Source of the DNA: Escherichia phage vB_EcoP_G7C
Direction: 5' to 3' (one strand)
Sequence record: NC_015933.1
Length of the DNA: 64,000 bases
In this document: one piece after another, positions 1 through 64,000 of the stretch
Position numbering within the stretch: the first letter of the stretch is position 1
Layout: each line of letters starts with the position of its first letter
Program-made: the position numbers and the translations under genes
The notes under the pieces: generated by a model
Databases searched by the model: none
What the model was told of the DNA's origin: nothing
The model's input: only the letters and a program-made list of their open reading frames with translations

Positions 1-1
1 T

Positions 2-106
2 GGTAACGTACTAACAGTTAAACCAGTGGCAGAAGGTGAAGCTACTTCTGTAGTAGTTACCAACGGTACTGTCGATGTAACCATCGCTATTACTGTTGCA
101 GAGTAA
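2..106 (+). CDS. 3' end of an upstream gene; C-terminal fragment with Ig-like (Big_2-like) beta-strand character (…VKPVAEGEATSVVVTNGTVDVTIAITVAE)
   Basis: Open frame runs from the window edge to TAA at 104-106 and is followed by a rho-independent terminator; alternating hydrophobic/polar T/V-rich pattern. Confidence 0.35.
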   Translation, partial: GNVLTVKPVAEGEATSVVVTNGTVDVTIAITVAE

Positions 107-156
107 GGGTATCCCTTATTTGGGGTTATAAACCCTGAAAGGAATCCCTCTAGTTT

Positions 157-186
157 GACCTCCCTATTGAAGGGAGGTCTTTTTTT
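157..186 (+). terminator. Rho-independent terminator
   Basis: 8-bp GC-rich stem GACCTCCC/GGGAGGTC with 7-nt loop, followed by T7 run. Confidence 0.7.
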
Positions 187-211
187 GACTTAAACAAACC
201 GGAGCCAGGAA

Positions 212-400
212 ATGTATAAAGAGATTGCATTCTTCTCGTTCTTATTAGGAGGGTTAATTGGTGCAGGAATTGTAGCTATTTCTAATACCTACTTTGGTTC
301 TACTCCAAATTCTGTAACACAAACCCTCAAGCATGAATGTGAATTGAATATCCCTCGTAACCAAAACTGTGTAATGCAGTTCGTACCGGAGAAGAAATGA
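212..400 (+). CDS. Small membrane protein (one hydrophobic helix FFSFLLGGLIGAGIVAI)
   Basis: ORF track; ATG with GGAG-like upstream; overlaps next ORF as ATGA. Confidence 0.4.
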   Translation: MYKEIAFFSFLLGGLIGAGIVAISNTYFGSTPNSVTQTLKHECELNIPRNQNCVMQFVPEKK

Positions 401-582
401 AACTAACCCAGTCCCAAGCAATTTTCCTTCGCATGGTTCAAGGTGGTTCTGCCACCAGCAACCGTAATAACAAAACCGCACAGTCTCTTAAGAAGCTGGG
501 CTTAGTACAGTTCAATGCTGGTCTTGGGTGGTCATTAACCCCTACCGGTGTACTTCAACTCAACGAATTAAAAGGTAACTAA
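397..582 (+). CDS. Hypothetical protein
   Basis: ORF track; ATGA start/stop overlap with upstream ORF. Confidence 0.4.
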   Translation: MKLTQSQAIFLRMVQGGSATSNRNNKTAQSLKKLGLVQFNAGLGWSLTPTGVLQLNELKGN

Positions 583-909
583 ATGAAAACTTTAATTGCT
601 GTTGTTCTAGTAGCTCTATCAGTTCTGTCATTCGGTGCTCAAGCATCTAGTCGTGCAACCTTGTTGGAATCTGCTGCTGATTACAAAGCTAATAATGCAA
701 ACTTTGTGAATCAAGGTTACTTCATGGGCATGGTTACTATGGGTGTGGAAGCAGGAAAGAATTGTGTACCTGACGGTATAAAATTAGGGCACATTTTTGA
801 CAGAGTGGCATCTATTATTCTGTATGACCGAAAGGTTAATGCAGTAAAAGTACCATCAGACATGGTTCTGTTAGCGATTAATACAGCCTATCCCTGCGTT
901 AAATCTTAA
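583..909 (+). CDS. Secreted/periplasmic protein with N-terminal signal peptide (MKTLIAVVLVALSVLSFGAQA)
   Basis: Typical n-h-c signal peptide with AQA cleavage motif. Confidence 0.55.
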   Translation: MKTLIAVVLVALSVLSFGAQASSRATLLESAADYKANNANFVNQGYFMGMVTMGVEAGKNCVPDGIKLGHIFDRVASIILYDRKVNAVKVPSDMVLLAINTAYPCVKS

Positions 910-943
910 TTAGTAATTCCATTAACTTTAGGAGAGTAAGTAA

Positions 944-1996
944 ATGGCGAGCATTGACTCCTTGACTGTATGTAATACACGCCAAGCCCGTAACTTTATT
1001 ATCCGTGCCTTGCAAGCAGGTAACGTACCGTTCCTGACTTCATCACCAGGTATGGGTAAGTCTGCAATTATTCGTTCTATTGCAGAAGAATTTGGTATGA
1101 AGCTGATTGACCATCGTCTGTCTACTTCTGCCCCGGAAGACTTATCTGGTCTACCATTCCGTAATGGTGACCGTGCAGAGTTTATTCCATTTGCTGACTT
1201 ATTCCCTATCGAGGGTGACAAAGTACCGGATGGTTATAATGGCTGGCTCCTGTTCCTTGATGAGTTCAACTCAGCTAAGAAAGAAGTAGTGGCTGCTGCA
1301 TACAAACTAATTCTCGACCGCATGACCGGACAGAAAAAACTTCACCCTAATGTGATGATTATCTGTGCCGGTAACAAAGCTACTGACCGAGCCATAGTTA
1401 ACCCACTGGGTACTGCAATGCAGTCTCGTGTTGTCCACTTCGAAATGGAACTCGACTTCGACATCTTTGTTGAAGACGTAATGATTCCACAAGAATGGGA
1501 TGAGCGTCTGGTTGCATTCTTACATGCTAACCCTGGTTATCTGCATGACTTCGACCCCGCACATAAGAATAAAACATTCTGTTGCCCACGTACCTGGGAC
1601 TTTGTTAACAAAGACCTCAAGAACCGACCAGAAGGTGCTTTGCCTGATGAAGATTCTATCTACTATGCAGGCCACGTTACTGCTGGTAAAGCTACAGAGT
1701 TTGTTCAGTTCACTCAGGTATACAATCGTATGATTACGATTGAGAAGGTAGTAAAAGACCCGTTAGGCTGTGCACTACCGGAAGATAATAACCTGTGTTG
1801 GGCTACTGTTAACCATCTGGCTAACAAAACTACTGAAGATAACTTCGCTGATGTTCTTCAGTACATTGAACGCTTTAAAACGTTCACCCATAAGATTCTG
1901 TACTTCCGTACAGTAGGAAAAGCATTACCAGAAATTCAGGCTACCCCTGAATGGCGTAAGGCTGCTGCCAATATCTCTCGTTACATTCACGGATAA
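944..1996 (+). CDS. AAA+ ATPase, MoxR-like
   Basis: Walker A SSPGMGKS, Walker B LLFLDEFN, sensor-1 ICAGN; AGGAGA RBS 8 nt upstream of ATG. Confidence 0.85.
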   Translation: MASIDSLTVCNTRQARNFIIRALQAGNVPFLTSSPGMGKSAIIRSIAEEFGMKLIDHRLSTSAPEDLSGLPFRNGDRAEFIPFADLFPIEGDKVPDGYNGWLLFLDEFNSAKKEVVAAAYKLILDRMTGQKKLHPNVMIICAGNKATDRAIVNPLGTAMQSRVVHFEMELDFDIFVEDVMIPQEWDERLVAFLHANPGYLHDFDPAHKNKTFCCPRTWDFVNKDLKNRPEGALPDEDSIYYAGHVTAGKATEFVQFTQVYNRMITIEKVVKDPLGCALPEDNNLCWATVNHLANKTTEDNFADVLQYIERFKTFTHKILYFRTVGKALPEIQATPEWRKAAANISRYIHG

Positions 1997-1999
1997 ACT

Positions 2000-2476
2000 A
2001 TGAACTGGCATGAACTATTTGTTTATAGCAATGGTTCCCTTTACTGGAAAGTAAGTAGGGGCTGCGTAAAAGCAGGTGCCATTGCTGGTTGTTTGGATAA
2101 CAGCGGGTATTTGCGTGTTAAATGTAATAGAAAAAATCATTTAGTTCACCGCATAATTTATGAAATGGAAATTGGTCCAATTCCTGATGGTATGCAGGTA
2201 GACCATATTGACCACAATAGGCTAAATAATTACCCAAGTAATTTCCGTTTAGTAACAAACATGGTTAATAGTAAAAACCAAACCATGAGAGTAACAAATA
2301 CATCAGGTGTGACAGGAGTATACTGGCACACTCGGGATAAAATTTGGACTGCCCATATAAATGACAATGGTAAACAAATTTACTTAGGAAAATTTAACAG
2401 TAAACAAGAAGCCATTTCAGCCAGAAAGGAAGCAGAAAAATTATTGGGCTACCATATAAATCATGGGGAACCCTAA
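2000..2476 (+). CDS. HNH homing endonuclease with AP2 DNA-binding domain
   Basis: HNH core VDHIDHNRLNN; AP2-like GVTGVYWHTRDKIWTAHIN…GKFNSKQEAISARKEAE. Confidence 0.85.
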   Translation: MNWHELFVYSNGSLYWKVSRGCVKAGAIAGCLDNSGYLRVKCNRKNHLVHRIIYEMEIGPIPDGMQVDHIDHNRLNNYPSNFRLVTNMVNSKNQTMRVTNTSGVTGVYWHTRDKIWTAHINDNGKQIYLGKFNSKQEAISARKEAEKLLGYHINHGEP

Positions 2477-3651
2477 TGAATAGTATACCTACGCATACTC
2501 TCACTGATGAACGGTTAATGAGGGAGTACGATAGAATACAAGCGCAGGCATTTCTCGGACGTAGTGCAGCGTTTTTTGGTTCATTGCTGTGTAGTCTTAA
2601 GTTCTCATGGAAACGTGAGGGCTGTCCCACTGCATGTACCGACGGGATAGAACTCCATTTCAACCCAGACTTCTTTATCTGGATGTGTCCTGATGCAAGG
2701 GAAACAGTGCTAATGCACGAACTTTGGCATGTGGCATATCTGCATGGAATCCGTTGTGGAAGCCGTGATCCAGAAGTCTGGAACCAGGCATGTGACCACT
2801 TCATTAACCTTCAGTTAGAGGAAGATGGTTACAAGTTCACTGGTATCGACAAAGGCATTTGCAAAGACCCTCAATATAAAGGATGGGTCGAAGAAGACAT
2901 CTACGATGACCTGATGAAGAACCCTCAGAAAAGGCAGAAGCCGTCGGGGGGAGCTGGAGCAGGTCTTGCTGGCGACATGAAAGCTCCCTCTTCGGGGCAG
3001 TCCCAGGGTGCTGTTGTCAACAACGTAGTACGTGCAATACAAAGCCAGAAGATGGCTGGTGGAACGATGCCCGGTAAAGGTGCTGGTCGTATGGAAGAGG
3101 TTATTACCCAATTCCTTAAACCAGTGGTTCCGTGGCAGGAAGTCCTGATGAACTTCTTTACCGACATTGATGATACGCATTATACGTGGGCCAGACCCAA
3201 CCGTCGTTTCACTGACGTCTATCTACCTTCTCTGGAAGATGATGAAGGACGTTTACGACACTTAGCCTATTTTGAGGATGTATCCGGTTCTATTAGTAGT
3301 GCTGACTCTCTGCGTTTTAACTCAGAGGTTGCCTACGTTAAGAGCCAGTTCAATCCTAAGAAGATGACCCTAATTACCTTCGACGATATTATCCAAGAAG
3401 AAATAGACATCACTGAAGAAGATACTTTTGAAGAGATTAAGATTACTGGACGAGGGGGTACAAACCTTGAACCAGTGCGTGAATGGATTATTAAGAATAA
3501 GCCAACCGCTGCAATCATATTCTCTGATATGTATGTTCGCCCTATGGAAGATTTACCATTTGATATTCCTATCATCTGGTGTGTTCTGAATAATCCTAAT
3601 GCTACCGTACCTTTTGGGGAGGTAGTTCATATCCCTAAAGGAATGAAATAA
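2476..3651 (+). CDS. VWA-domain protein with N-terminal HExxH metallopeptidase-like domain (partner of the MoxR-like ATPase)
   Basis: HELWH zinc-binding-type motif near N-terminus; MIDAS-like DVSGS; start overlaps HNH stop (TAATG). Confidence 0.8.
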   Translation: MNSIPTHTLTDERLMREYDRIQAQAFLGRSAAFFGSLLCSLKFSWKREGCPTACTDGIELHFNPDFFIWMCPDARETVLMHELWHVAYLHGIRCGSRDPEVWNQACDHFINLQLEEDGYKFTGIDKGICKDPQYKGWVEEDIYDDLMKNPQKRQKPSGGAGAGLAGDMKAPSSGQSQGAVVNNVVRAIQSQKMAGGTMPGKGAGRMEEVITQFLKPVVPWQEVLMNFFTDIDDTHYTWARPNRRFTDVYLPSLEDDEGRLRHLAYFEDVSGSISSADSLRFNSEVAYVKSQFNPKKMTLITFDDIIQEEIDITEEDTFEEIKITGRGGTNLEPVREWIIKNKPTAAIIFSDMYVRPMEDLPFDIPIIWCVLNNPNATVPFGEVVHIPKGMK

Positions 3652-4157
3652 TGATTGTTAATGGTAATTCTCTATACCGTTCATCTCAATTGCTGGATGT
3701 CCCAGACCGTAAGGTATCCGAGCATGGTGTAAGCTATGGATTAGGTGAAGCTGGTTATGATATTCGTATCAAACAAGACATTACCTTCTATCGCTTATTT
3801 GGGTTAATTCCAATGGTGAAAATCGTCGATGGAAAACAAGTATCACGCCATCTCGGTAAATTCGCATTAGCTTCAGCAATTGAGAAGTTCAACATGTCAC
3901 CCTCGTGTGTAGCTATCGTTCACGATAAGTCCACATGGGCAAGACGTGCATTATCTGTGTTCAATACCGTAATAGAACCAGGATGGAAAGGGTATCTTAC
4001 CCTTGAACTGGTCTATCACGGTCGTAAGAAACTGCATATCCCGGCTGGTGCTGGGATAGCTCAAGTATTATTTCATCTGGTTCAAGAGCCTGCTAATTAC
4101 AACGGCAAGTATCAGAATCAGGAGGACAAACCAGTAGCTGCAAGAAGCAGTAAATAA
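3651..4157 (+). CDS. dcd: dCTP deaminase / dUTPase-fold enzyme
   Basis: dUTPase-superfamily motif IEPGWKGYLTLEL; 168 aa, size typical of dCTP deaminase. Confidence 0.65.
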   Translation: MIVNGNSLYRSSQLLDVPDRKVSEHGVSYGLGEAGYDIRIKQDITFYRLFGLIPMVKIVDGKQVSRHLGKFALASAIEKFNMSPSCVAIVHDKSTWARRALSVFNTVIEPGWKGYLTLELVYHGRKKLHIPAGAGIAQVLFHLVQEPANYNGKYQNQEDKPVAARSSK

Positions 4158-4166
4158 GGAAACAAC

Positions 4167-4367
4167 ATGTCTGTATTTCAAGTAACTCCTGTTGATAGTA
4201 CCCAACGTAAAACTATTGTTGCAACTAATGTAGTAGATGTAGATGAAACCCCAGCTGGTGCTGTAATCCATCTGATTGATGGGCGAACTGTAACTGTAAA
4301 AGAAAGCTATCGTTCAGTACGTGGTTACGTCCGTAAAGCTTTAGCTGCTGTCTCTGATGCAGAGTAA
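4167..4367 (+). CDS. Hypothetical protein
   Basis: ORF with AAGGAAA RBS. Confidence 0.5.
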   Translation: MSVFQVTPVDSTQRKTIVATNVVDVDETPAGAVIHLIDGRTVTVKESYRSVRGYVRKALAAVSDAE

Positions 4368-4440
4368 GTAGCTGCCTAAATAGCCCAACTATGCTGGGCT
4401 ATTTGTGAAGAAACTAACTCAACCTCACATAGGAACCATC

Positions 4441-4701
4441 ATGGAATCTTTAGCAGCAATCCTCGTTCTGTTATTTGCACTTGCTATATACCTTATCCCT
4501 ACTATTATTGCTTTTGCACGAGGCCATGCCTCTAAGTGGGGCATTGGTATACTCAATATCGTATTAGGCTGGTCTTTAGTCTTCTGGGTAGTAGCACTGA
4601 TTTGGTCACTGTCTAACAAAGGGCAGTCTCAGACTACAATCGTTAACGTTGGCAGTGGTAACCAGTACAACGTGTCTCAAACGAGCCAGTCTGATAAGTA
4701 A
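4441..4701 (+). CDS. Small membrane protein (two TM helices)
   Basis: ATG at 4441 with AGGAAC RBS (ORF-track start 4405 is GTG); hydrophobic helices LAAILVLLFALAIYLIPTIIAF and GIGILNIVLGWSLVFWVVALIW. Confidence 0.55.
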   Translation: MESLAAILVLLFALAIYLIPTIIAFARGHASKWGIGILNIVLGWSLVFWVVALIWSLSNKGQSQTTIVNVGSGNQYNVSQTSQSDK

Positions 4702-4775
4702 CTAACCTAAGCATCATTGTATAGTGGTGCTTGTGGAAGTTGCTTCCAGCTCATTACTTATCCATCTCCTAATCC

Positions 4776-4803
4776 AAGCCCACCTAACCCGTGGGCTTTT
4801 TTT
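4776..4803 (+). terminator. Rho-independent terminator
   Basis: Stem AAGCCCAC/GTGGGCTT with T7 run. Confidence 0.7.
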
Positions 4804-4824
4804 AATTATAGGTAGTAAATACTA

Positions 4825-5268
4825 ATGCGTATCCCATTCCTAAGAAAAAGGGAACGGAATCCTGTTCTTTATAATAAAGGCATAGAGGATGAGTATGAAC
4901 TCAACCGTAAGGCCCGTTCCTACGCAGCAAAATTATTCATGGGGACTAGCAACCCTAATAGATTACTGGACTTTGTTTTCGAACAAGTCTTTATCATATA
5001 CAGCTTAGCTATGTCTGCTGGTTCACAAGAAGTAAGTGATAAGGCAAGATATGCTCTCTGTATGCTCCGGAAAGAGTATGAAGCCCTCCTGTATGAAGAC
5101 TTGTACTCCTTTAAGAAAGAAACCGCTGTAGCGTGTTCTGTGGCTCTTACTGAAGGTATAGCAGTATTACAAGAACTACCTCGTAGTGAGTTTAAGCTGG
5201 TATATGCCCAGGCCAGGAGAATTACAGAAAACCGAAGTGGTATTACCAACTATCTAAGGTCATTCTAA
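4825..5268 (+). CDS. Hypothetical protein
   Basis: ORF track; coupled to thyX by TAATG overlap. Confidence 0.55.
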   Translation: MRIPFLRKRERNPVLYNKGIEDEYELNRKARSYAAKLFMGTSNPNRLLDFVFEQVFIIYSLAMSAGSQEVSDKARYALCMLRKEYEALLYEDLYSFKKETAVACSVALTEGIAVLQELPRSEFKLVYAQARRITENRSGITNYLRSF

Positions 5269-6212
5269 TGATTAAGGCAACTGTCATTGCAGATTCCGTT
5301 CATCATGTAACGGGTACTCGTATTACTACCTTTGAATTGGTTTATCCTCGATTCATTCACAGTGAGTTTATGACCCACCGTGTATTCAACCGAAATGCTT
5401 CAAGTAGTCGTGCTATCCCTACTTCTAAGTTCATAGAACAGGTTCGTAATGAACCAGTGATGCCAAGTCACTGGGGCAAGAACCAGAAAGGTATGCAGGC
5501 ATTTGAAGAATTGTCTGAAGACCAACGTAGTGATGCAACCTTTATCTGGGAACAGGCTGCATCCAGTGCTGCTACCTATGCAGAAATGCTTCGTCGTGGA
5601 CAAGTACATAAGCAGATTGTTAACCGTATTCTGGAACCATTTACGCATATCCGTGTAGTGGTAACTTCAACTAGCTGGGCTAATTTCTATGGCTTACGTG
5701 ACCATGAAGATGCTCAACCAGAGATTCGTGAACTGGCTCAAGCAATGCGTAAGGCTCATAATGAAAGTGTTCCATCTAAGCTGTCCCAAGGTGTGTGGCA
5801 TCTGCCTTATATTCGCAAGATTGATTGTATTAACGCTTACGATCATTGCAAACATCAACGAGTTACTTGTGATAAACCAAGTGATGAAGAAGTTTTAGGC
5901 TTACTGCTTAAAGTCTCTGCTGCTCGCTGTGCACGTGCCTCCTATAACAACTTTGAAGGCAAGCCATCTACTATTAGTGATGACCTTGCCCTCTTTGCTA
6001 AGTTGGTAGAGAAACAACCAATTCATGCGTCACCTACTGAGCATCAAGCTACCCCGATGGACTTCAGTACCAAGTTTGTTAACAACCAGAACCCATTAAC
6101 CTGGGAACAAGGTGTTACCTCTATGGACCGTGAAGGTAAGCTGTACTCAGGCAACTTACTGGATTTCATCCAATTCCGTAAACTAATACCCGGAGAAACA
6201 ATTACAGAATGA
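5268..6212 (+). CDS. thyX: Flavin-dependent thymidylate synthase (ThyX-like, divergent)
   Basis: ThyX-like HR…S…S.R signature in MTHRVFNRNASSSRAIP and C-terminal DAQPEIRELAQAM resembling the ThyX HAQWEIR region. Confidence 0.65.
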   Translation: MIKATVIADSVHHVTGTRITTFELVYPRFIHSEFMTHRVFNRNASSSRAIPTSKFIEQVRNEPVMPSHWGKNQKGMQAFEELSEDQRSDATFIWEQAASSAATYAEMLRRGQVHKQIVNRILEPFTHIRVVVTSTSWANFYGLRDHEDAQPEIRELAQAMRKAHNESVPSKLSQGVWHLPYIRKIDCINAYDHCKHQRVTCDKPSDEEVLGLLLKVSAARCARASYNNFEGKPSTISDDLALFAKLVEKQPIHASPTEHQATPMDFSTKFVNNQNPLTWEQGVTSMDREGKLYSGNLLDFIQFRKLIPGETITE

Positions 6213-6445
6213 AACGTTTAGCTATCCAAGCTCTATTTATAAGTATCATCCTGGTTCTGGAATTTGTATTTGCACTACATGGTGCACAGAGCCTGGAAGA
6301 GATGTTCTTCGTAGTAGCCCGTTTCTCTGCGTGTGTTCTTGGCTTGTGGTGTGTGTATTACTATGCACGAGATTACGCAGCCATTAAGGAACATGATGAT
6401 GCTAAGGAACGTCTACGACAATTCGTAGAAGAGAATCGTAAGTAA
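6209..6445 (+). CDS. Small membrane protein
   Basis: Two hydrophobic segments; ATGA overlap with thyX stop; followed by terminator. Confidence 0.5.
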   Translation: MKRLAIQALFISIILVLEFVFALHGAQSLEEMFFVVARFSACVLGLWCVYYYARDYAAIKEHDDAKERLRQFVEENRK

Positions 6446-6450
6446 ACCTA

Positions 6451-6476
6451 AGACCTCCTCCGGGAGGTCTTTTTTT
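6451..6476 (+). terminator. Rho-independent terminator
   Basis: Stem AGACCTCC/GGAGGTCT, TCCG loop, T6 run; same stem family as terminator at 157-186. Confidence 0.7.
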
Positions 6477-6504
6477 GGTTTCAATTACTGTCCCAGGAGG
6501 ACTT

Positions 6505-6729
6505 ATGGCAAGTTGGTACGCAACTATGTTGGAGAAAGATTCCAATGGACTATGCAGGGAATCCGTCGGTAGTTTTAAAAACATCTGTATAGATGGGCGT
6601 TTATGCATGATTAACGCAATAGATATTGCAGAAGAAACCCTGTCTAAAGAGTCAGGTTATGCAGGGTTTAAGCTGGAAAAACTTAATAGAGCCTGGGATT
6701 ACAGAAATCCTTTTATTTATAAAAATTAA
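6505..6729 (+). CDS. Hypothetical protein
   Basis: ATG at 6505 preceded by CAGGAGGA RBS (ORF-track start 6475 lacks RBS). Confidence 0.4.
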   Translation: MASWYATMLEKDSNGLCRESVGSFKNICIDGRLCMINAIDIAEETLSKESGYAGFKLEKLNRAWDYRNPFIYKN

Positions 6730-6738
6730 GGAAACAGT

Positions 6739-6951
6739 ATGCCTGCTAAATACCGTATCAAAGACACTCCACTAATGTGTGAGGGTGAGAAGGGTGACAT
6801 TGTATATGCCTGTATACAGGATGATTTCAATGCTGCTCTGATGTTAACCCAAATGACAAATACACTGCATGTATCAGTAACACTGGACCCTACCGGGGAC
6901 TATCCATGCTTCCCTATCCCTGCTCATAACCTGGAGCAAATCCGTGATTAA
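6739..6951 (+). CDS. Hypothetical protein
   Basis: ORF with AAGGAAACAG RBS. Confidence 0.45.
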   Translation: MPAKYRIKDTPLMCEGEKGDIVYACIQDDFNAALMLTQMTNTLHVSVTLDPTGDYPCFPIPAHNLEQIRD

Positions 6952-7258
6952 TCCTGAAGTTATTCATAGTAAAACTGGTAAGGCTGTACCACTTAGTGAT
7001 ATTGCAGTTACTGGTGATATTGCTGCTTGCCCAGCTAATATCGCCTCCCTATGTATGTGCATTGCTGCACTAGCAGAAGAACGTAAATTATGGCTGGAAC
7101 CAAGCAAAGAAATGGTACTGGCTGGCATGTCTGAACTGAATGCACTTCTGAAAGAAATGTATGACGAGGATGGACAATTAGTTGAGCCAACTGATGATCA
7201 GATTTCGGATGCTGTAGTATTCGTCCTTCAAGCAATGGCAGGTAAACGCAATGATTGA
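6944..7258 (+). CDS. Hypothetical protein
   Basis: GTG start overlapping upstream stop; ORF track. Confidence 0.4.
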   Translation: MINPEVIHSKTGKAVPLSDIAVTGDIAACPANIASLCMCIAALAEERKLWLEPSKEMVLAGMSELNALLKEMYDEDGQLVEPTDDQISDAVVFVLQAMAGKRND

Positions 7259-7391
7259 AGTATTCATCTATTTCATGGCTCTACCCTACATACTTAATGA
7301 GTTATTGGGTACATACGGTACAGCCGTAGGCATTTCTGTAGTTGTATTCAGTCTTTTCCTATAAGCAACATTTAAACTGGAGAGTAAATAA

Positions 7392-9956
7392 ATGTTAGTC
7401 GCAGATACCAATCAATCAGCCACTTCAGCGACACTGGGTGGCAAAGAAGCAATCGCTTTTGCCATCTCAGATGACCCGGCATTCTTTCATGTATTAAGTA
7501 CCTCCTTGTATAACAACCCTACTCTGGCAGTAGTCCGTGAGACTATCTGTAACAGTTGGGATGCTCATATTGAAGCAGGTAAGACTGATACTCCTATCCG
7601 TATTACTATTGATACAGACAATTTTATTACCTTCCGTGACTTCGGTAATGGGATACCAGATGAACTCATTGGTTCCATTTATGGTGTCTACGGTGCATCT
7701 ACCAAGAAGTCCAACAGTAGTGTTACTGGTGGCTTTGGTTTGGGATGTAAATCCCCATTCGCTTATACAGATAGCTTCCAGGTTACTTCATGGAACCAGG
7801 GAAAGATGTCAGTATATAACGTAGCTAAGGCTGCGATTGAGAATGATGGTAAACCGGGTATTGTTCCTATTGTTACTGGTATTCCTACTGAGGAATCTGG
7901 TCTGGAAGTTAAATTCCAGCTAGGTAAACATGATGTGAATACCTTTGTACATTACATCACGTCAATTGTATTTAACGGTGAGATTAAGGCTGAGCTTAGT
8001 ATTCCCAAACTTGTTCGTGAAGAAACAGGTAATAGTATTCAGCAGGGTAACTATACTCTACTGAATACGCTAGGTATGTCATTTGAACCAGGTTCATATG
8101 ATATGTCTGATAAATGGTATCAAGGCTATATGGGTAACAGCACCATCTTTGTTCGCTACGGTAACGTAATGTACCCAATAGTATCTAGCCCGGCTAGTGA
8201 AGAGGCTGTAGGTCTTATTCTCAACTTCATGAATATCATTGGAGCTGATAATTTAGTAGTTCAGGCTGCACCAGATACCTTAGCTATTGCCCCTAGTCGT
8301 GAAACGCTGTCTAACCAGAAGTTAACCGACGATGGTATTACTGCTCTATGCGTAGATTTAGTAGACCGTATGGAGAAAGAGATTAAGGCTAAGATTCCTG
8401 AAGCTATTAAGCAGGTTGAAGAATATGCCTCCCAATCTTCTACTCGTGACTGGGAATATCCTGCTTTCTTAAGTGCTGTTACAGACAGAACTGTTCAACG
8501 CTATATGTCCTCTAGTTTGTGGGCTAAGCAGCGTAAACATCATGTTAAGCACTGGCGTAATCTATCCAATAAGGCATTACTAGCTCGCCCTGAATATGCA
8601 GGGCTTAAAAAACTGTATAGTAAGGCTATGCGTGCTCTTAAGTGTACGCGTGAAGATAAAACATACTATCAATTCCAGGATTTAGTATATCGGCATCTGC
8701 ACTTACCTCAGCTTGCTGCTTTAAAAGCTACAGGTATTAAGTGGTCTGGTTACATAATGAACCAGGGTAGCAGTGTTGGCCTGGTAACAGGTAAACTTAC
8801 TGACTACTTTAAGATGGGCTATAACAGCCATTTGGGTATCGGTATATTCACTACCAAGAACGTTGTAGTTACAAGACGTTTATCTGACTGTGCAGACTCT
8901 TTTTCATACTTCCCTGATTACACCCAAGGTGATCTGAAGCGTACAGCTTTTGTTCACGTCGTTGGTCCTAAGAAAGGAGAAGCAGAAAAAGCTGTAGCTA
9001 AGTTCTCTGCTATGGGTTATCGGGTAATTGACCTTACTCAATACAATGAGTGGGACAAGCCAACTAACTTCCGCAGGGAACAGGCTAAGATAGCTGCTGA
9101 GAAGCGTGCTAAGACAATAGCTGCCAATAAAACCAAAGCAGGGGGTAAAACTAATGCACTGGTTTCATTGAATGCAGTACTTGGTACTACCCCTGTACGA
9201 GATAAAAGCGGTGATTTGGTATCTAAACCATACATTGACAAGGATTTTGCTGACCCAAGATTCCATGAGGAACCTAGATTCGTTGAGGTGGATCTGCCTA
9301 AGTACTACGTACCAGCCAGTCAGGTTGTTTCTGGTAGACCAGCAACTGCCAAGATTGGAACCATGTGGAAATGGTATGAATTATCCGATGAGATGAAAGC
9401 AGAAACTGTTGTCTGTCGTAATCAAATCGAAGTTAACAAAGCCAAACGTCGTGGTGCTATTCACATTGACGATATTCGTCTTAATGAATTGATGTCTGTT
9501 ATTACCAGCAAGGGATTCAAGAAGTACGCCACTGAACAACGTAACGGTGTTCTTGAGTATCTTGATTTAAATGACAAAGAATACTGTGAAATCCTCGACA
9601 TTCTTGGACTAACATTCAAACCATTACAGAGTCTGGTTCTTAAACCAGAGTACGAATGGGCATGTGACTTCCTAAGAAATCATTCAAGTAACAAAGATAA
9701 ACTGGTTGAGATGGGCCTCATTAAGTCAGTAGATGACTTGGAACCATATGTAAGGATGGTTAATCCTCGTATGCATAAGTATTTCAAAGTACTTAACGAG
9801 TACAAAGGGTTATTTAGATATAGCTGGAATGATAATGACATCCTGCAAAGCCTGGATTTGAGTAGATTAATCAAACATCTCAAGAAAAATCCAGAGGATA
9901 TTCCTGGGTTTAAGCCCCTCTACCGTAATCGTTTAAATAAACTGAAAGGTAAATAA
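7392..9956 (+). CDS. rIIA: rIIA-like protein with N-terminal GHKL/HATPase-type ATPase domain
   Basis: GHKL N-box/G-box-like motifs (NSWDAHIEAG…RDFGNGIP…GGFGLG); 854 aa; GGAGAG RBS. Confidence 0.65.
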   Translation: MLVADTNQSATSATLGGKEAIAFAISDDPAFFHVLSTSLYNNPTLAVVRETICNSWDAHIEAGKTDTPIRITIDTDNFITFRDFGNGIPDELIGSIYGVYGASTKKSNSSVTGGFGLGCKSPFAYTDSFQVTSWNQGKMSVYNVAKAAIENDGKPGIVPIVTGIPTEESGLEVKFQLGKHDVNTFVHYITSIVFNGEIKAELSIPKLVREETGNSIQQGNYTLLNTLGMSFEPGSYDMSDKWYQGYMGNSTIFVRYGNVMYPIVSSPASEEAVGLILNFMNIIGADNLVVQAAPDTLAIAPSRETLSNQKLTDDGITALCVDLVDRMEKEIKAKIPEAIKQVEEYASQSSTRDWEYPAFLSAVTDRTVQRYMSSSLWAKQRKHHVKHWRNLSNKALLARPEYAGLKKLYSKAMRALKCTREDKTYYQFQDLVYRHLHLPQLAALKATGIKWSGYIMNQGSSVGLVTGKLTDYFKMGYNSHLGIGIFTTKNVVVTRRLSDCADSFSYFPDYTQGDLKRTAFVHVVGPKKGEAEKAVAKFSAMGYRVIDLTQYNEWDKPTNFRREQAKIAAEKRAKTIAANKTKAGGKTNALVSLNAVLGTTPVRDKSGDLVSKPYIDKDFADPRFHEEPRFVEVDLPKYYVPASQVVSGRPATAKIGTMWKWYELSDEMKAETVVCRNQIEVNKAKRRGAIHIDDIRLNELMSVITSKGFKKYATEQRNGVLEYLDLNDKEYCEILDILGLTFKPLQSLVLKPEYEWACDFLRNHSSNKDKLVEMGLIKSVDDLEPYVRMVNPRMHKYFKVLNEYKGLFRYSWNDNDILQSLDLSRLIKHLKKNPEDIPGFKPLYRNRLNKLKGK

Positions 9957-9960
9957 TCTG

Positions 9961-12006
9961 ATGAAAATCGAATTGATTTCTATCATCGCACTGGCAGTTG
10001 ACAGTCGAAACCTCACACTGTGGAAGCCAGATGGCTCCACGGTTGTATATCCTCAGAGCGACCCACGGGTTGCTCGTATTGTATCTGAAGCACAGACCAA
10101 AGGTCTTGGTACTACCCAGGACCAAATAGAAGTAAACATTGCACCAGAAGTAGAGCTACGTACTGAATATCTGGAAGCAGAGAAGAACACCAACGGATTC
10201 GTTCGCTTCTTTAAGGTAGCTAAAGCTAAACTCAAAGAGTTCTTCGAAGATGGTACAGGTGTTTCACCAGCCCGTACCGTTTCAGATATTAAGCTGGGTA
10301 ATCCTACTAAGACGCTGGTATCTAAAGCTATGGATACCTTCCTGGCTGTTCAGGCTAATGAACCGGAGGTAACAGTAGCAGATGGTTACTACGACAAACG
10401 TGACAATCTGATGTGGGTTACTGGCTGGGATAAAGACCATAACCATCTTGCACTGGTTCGTTTTATTAACGACGTACTTTGTTGGAGTCATAAACATACT
10501 GATCTTACTCTTAGACAAGAATGGCCTATTGCAATTCGTGCAGTATCTGACGATGAAATGGGGGAGTTTGCTAAACAAGCTCAGAACATCAAAGGTGTAC
10601 ACGTTGTATTTACCAATCGTGGGGAAACACCACTGCCTTACGTGGAAGTAGCTAAAACTACGAACCAGGATAAGCTGGCTGCTGCTTCTGAGAAACTGGC
10701 TGCATTGGGTGCTATCAGCACCGATGATGCTAACTTCCACACTGATGTGAAGGAAGATGAAGTGGTTGTTGCTGTTACCAACAATGGGGTTATCCCTGGG
10801 GTTGAGAACCTGCAACGTCACCTGCGTCAATCTGCCAAACTGAAAGACTACAAGGGCTTTACTAAGTTCCTTGAGCGTCTGGCTCCGGTTATTAAAGACC
10901 GCCTGCACTCAGTGGAAGACCTGATGAAGTTCATGGAAACTGCTGAACTGCCTATCGCTGATGATGGCTCTATCCTGTTTCTGAAACGCCTTGAGTTCAG
11001 AGGTGAAGAAAATGGTAAACGTGTATTCGTTGACTGTCACTCGGGTAACATCCGTCAGTGGGTAGGCTGTAAAGTACAGGTACGGGAAGACCTGGTAGAC
11101 CCTGACCGTCGTCAGGACTGCTCTAATGGTCTGCACGTAGCATCCATGAGTTACATTCGTACCTTCGGTGGTAACGTAACTATCCTTGGTAAAGTAGCAC
11201 CAGAAGATGTATTTGCTGTTCCTGAGTACAACACTAATAAGATGCGTGTAGCTGCGTATCACATTATTGCTGAACTACCGGAAGAGGAACGTTGCAACGT
11301 TAACAATGGCATTTATCTGTCTAAAACAGAAGTGGGTAAGAAACTGCTTAATGATGCCATCGTTGGGAACCATAGTTCACCTACCACACTCGTTATGGTT
11401 GGTGGGCATCATGGCACTAACCTCAAATACACCAATCTCTCGTCTGGTTCTGTAGAACAGTTCCGTACAGTTGCTAATAAAGAGGCACTGAATATGGAAG
11501 AGTCACTGAATGAAGCTGTAGCTGCTGAACCAGTGAAGGCTACTGACCTTAAACCTATTGTTAATAAGGCTCCTACCGTGAAAGAACAAATCCAGGAACT
11601 GATTAAAGAGTTCCTTAACGCAACTACTCCGGAAGATAAATTAGCTGCTGCTGATTTGCTTGTGGAAATGCGAGGTAAGGCTCGTAAGCCATGGGCTGCT
11701 TTAGGTGTTGGTTCCGATGTGGTATCTAAGATTGCTGATGTGCGTAGTACTCGCATTCCTGCACCGAAAGCTGTACCAGTGAAGCAAGCTAAGGTTCATC
11801 GCTCGGCTACTGCTACTAAGGTAGCACCGTCTGGTAAACACGCTGATAACCTGCGTAGCATCCTGAACGATACGTCCTACTCTGACTATCAGAAAGGTCA
11901 TGCTCTACAAGACTATAAGCGTCATGCCAAGAAGTCATTCACTGCAATGGGTCTGACTGAAGAAGAAGCTAAGTTGGCTACCAAGCTGGCCAAGGCCGTT
12001 AAGTAA
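9961..12006 (+). CDS. rIIB: rIIB-like protein (assigned by position next to rIIA-like gene)
   Basis: 681-aa ORF immediately downstream of the rIIA-like gene; no diagnostic motif recognised, assignment by synteny only. Confidence 0.4.
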   Translation: MKIELISIIALAVDSRNLTLWKPDGSTVVYPQSDPRVARIVSEAQTKGLGTTQDQIEVNIAPEVELRTEYLEAEKNTNGFVRFFKVAKAKLKEFFEDGTGVSPARTVSDIKLGNPTKTLVSKAMDTFLAVQANEPEVTVADGYYDKRDNLMWVTGWDKDHNHLALVRFINDVLCWSHKHTDLTLRQEWPIAIRAVSDDEMGEFAKQAQNIKGVHVVFTNRGETPLPYVEVAKTTNQDKLAAASEKLAALGAISTDDANFHTDVKEDEVVVAVTNNGVIPGVENLQRHLRQSAKLKDYKGFTKFLERLAPVIKDRLHSVEDLMKFMETAELPIADDGSILFLKRLEFRGEENGKRVFVDCHSGNIRQWVGCKVQVREDLVDPDRRQDCSNGLHVASMSYIRTFGGNVTILGKVAPEDVFAVPEYNTNKMRVAAYHIIAELPEEERCNVNNGIYLSKTEVGKKLLNDAIVGNHSSPTTLVMVGGHHGTNLKYTNLSSGSVEQFRTVANKEALNMEESLNEAVAAEPVKATDLKPIVNKAPTVKEQIQELIKEFLNATTPEDKLAAADLLVEMRGKARKPWAALGVGSDVVSKIADVRSTRIPAPKAVPVKQAKVHRSATATKVAPSGKHADNLRSILNDTSYSDYQKGHALQDYKRHAKKSFTAMGLTEEEAKLATKLAKAVK

Positions 12007-12068
12007 TAGCCTGTTCAAATGCCCTCACTTATAATAAAGTGAGGGTAAATTTGAAGAGGAAGTGTACT

Positions 12069-12464
12069 ATGAGTTCTGTATACAGAGTTAATCGCAAAGC
12101 AACTGATGAAGACATCATTCGTATGAATGCTGTTGGTCTATCCCTCGCAACTATCGCTAAGACGTTGGGGGTTCACCCCACTACGGTTACTCTGCGATTG
12201 CGTTCTTTAAACATTGAACCAGCCGACACACGTCGGACGTTCATGGAGAATGTACTCCGTCCATTACCAACCCATGTGGTAGATTGGCTATCAGAGCAAG
12301 TTGGTCCTGCTTATGAGATTCGTTCATATGTAAGGGACTTGATTCTGGAGGCATATAATAATCGCCACCTTAACCAAGAGAGTGAGCATGACAAGTTCAT
12401 CCGTTTGTACGCTGGAAAACACACGGCAATGGTTTCTAAAAGCCGTACCAAATCCGACGAGTAA
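12069..12464 (+). CDS. Helix-turn-helix DNA-binding protein
   Basis: HTH-like segment NAVGLSLATIAKTLGVHPTTVTLRL; ATG at 12069 with GAGGAAG RBS (ORF-track GTG start at 12039). Confidence 0.5.
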   Translation: MSSVYRVNRKATDEDIIRMNAVGLSLATIAKTLGVHPTTVTLRLRSLNIEPADTRRTFMENVLRPLPTHVVDWLSEQVGPAYEIRSYVRDLILEAYNNRHLNQESEHDKFIRLYAGKHTAMVSKSRTKSDE

Positions 12465-12843
12465 GAACATTAGTACCCAGATTGGTTGTCATCTGGAAGA
12501 AGTAGAAGAAATGCTTCAGACCATTTATCCAAATGGTAGCTACGATGCAGAACTACTACAACGTGCACAGGATGCCATTACAAATCTGGCAAACCATATG
12601 AAGCGTAATGACGATGCCTACCGTATTGATGGTAGTACCAACTTGCTGGATGCACTAGCAGACCAGATTGTTACAGCAACTGGCGTCGGTACTTTCCTTG
12701 GGATGAATGTCCCTGGAGCATTGGCTGAAGTCAATCGCTCAAACTATTCCAAGTTCGAAGATGGAGAACCTATCTTCAACGAGAACAAGAAAGTCATGAA
12801 GGGGAAAGATTACACTCCCCCTGATTTAAAACCTTACATCTAA
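12388..12843 (+). CDS. Hypothetical protein, possibly all-alpha NTP pyrophosphohydrolase (MazG/HisE-like)
   Basis: EExxE-type motif HLEEVEEM; start uncertain (ATG 12388 gives a 77-nt out-of-frame overlap with the upstream ORF; ATG 12511 would remove the motif). Confidence 0.4.
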   Translation: MTSSSVCTLENTRQWFLKAVPNPTSKNISTQIGCHLEEVEEMLQTIYPNGSYDAELLQRAQDAITNLANHMKRNDDAYRIDGSTNLLDALADQIVTATGVGTFLGMNVPGALAEVNRSNYSKFEDGEPIFNENKKVMKGKDYTPPDLKPYI

Positions 12844-12863
12844 CCCTCTACGGAGGGTTTTTT
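12844..12863 (+). terminator. Rho-independent terminator
   Basis: Stem CCCTC/GAGGG, TACG loop, T6. Confidence 0.65.
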
Positions 12864-12876
12864 ACTGGAGATTTAA

Positions 12877-14187
12877 ATGTTTTCCAAACCTACCAAAGCC
12901 CCATTGAACCAGGGGCAAGAAGCGGTTGCGAAGGAGTTCTTCGACTTCCTGCTCGACCCTAATGCCACAGAGTTCGGAATAAGTGGACCTGGAGGAACTG
13001 GTAAGACATTCCTGATGTCGCACCTCATTGATGACACTATGCCTGCATATATGGAAACCTGTTCTCTAATGGGAACCAAGCCTCTGTATAACGAAGTTGT
13101 CATGACTGCGACCACGAACAAAGCTGCTGAAGTTCTGGCTCAAGCTACTGGACGTCCAACGTCTACCTATCATTCCTTCCAGGGACTGATTGTTAAGAAT
13201 GACTTTAAAACCGGTGAGGCTAATGTCGTACCGTCTAAGTCATTCAATATTAAGAAGAACAAGATTATCTTCGTAGATGAAGCATCCATGATTGACCGTC
13301 AGTTACTTAAGTATGCACGTGAAGGTACTCACCAGTGCAAACTGGTATTCGTAGGTGATGCTTCTCAGCTTCTGCCTGTTAAAGAGAGTAAGTCTCCAGT
13401 GTATGCTGGCAATATCCCAACACACTATCTGACTGAACAGATGCGTACCGATACACCGGAACTCAAAGCATTGCACCAGCAATTGCGTGATACGGTGGAA
13501 GGTAAGACAGGCTTCCTGCCTATTAAATGTATTCCAGGCATTATTGACTGGGTACAAGGGGAAGAGATGGAGAAACTGGTTCTCAGTCACTTCACCCAAC
13601 CCACCAATAGCCGTATTGTTGCTTACACCAATGACCAGGTTATTAATTACAATAACTACATTCGTGAAGCTAATGGCTACGTAGGTGAATACTCCATTGG
13701 TGAACAACTAGTTTCTAACTCAGCTGTTCGCTTGGGCGGGGAAGACCGTCTGTCTATCGAGCAGGACGTAAAACTCATTGACCAAGATAGCAGTACTCGC
13801 ATGATTAAGGTTACAGGCGACCTGGAACTGGAAGTCCGTGATAGTACTCTAGACCTTGGTTATGGTGGTATTGTTAGTGAAGTACCAGTTCCTACCGACC
13901 CAGACTACTTCAACCGTTTGGTTAAGTGGTTAGGTAAAGAGAAGAACTGGGAACCTTACTTCCGCCTTAAAGAAACCATTCCAGACCTGCGTGCTACTCA
14001 TGCATGTACTGTTCATAAATCACAAGGCTCTACTTACGACACAATCTTCATTGATGCAAATGACCTCTCAAGCTGTCGCCAACCTGATATGGTTGCCCGT
14101 CTGCTTTACGTCGCTGTGTCTCGTGCCCGTAAGCGAGTAGTGTTCTATGGCAATCTTGCCAGTAAGTATGGTGGTCTAACTTTCTAA
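12877..14187 (+). CDS. SF1 DNA helicase (Dda/RecD-like)
   Basis: Walker A GPGGTGKTF, Walker B IIFVDEASMI, C-terminal motif CTVHKSQGSTYD; CTGGAG RBS. Confidence 0.85.
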   Translation: MFSKPTKAPLNQGQEAVAKEFFDFLLDPNATEFGISGPGGTGKTFLMSHLIDDTMPAYMETCSLMGTKPLYNEVVMTATTNKAAEVLAQATGRPTSTYHSFQGLIVKNDFKTGEANVVPSKSFNIKKNKIIFVDEASMIDRQLLKYAREGTHQCKLVFVGDASQLLPVKESKSPVYAGNIPTHYLTEQMRTDTPELKALHQQLRDTVEGKTGFLPIKCIPGIIDWVQGEEMEKLVLSHFTQPTNSRIVAYTNDQVINYNNYIREANGYVGEYSIGEQLVSNSAVRLGGEDRLSIEQDVKLIDQDSSTRMIKVTGDLELEVRDSTLDLGYGGIVSEVPVPTDPDYFNRLVKWLGKEKNWEPYFRLKETIPDLRATHACTVHKSQGSTYDTIFIDANDLSSCRQPDMVARLLYVAVSRARKRVVFYGNLASKYGGLTF

Positions 14188-14197
14188 GGGAGGGTAT

Positions 14198-14728
14198 ATG
14201 CCTCAGATTGGTTCAGCGACTATTGGTCAGGTTGCCAATAGTAGTGAGATAGTCAAACACCTGTTCTTAGCAGAACTGGTTCGTCTTGATGGTGTGTTAA
14301 ACGGCATTATTGATAAGAATGATCGTATCAATGGCGTAGACGTATCGGCTGGATTTCTTCATCAAGGGGAGTTCTATCAGCGTTCTAACGCTACCAGACC
14401 TCCAACCTACGGTGAGCGATTAACACTTAATCCAGAACTTTGGCCTGCAATGGACAAGTATCTGAAAGCCTCCAGTCGTCTGATTATGGAAGTACACCTT
14501 GTGAACCAGACTGTATATCGTCTGGTTCGTGGTTGTATGTCCTATCAGGATGTACGTGATGCTTTACCTGAATGTCTGGTAGCACAAGACCAGACTGGTC
14601 AGTACAAAGGACTACCACGTACTCGTGAAGCTGCTTGGACTCTTGCTGGTGATGCTATGGCAATCAAACAGTATGAGAAGATTCTTCCCTCTATCGAGTA
14701 CTATGCAGCTTCACATCTGATTTTCTAA
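14198..14728 (+). CDS. Hypothetical protein
   Basis: ORF with AGGGAGGG RBS in replication module. Confidence 0.6.
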   Translation: MPQIGSATIGQVANSSEIVKHLFLAELVRLDGVLNGIIDKNDRINGVDVSAGFLHQGEFYQRSNATRPPTYGERLTLNPELWPAMDKYLKASSRLIMEVHLVNQTVYRLVRGCMSYQDVRDALPECLVAQDQTGQYKGLPRTREAAWTLAGDAMAIKQYEKILPSIEYYAASHLIF

Positions 14729-14737
14729 GGTAAAGCT

Positions 14738-17317
14738 ATGCGTTACATCACCTCTCAGGATACTGGCAAGTATCCTATTGCTATCCTCGGTCATCAAATC
14801 CGAAGGGAGGAGATGATTAAAACCTACCTGCTGCCTTATGACCTAAGCATGGAAGATTTCATCTTCCTTGAACTTCATTCTGCCCCTGGCAAGAAGAAGA
14901 CCCCTGCAAGGGAGATTAAGGAGTTCATACAGCAGGAACTACAGCAAGTACTGGATGATGCAGAGACTCAATACATTATCTGTACCGATTCTGACTACTT
15001 CAAAATACTGACTAAAGAAGCTAAAGCAGAGGCTAACCTCGGCTATGTTTGTGATTCAGTATGGGGTAAGCAGAAGGTTATCTATACACCTAGCTACAGA
15101 CAGGTCTTTTATGACCCACCTGTAGTGAAAGCCAAGATTGCTCAGGGAATGGATGCATTACTTAACCACATTCGCGGACAGTATGCTGAACCAGGGCAGG
15201 GAATCATTGAGTTTGAAGCCTACCCAGATACACCCGAAAAGATTAAAGCCTGGTTGGACCAGTTGCTTGAGATGAATAAGCCTCTGGCTATAGACATCGA
15301 ATCATTCGGTTTAAAGCACTATAACGCAGGCATAGGAACGATTACGTTCTGTTGGAGTAAGACACAAGGCATAGCCTTTAATGTGGACTACGAGCCAATT
15401 AAGGGAGCTACTGAAGCACCTTATGGGCGTATAAACAGGAATGATGTTGTTCGTAACCTGTTACGCGAGTTCTTCATTAAGTACACCCAACGGCAGATGT
15501 ATCACAACATTAGCTATGACGTGTACATACTTATCTATCAGTTATTCATGGATAACCTGATTGATACGGAAGGCTTACTACATGGCATGGAAATCATGCT
15601 ACGTAACTGGGACTGTACTAAGTTAATCACCTACCTGGCTACTAACAGTTGTGCCGGTAATCACCTTAGTCTGAAAGACCAGGCTCAGGAGTATGCTGGT
15701 AACTATGCTCAGGATGATATTAAAGACATACGTCTTATTCCTAATGAGCAACTGTTACGCTACAACCTCATTGATGGTTTGTGTACGTGGTACACCTACG
15801 AGAAGCACTGGGATACTCTCATTGCTGATGACCAACTAGATGTTTACAACAACATCTTTAAACCAGCCTGTGAAGACATTATTCAGATGCAGTTAACCGG
15901 TATGCCCATGAATATGGAAACCGTTAACCAAGTGGCTGAAGAGATGGAAACTGACAGGAACCAGGCTTTGAAAACTATTCGTGAGTCTAAGCTCATGAAG
16001 AATTTCACCCTGATGCTTCGTCAGGAATGGGTAGACGATAAGAATGCTAAGCTTAAGAAGAAGCAAGTAACATTGGCTGATTGTGACATTGAGTTTAATC
16101 CTAACTCCGGTCCTCAATTACAGAAACTGTTATTTGATTATATTGGCTTACCGGTTCTTGGTCTTACTAAGAGCAAGCAACCTGCTACTGACGGTGACAC
16201 TATTAAAGCACTGCGTACACATACGCAGAGTGAAGATGTTAAGGAACTGCTCAATGCACTTATCGACTATAAACTCGTGGATAAGATTATCACTAGTTTT
16301 ATACCAGCTTTCAGGAATGCCCAACCGGGGCCGGATGGCTGGCACTATCTGTTCGGAAACCTCAATCTGGGAGGCACAGTCTCCGGTAGGCTATCGGCTT
16401 CAGAGCCAAATCTACAAACAATTCCATCCGGTTCTAAATATGCCAAGAAGATTAAGAAATGCTTCGAAGCCCCTCCTGGCTGGATATTTTGCGGTTTGGA
16501 CTTCGCCTCGCTGGAAGACAGAATATCTGCATTGACTACCAAAGACCCCCAGAAGCTGAAGGTGTATACCGATGGCTATGATGGTCATAGTCTTCGTGCG
16601 TATGCTTACTTTGGTGAGCAGATGCCAGACATAGTAGACACAGTTGAGTCAATCAATTCTATTCAGACGAAGTACAAGCACTTGCGTAGTGATTCTAAAG
16701 CCCCAACTTTCTTGCTTACCTATGGTGGCACGTACATGGGCTTGATGAAAAACTGTGGCTTCTCAGAAGAGAAAGCTAAGACAACAGAGAAACGTTATCA
16801 CGACCTCTATGTAGTTAGTGATGCGTGGGTTCAGGCTAAGCTAGATGAAGCTGCCAAAACTGGTTATGTTACTGCTGCATTTGGTTTGAGAGTGCGTACT
16901 CCTTTACTGGCTCAGGTATTACGTGGGACATGTAAGACTCCATATGAAGCAGAAGCTGAAGGTAGGACTGCTGGTAATGCCTTGGGGCAAAGCTGGTGTC
17001 TACTGAATAACCGTGCTGGTTCAGAATTTATGCGTAAAGTCAGAGCCAGTGAGTTCAGATTAGATATACGCCCTAGTATTCACATTCATGATGCTCAGTA
17101 CTTCATGATTCGTGACAATATGGATACCTTGCAGTACACGAACAAGCACTTGGTGGAAGCCGTTAACTGGCAAGACCATCCTGATATTGCTCATCCAGAA
17201 GTTGGTTTGGGTGGGGAACTATCCTTGTTTTACCCAACGTGGGCTAACGAGATTGAGATTCCAAATCACGCTACCCCAGAAGAAGTTCATCAAATAATTC
17301 AAAAGGCATTCGCATGA
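14738..17317 (+). CDS. DNA polymerase, family A (Pol I-like) with 3'-5' exonuclease domain
   Basis: Exo motif DIESFGL; Pol motif A DFASLEDR, motif B KAPTFLLTYGG, motif C IHIHDAQYF. Confidence 0.92.
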   Translation: MRYITSQDTGKYPIAILGHQIRREEMIKTYLLPYDLSMEDFIFLELHSAPGKKKTPAREIKEFIQQELQQVLDDAETQYIICTDSDYFKILTKEAKAEANLGYVCDSVWGKQKVIYTPSYRQVFYDPPVVKAKIAQGMDALLNHIRGQYAEPGQGIIEFEAYPDTPEKIKAWLDQLLEMNKPLAIDIESFGLKHYNAGIGTITFCWSKTQGIAFNVDYEPIKGATEAPYGRINRNDVVRNLLREFFIKYTQRQMYHNISYDVYILIYQLFMDNLIDTEGLLHGMEIMLRNWDCTKLITYLATNSCAGNHLSLKDQAQEYAGNYAQDDIKDIRLIPNEQLLRYNLIDGLCTWYTYEKHWDTLIADDQLDVYNNIFKPACEDIIQMQLTGMPMNMETVNQVAEEMETDRNQALKTIRESKLMKNFTLMLRQEWVDDKNAKLKKKQVTLADCDIEFNPNSGPQLQKLLFDYIGLPVLGLTKSKQPATDGDTIKALRTHTQSEDVKELLNALIDYKLVDKIITSFIPAFRNAQPGPDGWHYLFGNLNLGGTVSGRLSASEPNLQTIPSGSKYAKKIKKCFEAPPGWIFCGLDFASLEDRISALTTKDPQKLKVYTDGYDGHSLRAYAYFGEQMPDIVDTVESINSIQTKYKHLRSDSKAPTFLLTYGGTYMGLMKNCGFSEEKAKTTEKRYHDLYVVSDAWVQAKLDEAAKTGYVTAAFGLRVRTPLLAQVLRGTCKTPYEAEAEGRTAGNALGQSWCLLNNRAGSEFMRKVRASEFRLDIRPSIHIHDAQYFMIRDNMDTLQYTNKHLVEAVNWQDHPDIAHPEVGLGGELSLFYPTWANEIEIPNHATPEEVHQIIQKAFA

Positions 17318-17619
17318 CTAAAAGTACTAAAGAAACCATCGTCAAAAAATATCATTGGATGGTGGCAGCACAGGTAATCTTCCAGCTCCCTAAAGCTGAT
17401 GATGGTTCTCTGCTTACCATGAACACAATGCTGCTCACTACCGAACCTCATGTGACCTATAAAGATTTGGCTCGTGCCAATCATTCCCTGAAAATTAGTC
17501 TGGACCAGCGTTTCGACACCTCAGTTGACCTGAAAGACATTGTTTATCTGTCTCTTAGCAACCTGGGTCTGATGTCTGAACCAGAGTTCCAGGCAAACAT
17601 GATTCCCAAGGGGGAATAA
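17314..17619 (+). CDS. Hypothetical protein
   Basis: ATGA overlap with polymerase stop. Confidence 0.55.
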   Translation: MTKSTKETIVKKYHWMVAAQVIFQLPKADDGSLLTMNTMLLTTEPHVTYKDLARANHSLKISLDQRFDTSVDLKDIVYLSLSNLGLMSEPEFQANMIPKGE

Positions 17620-18089
17620 TGACTAAGCTCTCCGGTGGCCTTAATAACTACTATGTAGTTTCAATTAAGAATCCCCAACGGAAAGAGCAAGAGCCATATC
17701 AAGCAGAGTGTGAGGATATTATCCAAGCACTGGGCATGACCTTCGATGAAGGTTGTGCCTTTAAAGCTCTATGGCGAAATGCTGCTGCCCGTATGGGTAA
17801 TGGTAAACCAGGTAATAAAGCCCTGTATGACTGTGAGAAGCTAGTTCATTACGCTAATCGTATTCTCGCTAAAGAAAGGTTAGCGGAGGAACCAGCAGTC
17901 AAAGATGTCCTTAACTCTGTGTGTAATAATTGGATTTACTCTAACGAGAAACCTCTGCTCACTAAACCATTTACGTTTATTGAGGTTATCTTCAAAGACC
18001 AGACTATCCCTATTCCAAGCACTTACCTTGCGAATAACATTGGAGCAATTCCTTGGGATAATGTACAGAAATACAGGATTACTTACTGA
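17619..18089 (+). CDS. Hypothetical protein
   Basis: TAATG overlap; GGGGGA RBS. Confidence 0.55.
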   Translation: MTKLSGGLNNYYVVSIKNPQRKEQEPYQAECEDIIQALGMTFDEGCAFKALWRNAAARMGNGKPGNKALYDCEKLVHYANRILAKERLAEEPAVKDVLNSVCNNWIYSNEKPLLTKPFTFIEVIFKDQTIPIPSTYLANNIGAIPWDNVQKYRITY

Positions 18090-18160
18090 TGAAGATAACC
18101 AACAACCATGATGTCTCACTAGCTCTGGCTGTATGGCTATTGCATGATGAGTAACTAATT

Positions 18161-18658
18161 ATGAAACAGAGGATTGCCCATGACAGGCTTTTACAGCTTG
18201 TTAGTTATGACCCTATTTCCGGAATTTTTACTCGTAGGAATACCGGAAAGGTATCCGGTTACCTAATGAAGAGTGGTTACGTTCAACTCCGTGTGGATAG
18301 TGTGTTGTACTATGGGCATATCCTTGCATGGTTCTATGTGCATGGCGTATGGCCTACGGATAGGATTGACCATAAGGACAATATACGCCATCACAACTGG
18401 ATAGATAACCTCAGAGAAGCGACCCACAAGCAGAATAACCAGAGTGCTGTTTTATCTAAAACAAACACATCTGGGTTTAAGGGTGTCTCCTTTTCAAAGA
18501 ATATGGGTAAGTACAGAGCAACTATTTGGGTTAATAGCAAACCAATTACATTAGGTTACACAGATAACCCAATAGAGGCTGCTGTTCTCTACGATGAAGC
18601 TGCTGTAACTCATTATGGTGAGTTTGCCAAAACCAACAAACAATTAGGACTGTTATGA
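18161..18658 (+). CDS. HNH homing endonuclease with AP2 domain
   Basis: HNH-type RIDHKDNIRHHNWIDNL; AP2-like GFKGVSFSKNMGKYRATIWVN…LGYTDNPIEAAVLYDEAA. Confidence 0.8.
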   Translation: MKQRIAHDRLLQLVSYDPISGIFTRRNTGKVSGYLMKSGYVQLRVDSVLYYGHILAWFYVHGVWPTDRIDHKDNIRHHNWIDNLREATHKQNNQSAVLSKTNTSGFKGVSFSKNMGKYRATIWVNSKPITLGYTDNPIEAAVLYDEAAVTHYGEFAKTNKQLGLL

Positions 18659-19635
18659 AACTTACTAACAATCATGATGTTAGTCTTGCACTAGCTGTTT
18701 GGCTTGTTACAGATGATTATGATTACGTAGACAATCCTAAGTACCTGTCTGCTACCACATTGCTTAAGCCCATTAAGCAAATCGTCATGAAGCATCGTGT
18801 AGATTTTAGTGACCAGTCAATTGATGTTATGGATTTCGTATCCACATCAATGGGTACTGGCTTACATGATTCTATCGAGAAAGCCTGGAAGCTAGGCCAT
18901 AAGACTGCATTGAAGAAGCTGGGTTATCCTCAGCGAGTAATTGATGCAGTAGTCATTAACCCAACCAAAGAAGACTTTGCTGCTAACCCTGACCTTATCC
19001 CAATCTACATTGAACAACGTGGAACCAAGCAGGTTAAGGGATGGACTATTGGTGGTAAATTCGACATCGTAACGGAAGGTCTGTTGCAAGACTTCAAGTC
19101 TACCTCAACCTATTCCTGGGTTGCTGGTTCCCGTGATGATGAACACAAGATGCAAGGCAGCTTGTACCGTTGGATTCACAACGACATCATTACTGAGGAT
19201 GTAATTCGTATTAACTACATCTTCACCGACTTCATGAAACACATGGCTAACAGCAATCCGAACTATCCTGCTAATCGTATTATGCATAAGGATATTCCGT
19301 TACTGTCTGTCGAGAAGACTGAACGTTGGGTGGAAGAGAAGATTCACTTAATCGAAAAGTACTGGGATGCACCTGAAGAGGAAATCCCCGAATGTACTGA
19401 CGAGGAGTTGTGGCGAACAGAGCCACAGTTCAAATACTTCTCTGATGCTTCTAAGGTAGATGTACCTGGAGCCAGAAGTACCAAAAACTTTGGCGATATG
19501 GCATCTGCCCGTATCTTCATGGCTGAAAAAGGTGGCAAGGGTGCTATCAAGGTTGTGGAGGGGCAGGTTAAACGCTGTTTATATTGCCCTGTCGCATCCA
19601 TTTGCAAACAAAGAGAGAGATATTTTCCATCATGA
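18655..19635 (+). CDS. PD-(D/E)xK nuclease with C-terminal Fe-S cluster cysteines (Cas4/RecB-like exonuclease)
   Basis: Motif II FDIV, motif III QDFK, QxxxY (QGSLY), four Cys including C-x2-C-x5-C at the C-terminus (CLYCPVASIC). Confidence 0.65.
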   Translation: MKLTNNHDVSLALAVWLVTDDYDYVDNPKYLSATTLLKPIKQIVMKHRVDFSDQSIDVMDFVSTSMGTGLHDSIEKAWKLGHKTALKKLGYPQRVIDAVVINPTKEDFAANPDLIPIYIEQRGTKQVKGWTIGGKFDIVTEGLLQDFKSTSTYSWVAGSRDDEHKMQGSLYRWIHNDIITEDVIRINYIFTDFMKHMANSNPNYPANRIMHKDIPLLSVEKTERWVEEKIHLIEKYWDAPEEEIPECTDEELWRTEPQFKYFSDASKVDVPGARSTKNFGDMASARIFMAEKGGKGAIKVVEGQVKRCLYCPVASICKQRERYFPS

Positions 19636-21785
19636 GCATTGACCTTACCGGAGTAGTGCATCATCCAGCGATTGAAGAAATCGTAGATGTGCTCTGCAAT
19701 AAAACCCAGAATAACGACCGGGGATTCTTCCGTGTCGAAGTAGCCTACTTCTTGGCTAAAATGGCATCCTGCATGGGTGCAACCATCGTAACTAAAGACC
19801 GTGGTGACCTGCCGGTAAACATCTACGCTATGGCGTTGGCTACATCTGGTTTCGGTAAAGGTCACTCGGTAAATATCATTGAAGACGGGTTCATGACTGG
19901 CTTCCGTAAACGTTTTATGGAAGACACCATGCCCGTCATTGCAAATGACCGTTTATGGAAGATTGCTAACGAACGTGCTGCTCGTCAGGGTACAGACCAG
20001 AATGATGAGTTCGATAAAGTTGAAGCAGAGTATAAGCGTGCTGGGGCATTCCCATTCACATTCGACTCTGGTACAGCACCTGCTGTAAAACAGCTTCGTC
20101 ACAAGCTGCTTATGGCTGGTTGTGGTGCTATTAACTTACAGATTGATGAGATTGGTTCCAACCTCATTGCCAACGTTGAAGTTCTTAACCTGTTCCTTGA
20201 GTTGTATGACCAGGGGAAAGTAAAACAGAAGTTAACCAAGAACACTGCTGAAAGTATTCGTGGTGAAGAACTGGATGGTAAAACTCCTGCTAACCTGCTG
20301 CTGTTCGGTACTCCGAGTAAGTTGCTGGATGGTGGGCAGACTGAAGACCAGTTCTATGACTTCCTCGATACAGGATATGCACGTCGTTGTCTGTTTGCCA
20401 TTGGGCACTTAGACAAGCGAGCGCATGCAACGATGACTCCGGAAGAAATCTACCATAACCTGATTAAGCAGGATAACGTTCAGTCTCTTGGTAAGTGGGC
20501 TAACCACTTCCATAGTCTGGCTGACCCAAACCTGTTTGGCTTTAAGATGATTGTGGAAGATGCAGTGGGTATTGCTCTGATTGCTTACAAAATTGATTGT
20601 GAGAAACAAGCAGAAGCTATGGCTGACCACGAAGAAATTCGTAAGGCTGAAATCTCCCACCGTTACTTCAAGGCTCTTAAGCTGGCAGGTGCACTGGCGT
20701 TTGTTGACCAGAGTTCATTCATTGAGATGTCTCACCTTAAACAAGCAATCCTGCTCGTAGAAGAATCCGGAGCAGCATTCCAGGGTATTCTCAATCGTGA
20801 GAAAGCCTATGTGAAGCTGGCTAAGTACATTGCCTCTGTGGGCAAAGAGGTTACTCATGCTGACTTGCTGGAGTCATTACCATTCTATAAGAGTGGTAAT
20901 GCAGCTCGTAATGAGATGATGACTCTTGCTACAGCATGGGGTTACAAACAGCACATCATTATTAAGAAGACCTTCAATGAAGGCATTGAGTTCTTCCGTG
21001 GAGAGACTCTGAAAGAGACTGACACCAATGAGATGATAGTGGCATATAGTGATAGCTTTGCTTATGACTATGTTGGTGAACGTGTACCGTTTGACCAGCT
21101 ACATGTATTAACCCAAGCTCCCGGTATGCACTGGGTAAACCATCACATGAAGAATGGGCATCGTTCTGAAGAGAACGTTATTCCAGGATTTAACATGATT
21201 GTTATTGACTGTGATGGTGGAGTACCTCTGCATACGTGCCATGAACTGATGAAGGAATATAAGTTCATGACCTATACCACTAAGCGTCATACCGATGAAG
21301 AGAACCGCTTCCGTCTGATTATTCCAATGAACTATGAGTTACACCTTGATACTGAGGAATACAAAGAGTTCATGAATAACGTTATGGCTTGGCTACCATT
21401 CGAAACGGATGAGTCTGCTAACCAACGAGCCAAGAAGTGGATGTCCTGTGAGACTGGTTCCTATCATTACAACCTTGATGCGAATCTGTTGGATGTACGT
21501 GACTTTATTCCTCGTACCAGTAAGAACGAGCAGTTCCAGAACCAGATGAAGGAAGTACAGTCGTTGGATAATCTGGAGCGTTGGTTCGCTGGTCGTATTG
21601 CCTCCGGTAATCGTAATAATCAAATGATTAAGTACGCACTGGCATTAGTAGACAGTGGTTGGGACTTTGCTCAAGTACAGCAAGCCGTCTACTCATTCAA
21701 TAAGAAACTGGCTAATCCATTACCAGATGATGAATTGAATTCAACCGTAATGGTCACCGTGGCTAAACGCTTCGCTGGCAAGTAA
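19632..21785 (+). CDS. Putative DNA primase / replication initiation protein
   Basis: Large ORF between nuclease and ATPase/SSB genes; ATG at 19632 overlaps upstream stop (ATGA); function assigned by position in an N4-like replication module, no unambiguous motif. Confidence 0.5.
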   Translation: MSIDLTGVVHHPAIEEIVDVLCNKTQNNDRGFFRVEVAYFLAKMASCMGATIVTKDRGDLPVNIYAMALATSGFGKGHSVNIIEDGFMTGFRKRFMEDTMPVIANDRLWKIANERAARQGTDQNDEFDKVEAEYKRAGAFPFTFDSGTAPAVKQLRHKLLMAGCGAINLQIDEIGSNLIANVEVLNLFLELYDQGKVKQKLTKNTAESIRGEELDGKTPANLLLFGTPSKLLDGGQTEDQFYDFLDTGYARRCLFAIGHLDKRAHATMTPEEIYHNLIKQDNVQSLGKWANHFHSLADPNLFGFKMIVEDAVGIALIAYKIDCEKQAEAMADHEEIRKAEISHRYFKALKLAGALAFVDQSSFIEMSHLKQAILLVEESGAAFQGILNREKAYVKLAKYIASVGKEVTHADLLESLPFYKSGNAARNEMMTLATAWGYKQHIIIKKTFNEGIEFFRGETLKETDTNEMIVAYSDSFAYDYVGERVPFDQLHVLTQAPGMHWVNHHMKNGHRSEENVIPGFNMIVIDCDGGVPLHTCHELMKEYKFMTYTTKRHTDEENRFRLIIPMNYELHLDTEEYKEFMNNVMAWLPFETDESANQRAKKWMSCETGSYHYNLDANLLDVRDFIPRTSKNEQFQNQMKEVQSLDNLERWFAGRIASGNRNNQMIKYALALVDSGWDFAQVQQAVYSFNKKLANPLPDDELNSTVMVTVAKRFAGK

Positions 21786-21841
21786 GCAAACAGGAGTCTT
21801 TCTTTGGTTTGAAGGACTCCTAAACTAAACGAGGAAAAATA

Positions 21842-22594
21842 ATGTCCGAAGAAATCTCCAATGATATGAACACTCAGCTAATCCTGATTGCAGGATTCTC
21901 AGCGAGTGGTAAATCAGCATCACTGCGTAATATCCGGAACCAGGAACGCTGGCTGTATTTGAATACAGAAGCGGGTAAGCGTCTGCCTTTCCGTAATAAG
22001 TTCAACACCTATAACATCGAAGACCCATATCAGATTTGGGAAGCATTTGATGTTGCATCTCCGGGTGGTGAAATGGCAGACGATGTTGATGGTATCATTA
22101 TCGACTCTGCTACCTTCATGATGGACATGTTGGAATCTCAGTATGTATTGCCATCTGCTAATACCCAGAAAGCCTGGGGAGACTTTGCACAGTTCTTTAA
22201 AATACTGCTGCAACAGAAAGTCGTTAAGTTTGGTAAGCCAGTAATCATTACTGCTCATGCCAAAGATGAACTTGACGAAGCTGCTGGTGTGATGAAAACA
22301 TTCATCCCGGTTAAGGGTTCACTGAAGAACAATGGCCTTGAGGCTTACTTCTCTACAGTGGTTTATGCAGAACGTGTAGACATTAAAGAGCTGGAGAAGT
22401 ATGGCAACAAGATGCTTGATATTACGGAAGAAGAACGTGACTTAGGCTATAAGCACGTATTCCAGACTCGTCCAACCAAGAAGTCTGTTGGTAAACGACT
22501 TCGCTCACCAATGGGTATGTTTGATAAGTCGCAGACTTATATTGATAATGATGCCCAAAAACTCTTAGACCATCTGGCTGAATACTACGCTTAA
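21842..22594 (+). CDS. P-loop ATPase, RecA-like fold (Sak4/AAA_24-like recombination or replication protein)
   Basis: Walker A AGFSASGKS, Walker B GIIIDSATF; GAGGAAAAA RBS. Confidence 0.55.
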   Translation: MSEEISNDMNTQLILIAGFSASGKSASLRNIRNQERWLYLNTEAGKRLPFRNKFNTYNIEDPYQIWEAFDVASPGGEMADDVDGIIIDSATFMMDMLESQYVLPSANTQKAWGDFAQFFKILLQQKVVKFGKPVIITAHAKDELDEAAGVMKTFIPVKGSLKNNGLEAYFSTVVYAERVDIKELEKYGNKMLDITEEERDLGYKHVFQTRPTKKSVGKRLRSPMGMFDKSQTYIDNDAQKLLDHLAEYYA

Positions 22595-22634
22595 GCGTTT
22601 GCCTGGTTGTTAATCACTTATTAGGAAAAATATT

Positions 22635-23438
22635 ATGTCACTGTTCAGTAACTTGAAAGAAAAGACCAAAAACGTTGAAGCTGTAAAAGACTCCCTTGGT
22701 GGTGGTGGCTTCGGTGCAAAAGAATCCGATATCTACACCGGTACTGTAAAAGTAGCTTATGTAGGTAAAGCTGACTCTGGTGCAGACTGGATGCAGTTAA
22801 TCATTGAAAACCTGAAAGGTTCTGACGGCAATGATGCTGGTGAGTTCCGTGCTCAGGTGTACTTTACTTCTGGTAATGCTAAAGGCAATAAGCCAACTTA
22901 CGAGAAGAATGGTAAAGAGTACTTCCTGCCTGGTTACACTGTCATTAATGACATGATGCTGATGGCTACTGGTTGTGAACTGCCAGATGCAGACTTCGAA
23001 GAGAAGATTGTTAAAGTCTATGACTTCGATCTGAAAGCTGAAACCAATAAATCTGTCATGGTTCCAGTTGACCTGGTTGGTCAGACTGTTACCTTCGCTC
23101 TGGAAAAGGTTCTGGAAGCTAAGCAGGTTAAAGGTGACAACGGTTACGTTGACTCCGGTGAAACCCGTGAAGTAAACGAGATTCAGAAAGTGTTTCACCC
23201 GGAACTGCTGGTCACAGTCGTCGAGGCTCAGGAAGCAGAGAAGGCTGAGAAAGAACTGACCCCAGAACTGGCTGTATTCTACGGAGCATGGCTGGAAAAG
23301 AACAAAGGTAAAACCCGTGATAAGACCAAGGGTTCTGCTGGTGGTAATGGTAAAGGTGGCTTGCCTCCTAAACCAGGTGCAGGTGCTGGCACGGGTACTA
23401 CTCCAGCTGGTGGTAAATCTCTGTTCGGTAAGCGTTAA
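22635..23438 (+). CDS. Putative single-stranded DNA-binding protein (by position), Gly-rich termini
   Basis: 267-aa ORF with AGGAAAAA RBS; Gly-rich C-terminal tail; assignment by synteny. Confidence 0.45.
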   Translation: MSLFSNLKEKTKNVEAVKDSLGGGGFGAKESDIYTGTVKVAYVGKADSGADWMQLIIENLKGSDGNDAGEFRAQVYFTSGNAKGNKPTYEKNGKEYFLPGYTVINDMMLMATGCELPDADFEEKIVKVYDFDLKAETNKSVMVPVDLVGQTVTFALEKVLEAKQVKGDNGYVDSGETREVNEIQKVFHPELLVTVVEAQEAEKAEKELTPELAVFYGAWLEKNKGKTRDKTKGSAGGNGKGGLPPKPGAGAGTGTTPAGGKSLFGKR

Positions 23439-23992
23439 TGAAAATCCCAATTGTCGGTGCAGACATTAGCCTCCGCAATTGGGGATTAGCTCGTGGGATG
23501 CTGGACATTGAGTCCGGCGTCTTCGAGCAGGTCGAACTTAAACTGGTTCAAACTGAAGTTGACCACAACAAACAAGTTCGAACCAACTCCAAAGATATAC
23601 AAGCTGCCCATGATTTGTTTCTTGGTTGTGAGGAATGGTTACGGTCTGCTAAAGCAGTATTCGTAGAAGTACCAGTAGGCTCTCAGTCTGCTAATGGAAT
23701 GAAGTCCTATGGTGTATGCGTAGGATTAATTGGTGCATTCCGTGCATTGGGTTGTCCAATCTTTGAAGTATCCCCAATTGAAAACAAACTTGCACTGGTC
23801 GGCGATAAAACTGCATCAAAAGACACGATGATTCGTGCTGCTCATGCCATCTATCCTGAAGCCAACTGGCTCACGGATAGTAAAGGTAAACTTCTGAATA
23901 AGAATGAGCACTTAGCTGATGCAATCGGTGCAATCCACGCTGGTGTAAATCTCCCAGCTTTCCAGAATCTCATTAAATTAATAAAGGCATAA
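23438..23992 (+). CDS. RuvC-like Holliday junction resolvase
   Basis: N-terminal IVGADISLRNWGLA resembles the RuvC catalytic-Asp strand; C-terminal HLADAIGAIHAG resembles the RuvC D..A.A motif. Confidence 0.5.
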   Translation: MKIPIVGADISLRNWGLARGMLDIESGVFEQVELKLVQTEVDHNKQVRTNSKDIQAAHDLFLGCEEWLRSAKAVFVEVPVGSQSANGMKSYGVCVGLIGAFRALGCPIFEVSPIENKLALVGDKTASKDTMIRAAHAIYPEANWLTDSKGKLLNKNEHLADAIGAIHAGVNLPAFQNLIKLIKA

Positions 23993-23993
23993 T

Positions 23994-24443
23994 ATGCAAA
24001 TCGTTCTGAACCAGTCTGAAGTAGAAGCTGCTATTGAAGCTTATGTAAATGAACAGGTTAATCTTGCCGGGGACATTAATATCCTGGTGAATGCAGATGG
24101 TACTGCCACCATTGGCATCAATGAAGAGGCCGGTCATAGTGATGACACTCCCCCCGTGGTAGAGAAGAGGACTCGTCGTTCTCGTAAGAATCCACAAGAA
24201 GCCAAACACCGTCCGGTAGAACCAGAACCAGTTGTTGGGGATGAAACTGAAGAAGAGGTAAAGGAAGAAGAAACCCAGACCTCTACTGGTGGTGTGAACG
24301 AGAGTTCTACGCCGGAACCTGAAGAAGCAGTAGCTGAACCAGAAGCACAAGAAGAAGTTGTGCAGGAGGAAGTTAAGGCAGAAGAACCAGCAGAGAAACC
24401 TGCTGCGAAGCCTTCACTGTTCGCTGGCCTAAAACGTAGTTAA
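23994..24443 (+). CDS. Acidic Pro/Glu-rich protein
   Basis: C-terminal half is E/P/V-rich low complexity. Confidence 0.5.
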   Translation: MQIVLNQSEVEAAIEAYVNEQVNLAGDINILVNADGTATIGINEEAGHSDDTPPVVEKRTRRSRKNPQEAKHRPVEPEPVVGDETEEEVKEEETQTSTGGVNESSTPEPEEAVAEPEAQEEVVQEEVKAEEPAEKPAAKPSLFAGLKRS

Positions 24444-24674
24444 TCTGGTAGGTGGCTCAGAAGCTGCTGCTAGGTGTGGTAGTGTTTATAGTACTGATGC
24501 TACTACTGGTCAGGATTATAGACGTGTCGGCTCCATACATAGCTTTTATCATCACTGTCATTATCCTGTGGAAATGCAGTGGTAAACACGGTGGTGACAA
24601 GCCGCCAGAATAACAACAACCGAGCCAGAGAGTTTTAATACTCTCCGAAGCTCTCTGGTTCATCTGAGGTATTT

Positions 24675-25172
24675 ATGAGCAAGCCATTAGGATACTGGAA
24701 TAAACCTGCCCATGAACTCGCTGTAGTACATTCTCCCGATGATGCCAATGCAAAGGATGGATACATCAGTATTAAACGTCATGGGGTGAGGGTATTTCTG
24801 CACAACTGGATTTGGGAATACTATAATGGACCAATCCCGGATGGGTATGAAGTTGACCACATCAATGGAATCCCAACTGATTGTCGACTTATTAATATGA
24901 GACTGGTGTCCCATATGATTAACTGTCGCAATCGTCGCAAAAGAATTGACAATACATCCGGCGCTACCGGTGTGTATAGACAATGGAAGAAGACTAATGA
25001 ATATTGGACTGCTGCTTGGAATGACCCGCATACAGGTAAGCTACGAACTAAAAGCTTCAACATTGGTGTTCTTGGGGATAGCGAAGCCAAAGATGCTGCT
25101 ATAGCATACCGGGCTACTATAGAAGCAGACCTGGTAAAGAATCACAACTACACCTTACGCCATGGAAGATAA
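24675..25172 (+). CDS. HNH homing endonuclease with AP2 domain
   Basis: HNH-type VDHINGIPTDCRLINMRLVSHMINCRN; AP2-like GATGVYRQWKKTNEYWTAAWNDPHTGKLRTKSF. Confidence 0.8.
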   Translation: MSKPLGYWNKPAHELAVVHSPDDANAKDGYISIKRHGVRVFLHNWIWEYYNGPIPDGYEVDHINGIPTDCRLINMRLVSHMINCRNRRKRIDNTSGATGVYRQWKKTNEYWTAAWNDPHTGKLRTKSFNIGVLGDSEAKDAAIAYRATIEADLVKNHNYTLRHGR

Positions 25173-25207
25173 ACTCTCCCCAGTCCATTGGTTCAACCGA
25201 GGCTGAT

Positions 25208-25378
25208 ATGAACAAATTTACTATTCACTGGCTCAATGGAAAGGTTAGTTCTTTCATGGGTGGAGAACCTGCTGAAGGAAACAAAGCATTCCACATTGAT
25301 TCAGAAGGCTGCAAAATCTTAATACCTTATGCTTGGTATAAAGGTGGTGAAGTTGAAGCATTGAAAAAGAGTAGTTAA
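25208..25378 (+). CDS. Small hypothetical protein (56 aa)
   Basis: ATG with GAGG RBS; below the ORF-track size cut-off. Confidence 0.35.
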   Translation: MNKFTIHWLNGKVSSFMGGEPAEGNKAFHIDSEGCKILIPYAWYKGGEVEALKKSS

Positions 25379-26629
25379 TATCGTGAAGGGTTCTGTTAGA
25401 ATCCTTTGAGATAGGAACTCCTATCATAACCTTTCTTAACTTAATCTTTGCCGTATGGCACTGACGCTAGGGGTGGCCCCCCATCCGTCAGACAGACTAT
25501 TTTAAGAACCGGTTATCTCAGAAAATGTAAAGCAACATTCGGGTTAATCAATGGCCTCTCCTATAGGGGCCATTTCTGAATCTTAGGCTATATCCCAAAG
25601 GTTAGTATCTTTGGGATAAGGCTTCAGATCCCTTATCAAACTAACGCTCATGTTGAGCACAACATTAACCAATAATGTCGGATAGTTCGTTACGCTATTC
25701 ATCCAGCATCGAGTTGTTAGGTCTTACATGCAACATAGGGTAATGGGAGGATTCGTCCCCTCCCTCCTATTATGAACCAATTCGTGAGAACTCTTATCTT
25801 GGCTACCGGGAAAGGAGTGAAAAATGTTCGTAAACTACTCCCCAATTAGGTTCAACTCCTAAGCCAGGGTAAGTGTTCTCACTAATTGGAAAAATTAAGA
25901 CGGGTCTGGTGAAGTAGATGGGGTTCGATTCCCTCCGGTGGAGTAATCCACTAGCGTGCTTGGTGCACGAATAAGACTTAATACTGGTGGTTCGATTCCA
26001 TCCCCCGTTACCCGAAGTCGCCAGGTACTTATGGCAAACGGGTAGTAACGAACTAGTCATTCGTCAAACGCCCACCCAATTATGAGTCAGCAAGAACGCC
26101 TTCACTTAAACTTAAACAAAAAAGCTTAACGCAATAATTATGTAGGGGTATGTAAGGATTGCGAAGAAGGAGCCAGTTAGAGCCTGGCATGGCTCACCTA
26201 TTGCATTACCAAGCCACTAGGCAAGTACTGTTAAGCAGTATACACGTTATGAGCCTCCTGGGGGCTAGTGGAAGTTGCCAACATCAACGAGATGTCCTGT
26301 GTTGTCTCTGAGGCTGCTTGGTAGTGCATTCTAATCAGCAGTAACATAGTCCTGATTGCATAGCACTCTAAAGACAACACTGGTAAGACAGTCCAGTGGC
26401 TGCTAATGTATTGTTATTCCCCTCGACGGGAATTTCGCTAGTGAAGGTAACACTTAAAAATCCAAACCCACGTCTTACTACTATCGGGCTATCAACCCAC
26501 GGTCGCTTAACCCTGTAGTGATAGTAGTTTGACGGCCTGCCTCGTTGACTGCGTTAAAGTCACTAAGTCCCTCGGAGCCGTCACTCTGGGGGACTTTTTT
26601 ATTTGAGAACTACTTATTGGACGATTCAT
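25379..26629 (+). ncRNA. ORF-poor structured RNA island with tRNA-like T-arm motifs; candidate ncRNA or degenerate tRNA cluster
   Basis: No ORF of 60 aa or more on the plus strand; two exact GGTTCGATTCC T-arm 11-mers (25922-25932, 25989-25999) each with a pairing T-stem; several perfect 6-10 bp stem-loops; ends at a terminator. Confidence 0.4.
26567..26600 (+). terminator. Rho-independent terminator closing the RNA island
   Basis: GC-rich stem GTCCC…GGGGAC followed by T6. Confidence 0.55.
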
Positions 26630-26771
26630 ATGATTGACCTAATCTTAACCCCGTATGCCTATGAGGTAACGGATAACCGTGGACGTAAGTCTTTGGTATT
26701 TGCAGGTAGCGTAGCCTATAACAACGCAGTCATGTTTAAATACAAACTTAAACCACTCTATGAGGCTAATA

Positions 26772-26909
26772 ATGGAATTTGATGATTTAGATTTTGAAGC
26801 TATCGAAAGGGCGAACCAGGAGAAACTGGAACAGGCTAATCGTGAAGCTGAAGAGTTAGAAAACGCTAAAGGCAACAACGATTGCACGAGTGGTGGTTGC
26901 ACCATTTAG
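26772..26909 (+). CDS. Small acidic protein (45 aa)
   Basis: ATG with GAGG RBS; overlaps a weaker 50-aa ORF at 26630-26782. Confidence 0.3.
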   Translation: MEFDDLDFEAIERANQEKLEQANREAEELENAKGNNDCTSGGCTI

Positions 26910-26990
26910 CAAACAGGTATATGGTAGTTTTTACCGAAAGGTACTGAACTACCCGACATGTGGTAAGGCTCGAGAAGCCAAAACAAAATA

Positions 26991-27013
26991 AGCCCTCCTA
27001 GTGAGGGCTTTTC
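26991..27013 (+). terminator. Terminator-like hairpin
   Basis: Stem AGCCCTC/GAGGGCT followed by TTTT. Confidence 0.5.
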
Positions 27014-27033
27014 CATATCTGTAGGAAACTATT

Positions 27034-27264
27034 ATGACGCAAGTATCTATTACCTCTGTTGTTCGTGAAGCCATTCTCAACAATACTGTTCGTACATATT
27101 CGTTCGATGAAATCGCAGAGAAGCTAGGAGTAACCCGTTACGTGGCTAAGAAACTCTACTTCACTTTCCTGTGGTTCCCTACGGAAGAAACATTACGGAA
27201 GATTAAAGAAACTGGTAAATTTCCAAGTGAAGGACGCAAGCCTAAAATGTGGAAAACACCCTAG
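27034..27264 (+). CDS. Small HTH DNA-binding protein (76 aa)
   Basis: AGGAAA RBS 7 nt upstream; HTH-like YSFDEIAEKLGVTRYVAKKLY; bracketed by terminators. Confidence 0.5.
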   Translation: MTQVSITSVVREAILNNTVRTYSFDEIAEKLGVTRYVAKKLYFTFLWFPTEETLRKIKETGKFPSEGRKPKMWKTP

Positions 27265-27276
27265 CTTCTAAAAGCA

Positions 27277-27298
27277 AAGCCCCTCTTTTGAGGGGCTT
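27277..27298. terminator. Bidirectional rho-independent terminator between convergent units
   Basis: Perfect 9-bp stem AAGCCCCTC/GAGGGGCTT with TTTT loop, A-run upstream and T-run downstream. Confidence 0.75.
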
Positions 27299-27305
27299 TC
27301 TCATT

Positions 27306-30300
27306 TTAGTTTACTAAGTTCATCCAAGGGTTTAGGTTGTGAGCACGAAGCCCCTGACCAAAGCCCCATGAGTAATCCAGACTACCCTTAGCAGCAATAC
27401 TAAAGATGTTGTCCTGAATAGGTAAGCCAACGTTACCAAACATGGTAGGAGTTGGAGCCAGCATCGCCATTGCTGCATGTACTGGGTTATTGCGAATCAT
27501 GGACACTGCAACCTTAGCTGAACGAATCTTAAAGTTGTAGAACCACATTAAACCAACGCTTTCCATATACCCACGGAAACGGCCCGGCAGACGGTCATAG
27601 TTAATGAACTCTTCGGTTACACGTCCCAGTGCTTCTTCACGAGTCTTACCTTTACGCTGGGTCAATTCATCATAGATGATTGCTTTAGCGATAAAGTCAG
27701 AGTACTCAACCGTCTTCTGGATACCCTGGAACAGAGCAGTATCCTTAGTGATAAGTGCATAACGACCAGCAGCACGTACAGACTTAGGTAACTTATCCGC
27801 CAGCTTTTCCATGTATTCGTGAAGTTTACCTTCAGTAATCAGGATGTCATCACGACCAATACCAGCATCTGCAATTGAAGAGAACTCACCAGCTTCTATC
27901 AGAGGCCAGATACTCATACGCTTATGGCTATCAGTAATGGACTGAATCTCAGCCTTAAGTTTACGAATCTGGTTCGGGTTAGTAGCTGCACGTAATTCTG
28001 CTTCTGCATCTACCTGACGTAAACGAGATTTAAGGTATTGGTTAATCTCAGCAGTCTTCCGTGGAATGCTCTTAGCAATGTTCTTAACCGGTACACCACG
28101 AGCAACCATCTGGTAAAGGTTAGCCAAAAAGTTAACAACAGGTACGACTACTGACTTAACTACAATCAGAGTCTTAGCATCTTTAACTAAATTTTGAACC
28201 AGGTTCTCACCACCCATTAAGTACTTATAGGCACGGTTACCGGCTAAACCCAGAATAGCTTTTTTAAAAGTATTAAGCGTTTCCGGGGACCAACGAGAAT
28301 TACCAGACCAAGCATCACCAATCGAAGCTGCACGATAGCCAAGTGCATCATTCAGCATGTCACGACGTACCCACAGTTCACCCTCACCAAACAGTTTTTC
28401 TGCTTTCCGTCGAGTTTCACTGTTCATCAGCTTAAGAGCATCAGCAGTTACTGGGTCCAGTTTAGAACCAAAAAGGTTCACGTACTGGGACTTATTAGCA
28501 GCAGACATCTTAATGTCTTCCTTGTACATGCTATACAGGTTCTCAATCAGCATATCATTGAAACGCTGAGCCTTAGCTTCTTCCACCTGACGTCCACGCC
28601 ATACACCAATTGCACGGGCAAGATGATTTTCACCTTCAATATGCTTCAGCATATTAGGGTTAATTGATTGCTCATAAGCAACCACATCACCTTTAGCATT
28701 ATATACAGGCAGCAGTGGTTCATTACCACGTTCACCACGAGCTAGTGCTTTAGCGATACGGTCTACAGAAGGCTTGTCAGTAATACGACCAGCTACCATG
28801 GAACCCATAGTAAAGCCTGTACCGAGGTCTACACCACCAGCAGTATTACGAACGTTCTGTAGAATACCTTGTGAGAACGGAGCCTGTGCCTGTACTGGGG
28901 CAAAGTAGTAGCTACGTGCCAGACCTCGGTTAGCAGAGCTACCTTGATAAGTACCCAGACGAACATAGGACTTCTCTATCAAATCACCAAACTCGCTATC
29001 TTCAGCAACAACCAGACTAACACCCTGTTTAGTCTCACTAGGGATATACCCTTTGTACTGGTTCAGGGTTGCACGCATATCAGACTTGGCTTTAGCCATT
29101 TCATCTTTACGCTGCCCAACCAGGTAAGAAGTAGCAAAGTCCATTCCCTCAACTTCTGTCTGAGCCAGTGAAGATAACATCTCACGGTCGGACTTGTTCA
29201 TTGCTTCCAGTGCATACAGGGTAATAAGTTTATCCAGTTGAGCTACATCTACAATAGAACGAGTAGTCTTACGTTCACCCAGCATACGAGAGATTGCAGT
29301 AGCATTACGCAGCAAGTTTTTACCGACTGTGCCATTAATCATGTACTGAGCCAGTTGCTTAGATTTACGGTTAATCAGAGGCCAGTTACGACCAGCTTGT
29401 TTCTGCAAATCTGCTTCCAGCTTATTCACTTCACGGTCAACAATCTTCTGGTCTGAAAGCAGGTCACGAATTTCAGCCAGAGACATGGTGTCACGCAGGA
29501 CAGCTAAGTCAGTTTTACCCATACCAGTGTACATTGCTTTCCACTCATCCTTAGTCAGCTTACGGCTGAACTTAGATGCGATAGTGGTAGGCAGGTGTTC
29601 ACGGAACTGCTGACGGTCAGCCTGCACCTGTGCACGGACTGCTTTAATCAAATCGTATACAGAAGCATTGCTCTTAGTACGACCGGTTAAATCATTAACC
29701 AGGTCATGGAAAGGTTGCCATACTTTACCCTGGTTCATTGCAACCATAACGCCTTCAGCTACGTTTGCACCATTCTTCTCTGTAGCAATAGCAGCCATTA
29801 GTTGTGCAGCATGAGCAGCACCTTTGACCAATGGGTTCTTGGTATTAGCTGCAACTTCACGAGCACTTTCTAAAACACGAGTAGACAGTACATCAATAGA
29901 GTCCACCAAATACTGGTTAGCACGGTCAATAGCATTACCACTAGGAGTAGCAACGGAATCATAGAATGACTGTGCATTTAGGCTAGTCTGCATGATTGTT
30001 TGAGCCAGTGCATCCATACCTTCCTGTACGTTGGTAGCTTTGGTATCACCTGCTACACGAGCATTCAGACTAGCCATTGCAGCAGTACCAATGTTAGTCA
30101 GCATTGCATCAACGGTATTCCCAGATTTCTTATCTGCTTTCATAACAGGAATGTTAGCCAGTACGTTACGTACCTCTTCACTTACCATTGCCAGACCAAC
30201 AAAGGTAGGCAGTATTGAAGAACGACCCTGTGCATCAAACTCAATATTGTTAGCACCCATGATGGTATCGAACTTCTGCTGTGCATAGTAACGGTCAGCA

Positions 30301-33300
30301 GGGTTAGTACTATCTGGGTCAGTCATGAATGATTCAACAGTCAGGTTCTTAGTAACGTGTGCATAGTATTCCTGTGCACGAGAAAGAGCAGCCGGACTAA
30401 TAGCAGCTTCAGTAGCGAGTGCAGCAACAATGTTAGTAAAGAGACGCTGCTCCTGCATATTCATAGTGAAGCCATGAGCCTGAACATCACGGGTTACTTT
30501 AGTTGCGTGCTTTTTCGCATCAGAGAACTTACCTTCACGGATTACTTGCTGTACTGGTTCTGAACCAATGTAGTTAGTAATCAGCTTATCAAATGTCTGT
30601 CCTAACTCTTCCAGACGGGTATTGTCACCATATGCTTTGTTATGGAACAAAGTAGTATCTTTGGCTACAGCAGCAGTAGGAGCCTGCCCACGCATAACAA
30701 CTGAAGAGTTAAACAGTAAGCCAGAGAACATATCATCAGCATTAGCAGGTGCTTCTTCACGACCAAATACCAGTCGCTTGATTGCTTCATATACAGACTG
30801 AATCATAACTTTCAGTGCTGTGGTCTTCTTCTGCTTACTAATTAGCTCCTGGTTAGTTAAACCCCATGCCATGTACTCATTTAATGCAGCAGCTTTAGCT
30901 ATTGCTGGTTCAATATAGCCATTAGACAAGTAGCCGTTAATGGTATAGAGGGCATCGGCATATGCTTCACGTACTTCCGGAGATTCATCCTTAACATCCA
31001 GAGCAAGGAACTGGTTCATCAGGTCTTCGATATTCTGGACTGCTTCGTTAGGAGTACCCTCATAGTGAGCCAGTACAGATTCAAAAGTAGAAGCATGTAC
31101 CAATTCATGAACCAGAGTCTCTAAGGAAGGGGTGACTAAGTAGATGGTCTTATCATCAAAGTTAGTCCAGCCGTATGTATTACCTGCTTCGGCAGCTTCA
31201 ATATCTTCTGGTGCTGGACGGGTAATGTTCTTCTCAATAGCGTAAGCATCCAATTGAGCAGGAGTACCGTAAACAACCTTGTAGTCTTTAGCAGCAAGGG
31301 ATTTCTGTACTTCTTTCAATACTGCTTGCTGTTCAGGAGACATTTCTTTAGCCAGCTTAGTGATAGCAGTATTAGACAACAGACGTACACCAGACTTAAG
31401 TACACGACCAACTTGTTCCATTGCTGGCACTTCTTTAACAGGTGCTTCTTTCACTGGTTCTGCTTTAGCAGCACGTACTGCATCACGACGCTTGTTTAAT
31501 TCAGCATCGAACAGTTCGTTCAGCTTAGCTACTTGCTGGTCTACAGTCAGACCTTCCAGAGAAATTTTACCGTTGTTCACATATGGAGCACCTACAGCAG
31601 CCATCTGGTCAACAGTAGTCTGTACTTGGTTCATTACTTTGTGGCGAATATCTACACCCAGAGCAATGTTTCGCAAGTTACGCTCAATGAGGTTAACACC
31701 GGAATTCTTAATCATATCAATCTTATACTGCCTGTCCCCTTCAACACGACTGATATGAGAAAGCTGTTCAAAATCTAAAGCGGAACGGGCAATGTCATCA
31801 ATTGTCTTATCCGACAACTTATCAAAGTCTACGTTCTTCATGAACTTAGAGAAGGAGTCATACACGTTCTTAATAGGGTTGCCCTGCCAAGAAGTATATA
31901 CAGCCTCGTTAGCTTTACGACTTGCATCAGTGATGTCACTGATACCAATGTTCATACCATCAAAGATTTTCAGGGTATTCTTAGGAGCACCTTTCATAGT
32001 AGAAAGGGTCTGCATCATCATGCCATCACCAGTACCAATGGTCATAAACGGAATACCTGCAACACCTGCTTGTGAAGGAGCATAGATGCTCATTGGCACA
32101 CGCATACGGTCATCTAAGTTGGTAGCCAGTACTTGGTTAGCAACGTCAGTACTCTCACTGCCAGCAAGGTAGAAAGTCTGTGAGCCAGTCTCAATCATTG
32201 GGGCCAGTGGAGATAATGATTCCTGGATTTCATTCAGTTCTTTCTGTGTTAAGAAATCACCCTTCTTCCAGGTTGGGTCTTTTTCTTTTTCTGCTAGCTT
32301 AGTCTGTACTGCTTGTTGGAACATATCCTGCAATACCAGAGACTGAATCTGAGTAGCCTTCTGCAAGTTCTCAGTAGAGTACATCAGACCTTCACCAACA
32401 GTATTACGGATACCGGTACGCATTGGTTCAACGAACAAATGGAGCATGTTCTCTTGTAAGTTCTTCAGAGCATTACCGGATACGGTAAATTTCTGAGGGT
32501 TTAACTTACCAGTCAGAGCACCATCTACTTCCTTAATAAATAACTTACCTTTGCGCTTAGCTGGAATTTTACCAGTCAGTGCTTCCATAGAAGTAAGGAA
32601 AGTATCCAGCATAGCCTGAGCATCAGCCTCAGACGCAGCCTCCTTACCAAACATTGCCATAGCCGGGGAAATGCTAGGGTCAGCAGCACGTGCTTGCAGA
32701 ACGTCGCTGAAGCGTTCGTAGATGGTGTCAGTAATTGCACCGACTATATTACCAGCAATACCACGTGCACCAGCACCATAGATGGTAATGGTAAGCGGGT
32801 TTTTAGCGATACCACGTTTCAGGTCCAGAGTACCATCTTCATTCAGGTTAAAGTCTTTAATGAACAGGTCCATTAACTTCTGGAGATGATTTATCTGGTT
32901 TATAACTGGAACGTTGTTACGGTAAGTAGTACGTAACGCATTCAGTGCTTGTTGCAGACCATTGGTAGATGCTTCATACAAGTCAACATTATCGTCGATA
33001 GAACAATGTTCGTTCATCGTTTTACCAGCACGACCGAAGAACAAACCACCTTTGGCAGTATTCTTAATCCAGTCTGGGGTGAACTTACCACCAGTCATTA
33101 ATACCATTGCGTTGATTGGGCCGTTGGTTACACCATCAGCTTCAACGTACAGAGGGGTAGTAAAATTAGCACGGTCATCACTGTTCAGGTAACGGGCATA
33201 TTCCATCAGGGCCATGAGAGCTACGAAGGATTTGTTATCACCCAGAGAGGTTTTCAGAATATCTACTGCATCAGTAGGTAAATAACCAGACTTATCAAAC

Positions 33301-36300
33301 TCAACCATCATATCAACAGCAGGTTTCAAATTACCTTCCAGAGCTTTGGTCAGATTTTCAGACATAGCTTCACGGGACATTTTATGTACCTTGATGCCCA
33401 ATGCCTGAGCCAGACCTAACTGGAAGTCAGAGAATGCTTGGCTGTTTTCATTACTCAAGTCGATAGTGGAGAAGGTTGGCAGAATTGCTTCACGAACCAG
33501 TTTACTGGATTGTGGGTTATTCTTACCAAGCATCTGCATACGACCTACACGGGTCATGTTGTAACCGTAGTGAATGGGGGTATCCAAACCATTCTCTTGT
33601 TCTTTTAGCTGATTAATTAAACCGAACAAAGAATCATATGCCATAGATACCGATAAGTTCTTACCTTCCAGAGATTTGGCAGTGTTTTCATTCAGCAAAT
33701 CAGGATTAAGAGAACCAGCACCCATCAGTTCCAGAATGCCGTCTCGGCCTAATGCTTCATAGAAGTTAACCATCGGCATGTGTACACGGAACTCCGTAGC
33801 CTGTTCAGCTTTCAAAGCAGCTTTCTGTTCCGGGGTATTCCTAACAGCAGGGTTACGTAACTGAGTTTGAGCCACGGAAGGAATGTCATCACCGAAGTAC
33901 GTTTTCTCTTCCGGATTTACCAGCACAGCTTCCTCAATTGCTGTAGGGAAATTATTAATAGGGTCTTTATCTGCCAACTTATTAATAGTGTACAGACCAA
34001 TAGTCTTATTAGAGTCCGGGTCAATCTCAGACACATCCAGCATAGTCTCAGTAACTGCACCCATCTCGATGAGGGAAGACAGAATCTCTGTAGCCATTGC
34101 CGCTGGAATACCCTTGGTATAACCCAGTGGTGCATTAGGGTTACGGTTTAAACCCCAGTAGGATTCAATCTTTTGAGCCAGTGAGTTAGTAGCCTCAACC
34201 AGAGTCTGGGCATTCTCAAACTCAGTCAGAATACTTTCTGGTAACAGAGATGCATCTACACCAGTAATAGCAGCCACGTCTTTCATGTCTTTAATGGCAG
34301 CATTCTGTGTAGCAGTCAGTCGCCATTGCAGACCGGCAAGTACAGCAGTCTCTAACAACTGATCATTGAACTTAAAGGTATCTCCATCTTTCTCTACGAT
34401 GTTAAGTAACTTACCACTTACCCAACGGTTAGCTTCAGTACCTTCTGCAAAACGTTTACCAACGTTCTTATTAGCAAGGAACTTAGCCAGTCGTTTAGAC
34501 AGAGTAGCCTTCAGAGTTTCCCCAAAGTCCATCAAGTCTTGATAGCGTTCTAACACATCACCTGCGAGAACGTTATTTTCTTTTTGAGTGAATGCTTCAA
34601 AGCGAGCAGCAGAAGACAGTGCTTTCTTGATATCAGCCAAAGGAGATTCAGAACCAATGGTACGGGACTTAGGTTCTTCCGGTAGGGTAAATGCCTTCAG
34701 GAACTGGTTCGGTGTCTTCTCATTGTTATAGACAGGGAACACTGCTTCCATTCCAGAAAGAGGTTTGCCACCCACTGTATAGTCTGCTTTCAGCTGAGCC
34801 AGTGATACCTCATCTTCCTCCACGTTGTTAGTGTTAAGACCAGAGGTATCTACACCAACCAGAATATGTGCATTATTGGCTTCAACGAAAGATTGAACAG
34901 TATTGAATTGTTCAGCAGTCAGTTTCTGATCATCGAACAGCTGTAAGGACACAAACGGTTGTTCGCTGCCTTTATAGAACATAGAGCGAATAGCACCTGT
35001 ATCCAGAGACATATCACGATAACCATCATGACCAAATACATCGGACAGGCTGATATGGTCGCCATTAGAGCCAACCACAGTACCATCAGCAAACAGCCAT
35101 GGACTCTCTCTACGATCACCATACTTATTAAGAGTTTCCTGTGAAATAGTATTTTCTTTCACATAAGCATCTCTTTCAGATTCGGTAGGTTGCTCGATGG
35201 TATCCTCATTAGTAAGGGTAGCATCATCTACAACCGGGCTAGCCTTTTCAGACTTAGGTACTTTCTCTTCCTGTACAGGTGTAACTTCTGGCTGGGAGAA
35301 TGTATTACGTACATAGTTCATAAAATCATTACGTGCTTGGGAAGGGGAAGACCATACTTCCCGTGTGCTACGTAAACTAAAGATTCGACCTTCAGGAGTC
35401 ATTACGTAAGGTACATTTGTTTTACCGTACTTAAATGAAGTGAGTACATCTGACTTACCAGTAACAGTGCTTTCCCCTGGAATGACAATAGTCTTACCAC
35501 CAGTAGAAGGAACAGCACGAACACCCTCAATATCCTTACCAAGAGAAATATACTCTTTACCGTTGTAATCAAAGTACTGACCTATCTGCATATAGGTAGC
35601 TTGTTGCTTACCAGTAAACTCAGCAGTTTTCATCTCCGGGCCGTTAGGTACAGACGTACTTTCAGACTTAGGCTTAGATACTTTCTCTGGTTCTGACTTA
35701 GACTCTACAGTGTTAGGGGCAGTCTCTTTTGCTTCGACTGGTGCAGTTTTTGACTGTACAGTAATGGCTGGTTCCTGTGTTTTTACAGGTGTTTCATCAA
35801 CCTGATTCACTGGTTCATTAGTCTGTTGGGACTGAGTGGCATTAAGACCACCTTGACGGAACTCTTTAACTACCTGGGCAGCTGGCTTGTTCAGACGTGA
35901 ATCCAACGAGGTAACTTTCACATGAGAAACATTAAGCTCCGGGTAAGCCGTAGCAAGTGCATTAGCAATATCAGCTACGGTTTTGGCCTCCAGTGCTACT
36001 TGCTGGGCAAACTTAACAGACTTGGTATCATAAGGATTAACACCGAGGCCAGTACGACTACGTACCCATTCACGGGTAGGCGTGAGAGCCTGATAATGAA
36101 CAGACTTATTCTTATCCGCATTCCCCGAAATCAGATGCTCATTCAACGCTCCGACCTTATTCTGCATGTGCTGGGCGAACTTCATAAAATCGCTCAGATA
36201 AGCGGAAGCCAAATCGAAGTTACCAGAGTTATACGCAGAACGAATGCGTTTCGCATGTTGCAACGCAGAGTACTGTCCTTCATTAGAACGAGACTCGTCG

Positions 36301-38552
36301 GTTTTAATCTGTTTACTAACAATGTCTTGAGGACGTAAGCCCAGTTCTTCTGCTTTAGCATCATACTCACGTGCACCCTGTAACAGAGCAGCAGCTGATT
36401 GCAGGGCAGCACGTTGACGATTATTCAGTGTAATCTTACCTTCACTTGCGTGCTTCAGAACCATGTTCACTGAATCTGCATCCAGTACTTCTGGAGACAC
36501 ATCAGCAGCCATAGCAATGTTGTTTGCTTGGGCTTGATTAGCTTCTTCAGTAGCTTTCAGTTTACCTGCTTCAGCTTGTTCCTGAATCATGGAATGGATG
36601 GCACGGAATGCACGAAGTACTTTAGGGGTATTCTGTATGTTAGCCATCAGGCCGGAGAACTGGTCTACGATTGCAGCAGCAGGAGAACCTTGTTCCAGAT
36701 TAGCCAGAGCACCTGGGTCACGGTTAATGAAGCTATCCATAGACATGATGTTGTCATACATCTGGATTGCAGCTTCCATTTGAACGTCAGGGTCTTCAGC
36801 AGTATTAACCAAGTCAGCCATCTTCTGAATAGCTTCCACACGGTTAGTGGAACCAGAAACAGCTTCACGGATTACTGGGTTGGCTTGTTCCAATTCTACT
36901 GGGTCAAACTTCATTGCCTGAGTCAAGTCAGCAGCATACTGGGTAGCAGCAGCTTTCTCTTCTGGAGTGATATCCATTGCATCTACTGCTTCCTGTACGG
37001 TTGCCTGTGCTTGTTCTGCCTGAGCAACAGCTTCCTGTGCAGCAGCATTAACCGTAGCATCGGCTACAGGGGATGCTTGTTCATTACGCTTAGCAACTTC
37101 TTCCCCACGTTGAACCAGGATGTTAGTAAGAGGAGATGCAGCTTTTGCTAATGTTTTACCAACCAGAGAAGCACCAGCCAGAGTGGTACGAAGAGCAGGT
37201 CCAGCAGCAGCACCGGCAGCTTTAACAGTTGCACCAGGAGCCTGAGCAACACCAGCACTACCGAAGCCATAGAGTGCACCAAGACCCGCTTGCTCACCGA
37301 CACCTTTGAGGGTATCTCGGGATGCATCAACATTTTCCTTGATTGCACGGTTCTGTGCGAACTGACCAAAGCCTGATTGAGTACCCTCTTCAAAAGTCTG
37401 AGCACCAAGGTTAGTAAGAGCTGCCCCAGCAGAACCAACCCTCATGGGGTTAAGTTCAAACTTAGATACTAACGGACCCATAGCAGCAGCAACTGGGGCA
37501 GTTAAGGCAGCAGCAATGATACCCGTTTCAGATGCAGTCTGACGACGTGCTTCATCAGGAGATAAACCATCAGCAATATGTTGTTGGTAAACAGGAGACT
37601 TACTTGCCAGTTCTGGATGGGACATCTTCATGATTTCAGAAGCAGTCTGTTGGTATGCACCCCCGGCTTCCATGCCACCGATTGCAATAGCAGGTGCAGC
37701 AACACGACCAGTAGACAATGCAACCTGTGCAGGACGTGAACCCAACCCAGCAGCTAAGGTAATACCCTTAACAGCTTTATCACCACCTACCATTACTTTA
37801 CCGAGTGCAGATACACCACGAATAAGTGGACCACCAGTAAAGAGGGAACCGACACCCTCACTCAGTCCATCTGAGGCAGCCATACCATTATCAAGTGTGT
37901 TAGCAACAGAGTCGAAAGCATCACGACCAATACGAGACAGGGAGGCAACCAAATCACTCTCCCCGTTTTTGATGTCCTGTTCATAGAGTTTCTGGTTCTT
38001 TTGAGCAGAAATCTGGTTCTGATTCTGAACAACTTTACGGGTAGCATTCAGTGCATCAGACTGTAGATTGTGTACGCCTTCATTCAGCCAATCCATCCCG
38101 GAAGCAATGGTTGCCCCGGCATTATCATTGACCAGACCTGCGCCAAGAGCAGCAATGCCCCCAAGGGTATTAGCAACACCAAGACCAACACCAGAAAGAG
38201 TATCGCCAAATGCTTCTGCGTTAGTACGCTGTTTAGATAAGTCCTGACGTACAGCATCCGCAGCATTAGCTCGGCTATTAAGAATCTGTAAACCTTGCTC
38301 ATTACCGTACTTATTAATGATTTCTAATGGGGAGGCTTGAGTGAAGTCTGCCTGAAGTGAACCTGGTTCGAATGCACCGATTCCAAGATTACCTACTCGT
38401 CCAGTCTGGAGAGTGTAAGCATTCTCTGGGGTTAATTGGAAAGGGCTTTGCCCTTGTGCAGCTTGCTTCTGAGAGGTTGCAGTAGAGACATCGACTTGCT
38501 TAGCATTAGTGATGCTGTCTGCGAAACCTGCCAGACGGTCAAATGTTGACAT
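27306..38552 (-). CDS. Virion-encapsidated RNA polymerase (N4 vRNAP-like giant protein, about 3748 aa)
   Basis: Single 11.2-kb ORF; T7-like RNAP motifs in the central region: motif A YVEADGVTNGP, motif B KRGIAKNPLTITIYGAG, motif C KIFDGMNIG; ATG at 38552 has AGGAAA RBS (ORF-track TTG at 38570). Confidence 0.9.
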   Translation of the reverse strand: MSTFDRLAGFADSITNAKQVDVSTATSQKQAAQGQSPFQLTPENAYTLQTGRVGNLGIGAFEPGSLQADFTQASPLEIINKYGNEQGLQILNSRANAADAVRQDLSKQRTNAEAFGDTLSGVGLGVANTLGGIAALGAGLVNDNAGATIASGMDWLNEGVHNLQSDALNATRKVVQNQNQISAQKNQKLYEQDIKNGESDLVASLSRIGRDAFDSVANTLDNGMAASDGLSEGVGSLFTGGPLIRGVSALGKVMVGGDKAVKGITLAAGLGSRPAQVALSTGRVAAPAIAIGGMEAGGAYQQTASEIMKMSHPELASKSPVYQQHIADGLSPDEARRQTASETGIIAAALTAPVAAAMGPLVSKFELNPMRVGSAGAALTNLGAQTFEEGTQSGFGQFAQNRAIKENVDASRDTLKGVGEQAGLGALYGFGSAGVAQAPGATVKAAGAAAGPALRTTLAGASLVGKTLAKAASPLTNILVQRGEEVAKRNEQASPVADATVNAAAQEAVAQAEQAQATVQEAVDAMDITPEEKAAATQYAADLTQAMKFDPVELEQANPVIREAVSGSTNRVEAIQKMADLVNTAEDPDVQMEAAIQMYDNIMSMDSFINRDPGALANLEQGSPAAAIVDQFSGLMANIQNTPKVLRAFRAIHSMIQEQAEAGKLKATEEANQAQANNIAMAADVSPEVLDADSVNMVLKHASEGKITLNNRQRAALQSAAALLQGAREYDAKAEELGLRPQDIVSKQIKTDESRSNEGQYSALQHAKRIRSAYNSGNFDLASAYLSDFMKFAQHMQNKVGALNEHLISGNADKNKSVHYQALTPTREWVRSRTGLGVNPYDTKSVKFAQQVALEAKTVADIANALATAYPELNVSHVKVTSLDSRLNKPAAQVVKEFRQGGLNATQSQQTNEPVNQVDETPVKTQEPAITVQSKTAPVEAKETAPNTVESKSEPEKVSKPKSESTSVPNGPEMKTAEFTGKQQATYMQIGQYFDYNGKEYISLGKDIEGVRAVPSTGGKTIVIPGESTVTGKSDVLTSFKYGKTNVPYVMTPEGRIFSLRSTREVWSSPSQARNDFMNYVRNTFSQPEVTPVQEEKVPKSEKASPVVDDATLTNEDTIEQPTESERDAYVKENTISQETLNKYGDRRESPWLFADGTVVGSNGDHISLSDVFGHDGYRDMSLDTGAIRSMFYKGSEQPFVSLQLFDDQKLTAEQFNTVQSFVEANNAHILVGVDTSGLNTNNVEEDEVSLAQLKADYTVGGKPLSGMEAVFPVYNNEKTPNQFLKAFTLPEEPKSRTIGSESPLADIKKALSSAARFEAFTQKENNVLAGDVLERYQDLMDFGETLKATLSKRLAKFLANKNVGKRFAEGTEANRWVSGKLLNIVEKDGDTFKFNDQLLETAVLAGLQWRLTATQNAAIKDMKDVAAITGVDASLLPESILTEFENAQTLVEATNSLAQKIESYWGLNRNPNAPLGYTKGIPAAMATEILSSLIEMGAVTETMLDVSEIDPDSNKTIGLYTINKLADKDPINNFPTAIEEAVLVNPEEKTYFGDDIPSVAQTQLRNPAVRNTPEQKAALKAEQATEFRVHMPMVNFYEALGRDGILELMGAGSLNPDLLNENTAKSLEGKNLSVSMAYDSLFGLINQLKEQENGLDTPIHYGYNMTRVGRMQMLGKNNPQSSKLVREAILPTFSTIDLSNENSQAFSDFQLGLAQALGIKVHKMSREAMSENLTKALEGNLKPAVDMMVEFDKSGYLPTDAVDILKTSLGDNKSFVALMALMEYARYLNSDDRANFTTPLYVEADGVTNGPINAMVLMTGGKFTPDWIKNTAKGGLFFGRAGKTMNEHCSIDDNVDLYEASTNGLQQALNALRTTYRNNVPVINQINHLQKLMDLFIKDFNLNEDGTLDLKRGIAKNPLTITIYGAGARGIAGNIVGAITDTIYERFSDVLQARAADPSISPAMAMFGKEAASEADAQAMLDTFLTSMEALTGKIPAKRKGKLFIKEVDGALTGKLNPQKFTVSGNALKNLQENMLHLFVEPMRTGIRNTVGEGLMYSTENLQKATQIQSLVLQDMFQQAVQTKLAEKEKDPTWKKGDFLTQKELNEIQESLSPLAPMIETGSQTFYLAGSESTDVANQVLATNLDDRMRVPMSIYAPSQAGVAGIPFMTIGTGDGMMMQTLSTMKGAPKNTLKIFDGMNIGISDITDASRKANEAVYTSWQGNPIKNVYDSFSKFMKNVDFDKLSDKTIDDIARSALDFEQLSHISRVEGDRQYKIDMIKNSGVNLIERNLRNIALGVDIRHKVMNQVQTTVDQMAAVGAPYVNNGKISLEGLTVDQQVAKLNELFDAELNKRRDAVRAAKAEPVKEAPVKEVPAMEQVGRVLKSGVRLLSNTAITKLAKEMSPEQQAVLKEVQKSLAAKDYKVVYGTPAQLDAYAIEKNITRPAPEDIEAAEAGNTYGWTNFDDKTIYLVTPSLETLVHELVHASTFESVLAHYEGTPNEAVQNIEDLMNQFLALDVKDESPEVREAYADALYTINGYLSNGYIEPAIAKAAALNEYMAWGLTNQELISKQKKTTALKVMIQSVYEAIKRLVFGREEAPANADDMFSGLLFNSSVVMRGQAPTAAVAKDTTLFHNKAYGDNTRLEELGQTFDKLITNYIGSEPVQQVIREGKFSDAKKHATKVTRDVQAHGFTMNMQEQRLFTNIVAALATEAAISPAALSRAQEYYAHVTKNLTVESFMTDPDSTNPADRYYAQQKFDTIMGANNIEFDAQGRSSILPTFVGLAMVSEEVRNVLANIPVMKADKKSGNTVDAMLTNIGTAAMASLNARVAGDTKATNVQEGMDALAQTIMQTSLNAQSFYDSVATPSGNAIDRANQYLVDSIDVLSTRVLESAREVAANTKNPLVKGAAHAAQLMAAIATEKNGANVAEGVMVAMNQGKVWQPFHDLVNDLTGRTKSNASVYDLIKAVRAQVQADRQQFREHLPTTIASKFSRKLTKDEWKAMYTGMGKTDLAVLRDTMSLAEIRDLLSDQKIVDREVNKLEADLQKQAGRNWPLINRKSKQLAQYMINGTVGKNLLRNATAISRMLGERKTTRSIVDVAQLDKLITLYALEAMNKSDREMLSSLAQTEVEGMDFATSYLVGQRKDEMAKAKSDMRATLNQYKGYIPSETKQGVSLVVAEDSEFGDLIEKSYVRLGTYQGSSANRGLARSYYFAPVQAQAPFSQGILQNVRNTAGGVDLGTGFTMGSMVAGRITDKPSVDRIAKALARGERGNEPLLPVYNAKGDVVAYEQSINPNMLKHIEGENHLARAIGVWRGRQVEEAKAQRFNDMLIENLYSMYKEDIKMSAANKSQYVNLFGSKLDPVTADALKLMNSETRRKAEKLFGEGELWVRRDMLNDALGYRAASIGDAWSGNSRWSPETLNTFKKAILGLAGNRAYKYLMGGENLVQNLVKDAKTLIVVKSVVVPVVNFLANLYQMVARGVPVKNIAKSIPRKTAEINQYLKSRLRQVDAEAELRAATNPNQIRKLKAEIQSITDSHKRMSIWPLIEAGEFSSIADAGIGRDDILITEGKLHEYMEKLADKLPKSVRAAGRYALITKDTALFQGIQKTVEYSDFIAKAIIYDELTQRKGKTREEALGRVTEEFINYDRLPGRFRGYMESVGLMWFYNFKIRSAKVAVSMIRNNPVHAAMAMLAPTPTMFGNVGLPIQDNIFSIAAKGSLDYSWGFGQGLRAHNLNPWMNLVN

Positions 38553-38625
38553 AGCATGTTTCCTGTTCAAACTTATATCGTATATAGGTAACTTACTCTA
38601 CAGTAAGCCAGTTAAAGAAAAAAGC

Positions 38626-38650
38626 CCCGTAGGGCTTTTATTAGTATTAC
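38626..38650. terminator. Bidirectional terminator-like hairpin upstream of the vRNAP gene
   Basis: Stem AGCCC/GGGCT flanked by A-run and T-run. Confidence 0.5.
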
Positions 38651-40611
38651 CGATTTTGTCTGGGTTGCATATACTCAGGCAGTCCTTGTGCCTGACGTAA
38701 GTACCGTGCAGCACGTTCTTCATCTTCCTTGGCTCGTGCCCTGTCCACACTAGCCTGTGACCGAAAACCTCTTGGAGCCAGGTTAGCTGGGTCAGCCTGT
38801 ACTTGTGCCTGTGCAGCTTGGAGCATTGCAGCAGCTTTAGTAACAGCCTCCTGTCGTGCAGGTAACAGTGCAGTAAGACCAGTTTGCCCGGTGTTAATCT
38901 TATTCTGGGTATTTGCCAGTGCAGCTACAGCAGCATCATACGCAGTCTGTGCTGCCTGAATATTCTGCATAGCTTGAGCACGACCTAGGTTACGAACACT
39001 ACCTTCCAGTGGTTCTCCACGTTTCACACCCTCAATTAACTGTTCTACCTGACGGTCATTAAGACGCATACCATTACCGGCTTCATTGGTAATGAATGGG
39101 TTAACTGCATCAATAGCACGGCTAATATAACCTTCCGGTACACCGGTCTGTGCACGTTGCATAACAGCAGCAGCCATAGCAGGTGACATATTCCCACGTT
39201 GGGAAATATCGTTCAGTCGGTTCAGTACCCAGTTACGGTCAGCACCTTTAAAATCACCTTCCAACAGACGGTTAGCAATCTCACCTACTGGGGTATTATC
39301 AGTGACAGTACCGAGGAAGTCTGTGTTAAGACTACCGGTGTTATCCTGCATGGAACGTGTACCAATCATACCCTGAGCCAGAGTAGATACTGCCTGATTA
39401 CCTTGATTATTCTGAACCATAGCTAGTGGGTCAGCCCCTACTTCAGCTTGGGCAATAACAGGTTTAATCTCTTCCCATGTCATATCCTTATAAGCACCTG
39501 GGGTAGAGTTAGGCAGAGCAGCCCAAGTATCTTTAAGGTTACCGTTCTTACGAGCCTCGAAGATAGCCTTACCAATCTTATCCTGGTTCTCAGGAGAAAG
39601 GGGCTGGCTTTGCCAATCTGAACCAAGAACTTTAGGAGCGAAGTCTTTCAGGGTAGCTTGGTTAATCTGGAATGCTCCAACAGGTGAAGCACCCTGATTC
39701 GACTTCATACCATCCTGGTGTTTAATTACATCACCAATACTCATTTGAGTAATAGGAGTAGATGTACCAGCAAACTGGTAGGTAACATCGTAAGGGGAAC
39801 CCTGACGTGTACCAGCAGTACCCGGAGCAGACGTAGCACCAACATTGTTACCGTAAACACCCGGGTATGCTCGTGCAAGCATTTCCTGCAAACGTGCCTG
39901 GGCAACCGGAGACAGGTTCTTACTATATGCTTCTGCCAATAGACGGGCATCATTAGGGTTCTCAGCACCACGGGTAATCTGTGACATTACACCCATAGCT
40001 GCCTGACTATCGGCATCATTACGCTGAGCAACACCTAAATCAAAACGGTTCTGTGCCTGATTAATAGCCTGACCACTTTGGCCTTGAAGACGGCTCAGCA
40101 TGTCCAATTGCTGGTCAGCAGGGAGTGCAGACAATGCATCACGGGTCTGACTTAATGCAGCATTAATACGGTTCTGGTCACCTGACTGGTATGCCTCAGA
40201 CAGTAAACGGATAGCAGGGGAAGCATTATCTAATGCAGTGTTAGTATCCTGTAAACGACCAAAGCGATACGCATTGTAGTCATTGGTTCCCTGCTGACCT
40301 TGTTGAGTCAACAGTGTACCTGCTCTCTCATCCAGGTTTTGAAGGGTACGCTGGTTTATCAATGAACGGTCAACCCCCTGAAATAATGCACCAGATGCCA
40401 AAGCATTACGGTACTCAGTAGGGTCTTGGTACTGCATAGCATTCATCATGACGGCATTGCCAGCCTCCTGCTTGGCAGCGTTCTGGAAATTACCCAGTGC
40501 ATCACTTAAGCCGGAGGTGGCGTTACCAATCATGCTGCCAAATGTGCGAATGCTGTCACCAACTCCAGAAAAGTTAGGTGCATCAACATTACGCCATGTA
40601 ATTTGAGCCAT
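38647..40611 (-). CDS. Virion internal/structural protein, Q/N/A-rich
   Basis: 654-aa ORF with TAGGAAACC RBS; Gln/Asn/Ala-rich composition; directly upstream of vRNAP in the late operon. Confidence 0.7.
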   Translation of the reverse strand: MAQITWRNVDAPNFSGVGDSIRTFGSMIGNATSGLSDALGNFQNAAKQEAGNAVMMNAMQYQDPTEYRNALASGALFQGVDRSLINQRTLQNLDERAGTLLTQQGQQGTNDYNAYRFGRLQDTNTALDNASPAIRLLSEAYQSGDQNRINAALSQTRDALSALPADQQLDMLSRLQGQSGQAINQAQNRFDLGVAQRNDADSQAAMGVMSQITRGAENPNDARLLAEAYSKNLSPVAQARLQEMLARAYPGVYGNNVGATSAPGTAGTRQGSPYDVTYQFAGTSTPITQMSIGDVIKHQDGMKSNQGASPVGAFQINQATLKDFAPKVLGSDWQSQPLSPENQDKIGKAIFEARKNGNLKDTWAALPNSTPGAYKDMTWEEIKPVIAQAEVGADPLAMVQNNQGNQAVSTLAQGMIGTRSMQDNTGSLNTDFLGTVTDNTPVGEIANRLLEGDFKGADRNWVLNRLNDISQRGNMSPAMAAAVMQRAQTGVPEGYISRAIDAVNPFITNEAGNGMRLNDRQVEQLIEGVKRGEPLEGSVRNLGRAQAMQNIQAAQTAYDAAVAALANTQNKINTGQTGLTALLPARQEAVTKAAAMLQAAQAQVQADPANLAPRGFRSQASVDRARAKEDEERAARYLRQAQGLPEYMQPRQNR

Positions 40612-40623
40612 GATGGTTTCCTA

Positions 40624-41085
40624 TTAACGAGTAAGTTTATTAGCTGCAATGTAAGCATCAGCTGAAGACTGGTCACGGTTCTCTGCTGTAGCACGGCTAC
40701 GAGCACGGTCTTCCAGTGCAGTGTTATAAGACTTAATCTGATTATTCAGGTTAGTGTTAGTAACGCTCTTAGCAAAGTTCAACTGGTTTTTGGCTAACTT
40801 GTTAGCCTGGAAACCACCATAGATATTGGCTAAGGAACCAAGTGCATCAAGTCCTAGTTGGAAGGTAGGAATATTCATGCCTAATTGGTCAGTCAAGCCT
40901 GAATCATTACCTGAGCCAAACAAAGAACTATCCAAACTACCATTTAAAAAATCCATGCCAACTGTTTGTCCGGGCCGATAATTCATTGCCGGAGTACTAA
41001 AGTTTTGCTTCTGGTTGTTACCAGATAACCAGGACAAAGCCCCTGGCTGAAGGGTTTGGTTGCCTGTAAAGAATGACAAATCCAT
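40624..41085 (-). CDS. Virion protein (hypothetical)
   Basis: ATG at 41085 with AGGAGA RBS (ORF-track TTG at 41106). Confidence 0.6.
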   Translation of the reverse strand: MDLSFFTGNQTLQPGALSWLSGNNQKQNFSTPAMNYRPGQTVGMDFLNGSLDSSLFGSGNDSGLTDQLGMNIPTFQLGLDALGSLANIYGGFQANKLAKNQLNFAKSVTNTNLNNQIKSYNTALEDRARSRATAENRDQSSADAYIAANKLTR

Positions 41086-41098
41086 GGGGATTCTCCTG

Positions 41099-43750
41099 TT
41101 AAACAAGGTCAGTATTAAGAGTCATATCAGAGTAGCTGCCAATCATGTTTAAGGACATGTCAGCTATATCCGAACCAGTCATAAGAGTACGTGAGAGGAA
41201 AGAATCCAACGACTCCAATGACACAAATTGCATAGGGTCAATTACACCCTGCCCAGCAGTACCAAACATTTCTTCATACTGCTTATTGATTGCCATCATA
41301 TCAGTATTGTACTGCTGCATTACATTCTCTGCTTTCTGAATAGTAGCAGCCGTAGATGCATTAATATACTGGCTAATACCATTACCTACTGAACTGGTAA
41401 GCTGCATAATGTTCTGAGCATTCATCATTTCACCGGCTAAGGTAGATAAGGATGTACCAGTAGACATAGCAGTACCAACGTTCATAGCCACCATTGAAGC
41501 AATAGCAGCAATGATAAAACCTAGCTTATCACCAAACAGAGAAGTGGATACTTTAGTGACAATAGATATCATAATCATTGCAGCAATGGCGTTTGCTACA
41601 GCACCTACTATTACAGCAGCTAATCCAACAAAACCTAGCGATGCACCAACTGCACCATAAGCCCCAAGAATACCTGCACCACCAGCACTACCAGCACCCA
41701 TAGTAAATACGGATATAACGACAGCAACTACAACAACCACAATCTTAAAGGCAGAGGACTGATACCACTTTTTCTTAACCTTTTTATATGAGTTCATTAC
41801 TAAGTAAGAGCAGGCAGTAGATAACTGAGTGCTACGAACTAGTGACATTGAACGATAGATGTTGGTGTGCAGGGGAATAATGAATCCACTCTCTTCTGCA
41901 TCACCCATTGCTTCAGCAACATCAATATTTACTGACTTATTTTTATATACCTTGTTGCTATGATGAAGGCCCAATACCCTAAGTTTACGGTAGGTATTAT
42001 TACCATCCTGCCAAAGCAACTCATATTCTTGCATAGTATAAAACGTAGGGGTAACTTCCAGCTTTTTGCTAGCACCAGCACGCATGTTCTTACGGGTAAG
42101 GGTTATATCCCCTGCATATCTGGCTCGAAGTTGTCCTTGTTTAGCACCAGCCCATGCTTCACCGGAATGGGTAGTTTCAAATACGTAGTTCCAACTAATA
42201 GTCATATCATACTTATAATGCTTACTACTATGCACCCTAAACTCCCGCTTAGGTATAACAGGGTATTCTGGCAGCGGTGGAGGTGTTCCAACAATTTGGC
42301 CTTCATGCCTGTCCCACCATTCCTCATATGCATCTACTGCATCGTTTGCTGCCTGATAACCTGCAATCACTGCTTCCAGTGTAGGGTAGGTTGGATCAGG
42401 TGGAAATGCTTCAGTAGCCATCTGAAAGAAACGGTAGATGTATTCCTTAGCAGTATCTTCTGGAGTATTAAGAGATACACCGAATGTGCCATAGATGTAT
42501 TGAATATCGCCTATGTCATCATTCTTCTTAAGCTCAGTCACTACTTTATCTAGCTTACCACCAGTAGCTTTATAGAGTGCCTTCTTACAGTGGGGGTAGA
42601 TTGTGTCATTCTCTACCCATTGCTTATCATTCCTGATTGGAATAAATGGATAGAATCGGTTATCAGTAGCCTCAGTTTCAAACAGTGAATCGAGTGTAGC
42701 GTTACCTGAGTTCTTCTTATAGATAAGCATCTTAGGTGTACCAACAGCAGTCATCTCAGTGTCAGTACGAGTAGTCTGGGATGAGTACTTACGAACCAGT
42801 GTCTCTGTGGTCGTGGTGATTGTATCGGTGCGAGTAACACCACCACCTAAATTAACTACATTAGTGGTTACAGTAGTACTGGATTGAACCTCACCAAACT
42901 TTCTATGAGTCATTACCCTGTCAGATACAACTACAGTTACATCATCAGGTTTCTCAGTGAACCCTCTACGGTAAACCTTAACGTAAGAGTTCCAGTTATC
43001 CACACTTGGTACAGTAACAGTACTGTCTTCATATGGTCTACCATCAGAGTAAACAGAATGAGTCTGTATAGTCTTAGTAAGATTGGTTGTGTTAGCCGTC
43101 GTATTACTTGAGATGGTAGTCCATAACAGAGTAGACGGTAAGTCATTTTCGCTGTTATAGACAGTAGTCGGACCTACTACCGGTGGATTGGTAGCCGGGG
43201 ACTTATAGAACGTGTAATCAGCATAGAGATACAAAGCACCTGGTTCAAAGTTAGTAGGTGTGAATGTAATGGGGGAACCTCCATCTAAGGAGGTCATAGT
43301 GATTACATTAGTATCTTCATCAATGTCTATGTCGAATCGTTCCATGATTCGACTTGGGGCATTCTCATAAAGATACTGATCACACCATTGCTCAAAGTCA
43401 GCAAAGCCAATCTCTGCTGCCTGAACATAGACAGATTCTCCAGCAGGTGGAGTAATTTGACCCTCTATAACAGTAGGGTCAATCTTAGCCAGTACACCTA
43501 ATGAAGCCCCTGCCATACCAACTTCTGAATCATAGTGGTTCTTGCTCCAGCTAGAGAACAGTCGCATACGTATACCAGGCCCCTTCAGATAACTATCAGA
43601 GATAGTGTCTGCCATAGTGAATCCTGTATCAGCAACAATCTTACCGATGACTACAGTCTTCATATAGTTTGGACGTTTGTGTATATCCCCTGCCATGTTA
43701 TAGACAGAGGATGCTACGTATACTTTGGTCTTACTACTGAATAAGCCCAT
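41099..43750 (-). CDS. Large virion protein with long Gly/Ala-rich multi-helix hydrophobic region (candidate ejection/channel protein)
   Basis: 883 aa; roughly 150-aa stretch of consecutive hydrophobic G/A/V/I-rich segments (IVVVVVAVVISVF…AAVIVGAVANAIAAMIMISIV…FIIAAIASMVAMNVG). Confidence 0.75.
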   Translation of the reverse strand: MGLFSSKTKVYVASSVYNMAGDIHKRPNYMKTVVIGKIVADTGFTMADTISDSYLKGPGIRMRLFSSWSKNHYDSEVGMAGASLGVLAKIDPTVIEGQITPPAGESVYVQAAEIGFADFEQWCDQYLYENAPSRIMERFDIDIDEDTNVITMTSLDGGSPITFTPTNFEPGALYLYADYTFYKSPATNPPVVGPTTVYNSENDLPSTLLWTTISSNTTANTTNLTKTIQTHSVYSDGRPYEDSTVTVPSVDNWNSYVKVYRRGFTEKPDDVTVVVSDRVMTHRKFGEVQSSTTVTTNVVNLGGGVTRTDTITTTTETLVRKYSSQTTRTDTEMTAVGTPKMLIYKKNSGNATLDSLFETEATDNRFYPFIPIRNDKQWVENDTIYPHCKKALYKATGGKLDKVVTELKKNDDIGDIQYIYGTFGVSLNTPEDTAKEYIYRFFQMATEAFPPDPTYPTLEAVIAGYQAANDAVDAYEEWWDRHEGQIVGTPPPLPEYPVIPKREFRVHSSKHYKYDMTISWNYVFETTHSGEAWAGAKQGQLRARYAGDITLTRKNMRAGASKKLEVTPTFYTMQEYELLWQDGNNTYRKLRVLGLHHSNKVYKNKSVNIDVAEAMGDAEESGFIIPLHTNIYRSMSLVRSTQLSTACSYLVMNSYKKVKKKWYQSSAFKIVVVVVAVVISVFTMGAGSAGGAGILGAYGAVGASLGFVGLAAVIVGAVANAIAAMIMISIVTKVSTSLFGDKLGFIIAAIASMVAMNVGTAMSTGTSLSTLAGEMMNAQNIMQLTSSVGNGISQYINASTAATIQKAENVMQQYNTDMMAINKQYEEMFGTAGQGVIDPMQFVSLESLDSFLSRTLMTGSDIADMSLNMIGSYSDMTLNTDLV

Positions 43751-43751
43751 A

Positions 43752-44588
43752 TTAATTCAGCCCGTTGTTAATCTTCAGCTTGGACAAAATGGTATCAAGA
43801 CTTGCGTTAGTGAAACCATTAGGCGGGTTCAAGCCTTCATCAATAGTCTTCTGTGTAATCCATGCATCAGTAAACAACTTAGATGCTTTAACTTCTGCAT
43901 CACGTTGGTAAGAAGTAATCTGTTGAGAGTACAACTCTTTCTGCTTACCTACGGAACCCCTAACTGCTGCACCGTCTGTACGAGTATCCAACGTCTGTGC
44001 ACGTTGTGCCTCAGTCTGCTCAGTAATCAGTTTAAGCTGTTGAGGTAACATCTGGTTAGCATTAAACAATGCAGCACAGTATGTTTCAGACTCAGTAGCA
44101 ATCTTCATCTTAGTGAGGGCATATTCACTCTTAGCAGACAGTGCCTGAATCTTAGCCAGCACATACTGAGCTTTAGAAGTAGCCAATGTAACACGAGCAG
44201 TGACTGCCTGAATCTGTGCCATAGCAGCAGCCCAGTATGCTTGGTCACGACCAAGTAAGAACTGAACAGCATTACTCATGCACGATTCCATCATGGCAAT
44301 ATAGGCTTTGGTGTATTCACCACCTGTAATACGGTTAGCTTTAAACTCAGCTTTAAGGTGATTGTGAGCAGATTCCATTAATGCATCAAACGTACCACTG
44401 CCCCCCACTTCACGGGTAGTAAGTGATTCATTTGTTACTTTGCTAATAGCATCAAAGATTGGAGAACTATCCCCACCAGGGATATCCCATTCGGGACCAG
44501 ACATATCAATATCAGGGAGGGTAAAGTCATCACCCTTAGTTAACTCTTCAAGGAGTCGGTTAGCTTCTACCTCAGCAGAACAAGACAT
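43752..44588 (-). CDS. Virion structural protein (hypothetical)
   Basis: ORF in late operon; ATG at 44588 is 6 nt after AGAGGA. Confidence 0.65.
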
Positions 44589-44664
44589 AATCATTCCTCT
44601 TGGTTCAAAAAGAAACGGCCCACGGAGTTACCCCAGTGAGCCGTGTTGAACTGTAGCTTATACG

Positions 44665-45306
44665 TTAATCGTTCAGGCTACCAGCAGCAATCTGTGCTTG
44701 AGCCAGTTGAGCCAATTCTGCTTCAGTCAGCGGAGGCAATACTTCAATGGAGAACTCACGTGCTTCTGTTGCACGGATATCCGGTAAGCCATTCTTACCT
44801 TTACGAGTCGTAATGTTGATGAACTTACGCTCTTTAAGGAACTCGTAGATACAGTACGGAATATGATAACCATTATCGGTCACTTCACCGAATGGAACAA
44901 ACTTACGTACAGTACCCATATATTCGTTAGCTACGGTGATAATCTCACCCGGCAGGTCTTTCTTCTTAGGGTCAAGGTTCTGGATACGTACACGAATCAG
45001 TCGAGTCTGTTCTGCACGAATCTTCTGACCCAGGGTCATCTTCTTAACACCAGCTTCCTGTTTTTCACCCAAAGGATTAACAGCAGCTTCTTTTACTTCT
45101 GGTTCATCTTTTGCTTGTGCAGCTTCAATCTTCTCACGGAGTTTCTCAACGGAGATGTTGTTAGAGAACTTAATATTCATCAACGTTGCACGTTGCTTAA
45201 GAACTTCAAGTTCGCTAGGCATTGCAATATCGTTAACGGTATCTTCGTTGCCCTGTACGTCCAGTTCTACGCCAGTGGTCGGTTTATCGTTAATGCTCAT
45301 GTTCAT
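44665..45306 (-). CDS. Virion structural protein (hypothetical)
   Basis: CAGGAAAT RBS; immediately downstream of the capsid gene. Confidence 0.65.
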   Translation of the reverse strand: MNMSINDKPTTGVELDVQGNEDTVNDIAMPSELEVLKQRATLMNIKFSNNISVEKLREKIEAAQAKDEPEVKEAAVNPLGEKQEAGVKKMTLGQKIRAEQTRLIRVRIQNLDPKKKDLPGEIITVANEYMGTVRKFVPFGEVTDNGYHIPYCIYEFLKERKFINITTRKGKNGLPDIRATEAREFSIEVLPPLTEAELAQLAQAQIAAGSLND

Positions 45307-45373
45307 ATTTCCTGTGGTTCAACTAGTTTTATTAAGAGGGGGACACTAGTCCCCCTTATTTTATTTAGGACTA

Positions 45374-46576
45374 TTACAGAGGAGCAACAGTCTTAATCAG
45401 AGCCAGACGTTCTGGACGTTTAACCAGAATACCGTAGTACCACTTGATGGAACTGAAACCAGTCTCGCCATACGGGTCATTACGGTCAGCAGTTTCTCGA
45501 CCAGGCATCTTAGTCATGATGGAGAACTTAACAGACTTACCATCAGTCTGGAAACCAATGGTAGAGAAGGAGTCATCACCAACTACCAGCATCGGGAACA
45601 CGTCATAGTGTTCTTCGCCACTAACCATAGAAGAACGGTAACCTGGGTTAGTAGAGACTTGTGCACCAGCACCTGCCCAATGCAGCATCTCAGGAACCTG
45701 GATAATACGGAACTTGTCGATACAACCAATTTCACCATTCATCAGAGTACCAGCGTCAGCATAGTGCTGAACCTCAATGAATGCTTTGTTACCGAACAGG
45801 TCTTTCATCGCTTTCAGTTCTGGAACTAGTTCAGAACCAACGTACATTACACGAGTACCGCCAAGTACTTTGGTATCGGTAAGTTTAGAACCAGTGATGA
45901 TAGTAGTCTGAGTCGGAGTACGGTTCTCAGTAAGAATCTGGTCAAGACGCATCAGGTTCTTATAAGAAACTACAGACGGGGTAGCACCTTCACCCGTGAT
46001 GGTAGCATCGGAAGTAGCAGCACCTGCATACAGTACAGTACCAGCAGCAGCCAACAGGTCTTTCTGGAGAACAGCTTCAGTCAGCTGTACAGCACCGTTC
46101 ATCAGTTCACGAGACAGGTGTTCTTTCAGTTGGTCATCAGAATCAAAGTCCAGGGACTCTTGAGTAAATTCGTAGAAGAAACCGAACTTATGAATGGAAC
46201 CTTCACGAGACAGACGGGTAAAGCCTACACGGTTAACACGACCACCGTTCTCTGTCAGCAGAGGCAGTTTAGAAGTGATGTTACCAACGTCTCGGGAAGA
46301 ACCATACAGGTTACCATTAACGATGGTAGCACCATTAGCATCAATACCCTGGTCGTTGATGTTCTTATCGTCAAGCAGTGGAACGTACTCATACACCTTA
46401 ACAGTCTTACCGTAGTTCTTCGGCATGTTAATAGTGTTAGCCAGTGGCATGAAGTACTGGTCTTTACGGGACTGAATAATAGCTTTCTTCAGCCAGTAAT
46501 AGGTATTCATCTGGTCGGAACCAGCACCATCAATGCTAGATTTCTGGCCGTCAATTGGGGCGTTATAGTTTAACAT
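45374..46576 (-). CDS. Major capsid protein (by size and position)
   Basis: 400-aa ORF with CAGGAA RBS located between scaffold-like acidic protein and portal, as in N4-like gene order; no motif-level confirmation. Confidence 0.65.
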
Positions 46577-46592
46577 ATCATCTTATTCCTGT

Positions 46593-47813
46593 TTAAAGAC
46601 TACCCGGTACTGGGAGTTTAGCGAAATCTTCATCACTCATTGCGAGTGGGTTTACAATAGGTGTTGCTTTACGTGTAGCAGCCCGATTAAGGGAAGCTGC
46701 TTTAGCTTGCTCACTGTTAGCCAGAGTCTGCTTAGGTTGTGCTACACGCACTACCGGCTGAACCACTGGCTTAACTGCTTGTACCGGTTCTGGCTTAGCC
46801 GCTCGGTTAAATGCCCCTTGCTGTGTAAGGAGGTTACCGACGTGGTTATAAGCCTGAATGAACGGAGTACCTACCGGAATCTGGCCTAACATTTGAAGAC
46901 GGTTCACTTCGTTTGCAATGGTGTCATAAATACCATTCTCACGTTGTTCGTGAATAGTCTGAAGTAGGCCACGATTCTGGTAAAGAGCTTCTTTACTGGC
47001 AGCATCCCATGTCGAGCCGATAACACCTAATGTAGCTTGTCCTTCTTGAGTAGACTTTAAGTCGTCAATTTCGGTTGCAAAATCTGCTTCGGTGTCGGTA
47101 ACACGGTGATTGCCACCCTGGTAGTTAATTTCTTCATCTGGGTTAAAGTCCAGAGGATCTGTACCAGAGTCTTTGAGCAACTTCTTAATGGCTTCAGGAT
47201 TCTTTTTATCCAGGTCAATAAGGAAAGAAAGTTTATCCTCATCCATTAAACCGTTGTTCTGTAACATCAGCATTACCTTACGGTAAGGCTTTAGTTCTTG
47301 CATCTTGCGAGTATAGTTAGCACCCATCTGCATCAGGCTAATGGCCTCCTCCGGTGAACGGGGAGTAATCACTTTGCCGTTAGCTTTAAAAGGAGCCATC
47401 AACTTCTCGTAACCTTCTTTATAGTTGAAGTCAGCAGGCAGACCTTCAGACTGTTTGCCTTCTTCTTTCTGTTCCTGGCCTGGTTCAGTAGTAGAAGGTT
47501 CAGCTTTAGTAATCGGCTCGCCGTTACTATCAACTTCTGTGTCAACAACTTTATCATCAACTTTATCAGAAGTTAAAGAATTTGCTGAATCTTCTTCATC
47601 TGGTTCGGCTTCAGGGGAGGTTTCTTCGGTTGGTAGGTCTTCAACAGCAGGGGTGTCAACTTCTTCTTCAGGAGTCTGTACGCCGTTGGTTTCTGGGTTG
47701 TTCTGAGTGGAAGTATCTTCCTCAGCGATAATTGCTGGGGCTTCCATATTCAGAATCTCATCATCCGACATTGCGAGAATGTCGGAAGCTGTGGTTGCAG
47801 CTTCCGTAGTCAT
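46593..47813 (-). CDS. Scaffolding-like protein with highly acidic N-terminal region
   Basis: N-terminal ~100 aa rich in E/D/T/P; GGAGAT RBS; position between portal and capsid. Confidence 0.6.
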   Translation of the reverse strand: MTTEAATTASDILAMSDDEILNMEAPAIIAEEDTSTQNNPETNGVQTPEEEVDTPAVEDLPTEETSPEAEPDEEDSANSLTSDKVDDKVVDTEVDSNGEPITKAEPSTTEPGQEQKEEGKQSEGLPADFNYKEGYEKLMAPFKANGKVITPRSPEEAISLMQMGANYTRKMQELKPYRKVMLMLQNNGLMDEDKLSFLIDLDKKNPEAIKKLLKDSGTDPLDFNPDEEINYQGGNHRVTDTEADFATEIDDLKSTQEGQATLGVIGSTWDAASKEALYQNRGLLQTIHEQRENGIYDTIANEVNRLQMLGQIPVGTPFIQAYNHVGNLLTQQGAFNRAAKPEPVQAVKPVVQPVVRVAQPKQTLANSEQAKAASLNRAATRKATPIVNPLAMSDEDFAKLPVPGSL

Positions 47814-47832
47814 AGGAAATATCTCCGGTTAA

Positions 47833-48177
47833 TTATTCGTCTTCAGGTTCAGCACGAACTGCGTCGAGTTCTTCTTCTACCTGTAGAATAACGTCAGCTT
47901 CGTTTTCGCCCATACGAATGGCAAGATCAAGCCAACGACGTAAGTGACCAGCAGCTTGAGCCATGTTCAATGCATCTGCACGGTTATTGGGTTCAAGCAG
48001 TGGGTCACCAGACTCTTGCACGTAACGTGCACAATCTTCCGTACAGAACTGGCGAAGAATTACTTTACGGAACAGTGGATTCTCCAGAAGTTTACGTACA
48101 TCTTCTGCATGTGCAACTGCACCTTTAGCAGCTTCCAGTCGATGTTCCAGTCCAGCGATTGTTGATTCTTTACTCAT
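47833..48177 (-). CDS. Hypothetical protein (head assembly region)
   Basis: ORF track, late operon. Confidence 0.55.
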   Translation of the reverse strand: MSKESTIAGLEHRLEAAKGAVAHAEDVRKLLENPLFRKVILRQFCTEDCARYVQESGDPLLEPNNRADALNMAQAAGHLRRWLDLAIRMGENEADVILQVEEELDAVRAEPEDE

Positions 48178-48190
48178 GTGAAGGTCTGCC

Positions 48191-50476
48191 TTACAGGTTC
48201 ATGCCAAGAGCCGATGCTGGGTCTTGGCTAGGGTCATAGTATTGGGAACTAAGTGAATAAGCTGGGTTTTGTTGAGCAGCTAAATCACGTTCTGGTATAG
48301 AGATCCCATCAGTCAAAGTATTATATCCAACAGCTGCAGATATGTTGGGGGTAGTTTCCCCTTCTTTAATAGGTGTTGTCAATGCCTTAGTTATCTGAAG
48401 GTTCTGGTTTCCTTGGGATTGTGCTTTTTGTTTTTCCATATCACGAGCATGTTTAGTACCAGATTCCTGTTCCAGATAATCCAGGTCTTTAAGGTCACCA
48501 CTAGAAGCAGCCTCTTTAGCTTTAGCCATATTGAGTGCAATCTTGCTTTGTAACTCTTCATTCTCAAGCTGTGCTTTCTGAATTGCCAACTGCTTAAGCT
48601 GTTCTTCCATAGGGTCTGGCTGTGGTTGCCAGGTACGTAACTCATGAGCCAGGTCAGGCATACGTTTAAGTTCTGCAATCTTAGCTACGAGAGATAACGT
48701 AATAGTTTGGTCAACCGTATTACCCAATGTTTGAACCATGAAGCTCAGGTCTTGAGATTTCTGGTCTTGAGATTTCTGGTTATCAATTTCAGCAGTATTA
48801 ATATCAACCTCAATGTCGAAATTACCTTTAAGGTCTTCACGGTTAATCTCTACATACTGCTCGTTAGTAATACGTACTACTTCTTTCTCAGATAAAAACA
48901 CAGCATTCATTGCACAAATCTTAGTACCAATGTCTGCCATACCCTTAGCTAATCGACGAAGGATTGCCATCTCACGTTTGGATGCTGCATCAAGTGCACC
49001 ACGAATACCGGCAGCCACTTCTCCGTAAGCTGAACCAGTTACACCACCGGAGAATGCTTTAACACCAGTTAGTGATTCAGCTTCCTGGTTTTGCATCTGG
49101 GTCATTATTATTGCCGACTGAGGTAACTCAGGGAACTTATGCTCCATAATGGCCTGACTAGGGTTACCCTGCATTGGGTTATATTCATAGTCTTGTCCAT
49201 CGTCATATCGACGACGGTTCAGTGTATCCAGCATTCCTTTAGGGTAACCACGTTGTCCATTTGCACTTCGACCTAACAGGTCAATCATCCCTCGCATAGT
49301 TGCACCAAGAATTGCTTGGTTATCCCCCAACAGTTCAGCATCAGCTTCGCCAAAGAGTTCACGTTTACGTGGCATATAAGGAACAACTACTAAAGGTAAT
49401 TTACCGTCAGGGAATGGGTTCCTCTCCATGCGAATAAGGGTAGAACCAATCCAGGTAGCAACAATAGGTTCCAGAGAACCATCATCATTAATGTCGTAAA
49501 ATCCCCAGTACTCATAAGCAACAACCTTCTTACGAAGTGCATCCTTAAACTGGAAGTCACTAGGAGTTTTACTTTCATGGTCTGGGTCAGTCATAGGACT
49601 GGAACTTTCCCAGTCAATCTTATCTAAATTGTGATAACGGTCCTTATTCTTCATGAGGTCTGCTTTGCATGTCTCAAAAGAGATAACTGCATACAGAGCC
49701 TTATCCAAATCACCATTACAGCTTGGGTCGATAACTACGTTATTAGGGTTAAGCATTTCAACAGTAGGTCTGTTAACCAGTGCCTTCTCTACTTCTACTT
49801 CAGTAACTCCTGTCTGGATTGCATAGGTAGCTTCTCCAGTTTCATTGAAGTAGTTAACAGCTTCTTTAATATCTTCCGGCATTGTTTCATCATACTCACG
49901 AGAATTCTCTGCCTGAAGCTGTAAAGCCTGTTGGAGAACATCTGCCTGTTCCTGGTTCTCAATTGGATACAACTGGAAGACTGGTGTTTCTGTTTTAATC
50001 TTAACAGTCTTACGTTCCCAACCAATACGAGCAATACCAGTACCGTCATCTACAACACTGTGTACGTAATCATCTACTAATTTCACTTTATTAAGCTGGG
50101 TACGAAATTGGTAGTTAAGAACTAATTCATTCTGACGTGCAGCTAATTCATCTTCAAAAGTAACCGGAGTTACTTTAAAGAGTTTATTAGACGAGAGGAA
50201 CGGTTCAGATAATGGAGCATATCGCCACTCTGCCTGACGGCGAACCAGTCTGGGTTGGACTTGAGATCGGCCTTTAACCTTTGGGGGTTTAGCCTTACCT
50301 TTGACTTCCATCAGGTCATTCCACTCACGTATCTGAGCCATAATCGCATCGTGAGCAGGTTTAGCCGATTCCAAATCACCCTTCAGTAATTGGATACTTG
50401 GTTCCTTCTTCCAGTCCGTTAACTTCTCTGATTGAGCCGGGTCTGGTAAAGGCTTAAAAGTGTCTTGGTGTTCCAT
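48191..50476 (-). CDS. Portal protein (by size and position)
   Basis: 761-aa ORF downstream of the lysis cassette and upstream of head genes; AGGA RBS; contains an in-frame 15-bp tandem duplication. Confidence 0.7.
48750..48779. repeat. Perfect 15-bp tandem duplication (TCTTGAGATTTCTGG x2) inside the portal gene
   Basis: Two adjacent identical 15-mers; in-frame, encoding [10 protein letters not shown]. Confidence 0.9.
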
Positions 50477-50484
50477 AGTTAATC

Positions 50485-50985
50485 CTATTCAAAAAGTTTA
50501 CGGTCAGCCTGAATTTGTTTACCCAACTCAATTAGTTGGTTGTCACGGAGTCTAACAGTTGCCCGGAGTTCTTCAACCAAACGTCTGCCTTCTTCAAGAC
50601 TGTTGTCGAGTCTGGCTGCATGGCTTGCAAGACTTCTGCACTCAAGGGTTCCGGCTTCGGCTTGACGTTTATATACCGATGCTCGTCTTTCAGACTGTTG
50701 CATCCGGCTGTCGTAATCACTACTAACGCGAGCAAGCTCGCTTGCGTAATTACTCTCAGCCGTCTGCAACCGGGAAGTGAGTAACCCGACTTCATAACTA
50801 TGGTTTCTTTGGAGAGCATTGTATTTGTCCTGTAGTTCTTGCGTTGCCTTCTGATCTTCAACCTTTTGGGCATCCCACTTCTTTTGAACAGTAGACTGTC
50901 CATTGGAATTACCCCAAAAGTAAATGGTGGCCCCGAGGACCACCACCAGAAGATAAGGCCAACCTTTAGAGATTAGCATCTTCAT
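50485..50985 (-). CDS. i-spanin (Rz-like): N-terminal TM anchor plus periplasmic coiled coil
   Basis: ATG at 50985 with TGGAGG RBS; TM segment [17 protein letters not shown]; remainder charged, helical, Q/E/R-rich. Confidence 0.7.
50532..50819 (-). CDS. o-spanin (Rz1-like lipoprotein) embedded in the i-spanin gene in another frame
   Basis: Signal peptide with lipobox-like …[14 protein letters not shown]; short Pro-containing mature part; entirely inside 50485-50985; start could be 50819 or 50795. Confidence 0.55.
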   Translation of the reverse strand: MLSKETIVMKSGYSLPGCRRLRVITQASLLALVVITTAGCNSLKDEHRYINVKPKPEPLSAEVLQAMQPDSTTVLKKADVWLKNSGQLLDSVTTN

Positions 50986-51601
50986 TACATGCCTCCAGTG
51001 GTACATTACCGATTCGGTTAGCTACCCAACCATACGTAAAGTCTGGCATGTTCAATGAGGTGTAGTGGTTCAATTGTTTAGCATCAAGCAACTTAATCAT
51101 TACCTGACATGCTGCAACTTTGCCTCGTTTTTTCTGCAATGCTTTATATGCATTAACAGTACCTGCACCGACTTTACCATCAACTTGTACTTTAGGGTAG
51201 TCTTTGCCATTACGGGACATTTCATTAAGAGATTGCTGCAACCACTTAGCTGGTCTGGTTACACCGGTATTAACACCAGCATCAACCAGTTTGTATGTTA
51301 CAGCAGGAGATATATCAGCGAAGGCTACGAAGTTAGGTTTAATAACGTAGTCATCAATGTATATCTCAGCAGCCATCTCTTTCGATAAACCTTTCATGGA
51401 ACCATCCCAACCATACTCAGTAGCCAGAACTTCTTGGTGAGACTTAGCTACTGAATGGGTAATACCATGATTAGTTTCCCCACCTGGGTCACGAGGATTG
51501 TTTACGTACCCTCCTTCCATATAGAACACTGCCCCCAGAATAGCAGCGATAACTCCTCCCACTGCACCCCCTTTTGCAGCAAGTTTCTGTTTAGCTTTCA
51601 T
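50966..51601 (-). CDS. Endolysin: GH108-family N-acetylmuramidase with N-terminal signal-anchor (SAR-like) segment
   Basis: GH108 signature EGGYVNNPRDPGGETNHGIT; N-terminal Gly/Ala-rich hydrophobic stretch GGAVGGVIAAILGAVF; AAGGAAG RBS. Confidence 0.85.
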   Translation of the reverse strand: MKAKQKLAAKGGAVGGVIAAILGAVFYMEGGYVNNPRDPGGETNHGITHSVAKSHQEVLATEYGWDGSMKGLSKEMAAEIYIDDYVIKPNFVAFADISPAVTYKLVDAGVNTGVTRPAKWLQQSLNEMSRNGKDYPKVQVDGKVGAGTVNAYKALQKKRGKVAACQVMIKLLDAKQLNHYTSLNMPDFTYGWVANRIGNVPLEACNEDANL

Positions 51602-51851
51602 GAGAATCTTCCTTTGGATGGAATCGTATTAGTCTGCCCACAATATTTAAAGCAAACAGTGCGATTGTAATACTGGAACCATGTGGAATATCTTCAAGGA
51701 TGTGACGTGGTAGTCCTGTTAGCATTGGTTGGATAATATCTACTGTAGAAAACAGAATTAATCCAAATGCACTAATCTGAACAGATGCCCACTTCCAGGA
51801 CTTCTTCCAGTTAGGAACTAGCCCTATTTTTCTTTTTAGCTTGTGAACCAT
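51591..51851 (-). CDS. Holin candidate (two TM helices)
   Basis: ATG at 51851 with GGGAGAT RBS; hydrophobic helices ISAFGLILFSTVDII and ITIALFALNIVG; immediately upstream of endolysin. Confidence 0.5.
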   Translation of the reverse strand: MVHKLKRKIGLVPNWKKSWKWASVQISAFGLILFSTVDIIQPMLTGLPRHILEDIPHGSSITIALFALNIVGRLIRFHPKEDSHES

Positions 51852-52168
51852 GCGAATATCTCCCGTCTTGCAGCAGCCAATACACCAATAATTGCACCTG
51901 CCCCAGCCCACACCCACTTACCAAAAATTCCAGCACCTGCAACCTTATGTTTAATGGTGATGAACTCTTCGATGGTAGGTTCAGACTTAGTGATGCTCTC
52001 CTCTACCCGTCTAAGTCGGGTACTAAGATCACCCATAGACTCGCTTAGCTTTTTAATAGACTCTTCCATTTTCTCCCTATCCCTCGATTCACGAGTTTGG
52101 TTTTCGAAAATGTTTCTCAGTCTCTCTTCAAGTCTGGCTAGAGTTACGTTATCTGGTTCATTTCCCAT
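51836..52168 (-). CDS. Coiled-coil protein with C-terminal Gly-rich TM anchor (holin/antiholin-like or tail-associated)
   Basis: Charged helical N-terminal region, C-terminal GAGIFGKWVWAGAGAIIGVLAAA. Confidence 0.45.
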   Translation of the reverse strand: MGNEPDNVTLARLEERLRNIFENQTRESRDREKMEESIKKLSESMGDLSTRLRRVEESITKSEPTIEEFITIKHKVAGAGIFGKWVWAGAGAIIGVLAAARREIFAWFTS

Positions 52169-52240
52169 AGGGATTTTCTCAGGTTAGTTAAGTCGTAATT
52201 GACTGAAACAGTCTACATAAAGGTTTGATTGGGGTACAAC

Positions 52241-52264
52241 AAAAAAGCCCCTCCCTCATGGGCT
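52241..52264 (-). terminator. Rho-independent terminator (minus strand)
   Basis: Stem AGCCC/GGGCT; on the minus strand followed by T6. Confidence 0.55.
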
Positions 52265-52290
52265 TCGAAGATTAAATACTTTTTCTGATG

Positions 52291-52316
52291 ATAAAAATAA
52301 CCCCGCCGAAGCGGGG
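52291..52316 (-). terminator. Terminator/attenuator hairpin downstream of the 851-aa tailspike gene
   Basis: 16-nt hairpin CCCCGC-CGAA-GCGGGG followed on the minus strand by a T-rich run; near-identical copy at 54927-54943. Confidence 0.55.
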
Positions 52317-52344
52317 CATAATTTTAGTTAACTGCTATGCCAGA

Positions 52345-54900
52345 TTAGCCCACATTACCAATAGTCATGCTGTACTCAAGAGTAAATAACTGACTAGAAG
52401 CAGACGGGTTATATAATCCTACATAACCAGAGGTAGCTACAGTAGTAGAGAATGCAGACGTAGTTGCCGTGCCATCATCTGACTCTACAGTAAAGGTATG
52501 AGCACCAGTAGAGGAGGAAGTATATTCCCATACTTTAAAGCCTTTATCTTCACGAGTAGTATCACCAAATACTACCCAGTCAGTTGGGTTAGCATTGTTG
52601 AACGTACCGATGCACATATTACCTGCAGCATTCACACCGACTAACACACCAACATTAGTAAGTGGGTTATAGTTAAGTGCAATATAGGTGTTTTTCTTAA
52701 GACCTCTCGGTACAGCCAGATAACCTACAGATGCACCATTATAAAGGTGAGAGTCTGCGGTTTTACTGAACTGAGTACCAGACAAAACTTCACCAAATAC
52801 ACCATAGTCATTGGCGTTAGACTGCTTCATTACTGGAGCAGGACGGGTCATGTTAGGTTCTTTGCTAAGACGAACCATCGGCAGCTTAACCCCATCCGTT
52901 TTGTAAGAACCAAACTTCAGCATAGGGAAGTAAGCATCAGTAGGACTACCATCAATGATATAACGGATAAAGTTCAAACCTTTACGTAATCGCCCCATAT
53001 AGGTAGTAAGGGTTTTGCCACCCCCAAAGTAACTCATGGCAGTCTTGCCATTAAGCACGGTGCGGTAGGCATTAATTTGAGTATTACGTTCTTGGTATTC
53101 ACCGGACTCAAACAATGCTTTGCCCACAGGAGACTCAACACGGATGTTGTGGGATTGCCCAACAACGGCAGCATTAGTCCATGGTTCTAGAAGGGATACA
53201 GTCATACCTTCTTCTTCACACCATACCATTGTGGTCATGGTTACATTTTCATTAGTTACACACTTAGACAGAAAACGGAATACGTTCAGAGCAGGAGCAC
53301 CAGATACAGGTACATACTGTGGTGCATAGTGAGTACCGGAAGGATACCCTACACAATCCCAATAGTTTTCTACAGCAGCCTGAGTGAGCATATCCCCCGG
53401 TCTAACACGACGACAGTACTTATTACCAAGGGTCTGCATATACATCGCATTACCCATAGCCATTTGTCCAAGTTCTTGTGGGTGAGTAGTATCCCAGGTT
53501 CCATCCTTCTTAACATAGTAGTAGTACCCAGTTTGCTCATTGCGGCTACTTGCACTAGTCAGATTTGGTCCCAAGTTAAAATACTCAACACCTAGTTTAT
53601 CTGCCATGTACTTCTTAGTACTAAGCTCAAATGCCATACGTACTGAGTCATTATCGTTGACTGTTACAATACCAACGGCACAACCGTAGCCCCATGCTTT
53701 ACGAACAAACTTGTCAATCTGGTCACGGTAGGTAGCGATACTAGCACTACTGTCATTCCAACCCATTGCAAGGATACATACACGAGGAGCTTCTGCACCA
53801 TAGCGTGTGTTACCGAAGAACCCACGGTCGAAGTTACGATAACCCCAACCGTCGGATAACTTCTTACCAGATACGGAACAGTTAGCTGATTGGTAAATAG
53901 TTTCACCACTACGACGAGACTGTGTGAGCAACAAGCCATTCATCCAGTGTTCAGTCCATGAGTGGGAACCCCCAGATAAAGAATGATTGTATGTACTTGG
54001 GGCATCTAAGTCACCATCTGAGTTAGTTGGCGGAGAACTCCAATCCTGTTTACCCCATGCACCATCAGTAATGGAATCGCCAATGATACCGATACGACAA
54101 AATGTCTGGTCACGGAATGCACAGTATATTTCGTCATTAACGGTTTTATTGTTACCATTCATTGAAGCAGCAATGTCAAACGTATGGTCCTTTGCATACC
54201 ACTGGTTTTTAACAATAAGTTTGCCTTCCCCAACAAACTTACGGACATCATCATCGGGTAGTAAGTTACAACGAATGGTAACACCATTAGGGATAAAGAT
54301 TTTACCGGGGAAAGCATAAGCAGCTGCACGGTTATCCGTAGTAGTATTAACAACAATACCAGGAACATCATATACGGAAGTAGAACCAACAGGAGGAATT
54401 AGACCATTGTTTAATTCTTGTCGTATTAATTCATCATTAGCAATAACCCATGCAGTGGGAGAAATACCACCTGCACTAACCGGGGTAGAGTTAAGTGGTA
54501 CGCTCTTGGGTAACCCACCAGCCCAGCGATACTGCGTGCCATTATGAGTAAGCAATTCATTCTTGGTCTGTATAACTGAGCCAGAAGTAAACGTATCCGG
54601 TAAAGTTACATATTCTTTGCGAGTAACAGCTAATGCACCTAAGTCCACGCTACCAGCAGAGTGAACTAATACACCAGCAGGACTAAGGCTTATAGCAGTA
54701 ACACCTGAACCAATGTTAGCAGGTAAGGAATAAGCACGCTGTGTCCCTTTGTCGTAGATGACTTTGTAACCACTTAGTACAGCACCCACTGAGAAGTAAA
54801 CAACCTCAGATTGTTTAACCCCAAAGTGACGTGCTATTGCTTGTTTATTGGTTAGGATTCCTGTTGAACCCTTACCGCCTTGTGAGAACATTTCGTTCAT
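52345..54900 (-). CDS. Tailspike with SGNH/GDSL esterase domain (candidate surface-polysaccharide deacetylase)
   Basis: GDSL block RIGIIGDSITDGAWG (Ser at nt 54073-54081); N-terminal ~160 aa similar to an internal domain of the upstream 1063-aa tailspike; AAGAGG RBS. Confidence 0.85.
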   Translation of the reverse strand: MNEMFSQGGKGSTGILTNKQAIARHFGVKQSEVVYFSVGAVLSGYKVIYDKGTQRAYSLPANIGSGVTAISLSPAGVLVHSAGSVDLGALAVTRKEYVTLPDTFTSGSVIQTKNELLTHNGTQYRWAGGLPKSVPLNSTPVSAGGISPTAWVIANDELIRQELNNGLIPPVGSTSVYDVPGIVVNTTTDNRAAAYAFPGKIFIPNGVTIRCNLLPDDDVRKFVGEGKLIVKNQWYAKDHTFDIAASMNGNNKTVNDEIYCAFRDQTFCRIGIIGDSITDGAWGKQDWSSPPTNSDGDLDAPSTYNHSLSGGSHSWTEHWMNGLLLTQSRRSGETIYQSANCSVSGKKLSDGWGYRNFDRGFFGNTRYGAEAPRVCILAMGWNDSSASIATYRDQIDKFVRKAWGYGCAVGIVTVNDNDSVRMAFELSTKKYMADKLGVEYFNLGPNLTSASSRNEQTGYYYYVKKDGTWDTTHPQELGQMAMGNAMYMQTLGNKYCRRVRPGDMLTQAAVENYWDCVGYPSGTHYAPQYVPVSGAPALNVFRFLSKCVTNENVTMTTMVWCEEEGMTVSLLEPWTNAAVVGQSHNIRVESPVGKALFESGEYQERNTQINAYRTVLNGKTAMSYFGGGKTLTTYMGRLRKGLNFIRYIIDGSPTDAYFPMLKFGSYKTDGVKLPMVRLSKEPNMTRPAPVMKQSNANDYGVFGEVLSGTQFSKTADSHLYNGASVGYLAVPRGLKKNTYIALNYNPLTNVGVLVGVNAAGNMCIGTFNNANPTDWVVFGDTTREDKGFKVWEYTSSSTGAHTFTVESDDGTATTSAFSTTVATSGYVGLYNPSASSQLFTLEYSMTIGNVG

Positions 54901-54926
54901 ATAAACCTCTTTGTTTTTCTAAGAAA

Positions 54927-54943
54927 CCCCGCCGAAGCGGGGG
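54927..54943 (-). promoter_or_regulatory. Intergenic hairpin between the two tailspike genes (attenuator or processing site)
   Basis: CCCCGC-CGAA-GCGGGGG, same hairpin as 52301-52316. Confidence 0.5.
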
Positions 54944-54947
54944 TATT

Positions 54948-57900
54948 CTACCTGATAATGAACTTACCGAGGCTCATATCATTTATCAGAGTTGCAACTA
55001 TGTTTGCCAGTTGGGTGGTTGTTAACGTGTTCACATCACCACCACGCAACTGTCCGGCGTTTGTGAATGGGAACTGCTGAGGCTGAGCGCTATTGTAAAA
55101 CTGGTTCCCCTCTTCATACCGAGAAGACGGCGTAGAAGTGTAAAGGATTCCTTTAGTAGTCGCAGGAACAGAACAATTCACGATGTTTACATGACCAGCG
55201 ATGCCAACGCACTCGATAGGGCGATCAACAGTACCAAACGGTTGAACACCAACCAGGCGATGCACGTTCAAGCTCTGAGCTGCCTGCGCGTACAGATAAG
55301 AACTAGGCTGCCCGTTAACACCTCTGATGTTCCAGTTGTCTACTTCAATGTGTCGGGCATTATGAATCTGACAGATTGCTTGACCGTCTGCATCAGGAAA
55401 TGCACCAACAATACGCACGTTCTTCATAGTGATATCGGAAGTAGCTGTTGCGTTCAACCCGCAGTTAATCATAACAGCTTTAGAACCAGATTGTGTGCAG
55501 TGGATTGTCAGCCCGTCGAATTCAATATCGCCTAGATTTACTGTGTGAGAGGAGCCATCCTTACGCAAAAAGAATACAGCCCAATCTGTGTGTCCTGTTA
55601 TTAAGATATTACTAAATCGCAGGCGTGTGCAGACTACCGGATAATATCGACAGAGGATTGGCTGTGAACAATTCTTGATTGTGATGTTGTCATACGTGAC
55701 ATCACTGGAACCCTCAATCGCAATACCCGCATTACATGCTTCAATGTAAGCACCGGTCACACTTCCGTTGGTGAAGTTTGCGCGGATGCCATGCGATTCA
55801 CAGTTCTTAATTGTTACGTTGCTAATGTTGACGCGAGTAATTGCAGTACCATTACCACCACCAACGCCAGTAACCAAATCTTCAGACTGAAGACGCAAAC
55901 CGTTACCGCCGGACCCATTAATACTAATATCATGAATCATCACATTAAGCGTGCGACCGGGACGTGCTGAAGTCATAAACACAGAAGATGCCCATGTGTC
56001 TCTAGTACGGATATGATGTATATGTGCTTCTGTTGCGTTCCCAACAATAATCGCCATGCCCTGACGGTTGCTGCCGTCCGGCTGTTGGATTTCTCCCCGC
56101 CCACAATCGTGAGAATACAAGTTGTTTGCAAGCGCCCATCTTCCATAATCCATTGTTACGTTACTGTTCCATGCCCCCTGCAATTCACACCCAGAAAGCT
56201 CAAGCGTACCAGCAGATTGCATAGCCAACCCAACGCCAGGGTCAAATGACGCATCCTGTCGGTAGAAATCAAAAAGGAAGTTACCGACAATGCGGATGTC
56301 ATAAGGGGTATAGTCATATTCATTGTTTGTATCATTCCATGTTCTCGGTGAACGCAGCCAGAACTGACGTGAATCTACCGTCACTTTCGGTAATAGCGGT
56401 TTGAGGTGAATATCCCCCTGGATGGTGAATATACCCTCAACTGTAACCGGTGAATAGCCAATGTAAATATTACCTGCCTTTGGTAGTAGGCGTGAAAGCT
56501 GCGCATCGTTCTGCGCAATCTTCCAGCCAGTGATCACTTCGTTGAAGAACGAAGCCGGATATAGCTCGTGAGCGCCGTTAATGACGGTCTGGTCGAAACT
56601 GGTGACTGTCACAGATGACGTAAGCGCGGAACCCAACATCATCAGATTGCCACTCACCCTGACAAACAGTACTCCTGACGGAATAACATCACCGACAGAC
56701 AACGAACGGTTATTTTCTGTTGGGAAGCACGAACCACCGTAAAAACCTGATGGTATGTTGGTGGTAAAACTATTGTATTCTACCCAGGCGTTTGCCGATA
56801 CTCCGCCAGTATTTATCGGCGTAGAGTTAGCCCCCACTGTTTTTGGTAAGGTTCCACCCCAGGCGTAGCACTGACCAGCAGCAACATGCCATACGACATC
56901 TAATTTGCTAGTAACTGTTGCACCCTCCTCAAAACTACCATCAACAAGCGTTAAGCCAGCCTCTGCAAGACTACGACGCCATAGTTCTCTGGTATTTCGC
57001 TGTTGGTAGGAATCCAGCAGAGTAACAGTAATATTTCCGGGGGAATAAGTTAACTGCCCATTGGAGACAGCGTTGATGTAAACATTAGTAGGTAGAGTGG
57101 GTAACCCATAAATGTGTTGTGTAACTACATCATAAATTACCTTCTTACCATTAAGTACCTGAGTAGTATCCGTACTAAGGATTACTTCAGAATCTTTTAC
57201 GTTAGCTGCACGAGCCACTTCCTGAATAGTGTGGTCTGTTATTTCAAGTACCTTAGCTTCCCCGCCCAACTGAACAATAAGACGATCATTCGTAGCCAAG
57301 GGTTCAGTAAGAAGGATTCGGTTATTGTCTGAGTCAATCGTATAGGAGTTATTAGTTAACCCTTTATGGAAACGTAAACCATTCTTGTATACAGCAGGTA
57401 CAGCCTGGAAAGTGAAAGGAATATCAATTACCTGCTCCCCACCAACAGCAGCACCATGATTGTACAACCAGTTAATAGTTACCCAGTCGGATACGTTAGG
57501 GTTATCCGGTGTAGCAGGAACACCTGTACGCATAACAACAACAAAGTCACCCTGCTCCAGTGGAGTAGTAAACTTAATCTCAAAAGCTACTGGGTCATAC
57601 TCAAAATCGTAACCCTCAGTCTGCCAATCACCATTAACAATCATAAATGGTGCACCAGCCGTTTCATCAGGGATACGAATGGTAGTCTCACCTCCATTAG
57701 CTGAACCAGAATTATAAATCCAGGGGATGTAGCCACCATCGTTAGATTTATCAGCACCAGTATCCGAACCGGTAGTAGCTACCTTAACCCACGAACCAGT
57801 TGCAGTAGTATCGTCTGGTAGGATACCGGTACGGTCACCCTCTACGTACAAGTAGTCAGTAACCTGACGGTCACCAGCAGGAGTCTTGTCATAGATACGA

Positions 57901-58139
57901 GCAAAGGAGGCCTTAGTAGTTAACGCCTTAAGCTCTGCCTCAGACTGTACACCTAGAACCATTCCATACTGGTTCAGGAAATCATAGATAAGTTTTAGGT
58001 TACCCAGGTTACAGTAGACAGTACGAACCACATGGTAAGCATTACCGAGTAGTGCATCTACCATTGGGTCGTTGGATTTATTCTGGCAGTAAGGATTGGA
58101 CCAATCCTGATTTGCATCGAAGGGGGTATGTGCGTTCAT
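54948..58139 (-). CDS. Tailspike/tail fibre with tandem N-terminal particle-binding domains and C-terminal right-handed beta-helix (depolymerase-like)
   Basis: ATG at 58139 is 6 nt after GAGG (ORF-track ATG 58145 lacks spacing); two repeated N-terminal modules (IPWIYNSGSANGGETTIRIP / INWLYNHGAAVGGEQVIDIP); C-terminal beta-helix-like repeats (NVTIKNCESHGIRANFTNG…TYDNITIKNCS). Confidence 0.85.
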   Translation of the reverse strand: MNAHTPFDANQDWSNPYCQNKSNDPMVDALLGNAYHVVRTVYCNLGNLKLIYDFLNQYGMVLGVQSEAELKALTTKASFARIYDKTPAGDRQVTDYLYVEGDRTGILPDDTTATGSWVKVATTGSDTGADKSNDGGYIPWIYNSGSANGGETTIRIPDETAGAPFMIVNGDWQTEGYDFEYDPVAFEIKFTTPLEQGDFVVVMRTGVPATPDNPNVSDWVTINWLYNHGAAVGGEQVIDIPFTFQAVPAVYKNGLRFHKGLTNNSYTIDSDNNRILLTEPLATNDRLIVQLGGEAKVLEITDHTIQEVARAANVKDSEVILSTDTTQVLNGKKVIYDVVTQHIYGLPTLPTNVYINAVSNGQLTYSPGNITVTLLDSYQQRNTRELWRRSLAEAGLTLVDGSFEEGATVTSKLDVVWHVAAGQCYAWGGTLPKTVGANSTPINTGGVSANAWVEYNSFTTNIPSGFYGGSCFPTENNRSLSVGDVIPSGVLFVRVSGNLMMLGSALTSSVTVTSFDQTVINGAHELYPASFFNEVITGWKIAQNDAQLSRLLPKAGNIYIGYSPVTVEGIFTIQGDIHLKPLLPKVTVDSRQFWLRSPRTWNDTNNEYDYTPYDIRIVGNFLFDFYRQDASFDPGVGLAMQSAGTLELSGCELQGAWNSNVTMDYGRWALANNLYSHDCGRGEIQQPDGSNRQGMAIIVGNATEAHIHHIRTRDTWASSVFMTSARPGRTLNVMIHDISINGSGGNGLRLQSEDLVTGVGGGNGTAITRVNISNVTIKNCESHGIRANFTNGSVTGAYIEACNAGIAIEGSSDVTYDNITIKNCSQPILCRYYPVVCTRLRFSNILITGHTDWAVFFLRKDGSSHTVNLGDIEFDGLTIHCTQSGSKAVMINCGLNATATSDITMKNVRIVGAFPDADGQAICQIHNARHIEVDNWNIRGVNGQPSSYLYAQAAQSLNVHRLVGVQPFGTVDRPIECVGIAGHVNIVNCSVPATTKGILYTSTPSSRYEEGNQFYNSAQPQQFPFTNAGQLRGGDVNTLTTTQLANIVATLINDMSLGKFIIR

Positions 58140-58846
58140 CGCCATCCTCGTTGTTCAAATTTAGTTTCGGTAATTGAAATACTTCCATTAGCCAGGTCGT
58201 AATCAACAACCTCACCACAGATGCTTTCATACGTTTGCAGATACTCTGCTGCTTTAGCGTTAGCTTCAGGTGTATTCAAACCAGTGTGGTAACGATAACC
58301 CACCCAGTTATGAAGTGCCGTCATTAGCGTATCAGCTAAATCAACTTCCTGTTCTTCATCACCCGTAAGAACTGGGTGCTTAGCTTGATACGTTACGTTA
58401 AGTGCCTCGAAGTGTCGAGGTCGCATACACTGAATAGTATCAGGCCGTGGGGTGAAAATAGCATGGGGGTCTGAGTCGTCGTTCAGTCTACGTCGATTCC
58501 CCGAGTTATCAAACACATTTAAGATTTTAATAACATCATCCTGGAAAGGTTTCATGAACCCATCCATGATGTACGGATATTGGACCTCAAGAGTAGGCTT
58601 AGTAAATTTGGAGTAAGCATATTTGGATTGAAGAGGATAATCAGTACGCCCTTCCTTCATCTCCACAATGCAGCTATTTGTCTTAAGAGGGAAACGACTA
58701 TGCAGTCGTACCAGTCCTTCATTAATAGCAGCCAGTATCTCCGGCTTACTATCTGGTTCAATATCTAGTCTGTCATCCGTGACTGCACCAGTACCTTTTA
58801 AGGTACTTAGTGCTAAGCCACGGTATACTTCCGATAATTTCTGCAT
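58136..58846 (-). CDS. Virion structural protein (hypothetical)
   Basis: GAGGAA RBS; stop overlaps tailspike start (ATGA). Confidence 0.65.
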   Translation of the reverse strand: MQKLSEVYRGLALSTLKGTGAVTDDRLDIEPDSKPEILAAINEGLVRLHSRFPLKTNSCIVEMKEGRTDYPLQSKYAYSKFTKPTLEVQYPYIMDGFMKPFQDDVIKILNVFDNSGNRRRLNDDSDPHAIFTPRPDTIQCMRPRHFEALNVTYQAKHPVLTGDEEQEVDLADTLMTALHNWVGYRYHTGLNTPEANAKAAEYLQTYESICGEVVDYDLANGSISITETKFEQRGWR

Positions 58847-58852
58847 GGTTCC

Positions 58853-60442
58853 TCACACAATGTATGAACGTAGTGGGTTAACACTATCTTCTTCTTCCTC
58901 ATCCCACATTGGGTCACCCTTGTTATCCACCAAAGTCATACCTGCTTGTGGTTTCCAAGGATTGAGATAACCCAGCATGGAGATAGTATCAATACAGTCA
59001 TCCTTACCTTTAATCCCATTAATGGTAGCTAGTTTAATCTGGCCCATGAAAAGACCCATAATAGTTGTATCTCTCAACTCTTCCGGGAAGTACATCTTAC
59101 CAGCTTTGAACCATGGAACTACCAGGTTAAAACGTGACAGTTTAGAGGTTACAGGACGGATGCCTGGCTTACCACCCTCAGAAGATGCAAAGTTAAAGAA
59201 GACATTACGGTTAATCATTTCTTTCTGAAGGAGTGATATGAATCCACCTTGCTGTCCTGTAATTTCGACACCAACGTTTTGTGGTTGGTATTCCTGAACC
59301 AGACGGAACAAGTCGTCAAAGTTTTTATCCATAAGCTGACGATTAGCCACACCGTCAACCCAGAACCAATCTCCATTAGAACTGTAAGCCCAAACTGATA
59401 TGACGCTGTAGTCACTGGTCTGTTTCTCCGAAGTAGCAAAGTCTGTTGTAATGTAATAGTTGTAGCAGGACTTCATCCTTAACAGTTGTTGCCTGCTGTA
59501 CCACTTAATCTCACTATCCTGAACAAGACGTTCATCTTCAGAACTAATACGAAGCATAAGTTCCTGGTAGAAACCAGCCAGCTTACCGGTCTTAACTGCC
59601 ATATCGTATTGGGCTTTGATATAGTCATACGAGAAACGGTCATCCCATGCACCCTGAAACTCTTCTCTACTACATGGGAACTTCTCGCACACAGGCCATA
59701 CGTTGACATCCCATGCACCGGACTCAACTGCTTCAATGATGATGTCTTCCTTATTAAAGGGAGTACCATTGAAGATTACTTTACGGCGTGTTGGGTCAAG
59801 AGCATGGTTCACACCTTTATAGACAGTATCCTTAATAGCTTCCATGCTTGTCTTAGAGTTAGCATCACCATCACTAATCAAGTCATCCAGTACGCATAGT
59901 GTCGGACGTTTACCATATATCTTCGTACCACGAAGACCTGTCTTAGCACCAAATAACTTAACACCCAGACGATGACCTTCTGCATTACGGAACTCTAACA
60001 GGTTATCTGTAAAAATAGCTTCGGGTATCCACTGCTGAAGGAACTCACTATTCTTGTATCGGAACTCAATGTTCTTACGTGCAGACTTAGCACCGTTATC
60101 CATTGAGTCAGATACGTAAATCATTCCTTCTACTTTACCAAGACTTGGTAAATGCCCAAACACTGCCAAGAACAAAGTAAAGTATTCCATGAACACAGCA
60201 GTCTTACCTGCACCACGGAAACACAGGTTAACTACATACTGATTCGGGGTAATCATCTTATCCAACATCTTCAGGTGAACTGGGGGTGTTTTGTTGGATT
60301 CACCCTCTTTACCATTAACCAACTTAATAAAGTTGGCAAAGGTAAGAGCAAACTGACTAGGAACATAGTTAGATGAATTAAGGTGGGAGTAATCCACCTG
60401 GTCTAGCCATTCATCTAGTTCCTGTTTAATTAACTCAGACAT
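58853..60442 (-). CDS. Terminase large subunit
   Basis: N-terminal ATPase with Walker A-like CFRGAGKTAV; C-terminal nuclease-like region; ATG 60442 with AGGA RBS (ORF-track GTG at 60463). Confidence 0.8.
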   Translation of the reverse strand: MSELIKQELDEWLDQVDYSHLNSSNYVPSQFALTFANFIKLVNGKEGESNKTPPVHLKMLDKMITPNQYVVNLCFRGAGKTAVFMEYFTLFLAVFGHLPSLGKVEGMIYVSDSMDNGAKSARKNIEFRYKNSEFLQQWIPEAIFTDNLLEFRNAEGHRLGVKLFGAKTGLRGTKIYGKRPTLCVLDDLISDGDANSKTSMEAIKDTVYKGVNHALDPTRRKVIFNGTPFNKEDIIIEAVESGAWDVNVWPVCEKFPCSREEFQGAWDDRFSYDYIKAQYDMAVKTGKLAGFYQELMLRISSEDERLVQDSEIKWYSRQQLLRMKSCYNYYITTDFATSEKQTSDYSVISVWAYSSNGDWFWVDGVANRQLMDKNFDDLFRLVQEYQPQNVGVEITGQQGGFISLLQKEMINRNVFFNFASSEGGKPGIRPVTSKLSRFNLVVPWFKAGKMYFPEELRDTTIMGLFMGQIKLATINGIKGKDDCIDTISMLGYLNPWKPQAGMTLVDNKGDPMWDEEEEDSVNPLRSYIV

Positions 60443-61124
60443 CTGTAATGTCCTCATCTGCACGTACTAGTTTAGAACCAGCAATCTCTTTAGTAGGTAC
60501 ACCACTATTGATTGCATTAATTTGCTGTTCAGCCAATGCAGCAAGCGTTGCCTTGAGGTCAGTCAACCCAGAGTTTTCTCTTAAGTCCAGATTGATATTC
60601 GTTACCTGATCTTTCGGTTTAGCTAAGTGGGTAAGGATAGAGTTAGCTGCATCACATCTTACCTTCTCACTTACCGCTGTAGTCATCAGTTCAACCTGAA
60701 CATTGATTGCCTTCTGATAGTTGTCTTGGTTCACAATCCACACCGGAACCAAACTTTGTTCCATGATGAGGTTAACTAACTTACCTCTGTGATAAGCAGA
60801 TACGTAAGCACTAATATCTTTCTCACTGGTTCCTCGAGCTACAAGTTCTGCTTGTCGGTTAGGAAATGTTTTGAAGTAGGCTTCCTTATTTGAGTAGCCC
60901 ATGTGTTTGTAAGTCACATACTGAACTGCATTCATGTAGTCCTGCGTCTTAAACTTACCCTCTTTCATAACACCAGAGTAAGAGATGAAGTTTTCACGAA
61001 ATGCTTCAGCAACCAGTTGGTCTTGGGTTATGTTGTTAATCGTGTCTACCAACTCCTGGCTTACACTGTTCTTGAAGTTAGCAGGTAAGGCATTAATGAT
61101 TTGCTGCTTAGTTAGCTCTCTCAT
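60435..61124 (-). CDS. Putative terminase small subunit / DNA-packaging protein (by position)
   Basis: 229-aa ORF immediately upstream of and overlapping the large terminase gene; first gene of the minus-strand operon. Confidence 0.4.
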   Translation of the reverse strand: MRELTKQQIINALPANFKNSVSQELVDTINNITQDQLVAEAFRENFISYSGVMKEGKFKTQDYMNAVQYVTYKHMGYSNKEAYFKTFPNRQAELVARGTSEKDISAYVSAYHRGKLVNLIMEQSLVPVWIVNQDNYQKAINVQVELMTTAVSEKVRCDAANSILTHLAKPKDQVTNINLDLRENSGLTDLKATLAALAEQQINAINSGVPTKEIAGSKLVRADEDITDV

Positions 61125-61295
61125 ACTTATCTCTCTACAAAGTTATGTCTATTAACGAAGATTCTTTTCTTGGGGTGAGATACCCCTTGAAGAAACTCTA
61201 ACACACAGTTACACTTTAGTCATGATATAGAAAAAGTTCATGATACTAAATAGTATGTAATGTTCCGATGACCCTATTCCCAAAAGGAGTAACCT
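61125..61295. promoter_or_regulatory. Divergent intergenic region likely carrying promoters for the minus-strand late operon and plus-strand small genes
   Basis: 170-bp AT-rich gap between divergently oriented ORFs; direct repeat TCATGATA x2; -10-like TATGTAAT. Confidence 0.3.
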
Positions 61296-61586
61296 TTGAG
61301 AATCTATATGAGAGTCATCGACTCTAAAGACGAATACTCAGAGATAGACCATACCAAAGCTGGCTTTATGGCTGGTGACATAATCCTTACCCATGACGAA
61401 GATACATTCCATGAGTTATCTGGAATGATGCTATTAGAGAACCGTCCTGGTATTACCATCTTAGAACCGCAAGAAACTTACTCTTTAGAAAAGTCTATTC
61501 CATCTCTTGTGTTCTTCACAAAATTACCTCATAGTGTCTCCATCAAACGAAGCAAAGATAGCGTTCGGATGACGGTGATGATGTGA
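61296..61586 (+). CDS. Hypothetical protein
   Basis: TTG start 6 nt after AAAGGAG RBS (next ATG is 19 nt from the RBS). Confidence 0.45.
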   Translation: MRIYMRVIDSKDEYSEIDHTKAGFMAGDIILTHDEDTFHELSGMMLLENRPGITILEPQETYSLEKSIPSLVFFTKLPHSVSIKRSKDSVRMTVMM

Positions 61587-61735
61587 TTAGTCATACCGCC
61601 TAGTAGACAGTGGCGGTACTCGTAAAGAGTTAATAACTTCTACAGTCAGGGTTCCCCGGCTCCTTTCCTACTCCGTAGGTCTAACGGTACATAAGTACCT
61701 AGGGGGGTGAACTGACCCGTGATTGAAAACGGTAA

Positions 61736-61771
61736 GGGGTAGGGTCGAGAGGCTCTACCCCATTTCTTTTT
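61736..61771 (+). terminator. Rho-independent terminator
   Basis: 7-bp stem GGGGTAG/CTACCCC followed by a T-rich run. Confidence 0.55.
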
Positions 61772-61787
61772 CTGGAGGCATGCAATT

Positions 61788-62186
61788 ATGAGCATCTACG
61801 CTTTTGATATTGATATTACTGGAGTACTCCGTAAACAGGAACCCTATTACCTTGGGGAACCAGAAGTAGTAAGTAAGTTCACTGCCCCGTCACAATCAGT
61901 ATTCTTACCAGATTGCGAAGAGTCCCATGAAATAATTGGTTCTCTTTTCTTATCCAATCTTCAACTTAACACTGAGATACTTACTGAACCAAGGGTGTAT
62001 GACCTTACCTATTATGATGGGTTTAACGAGTTCTTCCCCGGCATACGCTTCTATAAGATAGATGGTTGGGAATTGATAGCTGACCATAACGTCTTTAATA
62101 AGACACTTTCCATTTACTTCAGATCTATCCCTAAAGGAAGGAAAATCAATCATGAAATTCATAATGACCATCCCCAGTTTTGTTGA
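61788..62186 (+). CDS. Hypothetical protein
   Basis: CTGGAGG RBS. Confidence 0.5.
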   Translation: MSIYAFDIDITGVLRKQEPYYLGEPEVVSKFTAPSQSVFLPDCEESHEIIGSLFLSNLQLNTEILTEPRVYDLTYYDGFNEFFPGIRFYKIDGWELIADHNVFNKTLSIYFRSIPKGRKINHEIHNDHPQFC

Positions 62187-62466
62187 GGGGGAATCTATGT
62201 ACACAACTGACTTCTCTTTAGAAGAGGTCATGAACAGCAACCCCCAGCAAGTAATCCTGGTTCCTACCTTAGAGAATTATCACGAAGTAAGGGGTCAACT
62301 CTTCTTAGCAGGCAATGACCGTAAGGTTGTATGCATTATCCCACCTTCTGTCTATACCAACTATAACGCTAATGACCCCATACCGTACATGCTGGTATCC
62401 GATGAATACCAATGGGGGAGTCGTTACGAGAATGGTGAATATCATTACTACTATGTAAGGAAGTAG
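62152..62466 (+). CDS. Hypothetical protein
   Basis: AGGAAGGA RBS; 35-nt overlap with upstream ORF. Confidence 0.45.
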   Translation: MKFIMTIPSFVEGESMYTTDFSLEEVMNSNPQQVILVPTLENYHEVRGQLFLAGNDRKVVCIIPPSVYTNYNANDPIPYMLVSDEYQWGSRYENGEYHYYYVRK

Positions 62467-62469
62467 GGT

Positions 62470-62781
62470 ATGCACCTGTACTGCCTGATTAGCTATGCCA
62501 CTACCTGTTATCTATCCCCGTATACAATGGATAATATTCTGGCAGGTAAGGGGAGTGCTGCCACCATCCTATATGAACCAAGTGAAGAAGCAGAAGTATT
62601 CCTAGGTACTTGCTTAATACTGGGGCAACCTATCCAATTCATTAAGATAGTGGATTCTGTGGAAATACCGGAGCACACCTGTGTGTACATACTGTCTGAT
62701 AAAGAGCCTATGGTAGCTACTACTCTTACAGGTAGACTCATTACCCTTTACCCTTCCTCCTATTTAACTGCTTATAAGTGA
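62470..62781 (+). CDS. Hypothetical protein
   Basis: AAGGAAG RBS. Confidence 0.45.
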   Translation: MHLYCLISYATTCYLSPYTMDNILAGKGSAATILYEPSEEAEVFLGTCLILGQPIQFIKIVDSVEIPEHTCVYILSDKEPMVATTLTGRLITLYPSSYLTAYK

Positions 62782-62984
62782 GATAGCTATAATATTTTTG
62801 CATGTCAAAATTGTGATAGCTATGTATGGCTGTAGTGGTGTGACAGGGGCTACACCCTTACACGTTAACTACCCCCCCGGTATGTTGACTCATGGGTGTA
62901 CTACCCTACCCCACCTTACACCTTACACGTTGCTCCGCAACTTATGGACATGTCGTCCTATCATCAACTATTGGAGCTATCATC

Positions 62985-63308
62985 ATGACTACTACCGCTA
63001 CTGTACGTATGACCGCAGGAACTCTGCTGGGTACTGTTAACTCTGCTGCTACTACTGTTGCAGATTCATTCGGTGCTGCTACTAAAGCAGTTGGTATGCT
63101 TAATTCTTACGTAGCTACTATGGCAAAGAAACAAGCCATTCGTACTAAATTAGAAATGCATACTTTCGAAAACAAATTAGCTGAAGAAACAGCTATGAAC
63201 GAGACTATGCGTAAGAAAAGTATCGAAGAATTCTGCAAAGACCCAGAAAACGCTCGTATCTACAACGCAGAATATTCAAGAATAATTGACATCCTGTCCC
63301 AGGACTAA
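62985..63308 (+). CDS. Hypothetical protein (T/A-rich N-terminus, charged helical C-terminus)
   Basis: ATG at 62985 with TGGAGC RBS (ORF-track start 62892 lacks RBS). Confidence 0.45.
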   Translation: MTTTATVRMTAGTLLGTVNSAATTVADSFGAATKAVGMLNSYVATMAKKQAIRTKLEMHTFENKLAEETAMNETMRKKSIEEFCKDPENARIYNAEYSRIIDILSQD

Positions 63309-63311
63309 CCA

Positions 63312-63333
63312 AAAATCCCCAGAAATGGGGATT
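63312..63333. terminator. Hairpin with GAAA tetraloop (terminator-like)
   Basis: Perfect 9-bp stem AAATCCCCA/TGGGGATTT with GAAA loop. Confidence 0.4.
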
Positions 63334-63430
63334 TAAAACCTAAACGCTCCGCGTTGTTTCGAAGACAACTCCGGTGAACTACTGCAAGGCTAAACCCATA
63401 GGAGGCTCTTCGAGCCCCTTTTAAGGGCAT

Positions 63431-63445
63431 TAGATAGATAGATAG
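63431..63445. repeat. Short tandem repeat (TAGA)3TAG
   Basis: tagatagatagatag in an intergenic region. Confidence 0.8.
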
Positions 63446-63481
63446 TCAGTTCTGTATAAAAAGATAAAAGAGATACCTACT

Positions 63482-63628
63482 ATGAGCAAACTAAAAAACG
63501 CATTCATGCTGATTGTCAGTGTCCTTGCACTTGTTGCTATGGTTTCCGTATACATTGGAAAACCTCTGGTAAACACTGACTATGGTAATGGTCAGAAAGT
63601 AAAATCCATCCTGCTAATGGATAAGTAA
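63482..63628 (+). CDS. Small membrane protein (48 aa, one TM helix)
   Basis: ATG with AAGAG upstream; FMLIVSVLALVAMVSVYI hydrophobic helix. Confidence 0.35.
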   Translation: MSKLKNAFMLIVSVLALVAMVSVYIGKPLVNTDYGNGQKVKSILLMDK

Positions 63629-63682
63629 AAACTGGGCTGTTCCACAGCTTACGGATACATTTCAACCAATTAGGAGACATCC

Positions 63683-63898
63683 ATGCACGCAGAAAATATC
63701 CGTATAATTGAGAATTGCTTCAGCGATAAACCAGTAGACCTCAGCAATGCAAGAAGGTCTACAGATAAAGAATACAGAGAGTTTCTCTCCTTACTCGATG
63801 AATACCGTATGCAAGGGCATGTTGAGTTACATGCCTATCTGCATAACTCAGGCTACTTCATGGATAAACTGGAAGCTGAAACAGGCTGTCCATTCTAA
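63683..63898 (+). CDS. Hypothetical protein
   Basis: TAGGAGA RBS 6 nt upstream of ATG. Confidence 0.5.
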   Translation: MHAENIRIIENCFSDKPVDLSNARRSTDKEYREFLSLLDEYRMQGHVELHAYLHNSGYFMDKLEAETGCPF

Positions 63899-64000
63899 GT
63901 AAACCATTCCCTCTTAGGAGGGAATTAGCCATCTTTAGATAGTTCAACTAGAAAGATAGCTATTCGCAGAAGATGCGAAGCAGCATCTACTTTAAGATAA

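Follow-up and report, generated by a model that had tools for sequence, protein, structure and literature searches.

The first asymmetric reconstruction of phage N4 is said to be that of Zheng et al. in Structure in 2025. Cryo-EM of the N4 virion assigned gp53 as a tail plug present in one copy (Bellis et al., Nat Commun 2026, PMC13434306), and the protein was found in virions by LC-MS as well as by cryo-EM (PMC13434306). In N4 gp53, the core and the β-feather are located outside the 12-mer tube of the tail. The lumen is corked by a ‘hydrophobic knot’ of six short helices made up of residues 29–56 and 670–716, and the tube also contains the last ~160 residues in disordered form (PMC13434306). 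Together with the tube protein gp54 and the sheath/receptor-binding protein gp65, whose domains D9–D10 clamp the plug, gp53 makes up the N4 ‘tail-gating complex’. On the strength of bilayer experiments, the N4 channel was assigned to gp52 and gp51, both of them multi-copy, together with the N-terminal domain of the virion RNA polymerase (vRNAP) (PMC13434306).

Emptied N4 particles retain docked gp53, for which lateral displacement and rebinding were proposed by the authors (PMC13434306). As these particles had been emptied in vitro, the argument from retention is weak in both directions. The same plug has been described in phage DEV as gp74 (2026, PMC12892993), where it has no β-feather (PMC13434306). 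Further, gp70 of phage Moo19 was detected in virions by MS, and weak, unassigned density was observed at the tube tip in the Moo19 cryo-EM (PMC11654681).

Identity and genomic context of the 883-residue protein

The window analyzed here, i.e., the whole stretch of 64,000 nucleotides from Escherichia phage vB_EcoP_G7C, contains an open reading frame at 41099–43750 on the minus strand, which starts with ATG and encodes 883 amino acids in the ORF list, exactly as first described. All genes and protein segments located below by coordinates lie on this same strand. A phmmer search of the PDB returned N4 Gp53 (PDB 9YFT chain FA) as a full-length match (E = 0, 1049 bits, residues 1–882 vs. 1–883), PHROG 2220, the group of the N4 gp53-type tail plugs of Schitoviridae, matched the protein with E = 0, and the identity to N4 gp53 was 53–54% by tblastn. 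The globular core has a family-specific fold common to the solved plug structures, and Moo19 gp70 is homologous to the gene. By contrast, no meaningful match was obtained in Pfam/NCBIfam, even at E ≤ 1, with either the whole protein or its C-terminal 228 residues (656–883). We consider it very probable that the 883-residue protein is the tail plug of an N4-like podophage of the G7C type (Gamaleyavirus-like). The first-pass annotation had presented it as a virion protein of a late structural operon, which is borne out through its orthologues (N4 gp53, detected by LC-MS and in cryo-EM, PMC13434306; Moo19 gp70, detected by MS, PMC11654681) and could not have been read from the sequence.

When the N4 proteins were mapped by tblastn, synteny between the window and N4 was complete for gp50 to gp63 and for gp67 to gp69, with the order tail tube gp54, gp53, gp52, gp51 and vRNAP conserved. 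The order of tail tube, plug and ejection cassette is also the same in phages B2 and JA-1. Upstream of the plug gene, the orthologue of N4 gp54 (43752–44594) encodes the tail tube protein, which forms the 12-mer ring closed by the plug; its product matched the Moo19 tail protein (PDB 9D80_C, E = 3.6e-147) and N4 Gp54 (9LC0_K, E = 2.5e-123). The plug ATG lies 1 nt past the stop codon of this gene, an adjacency that suggests coupled expression. On the 3’ side of the plug gene, a Shine-Dalgarno sequence precedes the ATG of the gp52 orthologue (40624–41085; 70% identity by tblastn with N4 gp52), a small ejection protein that is kept in the lumen of the tail (role from PMC13434306); its true ATG is at 41085, with CAGGAGA just before. 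Next come the orthologue of gp51 (38647–40611), a tunnel-forming ejection protein (PDB 11MN_A, ‘66 kDa protein’, E = 1.2e-127; 50% identity by tblastn), and that of gp50 (27306–38552), the vRNAP, of about 3748 residues from an ATG at 38552. In tblastn with N4 gp50, the latter showed 59% identity over residues 1–969 and 68% over residues 1008–3500.

Neither gp64 nor gp65 of N4 found a match in the window at E ≤ 1e-3 (tblastn), and the gp63–gp67 interval instead holds G7C gp63.1-like (4QNL, E = 0) and gp66-like tailspikes. Since gp65 and gp64 are without a homologue in the window, the N4 tail-gating complex is not transferable as such. What is new here is that, as far as sequence comparison indicates, this is a phage without gp65, the plug-holding partner of N4.

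In nearly all of 57 closely related phage records the plug orthologue is a ‘hypothetical protein’, with a few unannotated or labelled otherwise. GenBank labels in other relatives include ‘membrane protein’, ‘baseplate wedge protein’ and ‘putative 4 transmembrane helical domains containing protein’. The main value of the present analysis is thus the correction of an annotation, in that the 883-residue product can be named as a tail plug.

Domain organization

The AF2 model, computed from an 85-sequence alignment, was confident for residues 9–660, i.e., the core and a four-stranded feather. Residues 684–883 were modelled as helical, with pLDDT below 50 from residue 684, and this pattern of confidence mirrors what cryo-EM did and did not resolve in N4. 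The near-invariant N-terminus (residues 1–28, MGLFSSK..., including the first β-strand; 43667–43750) retains 67–73% identity even in homologues that are less than 50% identical overall, and M1, N18, G21 and R26 are invariant in the homologue alignment. Strand 8–18 covaries with strand 648–659, as judged by simple mutual information, which is a weak method. The sequence MGLFSSK also fits the eukaryotic pattern for N-myristoylation, a candidate modification that was rejected because position 6 of the pattern varies in the homologues from B2 and JA-1; moreover, bacteria are not known to have the N-myristoylation enzyme.

Residues 29–56 (43583–43666) form an N-terminal helical hairpin that aligns without gaps to N4 29–56, the N-terminal half of the ‘hydrophobic knot’, with AF2 helices at 29–40 and 46–55 and covarying pairs 33–53 and 37–49. 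Residues 57–204 (43139–43582) make up the first portion of the globular core, which lies outside the tube. This portion is followed by the long four-stranded ‘β-feather’ insertion (residues 205–335; 42746–43138), with AF2 strands at 211–234, 241–266, 272–300 and 306–334 (pLDDT 80–93). The feather is the most variable region of the protein and is missing from many homologues of 730–750 residues. An aerolysin-type β-pore-forming toxin fold was also considered for it, and no significant fold similarity was detected. The second part of the core (residues 336–660; 41771–42745; AF2 pLDDT 75–93) has at its end the basic motif KKVKKKWYQ, in which K659, W662 and Y663 are nearly invariant.

The counterpart of N4 670–716, the C-terminal half of the corking knot, corresponds to residues 670–719 (41594–41743), in an alignment with one 3-residue indel; G693, G696, G702, G706, G709, A712, G716 and N720 are conserved within or near it. 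Finally, residues 764–883 (41102–41461) constitute a C-terminal tail that AF2 predicts as helical (pLDDT 31–52), with the motif E846..F851..R854 T855..G859. The knot was not reproduced by AF2, the hydrophobic and C-terminal region having pLDDT values of 31–52, and no contacts between 29–56 and 670–719 were found among the top covarying pairs, in a simple mutual-information analysis (Neff ~207) that lacks the power to argue against the knot. Weak covariation inside the hydrophobic block (698–717, 694–727 and 705–719) fits intramolecular helix packing.

A conserved hydrophobic block near the C-terminus

The first-pass annotation had drawn attention to a hydrophobic core of about 150 residues in the middle of the protein. 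A Gly/Ala/Val/Ile-rich block is indeed present at residues 667–763 (41462–41752), as defined by composition, a charge-free run, transmembrane-grade 19-mers and family conservation. Its 97 residues comprise 64% G/A/V/I and 80% G/A/V/I/L/M/F, with four charged residues, compared to 25% G/A/V/I in residues 1–661. However, it is about 100 residues long, and a length of about 150 residues (52% GAVI, seven charges) is reached only when the low-charge Ser/Thr/Asn-rich tail to around residue 810 is also counted. It is located at 76–86% of the protein length, and therefore in the C-terminal quarter rather than in the middle. A D/E/K/R-free run of 63 residues (670–732) was equalled in only 4 of 20,000 shuffles of the protein, and the block is far beyond chance. 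In the AF2 model, DSSP assigned the region as helical and not as a β-helix core, in line with the earlier reading.

Mean Kyte-Doolittle values over 19 residues reach 2.5 within the block. Three non-overlapping 19-mers show transmembrane-grade hydrophobicity (Kyte-Doolittle > 1.6), namely 670–688, 710–728 and, marginally, 743–761, so that the several transmembrane helices initially suggested amount to two or three, of which the third is borderline. The corresponding sums on a crude Hessa scale, which was used without position or length terms and ranks segments rather than serving as a calibrated predictor, were −0.2, −0.5 and +1.95, respectively. On this crude scale, no 19-mer below +3.8 was found in the other window ORFs of at least 120 aa, and none below +9.7 in the gp52 and gp51 orthologues. 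Directly before the first hydrophobic segment lies the basic cluster KKVKKK(W)YQ..FK. At its other end, the block continues for about 45 residues past the resolved knot of N4; full transmembrane-grade hydrophobicity over such a distance is more than a steric cork alone seems to need.

Few parts of the plug protein are as well conserved as this block. Two to three hydrophobic segments at about 220, 180 and 145 residues from the C-terminus were found in 256 of the 257 homologues examined. Such segments also occur in gp33 of Shigella phage B2 and gp47 of Vibrio phage JA-1, which have ~23–25% identity. Across subfamilies with different tube proteins and receptor-binding partners, the first segment keeps a constant spacing of 210–227 residues to the C-terminus. 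Both knot segments (29–56 and N4 670–716) align to N4 and are kept family-wide, with the single 3-residue indel mentioned above. The feature is therefore real but already described, since the N4 equivalent is folded in the tube as a cork; new is that two to three transmembrane-grade segments are kept family-wide at a fixed distance from the C-terminus and are the only ones of their kind among the window ORFs of at least 120 aa.

Proposed function and alternative explanations

The case made here for a plug is based on orthology, the shared gene order, the fold and the conserved hydrophobic segments. For N4 and DEV it has been demonstrated where the plug sits, that it forms the knot, in how many copies it is present and that empty particles retain it; by analogy, the same is expected in the G7C phage. 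One plug copy per virion would cap the distal opening of the dodecameric gp54 tube, with residues 57–660, comprising the family-specific globular core and the long β-feather, held outside. The chain would enter the tube twice, so that hairpin 29–56 and residues ~670–719 may pack as a compact hydrophobic knot corking the lumen, and residues 720–763 and the conserved helical tail 764–883 would run up the lumen beside the stored gp52 copies. Owing to the conserved glycines, the greasy segments may be able to double back as short helices in tight packing, with the tube wall shielding them from water. Contact of the receptor-binding apparatus with the cell would displace the plug sideways, and we infer that cork and luminal tail are then pulled out like a ‘ripcord’, after which gp52, gp51, vRNAP and DNA could follow. 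The earlier view of the protein as a part of the apparatus controlling vRNAP and DNA release is consistent with this scheme.

The same segments could have a second, ‘pilot’ job, in which the freed helices and the C-terminal tail move into the outer (or inner) membrane of the host and anchor the tip, disturb the bilayer or nucleate the gp52/gp51 channel; comparable elements are the hydrophobic tail-knob loops of phi29 and the hydrophobic segments of siphophage tape-measure proteins. Such a role, which we regard as unlikely, would be in line with the crude Hessa-scale insertion sums (near zero for 670–688 and 710–728 and +1.95 for 743–761, against none below +9.7 in the pore-forming gp52/gp51 orthologues), with the block outrunning the resolved knot, with the basic cluster that precedes the first segment and with a C-terminal spacing that stays constant despite differing tube and receptor-binding proteins. 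In addition, the luminal part would have to exit the tube before anything else passes. However, the N4 plug is still docked on emptied particles, where displacement and rebinding have been proposed (PMC13434306), and a core packed on the tube wall needs equal hydrophobicity; hence, conservation does not separate corking from membrane insertion. Similarly tentative, and to be given a minor share of belief, is the idea that the plug would, in addition, be the earliest membrane-active component of infection. Dislodged on receptor engagement, its residues 670–763 and invariant C-terminal module would unfold and insert into the outer membrane, where they would seed the gp52/gp51 channel or orient it, and in G7C-type phages, which lack gp65, the exposed core and β-feather may act as a cell-surface sensor. 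The first-pass annotation had gone further and proposed an ejected, multi-pass membrane protein that itself forms the trans-envelope conduit for vRNAP and DNA. This we find highly improbable, and for N4 it is already contradicted: notwithstanding the transmembrane-grade helices, the operon position adjoining the ejection proteins and the GenBank annotation of relatives as ‘membrane protein’ or four-transmembrane, the N4 orthologue is present in one copy per virion, plugs the tube from outside with a 660-residue folded domain and is retained on empty particles, and channel activity and the decameric tunnel structure belong to gp52 and gp51, with the vRNAP N-terminus as a further part of the channel. 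Moreover, a single chain with two or three helices would not be able to line a ~35 Å pore, nor would the globular core be expected to pass the tube.

Alternatively, the block might be needed only in morphogenesis, with the luminal C-terminal region serving as a tape-measure or chaperone for tube nucleation or gp52 loading. The constant length of the C-terminal module, the location of the invariant motif 846–859 in the lumen, where gp52 is stored, and the suggested coupled expression with the tail tube gene would agree with this. The tube is nevertheless a fixed gp54 dodecamer and not a length-variable stack, so no ruler is needed, and tape-measure families showed no sequence similarity to the plug or to residues 656–883 (Pfam/NCBIfam, E ≤ 1). 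We thus judge an assembly role to be quite unlikely; it would in any case be compatible with plugging and does not exclude it. Equally far from convincing as the conduit is a host inner-membrane protein that acts late in the infection, in lysis timing, superinfection exclusion or assembly at the membrane, and is only secondarily incorporated into virions. The segments are hydrophobic enough for the host insertion machinery, and a preprint on N4 lysis flagged the late protein gp53, with predicted transmembrane domains, after Q98R arose in a rapid-lysis screen, but in the same preprint the rebuilt Q98R failed to reproduce the lysis phenotype. Further, gp53 is a stoichiometric structural component in cryo-EM, and its gene is in the structural operon and not in the lysis cassette. 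A tail plug that corks the tube lumen is the reading that we retain.

Comparison with known systems

In phi29, loops of the tail-knob protein gp9, contributed in six copies by the tube protein itself, reportedly form a membrane pore (Xu et al., in Nature in 2016). As in the plug, hydrophobic segments block the mature lumen and must exit first on DNA release. The plug differs in being a separate protein, probably present in one copy by analogy with N4, and no sequence or fold relation to gp9 was found.

With the ejectosome proteins (T7 gp14/gp15/gp16, N4 gp52/gp51/gp50 and DEV gp73/gp72/gp71), the plug shares the operon, and N4 gp53 lies partly in the lumen with gp52, both taking part in the release sequence. 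The three 19-mers, as ranked by the crude Hessa-scale sums and Kyte-Doolittle values, are candidate membrane-active segments and thereby an ejectosome-like trait. In contrast, the proteins of the ejectosome occur in multiple copies, exit the particle and form 9–10-fold channels, whereas N4 gp53 is single-copy, largely external and retained. The residual interest of the locus lies in the fate of the family’s only transmembrane-grade helices after they leave the tube.

The tail needle gp26 of P22/Sf6, the plug of P22-like podophages (discussed in PMC11445570), likewise seals the channel of the tail once packaging is complete and comes off when the receptor is contacted. It is, however, a trimeric coiled-coil that is inserted symmetrically and ejected, in contrast to the monomeric, asymmetric and mostly β gp53 with its hydrophobic cork, and no fold match between gp26 and the plug was obtained.

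Much closer is DEV gp74 (PDB 9ZE4 chain M; PMC12892993), which has the hydrophobic segments, the C-terminal motif in the alignment and the position after the tail-tube gene in common with the protein studied here, but shares 12–13% identity over structural alignments and is 740 residues long, without a β-feather. The DEV plug is held by the gp56–gp55–gp54 receptor-binding fibre, of which no counterpart was noticed in the window, though this was not specifically searched for.

The closest relative is N4 gp53, which corresponds in length (885 residues vs. 883 here), identity (~53%), gene position and the succession of N-terminal hairpin, core, β-feather, hydrophobic block and C-terminal tail. 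The differences concern the β-feather, which is the most diverged part, and a 3-residue insertion in the Gly-rich knot loop of the present protein. They also extend to the surroundings of the plug: where N4 has the holder gp65 (with gp64), there are G7C-type tailspikes here, so that G7C-type phages, which are employed in O-antigen and phage-therapy work, keep the plug without the protein that in N4 holds it and triggers unplugging.

The gp53 orthologue and its genomic context

The window comes from an N4-like coliphage of the G7C type (Gamaleyavirus-like). As the first-pass annotation had proposed, an ORF encoding an 883-aa protein is located at 41099-43750 (minus strand). The whole length of this protein matched N4 Gp53 (PDB 9YFT, E=0), and it also matched chain M of 9ZE4 (E 1e-15), named 'N4 gp53-like protein' within the tail-gating complex of Pseudomonas phage DEV. 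The protein falls into PHROG 2220, a group of unassigned function, and searches against Pfam and NCBIfam matched no family. When N4 gp50 to gp69 were mapped on the window, the N4 order was kept exactly (vRNAP, the virion RNA polymerase; gp51; gp52; gp53; the gp54 tail tube; gp55; the major capsid protein), and the genes flanking the gp53 orthologue matched solved structures, namely the N4 and Moo19 tail tubes and N4 gp51.

The ATG of the gp53 orthologue lies one base past the stop of the upstream gene, and downstream of its own stop come CAGGAGA and the ATG start codon of the following gene. For that gene, the gp52 orthologue, the mechanical ORF (40624-41106, from TTG 41106) is too long; ATG 41085, preceded by that CAGGAGA, is most likely the true start, giving 153 aa at 40624-41085. 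TTG 38570, the mechanical start of vRNAP, is also too long, and the true start is most likely ATG 38552 (MSTFDRL), which aligns with N4 gp50 residue 1.

At the DNA level, the gp53 orthologue is 88-92% identical to the gene of about 55 Escherichia/Shigella phage records, and over the 24-kb structural region the identity to ST4, F22 and PhAPEC7 is about 94%. The protein is annotated as 'hypothetical protein' in nearly all of 57 close phage records, a few being unannotated or labelled otherwise, while annotation is inconsistent among more distant relatives ('baseplate wedge protein', 'membrane protein', 'putative 4 transmembrane helical domains containing protein'). N4 gp57, whose gene adjoins that of the major capsid protein, is a 'tail length tape measure protein' in RefSeq, a label that seems questionable in a phage with a short tail.

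The hydrophobic block

The hydrophobic block at residues 667-763 is real and exceptional, since it consists of 64% Gly/Ala/Val/Ile with four charged residues (vs. 25% Gly/Ala/Val/Ile in the first 661 residues), residues 670-732 are free of charge (an equally long run arose in only 4 of 20,000 shuffled versions of the sequence), and no other window ORF of 120 aa or more has a transmembrane-grade 19-mer, the spanin, the endolysin and the orthologues of gp51 and gp52 being among those compared. Three 19-residue windows reached that grade (670-688, 710-728 and, marginally, 743-761) on a crude insertion-energy scale with no positional terms, which ranks segments but is uncalibrated. The unusual hydrophobicity claimed initially was thus borne out; the block is, however, about 100 residues long rather than about 150, and sits at 76-86% of the chain instead of in its middle. 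As a prediction, transmembrane character of gp53 had already been noted, both in a preprint on N4 lysis and by GenBank annotators of relatives.

Conservation across the gp53 family

The family is very large, with 1,747 cluster representatives (E<=1e-3), and occurs in 267 phage records from Escherichia, Vibrio, Erwinia, Achromobacter, Klebsiella, Rhizobium and Pseudomonas phages, roseophages and others. Two or three transmembrane-grade segments, located about 220, 180 and 145 residues before the C-terminus, were present in 256 of 257 homologues. This layout is kept at 23-25% identity in gp33 of Shigella phage B2 (2221-4548 of the B2 stretch, L002) and gp47 of Vibrio phage JA-1 (2272-4380 of the JA-1 stretch, L003), both of which follow the tail-tube gene and show the MGLFS N-terminus, KWYQTGIFK and three such segments; B2 gp33 also retains the FFARTL-type C-terminal motif. 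The gp53-like protein of B2 was given as 'N/A' in the Moo19/B2 structure paper.

Among the best-conserved parts are the extreme N-terminus (MGLFS...), a basic KxKWYQ..FK motif ahead of the first hydrophobic segment, a glycine/asparagine pattern (G702, G706, G709, A712, G716, N720) and the C-terminal motif E846..F851..R854 T855..G859. The latter stretch, ESLDSFLSRTLMTG (residues 846-859, window 41174-41215), holds 5 of the 20 invariant columns and lies within a C-terminal region that is disordered in the N4 cryo-EM map and of low confidence in AF2. The beta-feather (residues 205-335) varies most, and many homologues lack it. Weak covariation was detected in the N-terminal hairpin, between strand 8-18 and strand 648-659, and for some helix-helix contacts inside the block; the strand pairing implies that both excursions into the tube begin at the same sheet. 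Family size, segment conservation across the family, the conserved motifs, feather variability, covariation and the lack of gp64 and gp65 counterparts in the window are what the present analysis adds.

Plug, conduit or both

In the N4 'tail-gating complex' resolved by Bellis et al. (Nat Commun 2026, PMC13434306), the dodecameric tube made of gp54 is closed by one gp53. The globular core and 'feather-shaped' beta-sheet of gp53 remain outside the tube, and gp65, the sheath/receptor-binding protein, clamps the plug through its domains D9-D10. The abstract and main text of that paper swap gp51 and gp52 as the outer-membrane complex; the main text is followed here. The window protein also matches gp70 of Moo19, a G7C-type Shigella phage, and this gp53-like protein was found in virions by mass spectrometry, with only weak density at the tube tip (PMC11654681). 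In part the first-pass annotation was right: a virion protein, helical in its hydrophobic region, and a component of the ejection machinery.

By orthology, the published plug mechanism probably carries over to the window phage: Gly/Ala-rich helices of a single copy would form a folded cork, with the tube wall as its shield. That the protein itself forms the conduit for vRNAP and DNA, as first suggested, is highly improbable, as in N4 there is one copy only, its large external domain would be too big to pass through the tube, emptied particles still carry it, and the proteins credited with the channel are gp52, gp51 and, through its N-terminus, vRNAP. A dual role, in which the plug helices, once expelled, would insert into the host membrane and nucleate the channel, appears unlikely. 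In its favour, the plug is more hydrophobic than the proven pore formers, the block reaches beyond the resolved knot (N4 residues 29-56 and 670-716) by about 45 residues and the C-terminal hydrophobic part must exit the tube first; against it, the only structural evidence, from particles emptied in vitro, shows the plug re-docked. Roles restricted to assembly, or in the host membrane, are minor possibilities.

The neighbouring ejection proteins

Membrane channel formation by N4 gp51 and gp52 has been shown experimentally. Their orthologues (38647-41085) have no classical hydrophobic segment (lowest 19-mer sums +11.4 and +9.7 on the crude scale), which fits pore formation that would be amphipathic and oligomer-dependent, not by single-helix insertion. 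Residues 506-626 of the gp51 orthologue (38647-40611) weakly matched the NCBIfam RipA NlpC/P60 model (E 1.5e-5, 24 bits vs. a cutoff of 625), perhaps through a coiled-coil part rather than a catalytic domain; the match is no evidence of peptidoglycan hydrolase activity. The vRNAP N-terminal domain contains Gly/Ala-rich hydrophobic runs, such as GVGLGVANTLGGIAALGAGLV (window about 38100-38200, residues about 125-150) and others in N-terminal stretches, which resemble the gp53 block in composition and are less hydrophobic (lowest 19-mer sum of the whole vRNAP, +4.0). For N4, this domain has been proposed to contribute to the inner-membrane portion of the channel (PMC13434306).

Comparison with the N4 and DEV plugs

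Mapping of the N4 proteins detected no homologue of gp64 or gp65 within the window, and N4 gp66 matched through residues 1-72 only, at 57912-58139. The interval 52345-58145 (minus strand) encodes two tailspikes, one of 851 aa (52345-54900, minus strand) matching G7C gp63.1 over its full length (PDB 4QNL, E=0, 1975 bits), and one of 1065 aa (54948-58145, minus strand) whose N-terminal 474 aa resemble the Moo19 tail fibre 9D80_D. For phages of the G7C type, both the secondary receptor and the trigger have been called unclear (PMC10743462).

The novelty of the feature is low because it has already been described in the N4 and DEV orthologues. In DEV, gp74 is the same plug, formed without the feather and with another receptor-binding fibre holding it (PMC12892993). 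While N4 has the plug-clamping gp65, the window phage lacks gp64/gp65 and carries G7C-type tailspikes in that position instead.

Follow-up and report, generated by a model that had tools for sequence, protein, structure and literature searches.

The lysis system of phage N4 has been dissected by complementation, in which N4 gp63, gp62, gp61 and gp60/gp60a were assigned as the pinholin, the late holin, the SAR (signal-anchor-release) endolysin and the embedded two-part spanins, respectively, and the N4 proteins complemented the lysis systems of phage 21 and lambda (Awuah et al., bioRxiv 10.1101/2025.11.12.688109; cited below as Awuah et al.). N4 gp63 rescued a defect in the S21 pinholin but could not replace lambda S, whereas gp62, which is non-essential in N4, complemented both the pinholin and the large-hole defects (Awuah et al.). 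The muramidase gp61, whose first description Awuah et al. credit to Stojkovic and Rothman-Denes 2007, was shown experimentally to be a SAR endolysin that is membrane-associated and works with a pinholin. No hole is required for its export and it is slowly released spontaneously; synchronous release is triggered by the conditionally essential pinholin (Awuah et al.).

In the 64,000-nt stretch of Escherichia phage vB_EcoP_G7C (NC_015933.1) that was analysed, here called the window, five tightly overlapping lysis genes were found on the minus strand at positions 50485-52168 (Table 1). The overlaps measured 16 nt (pinholin-like 110-aa ORF and 86-aa ORF), 11 nt (86-aa ORF and endolysin gene) and 20 nt (endolysin and i-spanin genes), in line with the few to about 20 nt given in the initial annotation. 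Full-length identity to N4 gp63, gp62, gp61, gp60 and gp60a was 59, 56, 70, 58 and 80%, respectively, the last value referring to the mature part, and the cassette DNA was 96.6% identical at the nucleotide level to that of Escherichia phage RudolfBernhard_Bas96 (PQ850623). The 176-nt gap between the tailspike gene and the cassette (52169-52344) holds a terminator-like hairpin just after the upstream tailspike gene, and this putative terminator separates the tailspike gene from the lysis genes. Terminator-scan matches within coding sequence at 50923-50947, 51527-51548 and 50958-50977 were taken as chance. With a probability of roughly 0.9, the cassette is judged by homology to be an ordinary five-gene lysis module in which each gene has its orthologue in N4 gp63-gp62-gp61-gp60/gp60a, and the phage to be an N4-like coliphage (Schitoviridae, Gamaleyavirus/G7C-type). 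Near-identical phages already carry annotations of this module, and experiments have been done on its N4 counterparts.

Table 1. Features of the lysis cassette and its upstream border, with positions in the window. KD19, Kyte-Doolittle mean over 19 residues.
Feature	Position	Strand	Basis
gp63-like pinholin, 110 aa	51836..52168	-	59% full-length identity to N4 gp63; phrog_5211
gp62-like class II holin, two TMDs, 86 aa	51591..51851	-	Pfam DUF7940; phrog_1356; 56% identity to N4 gp62
SAR endolysin, GH108 N-acetylmuramidase + PG_binding_3, 211 aa	50966..51601	-	Pfam; 70% identity to N4 gp61
SAR domain of endolysin, aa 11-28, GGAVGGVIAAILGAVFYM	51518..51571	-	KD19 1.79; Gly+Ala 50%
i-spanin (Rz-like), 166 aa	50485..50985	-	phrog_6197; 58% identity to N4 gp60
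o-spanin (Rz1-like), +1 frame of i-spanin	50532..50795 (or from 50819)	-	80% mature identity to N4 gp60a; lipobox
Intrinsic-terminator-like hairpin, GCCCCGC-TTCG-GCGGGGT + T-run	52300..52317	-	Terminator scan and sequence read directly

The 110-aa protein consists of an N-terminal cytoplasmic coiled-coil region and a C-terminal Gly/Ala-rich membrane anchor (aa ~77-99), with a single C-terminal hydrophobic segment (KD19 peak 1.59 at aa 81-99) and a conserved 'LIN domain', PTIEEFITIKHKVAGAG, at aa 64-80. The pairwise alignment with N4 gp63 covered aa 1-110 (E = 2e-51), and phrog_5211 matched with E = 9.5e-49. Rapid-lysis mutations of N4 gp63 map to S62, T65, I70, T71 and I72 (Awuah et al.), all of which are identical in the G7C-type protein. 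The homology to gp63 suggests that the protein is a pinholin that would make small holes. Weak PHROG 'hemolysin' matches (E about 1e-3), which we take to be XhlA-like, were dropped after the full-length homology to N4 gp63 had been found. Within Gamaleyavirus, the pinholin gene is mosaic over its first ~54 codons, and the protein shares ~67% identity over its whole length with that of Mimir124, as compared with 92-98% for the other cassette genes.

The 86-aa protein, encoded immediately upstream of the endolysin gene, matched Pfam DUF7940 (PF25612; 54.4 bits, cut-off 27) and phrog_1356 'holin' (E = 9.2e-30) and showed two KD19 peaks. Its gene has GGGAG upstream of ATG 51851. Translation from an in-frame GTG at 51917 would extend the product to a 108-aa long form, whose frame, among the relatives compared, is open in Enquatrovirus- and Gamaleyavirus-like genomes alone.

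The two small membrane proteins had initially been annotated as holin/antiholin candidates; in such a pair, one protein would form the lethal hole and the other would merely postpone it. A dual-start product could arise from the gp62-like gene through its in-frame upstream start, and wild-type N4 lysed ~1 h earlier when gp62 was deleted, an effect that was, however, not complemented (Awuah et al.). Against such a division of labour, N4 gp63 and gp62 are each lethal alone on depolarisation, each complements a holin defect (gp63 that of a pinholin only, gp62 those of a pinholin and of a large-hole holin), and no gp62 mutant was present among >60 rapid-lysis N4 isolates (Awuah et al.). We consider the holin/antiholin arrangement unlikely. 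The role in hole formation is retained, and the homology of the two proteins to N4 gp63 and gp62 makes a pinholin and a late-triggering canonical holin the better reading.

The 211-aa protein carries the Pfam domains GH108 (PF05838; 71.0 bits, cut-off 21.2) and PG_binding_3 (PF09374; 33.6 bits, cut-off 24.6), it also matches an endolysin family in PHROGs, and its GH108-type PDB relatives are 6v3z (E = 5e-27), 6v40 and 2ikb. The GH108 signature EGGYVNNPRDPGGETNHGIT lies at aa 29-48, and the EGGY...DPGG motif, EGGYVNNPRDPGGETNHG at aa 29-46, aligns with EGGYVNDPKDPGGETNHG of N4 gp61. The Glu of EGGY (Glu29, codon 51515-51517) directly follows the SAR domain and is presumably catalytic; a literature search on the GH108 EGGY motif returned nothing. 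The N-terminus reads MKAKQKLAAK, with four Lys, followed by GGAVGGVIAAILGAVFYM and EGGY; Gly and Ala make up 9 of the 18 residues of the SAR domain, the same share as in N4 gp61. The SAR domain is conserved across N4-like genera, being kept in 12 of 14 endolysin frames read in relatives; Erwinia phage S6 was without it, and the N-terminus of Axy10 lay outside the frame read. These results bear out the earlier description of a GH108 muramidase with a SAR-type N-terminus.

The same N-terminus could also be an ordinary cleavable Sec signal peptide of a secreted endolysin, as a hydrophobic stretch with small residues (LGA) inside it comes after a positively charged n-region. This reading is very unlikely: the stretch is half Gly/Ala, abuts EGGY and lacks a c-region, N4 gp61, which has an equivalent domain, is membrane-associated and works with a pinholin, and substitutions that bring one negative charge into the SAR domain of N4 gp61, for example G12E, led to rapid lysis (Awuah et al.). 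The homology to the 70%-identical gp61 points instead to a SAR endolysin with uncleaved Sec-dependent export, membrane tethering and depolarisation-driven release. The initial annotation had proposed release independent of a holin, which fits export without a hole and slow spontaneous release but is overstated in that the pinholin triggers synchronous release in N4.

The i-spanin is predicted to be a type II inner-membrane protein, with its TMD near the N-terminus (aa ~9-22) followed by a long helical domain in the periplasm, and it has one conserved Cys. One KD19 peak of 1.61 was found at aa 3-21 of the 166-aa form (aa 10-28 counted from ATG 51006), and phrog_6197 'Rz-like spanin' matched with E = 1.6e-77 over aa 8-173 of the long form. 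GGAGG is located 6 nt upstream of ATG 50985, the start also used in the Bas96 annotation. The 173-aa form from ATG 51006, taken from the program-made ORF list, was rejected as probably too long: this start lacks a ribosome-binding site, is unused in the annotation of relatives and does not align with N4.

As had been noted from the DNA alone, the second spanin ORF lies wholly within the gene of the i-spanin, a TMD plus putative coiled-coil protein, in another frame, and the pair is homologous to N4 gp60/gp60a. The o-spanin precursor would have 87 aa from ATG 50795 or 95 aa from ATG 50819, and it is uncertain which start is used: two relatives have lost ATG 50795, while ATG 50819 is kept. A longer, 123-aa version of the nested ORF from ATG 50903 was discarded for want of a ribosome-binding site, of use in relatives' annotation and of alignment with N4. 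The TTAG-C site recognised earlier as lipobox-like places the Cys codon at 50700-50702 and leaves a mature lipoprotein of 56 aa. A PROSITE-style lipobox rule, coded by hand with the pattern {DERK}(6)-[LIVMFWSTAG](2)-[LIVMFYSTAGCQ]-[AGS]-C, returned this site with Cys at position 32 and Lys at position 2; from the 95-aa start the Cys falls at position 40, outside the 15-35 range of the rule. Thr at -3 is less common than Leu, Val or Ile. The Asn at +2 is no inner-membrane retention signal and is consistent with outer-membrane sorting.

Conservation of the nested frame was examined in relatives. A search of IMG/VR with the i-spanin gave only 8 very close relatives, whose similarity was too high for a test of frame conservation, and a tblastn sample of a phage collection was used in their place. 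This sample of 22 related loci spans at least 10 genera and reaches down to 36% i-spanin identity, and in every one of them the frame was open with signal peptide, lipobox and Cys. The mature o-spanin was conserved at 59-100% among relatives, the dual-coded stretch of the i-spanin at 60-88% and its remainder at 23-76%, and the overlap stretch had fewer substitutions among close relatives. The stop-free run of the nested frame is 146 codons, as compared with 60 ± 19 after synonymous resampling of the i-spanin, and only 9 of 5000 resamplings reached 146. Neither of the observations named in the initial annotation as refuting it, a missing lipoprotein signal or a nested frame that relatives do not keep open, was made.

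The nested +1 ORF might nevertheless be an untranslated by-product of the i-spanin gene, which would make the spanin system incomplete or different. It is unannotated in most public records, RefSeq re-annotations included, ATG 50795 lacks a strong Shine-Dalgarno sequence, and a profile search of the nested ORF against Pfam and PHROGs gave no significant family, so that its identity as o-spanin rests on the homology to N4 gp60a and on frame conservation. Because so few resamplings reached its length and the frame was kept in every relative sampled, it is not a chance frame; together with the conserved mature sequence and the rescue of lambda Rz/Rz1 amber mutants by N4 gp60 and gp60a (Awuah et al.), this largely refutes the by-product explanation, which we regard as highly improbable. 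Among relatives, the Bas96 record labels the ORF 'o-spanin' and the Mimir124 record lists it as a misc_feature.

There is hardly any chance that the 110-aa protein is a virion part, as the product name 'tail length tape-measure protein' on many N4-like records implies and as relatives of its coiled-coil part adjoining tail genes in Phapecoctavirus genomes might suggest, since 110 aa with a membrane anchor are unlike a tape measure, the Phapecoctavirus copies are truncated remnants without that anchor, and N4 gp63 acts as a pinholin in complementation and CCCP assays (Awuah et al.). Most public N4-like records lack or misname the nested o-spanin and the pinholin ('tail length tape-measure protein', 'hypothetical protein'); in the Bas96 record, 4 of the 5 cassette genes carry lysis names, the o-spanin included, and the 110-aa gene is a 'hypothetical protein'.

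From homology to the N4 experiments, we infer the following mechanism for the G7C-type cassette. The GH108 muramidase would be exported by Sec and stay inactive in the inner membrane, where the SAR domain, weakly hydrophobic and rich in Gly/Ala, would tether it and keep the EGGY motif close against the membrane. The 110-aa pinholin would accumulate and trigger, and its small holes would depolarise the membrane, whereupon the SAR domain would slip out and the enzyme would be released and active around the whole cell. The two-TMD protein may act as an accessory, later-triggering, large-hole holin. Once the murein is degraded, the inner-membrane i-spanin and the lipoprotein o-spanin in the outer membrane, made from the same DNA in two frames and, by analogy to gp60/gp60a, joined across the periplasm via their C-termini, would disrupt the outer membrane.

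G7C, the type phage of the group, was reported to be without lysis inhibition, unlike N4 (Awuah et al.), and lysis regulation may therefore differ from that of N4 despite the same parts. The extension of the holin long form from the GTG overlaps the membrane-anchor codons of the pinholin. It is a doubtful but conceivable proposal that the 108-aa form is a lineage-restricted antiholin-like product, and that the difference in lysis inhibition between N4 and G7C maps to start sites (gp63 Met17; gp62 long-form ATG versus GTG) or to factors outside the cassette. If this were so, a comparison with this genus would be a natural way to find the signal for lysis inhibition in N4. G7C-type phages, with the same parts and reportedly without lysis inhibition, could help to map the control of lysis timing and of the very large N4 burst. 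Beyond correct annotation, the cassette itself has little significance, being a textbook pinholin/SAR-endolysin/spanin system whose N4 orthologues have already been dissected.

Among known systems, S21/R21 of phage 21 follow the same logic of a SAR endolysin freed by membrane depolarisation and share no sequence relationship with the present proteins. R21 is a T4-lysozyme-type enzyme, in contrast to the GH108 enzyme found here, and S21 has two TMDs, N-in and C-in, instead of a single C-terminal anchor with a long cytoplasmic coiled coil. Lambda Rz/Rz1, likewise unrelated in sequence, are also a spanin of two parts, in which the i-spanin gene holds the o-spanin gene in its +1 frame. In N4, gene order, strand and overlaps are as in the G7C-type cassette, which adjoins the portal gene in both phages; the SAR-domain composition and LIN-domain residues are common to the two, and a 56-aa mature o-spanin is nested in the +1 frame as here. 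The G7C-type cassette differs from that of N4 in several details: residue 17, the second start Met17 in N4 gp63, is Leu; the gp62 homologue has GTG in place of ATG as the start of its long form; the lipobox is TAGC and not IVGC; and, as the short start of the N4 type (MKSLLILL...) is missing, the signal peptide of the o-spanin has a greater length (32 or 40 aa). Gamaleyavirus genomes such as Bas96, Mimir124, PhAPEC5 and PhAPEC7 share 93-97% nucleotide identity across the cassette, with few substitutions, and in Bas96 the holin, endolysin, Rz-like spanin and o-spanin are annotated at the coordinates derived here.

The lysis cassette consists of five minus-strand genes, flanked by the portal gene (48191-50476) on one side and by a gene for an 851-aa tailspike-like protein (52345-54900) on the other, with overlaps of 16, 11 and 20 nt between successive genes, as the initial annotation had accurately described, leaving the strand unstated. 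By megablast, it was 96.6% identical to Escherichia phage RudolfBernhard_Bas96 (Bas96) and 93-96% identical to many phages of the genus Gamaleyavirus (Schitoviridae; N4-like, G7C-type). The equivalent coordinates of Bas96 are annotated as hypothetical protein, holin, endolysin, Rz-like spanin and o-spanin. Upstream of the cassette, the tailspike-like gene product (851 aa, minus strand) carries a GDSITDG motif (SGNH-hydrolase-like) and presumably resembles the G7C gp63.1 O-antigen-deacetylase tailspike.

Features of the lysis cassette and its surroundings (window coordinates unless a locus is named)
Feature	Coordinates	Strand	Details
Pinholin gene (gp63-like)	51836-52168	minus	110 aa
Holin gene (gp62-like)	51591-51851	minus	86 aa; ATG with GGGAG upstream
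Endolysin gene (gp61-like)	50966-51601	minus	211 aa
i-spanin gene (gp60-like)	50485-50985	minus	166 aa; GGAGG 6 nt 5' of ATG
o-spanin ORF (gp60a-like)	50532-50795	minus	87 aa; +1 frame within i-spanin gene
Strong terminator-like hairpin	52300-52317	minus	terminator scan
Pieces shared with Phapecoctavirus	51892-52057 and 54626-54930		relatives' loci L022 2498-3246 and L023 2501-3129

The phage N4 cassette sequence was retrieved and compared protein by protein with that of the window. In N4, gp63 (110 aa, C-terminally anchored) is the pinholin and master timer, with rapid-lysis mutations clustering at S62, T65, I70, T71 and I72 (the 'LIN domain'); gp62, with two TMDs, is a holin that triggers late, makes large holes and is non-essential; gp61, a SAR endolysin, works with a pinholin, and negative charges in its SAR domain lead to rapid lysis; gp60 and gp60a form an embedded two-part spanin pair able to complement lambda Rz/Rz1 amber mutants, and gp60a is 56 aa long when mature (Awuah et al., bioRxiv 10.1101/2025.11.12.688109).

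The nested o-spanin frame is real, as indicated by its presence in relatives, its length against chance, the conservation of the shared DNA and the substitution density. All 22 of 22 loci had a +1-frame ORF in which a start codon precedes basic residues, a hydrophobic stretch and a lipobox with its Cys, the mature part being 56-63 aa long. These loci cover at least 10 genera, with i-spanin identity down to 36%, from phages of Escherichia, Klebsiella, Pseudomonas, Achromobacter, Burkholderia, Erwinia, Stenotrophomonas and Xanthomonas. The +1 stop-free run spans 146 codons versus 60 ± 19 expected, a length reached in 9 of 5000 resamplings that replaced i-spanin codons by synonyms according to the codon usage of the phage; the +2 frame was unremarkable in the same resampling. 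The doubly coding DNA was much better conserved, with identities of 59-88% (o-frame) and 46-88% (i-frame), than the remainder of the periplasmic domain of the i-spanin (23-76%). Close relatives showed fewer substitutions in the overlap (in locus L010, 8% versus 20% in the non-overlapping 5' part).

A PROSITE-style lipoprotein rule recognizes Cys at position 32 of the o-spanin, followed at +2 by Asn, a residue that does not signal retention in the inner membrane; with the frame open in all the loci compared, the proposed embedded lipoprotein therefore stands. Pfam and PHROG searches returned no family match for the nested ORF. The i-spanin has one N-terminal TMD, matches phrog_6197 'Rz-like spanin' (E = 1.6e-77) and is 58% identical to N4 gp60; the mature o-spanin (56 aa) is 80% identical to gp60a. 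The short N4-type o-spanin start is absent in the window. The start is ambiguous between ATG 50795, used in Bas96, and ATG 50819, because the former is lost in ECBP1 and L010 (ACG or another non-start codon), whereas the latter, which AGGA precedes by 8 nt, occurs in every Gamaleyavirus-like locus; starting at 50819 would give a 40-aa signal peptide.

The GH108 muramidase assignment of the 211-aa protein holds: Pfam matches were GH108 (71.0 bits, cut-off 21.2) and PG_binding_3 (33.6 bits, cut-off 24.6), solved GH108-type structures were matched (6v3z, E = 5e-27), and identity to N4 gp61 was 70%. Its N-terminus reads MKAKQKLAAK-GGAVGGVIAAILGAVFYM, then directly EGGYVNNPRDPGGETNHGIT, and the SAR domain equals that of N4 in length and Gly+Ala content (9/18). 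The suggested holin-independent release is correct for export and slow spontaneous leakage but not for normal timing, which is gp63-dependent in N4. The N4-like Erwinia phage vB_EamP-S6 (L021, 800-1880) encodes a GH108 endolysin without a SAR domain (MNKTQIIDQVIGKEGGY…) and an extra 176-aa gene (gp090) between endolysin and spanin; no gp63-like gene was detectable at this locus. This lineage appears to have switched to a soluble-endolysin lysis scheme.

The N-terminal two thirds of the 110-aa protein are strongly charged and helical-looking, and its C-terminus holds one Gly/Ala-rich hydrophobic segment (Kyte-Doolittle 19-residue mean, 1.59). Its sole family match in the Pfam and PHROG search was phrog_5211, of unknown function. 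It aligns gap-free with N4 gp63 over aa 1-110 (59% identity), all five LIN-domain residues are the same, and the motif PTIEEFITIKHKV does not vary among the genera compared. The alternative start Met17 of N4 gp63 is absent, residue 17 being Leu in the window. A mosaic boundary lies inside the gene, 5' of the LIN domain, and the first ~54 codons (52006-52168) differ within Gamaleyavirus; it was placed there because the megablast match to many of these genomes ends at query position ~1707 (window ~52006) and identity to theirs over the full pinholin is just ~67%, versus 92-98% for the other cassette genes.

The 86-aa protein has two hydrophobic segments, matches DUF7940 (54.4 bits versus a cut-off of 27) and phrog_1356 'holin', and is 56% identical to N4 gp62. 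Given the N4 gp63 and gp62 roles, 'pinholin plus holin' describes the two small proteins better than the 'holin/antiholin' pair first proposed. The holin frame is open upstream to GTG 51917, making a 108-aa long form possible; the extension (51852-51917, 22 codons, VGVGWGRCNYWCIGCCKTGDIR) is in frame and overlaps the pinholin anchor codons. The long-form start is GTG in the window and Bas96 but ATG in N4 and Jgk1, and no ribosome-binding site was evident upstream of GTG 51917. The extension has been treated as a possible dual-start motif in N4 (Awuah et al., bioRxiv 10.1101/2025.11.12.688109). Because a stop closes it in Kaypoctavirus, Erwinia phage Fifi067 and Stenotrophomonas phage Paxi, the conserved product is the 86-aa form; the extension probably looks conserved because it overlaps the invariant pinholin anchor codons. 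In Pseudomonas phage inbricus (L014, about 1135-1390), an in-frame stop (…VLQS*VIALPRH…) interrupts the gp62-like frame, and just a 44-aa fragment of this holin is annotated; the stop fits the dispensability of gp62, or it may be a sequencing error.

Between the cassette and the tailspike-like gene lies a 176-nt gap (52169-52344). A second GC-rich hairpin with a T-run, uncalled by the scan, was seen by eye near 52236-52262. Because of the terminator-like hairpins in this gap, a separate late promoter may serve the cassette; a search of the minus strand found no sigma-70-like site.

Phapecoctavirus genomes (about 150 kb; Escherichia phage vB_Ec-G1, Klebsiella phage ZCKP1) carry a shortened pinholin gene copy, up to 91.6% identical to the window in nucleotides, in which the LIN domain is retained but the membrane anchor is gone. 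About 160-260 nt downstream follows a homologue of the tailspike-like gene's first ~100 codons, the two pieces being in the opposite order to that in the window. The arrangement resembles a scar left by recombination when N4-like and rV5-like phages exchanged tailspikes; such recombination may account for the 'tail' names of gp63-like proteins. Many records name the 110-aa protein 'tail length tape-measure protein', and in several N4-like records this name and 'RIIA/RIIB lysis inhibitor' lie over the pinholin/holin/endolysin region. Cassette annotation is inconsistent in N4-like records, e.g. OY979416.1 and OP870143.1. The o-spanin is annotated in just 2 of the best 25 hits and left out of most other records, RefSeq re-annotations included; in Mimir124, another Gamaleyavirus genome, the nested ORF is hand-marked as a misc_feature.

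By homology to N4, the muramidase would be exported by Sec; its SAR domain would hold it in the inner membrane in an inactive state, the EGGY motif lying against the bilayer. The pinholin would build up, trigger and depolarise the membrane, releasing and activating the muramidase, with the two-TMD holin as a putative accessory late holin; once murein is degraded, the i-/o-spanin complex would disrupt the outer membrane. G7C has been reported without lysis inhibition, although the LIN domain is intact in the window. The initial observation is confirmed, and its interpretation is supported apart from minor corrections: this is an ordinary N4-type lysis module, already described.

Follow-up and report, generated by a model that had tools for sequence, protein, structure and literature searches.

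Matching UUCG hairpins around the g63.1 tailspike gene of phage G7C as probable intrinsic terminators

In the 64,000-nucleotide stretch of Escherichia phage vB_EcoP_G7C analysed here (NC_015933.1; the window), the same GC-rich hairpin stands on either side of the tailspike gene g63.1 of this N4-like coliphage. Both copies are quite probably Rho-independent terminator hairpins, a leaky one in the gap between g66 and g63.1 (hairpin A) and a strong one past g63.1 (hairpin B), which forms a tandem with a further hairpin (hairpin C), and their common stem would come from a pool of hairpins shared among phages. The hairpins are real but ordinary and the new biology gained is little, the gap copy being already in the literature: hairpin A is the terminator-like stem-loop of G7C between g63.1 and g66 from Kulikov 2012, as cited in passages of Babenko 2019 (10.1101/542787). 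This assignment follows from the same g66-g63.1 gap, the same structure and the 851-aa ORF, which is 100% identical across 851 aa to PDB 4QNL (G7C gp63.1, tail fiber protein). The passages on G7C in Babenko 2019 make no mention of the stem being repeated after g63.1 (10.1101/542787).

The repeat and its genomic position

The exact 16-mer CCCCGCCGAAGCGGGG occurs twice in the window, at 52301-52316 and 54927-54942, and no further copy with up to two mismatches was found in it; 100 dinucleotide-preserving shuffles yielded no match. The identity extends over 18 nt (AACCCCGCCGAAGCGGGG; 52299-52316 and 54925-54942), beyond which the flanks diverge, ruling out a larger duplication or a mobile element as the source of the repeat. 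Both hairpins read in the same sense as the tail genes; hairpin A lies in a 47-nt gap (54901-54947) between two minus-strand tail genes (Table 1). The 1065-aa and the 851-aa ORFs both match PHROG tail families, and gp66 and gp63.1 have both been described as tail spikes in the G7C literature.

The first-pass annotation had described two hairpin copies sharing 18 nt, each forming a stem of 6 bp capped by a UUCG-type loop on the minus-strand transcript, one inside the 47-nt gap between the spike genes and the other past the second gene. The exact 16-mer at both sites, the folding and the ORF positions agree with this description. The coordinates of the copy past g63.1 were likewise correct, whereas the end given for the gap copy (54943) was off by one, its true end being 54942.

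Table 1. Features of the tailspike region and their positions in the window.
Feature	Position	Strand	Basis
g66-type gene of 1065 aa (tail spike/tail protein), the upstream member of the pair	54948..58145	-	ORF list; PHROG 12242 tail protein full-length; Pfam Tail_spike_N
Hairpin A, CCCCGC-UUCG-GCGGGG, 5 nt past the g66 stop, in the 47-nt gap	54927..54942	-	sequence, fold
Hairpin A U-tract UUUCUUAG, weak, interrupted, 5/8 U	54919..54926	-	sequence reading
Translation-initiation block UAGAAAAACAAAGAGGU, conserved, directly before the g63.1 AUG (54900-54898)	54905..54921	-	alignment of relatives
g63.1 esterase tailspike gene, 851 aa	52345..54900	-	PDB 4QNL 100% identity; Pfam G7C_C, G7C_GBD, Gp63_3rd_G7C, Lipase_GDSL
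Hairpin B, (G)CCCCGC-UUCG-GCGGGG(U), 28 nt past the g63.1 stop	52300..52317	-	sequence, fold, orthologous annotated terminators
Hairpin B U-tract UUAUUUUUAUC, 7/8 U	52290..52300	-	sequence reading, terminator scan
Relic of a convergent ssb gene (its final ~10 codons)	52258..52288	+	similarity to phage Skate
Hairpin C, (G)AAGCCC-AUGAGGGAG-GGGCUU(U) running into U6, ~35 nt past hairpin B	52240..52266	-	fold, sequence

Architecture and predicted action of the hairpins

In the minus-strand RNA, a cUUCGg tetraloop closes an all-GC stem of 6-7 bp at each copy (-12 to -14 kcal/mol, with about -12 kcal/mol for the bare hairpin), and in 56- and 66-nt contexts a single dominant hairpin with no competing fold was obtained. 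Both copies possess the GC-rich sense-strand stem-loop of an intrinsic terminator and both are intergenic, located shortly after a stop codon. The U-tract is full for hairpin B (UUAUUUUU) and marginal for hairpin A (UUUCUUAG). Rough d'Aubenton-Carafa-type d-scores, calculated with modern energy parameters, amount to +13 for hairpin A and +23 for hairpin B, and to -27 and -37, respectively, on the opposite strand. Hairpin A thereby exceeds the terminator threshold, and the gap hairpins of most relatives score at or below it. Hairpin C alone is weak (d-score about 0). Its 3' arm and U-run GGGGCUUUUUUGUUGUACC are also present in the Gamaleyavirus relatives L126 and L131, where this is the sole terminator past the spike gene.

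With the GC stem, the extra-stable tetraloop, the 3' U-tract and the site after a stop codon, the G7C hairpins share the common features of E. coli-type intrinsic terminators with a cUUCGg loop. Hairpin B, UUAUUUUU and the second hairpin with its U-run together have the appearance of a canonical tandem intrinsic terminator. Hairpin A differs from the canonical form in its interrupted U-tract and in the ribosome-binding site that follows directly; it would be a partial terminator at best and, together with UUUCUUAG and the ribosome-binding site, looks like a leaky one. An ARNold-called terminator of PhAPEC7 (KF562340) is orthologous to hairpin B and shares its downstream sequence, but has a longer stem and a CGAA loop; ARNold did not call the PhAPEC7 gap hairpin that is equivalent to hairpin A. 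An Rfam scan of 52100-55100 on both strands returned only a sub-threshold snoRNA chance match.

Late genes of N4-like phages are transcribed by E. coli RNA polymerase, which would be the enzyme on which both hairpins act. Late transcription of g69-g66 proceeds leftward (minus strand). At hairpin A, the stem and the interrupted UUUCUUAG probably stop only a fraction of the polymerases; the hairpin may also shield the upstream message at its 3' end. The remaining polymerases would read through into g63.1, whose AUG lies 31 nt off behind an A-rich/Shine-Dalgarno block. Since hairpin A precedes the start by this short distance, read-through would be needed for gp63.1, barring an unrecognised promoter; a sigma-70 scan, uninformative on this point with 18 sites versus 34 expected from shuffles, gave no convincing site in the stretch from hairpin A to the AUG. 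Hairpin B, with the same stem and a proper U-tract and backed by hairpin C and its U6, would then close the tail-gene unit and, together with hairpin C, insulate the lysis cassette (g63, holin, endolysin).

A leaky terminator followed by a strong tandem one would give the adsorption-gene unit of G7C-like phages the same layout as in N4 and LUZ7. In N4, tetraloop hairpins with poor U-tracts occupy g66|g65 and g65|g64, and g64|g63 has a strong hairpin with U5 ahead of g63. N4 thus shares the gene-order positions and the weak-then-strong pattern with G7C, although its stems are unrelated, its loops are of the GNRA type and other genes lie between g66 and g63. For the N4-like phage LUZ7, ONT-cappable-seq revealed that most terminators are leaky (efficiency <50%) with stepwise read-through, and that inefficient terminators within late structural operons tune transcripts, which is the logic proposed here (PMC9163698). 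LUZ7 belongs to another genus with another host and its sequence is unrelated; termination was measured for LUZ7, whereas termination, its efficiency and read-through at the G7C hairpins are predicted from sequence.

Occurrence in other phages and regulatory alternatives

Elsewhere, the exact hairpin was found at 122 sites, which lie on 120 IMG/VR contigs and whose 5' flanks are unrelated, and 113 of the 122 sites have at least 6/8 T past the hairpin on the UUCG strand. Hairpin B is typical in this respect with 7/8, and hairpin A with 5/8 U is among the lowest 9 of the 122. Being common to unrelated contigs and mostly followed by a U-tract, the hairpin is generic and not tailspike-specific, and the "dedicated" signal suggested by the first-pass annotation is not supported.

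In relatives a hairpin is kept at both positions via compensatory changes, usually with two different stems. Among 18 gap elements (N4-like, Ackermannviridae, Stephanstirmvirinae) 90.7% of the stem cells are paired and four of the six stem pairs have changed on both sides, a result that none of 500 shuffles equalled; the irregular gap variants of Bp4, L137 and Bas96 fold unaided. Unlike stems at the gap and the terminal position are present in PhAPEC7, AV101, Bas96 and Bp4, and the gap position in relatives usually carries CCCCUC/GAGGGG. The G-C stem allele occurs in the gap of G7C and of ECGD1, and the idea that it was unique to G7C was consequently dropped; the U-A allele is found at the terminal site in Bas96. 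As relatives usually possess two different stems, the identity of the two copies is not conserved. The expectation that the motif recurs in related phages therefore holds for the hairpin structure at both positions and usually fails for identical stems, and placement of the same hairpin behind each spike gene by design is not supported, given the different stems. Probably, the G7C stems are alike since both were drawn from a small, near-identical pool, CCCC[G/U]C-UUYG-G[C/A]GGGG, whose members would move with tailspike cassettes in horizontal exchange among enterobacterial phages. Stem identity is no evidence for one signal designed for two places.

A dedicated, duplicated signal after each spike gene that sets the gp66:gp63.1 ratio is very improbable. 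The identical 18-mers do lie on both sides of g63.1, and a leaky gap terminator would reduce g63.1 mRNA relative to g66, but the pair is not kept identical in relatives, the sequence is generic in unrelated phages, and copy B, as an end-of-unit terminator past the last spike gene, cannot set a two-spike ratio; the earlier idea that both copies adjust dosage is not borne out. Furthermore, gp66 and gp63.1 reportedly form a 1:1 complex, which, if right, leaves no obvious need for unequal dosage and favours equal supply. RNase processing, also proposed for the repeat, fares no better. T7-type RNase III sites have a double-stranded stem of ~20 bp or longer, often with an internal loop; the 6-7 bp found here are far too short and wider folds add a few weak A-U pairs at most, ruling out an RNase III site, with no support for RNase E cleavage either.

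Of the attenuator idea, the part concerning copy A, with its weak U-tract and a start codon 31 nt on, is plausible if the word is taken loosely to mean a leaky terminator; hairpin B does not fit it. A regulated attenuator of the leader type was rejected, as there is no alternative pairing, the 47-nt gap is too small for a leader and no Rfam family matches. Virion-RNAP promoters of N4 are located on the early template strand of the early region; their 5-7 bp stem carries a loop of 3 nt, and the sequences flanking it are conserved. Such a promoter was ruled out by the 4-nt loop and by the location in the late minus-strand region at 52-55 kb.

The U-tracts of relatives differ between the two positions. 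Gap-type hairpins before the ribosome-binding-site block have 3-5/8 U in 15 of 16 cases (the exception being L135 with 7/8), and terminal hairpins past spike ORFs mostly have 6-7/8 U. The UAGAAAAACAAAGAGGU block itself is nearly invariant among 18 relatives from several phage lineages. A rather doubtful alternative takes hairpin A not as a terminator but as an element of mRNA stability or insulation, which would block 3'-5' exonucleases after cleavage in the AU-rich spacer or keep the variable 3' end of g66 off the g63.1 ribosome-binding site. It is in line with the weak U-tract that hairpin A shares with most relatives, with the uncalled PhAPEC7 gap hairpin and with the constant coupling of the hairpin to the conserved block irrespective of the upstream gene. 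In addition, the extra stability of a cUUCGg loop would be fitting for a barrier to nucleases. However, most relatives retain a run of at least three U soon after the stem (tail 3-7/8 U), a U-rich tail is unneeded for a pure stability role, and G7C hairpin A scores over the terminator threshold. The weak U-tract, the PhAPEC7 result and the low scores of the relatives nevertheless mark hairpin A as a possibly poor terminator; within the preferred reading it may terminate little and have mainly an RNA-stability or insulating role.

Module exchange and the ssb relic

The surroundings of both hairpins are shared across phage families. AV101 (Ackermannviridae) carries a stem identical to hairpin B with homologous flanks; the complete Gamaleyavirus-type unit is present there, starting at the gap hairpin and including the first ~110 nt of g63. 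The C-terminal part of g66 has ~84% DNA identity to a gene of the Agtrevirus MK-13 (NC_049455: tail spike protein), and this homology ends 4 nt past the stop codon; MK-13 has a different hairpin downstream. The sole relative of the g66 C-terminus that was found has an unrelated 3' flank, and a donor search with the exact 26-mer joining the g66 3' end and the hairpin gave 0 matches in IMG/VR.

Passages of Babenko 2019 propose a role in recombination for the gap stem-loop and describe g66 swaps bounded by it (10.1101/542787). The hairpins together with the ribosome-binding-site block would then be DNA recombination joints for receptor-binding modules, acting as short stretches of homology, as targets of nucleases or as barriers to Holliday junctions, with termination being secondary. 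Similarity to other phages sets in right at the 5' boundary of both hairpins, from query positions 119 and 135 on, and the homology to MK-13 stops adjoining hairpin A. The G-C and U-A stem alleles are a transversion pair without a wobble intermediate and both occur at both positions, a pattern suggestive of exchange, the crossovers lying within the hairpin or next to it. Hairpin A of G7C combines a terminal-type stem with a gap-type tail, AV101 holds the entire Gamaleyavirus-type unit, and the ssb relic shows that hairpin B moved along with a spike gene. On the other hand, selection alone predicts breakpoints at gene ends, as only intact genes survive, and with the hairpins 5-28 nt from the stops both kinds of breakpoint look the same. 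In N4, hairpins are likewise found in these gaps, between genes for which no swapping is known, 16-18 nt are short for homologous recombination, the hairpins come without an associated nuclease or site-specific system, and the strong strand asymmetry of the U-tracts indicates selection at the RNA level. With respect to both sides we consider recombination joints unlikely. A wider version, in which the hairpins and the block are crossover or nuclease joints of cross-family tailspike cassettes and the identical G7C stems are two insertion scars, is decidedly unlikely. If true, the recombination idea would account for hot-spot module exchange.

Read as joints, the elements would allow receptor-binding modules to pass among Schitoviridae, Ackermannviridae, Stephanstirmvirinae and Skate-like siphoviruses. 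For the engineering of tailspike modules in G7C-like, Ackermannviridae and rV5-like phages, the unit of hairpin - UAGAAAAACAAAGAGG - AUG ... stop - hairpin+U-tract should be retained as a whole.

The sharing of flanks across families and the ssb relic add detail on how spike cassettes travel. The window is 86.6% identical to Salmonella phage Skate (MH321493) over 67 nt spanning the terminator and the 3' end of ssb. In Skate, the annotated terminator after the tail spike gene is homologous to hairpin B; it differs from the G7C element by its UUUG loop and by an intact convergent ssb, the product of which ends in ...MDFDDSIPF, whereas in G7C only the fossil is left. The relic indicates that hairpin B formerly separated ssb from a tail spike gene and served both as a bidirectional terminator. 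LUZ7 likewise has bidirectional terminators between convergent genes (PMC9163698). In PhAPEC7, 27 codons of the ssb relic were identified, interrupted by in-frame stops.

The repeated hairpin and its fold

As outlined in the table, the 16-mer CCCCGCCGAAGCGGGG occurs exactly twice in the window, and no further copy was found there at up to two mismatches or in 100 dinucleotide-preserving shuffles. Copy A lies inside the 47-nt gap between the two ORFs, 5 nt past the first stop codon, and copy B lies 28 nt past the second. The first-pass annotation, which had placed the same hairpin after both tailspike genes, was accurate in this respect, its sole error being the end coordinate 54943 (1 too high). 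The 851-aa protein is identical to PDB 4QNL, the G7C gp63.1 tail fiber protein (100%, all 851 residues), and the region gave a mosaic match to Gamaleyavirus (N4-like, G7C-like) coliphages such as PhAPEC7, ST4 and Bp4. Accordingly, the window belongs to G7C or to an almost identical phage of its set.

Reading of the sequence revealed 18 identical nt (52299-52316 = 54925-54942) with divergence beyond, therefore ruling out a larger duplication. These direct repeats lie 2626 nt apart on either side of g63.1; if they recombined or slipped against each other, the esterase spike would be deleted precisely and one hairpin left.

Features of the spike region and other late sites
Feature	Position	Strand	Remark
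1065-aa ORF (g66)	54948-58145	minus	gp66-type tail protein
Copy A (hairpin A)	54927-54942	minus	
Initiation block	54905-54921	minus	UAGAAAAACAAAGAGGU
851-aa ORF (g63.1)	52345-54900	minus	G7C-specific Pfam domains and SGNH esterase domain
Copy B (hairpin B)	52301-52316	minus	
Relic of ssb codons	52258-52288	plus	
Hairpin C	52244-52266	minus	~35 nt beyond copy B, running into U6 tract
Conserved block	52169-52243	minus	UUGUUGUACCCCAAUCAAACCUUUAUGUAGACUGUUUCAGUCAAUUACGACUUAACUAACCUGAGAAA
Terminator-like hairpin	50923-50947	minus	GGTGGTGGTCCTCGGGGCCACCATT
Terminator-like hairpin	61736-61761	plus	GGGGTAGGGTC...CTACCCC

On the mRNA strand each copy reads CCCCGC-UUCG-GCGGGG, a 6-bp GC stem (about -12 kcal/mol) with the extra-stable cUUCGg tetraloop. 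Copy B can form one additional G·U pair and is followed by UUAUUUUUAUC (7/8 U), while copy A is followed by UUUCUUAG (5/8 U) and then by AAAAACAAAGAGG-N7-AUG of g63.1. A simple terminator scan picked up both copies on the minus strand. On a d'Aubenton-Carafa-type scale A scored +13 and B +23, rough values obtained with ViennaRNA energies; read on the plus strand, the two hairpins scored -27 and -37. Just a handful of terminator-like sites were present in the ~34-kb minus-strand late region, and the scan gave none in the overlapping upstream genes g69-g66.

We consider it probable that B, together with C, acts as an end-of-unit intrinsic terminator and A as a leaky one. Expression of g63.1 would then require polymerase read-through of A. 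For the N4-like phage LUZ7, ONT-cappable-seq revealed leakiness and stepwise read-through at most terminators, and bidirectional terminators between convergent genes (PMC9163698).

Occurrence of the hairpin in relatives and unrelated contigs

The exact 18-mer was found in at least 120 IMG/VR contigs. Among the IMG/VR matches listed, the 5' flanks of 122 sites were mutually unrelated, and on the UUCG strand at least 6 of the 8 nt after the hairpin were T at 113 of them, 2 T being forced by the search pattern and the others free; on the opposite strand the counts were scattered, mostly 2-5/8. The U-tail of copy A ranks with those of the weakest 9 of these 122 sites. Judged by unrelated flanks and recurring T-tract, the hairpin is of a recurrent canonical intrinsic-terminator type and not a tailspike-specific signal.

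In PhAPEC7 the gap hairpin reads GGCCCCUC-UUCG-GAGGGG(UU), and the one past the spike gene, an annotated ARNold terminator, reads CUAGCCCCAC-CGAA-GUGGGGCUAG; Bp4, AV101 and Bas96 also carry a hairpin at both places, with differing stems. In these relatives a hairpin was kept at both positions, but the identical stem was not. Gap elements were drawn from GenBank relatives and from 29 IMG/VR loci at which the conserved N-terminal spike domain is encoded. The 18 distinct ones align as hairpin, U-rich spacer and an almost invariant UAGAAAAACAAWGAGGU block. Pairing of the 6-bp stem holds in 90.7% of the alignment cells and both sides have changed in 4 of 6 pairs, values equalled in none of the shuffles, and slid registers scored worse. 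Covariation lends the gap stem modest support, since one stem recurs in most of the sequences, but irregular gap variants also fold on their own. In the 18 aligned relatives the initiation block that precedes spike genes with an MNEMFSQG N-terminus hardly varies, and it spans Schitoviridae, Ackermannviridae and Stephanstirmvirinae (ECGD1, dw-ec).

When all CCCCNC-N4-GNGGGG hairpins across these spike loci were tabulated, two classes emerged. The gap-type class, with the RBS block next, nearly always carries the U-A allele CCCCUC/GAGGGG and a weak tail (3-5/8 U in 15/16); the terminal class, past spike ORFs, carries mostly the G-C allele CCCCGC/GCGGGG and strong tails (6-7/8 U). A G-C stem in the gap is unusual, occurring in G7C and also in ECGD1 (a Justusliebigvirus). 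Given these classes and the differing stems of relatives, the identity of the two G7C copies is an accident of the alleles carried, not a conserved design. The proposed dedicated, duplicated dosage signal finds no support, as the sequence is generic and the duplication not conserved; nor can copy B affect how much of one spike is made relative to the other. An RNase III site is ruled out by the shortness of the stem, leaving the suggested RNase signal unsupported.

Babenko et al. (2019, bioRxiv 10.1101/542787) describe a terminator-like stem-loop between g63.1 and g66, credited to Kulikov 2012 and conserved in the G7C set, which bounds g66 C-terminal swaps; a role in recombination is speculated there. 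The feature is real, ordinary and already described; a literature search found no transcript-end data for G7C-like phages. That the hairpins also act as recombination joints, a reading compatible with the others, seems unlikely to us. Similarity breakpoints do fall exactly at hairpin edges; each of the two stem alleles is found at both positions although a transversion pair, lacking any wobble intermediate, separates them; and in hairpin A of G7C a terminal-type stem is joined to a gap-type tail. However, selection for intact genes predicts the same breakpoints, and hairpins also stand beside N4 genes not known to be swapped.

Layout in N4 and origin of the 3' flank

In N4 (NC_008720) different genes, g65 and g64, lie between g66 and g63, and the hairpin layout is nonetheless as in G7C. 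Each of the gaps g66|g65, g65|g64 and g64|g63 contains a GC tetraloop hairpin unrelated in sequence to those of G7C; the U-tail is poor in the first two and U5 in the last, mirroring G7C. Conserved positions with unrelated sequences argue for an RNA-level role in transcription or message stability. That A is mainly a 3'-end-protecting or RBS-insulating hairpin, which is compatible with leaky termination and the other readings, is improbable.

Hairpin B and its downstream spacer (67 nt) are 86.6% identical to a segment of Salmonella siphovirus Skate. There the counterpart is annotated as a terminator and separates the tail spike gene from an ssb gene running towards it. Furthermore, the plus-strand relic aligns with the final codons of Skate ssb (...MDFDDSIPF*) and reads MGFED*; PhAPEC7 (L001, about 3505-3585) has 27 ssb relic codons with in-frame stops. 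By this comparison hairpin B is a former bidirectional terminator carried along with a spike gene, and the ssb fossil implies that the 3' flank of the spike gene derives from a junction of the Skate kind, 'tail spike -> terminator <- ssb'. Hairpin C shares its 3' arm and U-run (GGGGCUUUUUUGUUGUACC) with two relatives' loci (L126, L131), where it is the sole terminator past the spike gene, suggesting that the imported segment was joined inside the resident terminator. AV101 (Ackermannviridae; L123, OQ973471, 1740-4260) carries an entire Gamaleyavirus-type unit, from the gap hairpin and RBS block through the N-terminal domain, hairpin B (stem identical), the ssb relic and hairpin C, and continues beyond the tailspike gene into the first ~110 nt of an N4 g63 homologue. 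This segment is direct evidence that the complete cassette moved between phage families together with the hairpins on either side of it.

Other sites in the late region

The block that separates the terminators from g63 shows high conservation across PhAPEC7, Bas96, AV101 and IMG/VR Gamaleyavirus-like contigs. As a candidate it could serve the lysis cassette as late promoter or 5' UTR; a sigma-70 scan made no call in it. The strong plus-strand hairpin with its T-rich tail lies inside the minus-strand late gene block and may stop antisense or middle transcription entering the late genes. The minus-strand hairpin in the lysis-gene region overlaps the ORF 50485-51006, and an ARNold terminator annotated in PhAPEC7 between the N-acetylmuramidase gene and the gp60-like gene may be its equivalent.

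Follow-up and report, generated by a model that had tools for sequence, protein, structure and literature searches.

Within the window, i.e., the whole 64-kb stretch of phage vB_EcoP_G7C DNA analyzed here, two large ORFs adjoin each other on the minus strand, at positions 52345–54900 (gene 63.1, encoding the 851-aa esterase tailspike gp63.1) and 54948–58139 (gene 66, encoding the 1063-aa anchor tailspike gp66); all features described below lie on the same strand. The initial annotation had described two adjacent large tail genes at this locus, and each of the features it attributed to them was found where it had placed them. Gene 63.1 was assigned from Pfam matches, from identity to the protein of PDB 4QNL (4qnl_A, 851/851 residues), and from an exact-sequence look-up that returned YP_004782195.1/AEL79675.1. 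The same look-up matched all 1063 residues of gp66 to YP_004782196.1/AEL79676.1, and gp66 was also assigned to PHROG 12242 (tail protein). The comparison to G7C gp63.1 and gp66 proposed at the outset thus returned identity residue for residue for both proteins. The only detectable differences are the length of the PDB 4QNL chain (859 residues, i.e., 8 more than the 851-aa gp63.1) and, for gp66 (YP_004782196.1), a mechanical ORF call of 1065 aa starting 2 codons upstream, at an in-frame ATG at position 58145. Since this ATG falls within a GAGGA ribosome-binding site, we consider 58139 as the true start, and the recorded gp66 sequence is indeed the 1063-aa product. Both tailspikes are already known: gp63.1 was crystallized, and the pair was biochemically characterized as an O-antigen deacetylase and its anchor spike.

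Upstream of gene 66, a 236-aa virion structural or adaptor-like protein (58136–58846; PHROG 2125, E 8.9e-93) is encoded by an ORF that terminates across the start codon of gene 66 (ATGA). This protein displayed a sub-threshold match to Pfam SU10_adaptor (26.1 bits vs a cut-off of 27), and in relatives it is annotated as “30 kDa protein” or “adaptor protein”. Scans for Rfam families and tRNAs across the 64-kb window yielded no hits. The backbone of the window is 91–94% identical to other Gamaleyavirus genomes, and the sibling isolates G8C, 10Gb, and St10y are reported to have a gp63.1 of the same type (bioRxiv 10.1101/542787).

The domain order of gp63.1 is that of the crystallized protein, with Lipase_GDSL and four G7C-derived Pfam families (Tail_spike_N, Gp63_3rd_G7C, G7C_GBD, and G7C_C) all matched above cut-off, and families built on G7C gp63.1 itself matched at E-values of 1e-41 to 1e-126. 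An N-terminal head domain (aa 1–165, 54406–54900), delineated from BLASTP and from matches to Shigella phage B2 gp48 and phage CBA120 spikes, and for which a role in attachment to gp66 was published (PMC6872550), is followed by domain 3 (aa 179–244, 54169–54366; PF21562 Gp63_3rd_G7C, E 7.9e-41), an SGNH/GDSL esterase domain (aa 270–485, 53446–54093; PF00657 and motifs), a galactose-binding-domain-like module (aa 514–665, 52906–53361; PF21988 G7C_GBD, E 5.4e-109), and a C-terminal domain (aa 669–848, 52357–52896; PF22245 G7C_C, E 2.6e-126). The GDSL/SGNH esterase block reported from the sequence alone was confirmed: the GDSL block GIIGDSITDGAWG lies at aa 271–283, Lipase_GDSL (PF00657) scored 26.7 bits vs a cut-off of 23.6, and all SGNH motifs are present, namely GDS at 274–276 (S276), SVSG at 342–345 (G345), GWND at 380–383 (N382), and DTTH at 470–473 (D470/H473). 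Judging from the family consensus, these motifs would correspond to SGNH blocks I, II, III, and V. PMC6872550, PMC6393563, and PMC8825819, which summarize Prokhorov et al. 2017, describe deacetylation of the Escherichia coli 4s O-antigen by gp63.1, and an O-acetyl esterase activity that spares the backbone is reported for gp63.1 itself in PMC10743462, PMC6393563, and PMC6872550.

For gp66, an N-terminal virion-anchor region (aa 1–135, 57735–58139) shows 58–88% amino acid identity in all Gamaleyavirus relatives, whose C-termini differ; its role as an anchor was previously described (PMC6872550), and aa 3–80 match the N-terminus of a “60 kDa protein” (PDB 9lc0_A, E 5.7e-5). The two tandem modules anticipated in this N-terminal part were recovered as an internal repeat (33% identity, E 7e-9, z = 12) between aa 138–206 (57522–57728) and aa 222–293 (57261–57476). 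These are T4 gp10-like modules, referred to as XD2 and XD3, respectively (PMC8825819), the second being the published docking site of gp63.1, and residues 129–210 match the XD3 domain of CBA120 TSP4-N (7rej_A residues 254–335, E 1.1e-7). Beyond these modules, a head domain at aa 306–453 (56781–57224; aa 308–455 in the 1065-aa numbering) is paralogous to the N-terminus of gp63.1: BLASTP aligned it with gp63.1 aa 20–152 at 37% identity (E 1e-15), and the Smith–Waterman score was 182 compared to 31.8 ± 5.5 over 500 shuffles (z = 27). Both segments match Pfam PF18668 Tail_spike_N, in gp66 at aa 402–456 (E 1.1e-15). The likeness of the gp63.1 N-terminus to an internal segment of gp66, as initially noticed in a few shared blocks, is therefore significant, and the nucleotide positions given for these blocks were right to within a few codons. 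The suggestion that the shared domain is a docking-type surface did not hold, however: it represents a tailspike head domain (D1–D2, Pfam Tail_spike_N) and not a mutual docking surface, the docking site being located elsewhere on gp66 (PMC8825819, PMC6872550).

The remainder of gp66 (aa 459–1063, 54948–56765) forms the receptor-binding body. Because a sequence search of this body against the PDB returned no match at E ≤ 10, its fold was modeled. The AlphaFold2 model (mean pLDDT 86.2, pTM 0.82) displayed a long series of short beta-strands and corresponds to a right-handed parallel beta-helix with a short C-terminal helix, in line with the C-terminal beta-helix proposed in the initial annotation. 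Among Foldseek matches in the PDB listed at E < 0.001, almost all were right-handed parallel beta-helix proteins, including phi29 gp12, spikes of HK620 and CBA120, PL6 lyases, and GH28/GH87 enzymes. Probabilities were ~1.0 for the spikes of HK620, CBA120, APK16, and K64-1 and for the GH28, GH87, and PL6 enzymes, yet TM-scores were only 0.2–0.43. Homologues of the body are named “right-handed parallel beta-helix repeat-containing protein”. A P22-like prophage tailspike with a gp66-like body is encoded in 27 complete E. coli genomes, and Enterobacter hormaechei is also represented among the hosts of homologues. E. coli 4s has a temperate phage, Hf4s, whose tailspike was considered as a gp66 homologue that would reveal the specificity of the latter, but the Hf4s paper makes no such connection. 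Pfam detected no catalytic family above threshold on the gp66 body, with only sub-threshold pectate-lyase- or NosD-like matches, hence no enzyme class was assigned to it. Several acidic residues (D688, D754, E800, and E809, numbered D230, D296, E342, and E351 in the fragment) do not vary across homologues, even in those with as little as 39% identity.

Together with the sequence identities, domain anatomy, head-domain paralogy, tandem repeat, and beta-helix fold computed here, the literature, from which the enzymatic activity of gp63.1, the gp63.1–gp66 complex, and its docking site are taken, indicates that this is almost certainly the host-recognition locus of vB_EcoP_G7C, an N4-like podovirus of the genus Gamaleyavirus, or of a sibling isolate with an identical locus, acting through a branched two-spike mechanism. 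The N-terminal ~135 residues of a trimeric gp66 would fix this spike to the tail, followed by the two T4 gp10-like modules (aa 138–294), the head (aa ~306–453), and the beta-helix body. A second trimeric spike, gp63.1, would dock its N-terminal head onto gp66 at the second gp10-like module, yielding a branched 1:1 complex. On E. coli 4s, whose O-antigen is O22-like, the SGNH domain of gp63.1 would strip the O-acetyl groups of this antigen and leave its backbone uncut, a deacetylation that would be essential for infection. The summaries of Prokhorov et al. 2017 within PMC6872550, PMC6393563, and PMC8825819 similarly describe gp63.1 as lacking direct virion binding and being carried by gp66, itself anchored via its own N-terminus, while the function and architecture of the G7C spikes are also stated in PMC10743462 and bioRxiv 10.1101/542787. 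The docking site is narrowed across these sources: gp66 residues 138–294 are named as the gp63.1-binding region in PMC6872550, and according to PMC8825819, which cites deletion mutants, docking requires the second gp10-like module (XD3) only. An esterase spike that deacetylates the O-antigen and hangs on a second spike, as the initial annotation had proposed, thus matches the published account (PMC6872550, PMC6393563, PMC8825819), except that the site of attachment on gp66 is the second gp10-like module rather than the shared domain.

The presence of the same Tail_spike_N-type domain in both proteins could, taken alone, suggest a common mode of attachment, in which both spikes would bind the tail independently via this head-type domain, in parallel and not as a branch. 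In gp66, however, this domain is internal (aa 306–453) and comes after an anchor conserved across Gamaleyavirus and two gp10-like modules, and the gp48 and gp49 homologues of phage B2 co-purify and have been resolved together in one complex (PMC11654681). Independent attachment is also contradicted by published gp66 deletion and binding experiments, as far as these are outlined in the sources above, and by PMC8825819 and PMC6872550, in which gp63.1 does not touch the particle and requires gp66 XD3. We thus regard parallel attachment as highly improbable, and retain the branched arrangement.

The role of the gp66 beta-helix is where we infer rather than recover. One reading, which we hold to be less likely than not, is that it actively recognizes or degrades glycans and has a receptor of its own, having been acquired as a cassette shared with Agtrevirus spikes, P22-like E. 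coli prophage tailspikes, and a myophage baseplate. A terminator-like hairpin, CCCCGCTTCGGCGGGG, is located between genes 66 and 63.1 (54927–54942), and an identical one 28 nt downstream of gene 63.1 (52301–52316), followed by a T-rich tract. These are the only 2 copies in 64 kb vs 0 expected by chance, and no longer direct repeat was found around them, the two sites having only the 16–18 nt hairpin in common. The hairpin between the two genes was previously discussed as a recombination boundary (bioRxiv 10.1101/542787), and the identical pair flanking gene 63.1 could delimit the cassette in an exchange of spikes. Conversely, gp66 might serve solely as a structural adaptor or fiber, with a catalytically inert beta-helix that holds gp63.1 and relays a conformational signal without any receptor of its own. 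This would be consistent with gp66 orthologues of some G7C-like phages (PMC6872550), as well as B2 gp49 (410 aa), having no C-terminal body, with the strict dependence of E. coli 4s infection on the O-acetyl substrate of gp63.1 (PMC10743462), and with the lack of any Pfam catalytic family at threshold on the body. Several invariant acidic residues are nonetheless what would be expected of a functional glycan-binding or glycan-cleaving spike, and the body is a well-conserved module that also forms the receptor-binding region in spikes of an Agtrevirus, of P22-like E. coli prophages, and of a myophage baseplate. In addition, Prokhorov and colleagues reportedly found in 2017 that both G7C spikes are essential for infection. 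We therefore consider an inert gp66 body doubtful. If the beta-helix is an active module, G7C would possess a second, cryptic host specificity, or gp66 would perform a second enzymatic step after deacetylation. Lysogens carrying homologous P22-like prophage tailspikes offer a cheap route to guess the glycan target of gp66.

Overall, this two-gene locus is the type example of an anchor-branched tailspike system for which structure, biochemistry, and genetics are already published, and as such adds little as a discovery. It does serve as a positive control, in which an experimentally validated architecture (esterase, paralogous head domain, tandem gp10-like modules, and beta-helix) was recovered from raw sequence. 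Among related spike systems, Shigella phage B2 gp49 (PDB 9D83/9D84) matches gp66 aa 17–377, i.e., the anchor, gp10-like modules, and start of the head (E 1.3e-128), B2 gp48 (9d84_A) matches gp63.1 aa 1–180 (E 2.6e-71), and Moo19 gp82 (9D80/9D81) matches gp66 aa 1–474 (E 3e-156). These B2 gp48/gp49 and Moo19 gp82 spikes also have esterase activity (PMC11654681). Unlike G7C gp66, however, B2 gp49 is a bare adaptor without a beta-helix body, and beyond the N-terminal regions, the bodies of B2 gp48 and Moo19 gp82 display no sequence likeness to those of gp63.1 and gp66. For phage CBA120 (Kuttervirus), the gp63.1 N-terminus is matched by the heads of TSP1 (E 6e-68) and TSP3 (E 1.7e-53) and by the N-terminus of TSP4, and the gp66 modules by the XD3 domain of TSP4. 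The logic of this system is that of G7C, with a secondary spike docking on the gp10-like domains of a primary spike (PMC8825819), yet CBA120, a myovirus, bears four spikes and uses both XD sites, whereas there are two spikes in G7C, where one XD site is reportedly empty (PMC6872550). Finally, the gp66 body is 69–84% identical at the protein level to the tail spike of Agtrevirus MK-13 (YP_009882837.1) and to P22-like E. coli prophage tailspikes; for MK-13, the likeness also includes the preceding head, with DNA 84% identical over 1.8 kb. In contrast, N-terminal attachment is unlike that of gp66: the prophage spikes carry a P22 head-binding domain (PF09008), and MK-13 has an Ackermannviridae head. 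Since attachment modules differ while the bodies are alike, the gp66 body is a horizontally exchanged cassette.

The spike locus is the characterised type example itself and is thus already known. The 851-residue product of gene 63.1 (gp63.1, the esterase tailspike) matched PDB 4qnl_A ("Tail fiber protein") without a single difference across its 851 residues, and exact-sequence look-up returned YP_004782195.1 / AEL79675.1 for this protein and YP_004782196.1 / AEL79676.1 for the 1063-residue product of gene 66 (gp66, the anchor tailspike), both from Escherichia phage vB_EcoP_G7C. Three Pfam families derived from the G7C structure (G7C_C, G7C_GBD and Gp63_3rd_G7C) matched gp63.1, as did Tail_spike_N and Lipase_GDSL. 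The 64-kb stretch thus comes from G7C or from a sibling that cannot be told apart from it. Megablast of the locus gave partial matches only, because the DNA collections searched were without G7C records; the structural half (window 30000-50000) was 91-94% identical to Gamaleyavirus genomes, e.g., F22, E20, Bas96, and PhAPEC5/7. A 3754-residue minus-strand ORF (27306-38570) corresponds, by annotation of matching relatives, to the giant virion RNA polymerase, which is typical of N4-like phages, and scans of the whole 64-kb window gave neither tRNA genes nor Rfam families.

Both spike genes are large minus-strand ORFs arranged head to tail, with ORF calling and translation placing gene 63.1 at 52345-54900 and, mechanically, gene 66 at 54948-58145. 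The first ATG of gene 66 (58145) falls within a GAGGA ribosome-binding site (Shine-Dalgarno); the next, at 58139, leaves a 5-nt spacer and yields the 1063-residue product of the initial annotation, and the database look-up by exact sequence recorded this form and no 1065-residue form. The true start is ATG 58139, not 58145. Upstream is a 236-residue adaptor-like structural gene (58136-58846), whose stop codon and this start share the sequence ATGA, which suggests translational coupling. Directly downstream of the spike genes lies a lysis cassette (50485-52168, minus). Its products are a 110-residue PHROG 5211 protein without assigned function (51836-52168), a holin-like protein with DUF7940 (51591-51917), a muramidase of family GH108 that also has a peptidoglycan-binding domain (50966-51601), and an Rz-like spanin (50485-51006), in whose gene an ORF embedded in another frame (50532-50903) might be Rz1.

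The GDSL/SGNH esterase block proposed for gp63.1 was recovered as GIIGDSITDGAWG at residues 271-283, along with the SGNH blocks SVSG (342-345), GWND (380-383), and DTTH (470-473) and a PF00657 score exceeding the gathering threshold. The suspected likeness between the spikes also proved significant: residues 20-152 of gp63.1 and 306-453 of gp66 are 37% identical (E 1e-15), their Smith-Waterman score is 182 vs 31.8 ± 5.5 for 500 shuffles (z = 27), and Tail_spike_N matches this region in both proteins. The two tandem modules reported toward the gp66 N-terminus are indeed an internal repeat (residues 138-206 vs 222-293; 33% identity, E 7e-9, z = 12), the first of which also matches residues 254-335 (XD3) of CBA120 TSP4-N (PDB 7rej). 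Of the branched two-spike reading in the initial annotation, the attachment of the esterase spike to the second spike stands, but the role of the shared segment as a mutual docking domain does not. This segment is a tailspike head domain (D1-D2 in CBA120 nomenclature), which in gp63.1 is the N-terminal part contacting gp66 and in gp66 is merely the head located in cis behind the gp10-like modules. On gp66 it is the tandem module pair that serves as docking platform, previously mentioned just in passing; gp63.1 docks on these modules, and there is therefore no docking through a mutually shared domain.

For the last 605 residues of gp66, no sequence relative was found in the PDB, even at E ≤ 10. 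A model built after homologue collection (21 homologues aligned) had a mean pLDDT of 86.2 and a pTM of 0.82, with many short strands in long succession, and its Foldseek matches in the PDB were nearly all right-handed parallel beta-helix proteins, which confirms the C-terminal beta-helix originally predicted. These included the HK620, CBA120, APK16, and K64-1 tailspikes, as well as GH28 and GH87 hydrolases, PL6 lyases, and phi29 gp12; since TM-scores were modest (0.2-0.43), we assigned the fold class alone and no enzyme family. Alongside the search of this body for a catalytic family, which gave none assignable, stands the presence of acidic residues that do not vary among homologues as distant as 39% identity. 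The body may be an enzyme, a binder or only a signal relay. We consider it rather unlikely that gp66 is an inert adaptor; only slightly more probable is the stronger reading that the body is an active glycan module with a receptor of its own, which would provide G7C with a second specificity or with another enzymatic step. PMC6872550 assigns gp66 no specificity, and the O-serotypes of lysogens with gp66-like prophage tailspikes could reveal its glycan target.

DNA likeness of genes 66 and 63.1 to other Gamaleyavirus genomes is limited to their 5' ends. The gp66 body and head resemble a tail spike of MK-13, a Shigella phage in the genus Agtrevirus (Ackermannviridae), with 78% protein and 84% DNA identity. 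Tailspikes of P22-like E. coli prophages share 69-84% identity with the body; they have a P22 head-binding domain in place of the gp66 N-terminus and were present in 27 of the 5426 complete genomes of E. coli. Homologues also occur in Enterobacter hormaechei, and the nearest metagenomic relative (93% identity) lies within a myophage baseplate gene cluster. The beta-helix body (gp66 residues 459-1063, window 54948-56765; also L001 8179-10281 and L002 3959-6382) is thus a travelling cassette. The gp63.1 esterase body (residues 171-851; window 52345-54390) is rare among sequenced phages, with tblastn matches in just 17 of 50,697 phage records, a figure for the collection as held, in which G7C sibling isolates reportedly with the same gp63.1 type were not among the matches. 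Its best full-length matches were three only (~53-55% identity), in the 152-kb phage SKA64 and in Pisces and Penshu1, both podophages of 39 kb, and the esterase spike has therefore moved between very different virion types. A GC hairpin with a UUCG loop, CCCCGCTTCGGCGGGG, lies on the minus strand directly downstream of gene 66 (54927-54942), and an identical copy directly downstream of gene 63.1 (52301-52316, minus), so that gene 63.1 is bracketed. Exactly two copies exist within the 64 kb, with 0 expected by chance, and the likeness between the sites is confined to the hairpin, the flanks being different. Passages of a preprint (bioRxiv 10.1101/542787) discuss the upstream copy as a possible recombination boundary in spike-module swapping, with no mention found there of bracketing by a second identical hairpin; the preprint also describes modular swapping of C-terminal parts for the G7C set, with which the mosaicism of gp66 and gp63.1 agrees.

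The attachment mechanism is published, and is drawn here from open papers summarising Prokhorov et al. 2017. According to these summaries, G7C has two receptor-binding proteins, and gp63.1 acts as a deacetylase on the O22-like O-antigen of E. coli 4s and keeps its backbone intact, an activity that is essential because rough and O-acetylation-deficient mutants resist (PMC10743462; PMC6393563). They further describe gp63.1 as having no contact with the particle and binding to gp66, itself held by its N-terminal anchor, through gp66 residues 138-294, which are homologous to T4 gp10 subdomains D2 and D3; the complex is 1:1, one potential site staying unoccupied (PMC6872550). In gp66 deletion mutants, as summarised, the second gp10-like module (XD3) was required and the first (XD2) was not (PMC8825819). 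The domain anatomy seen here fits this branched mechanism exactly: across Gamaleyavirus genomes, gp66 is conserved in its first ~135 residues, the C-termini being different. Residues 3-80 match the N-terminus of the "60 kDa protein" in solved structure 9lc0, probably an N4 virion reconstruction. Among solved relatives, Shigella phage B2 gp49 (410 residues) matches gp66 residues 17-377 and B2 gp48 matches gp63.1 residues 1-180, these two having been solved together as a complex, and Moo19 gp82 matches gp66 residues 1-474 (PMC11654681). The B2 and Moo19 structures reinforce the branched-spike picture for G7C.
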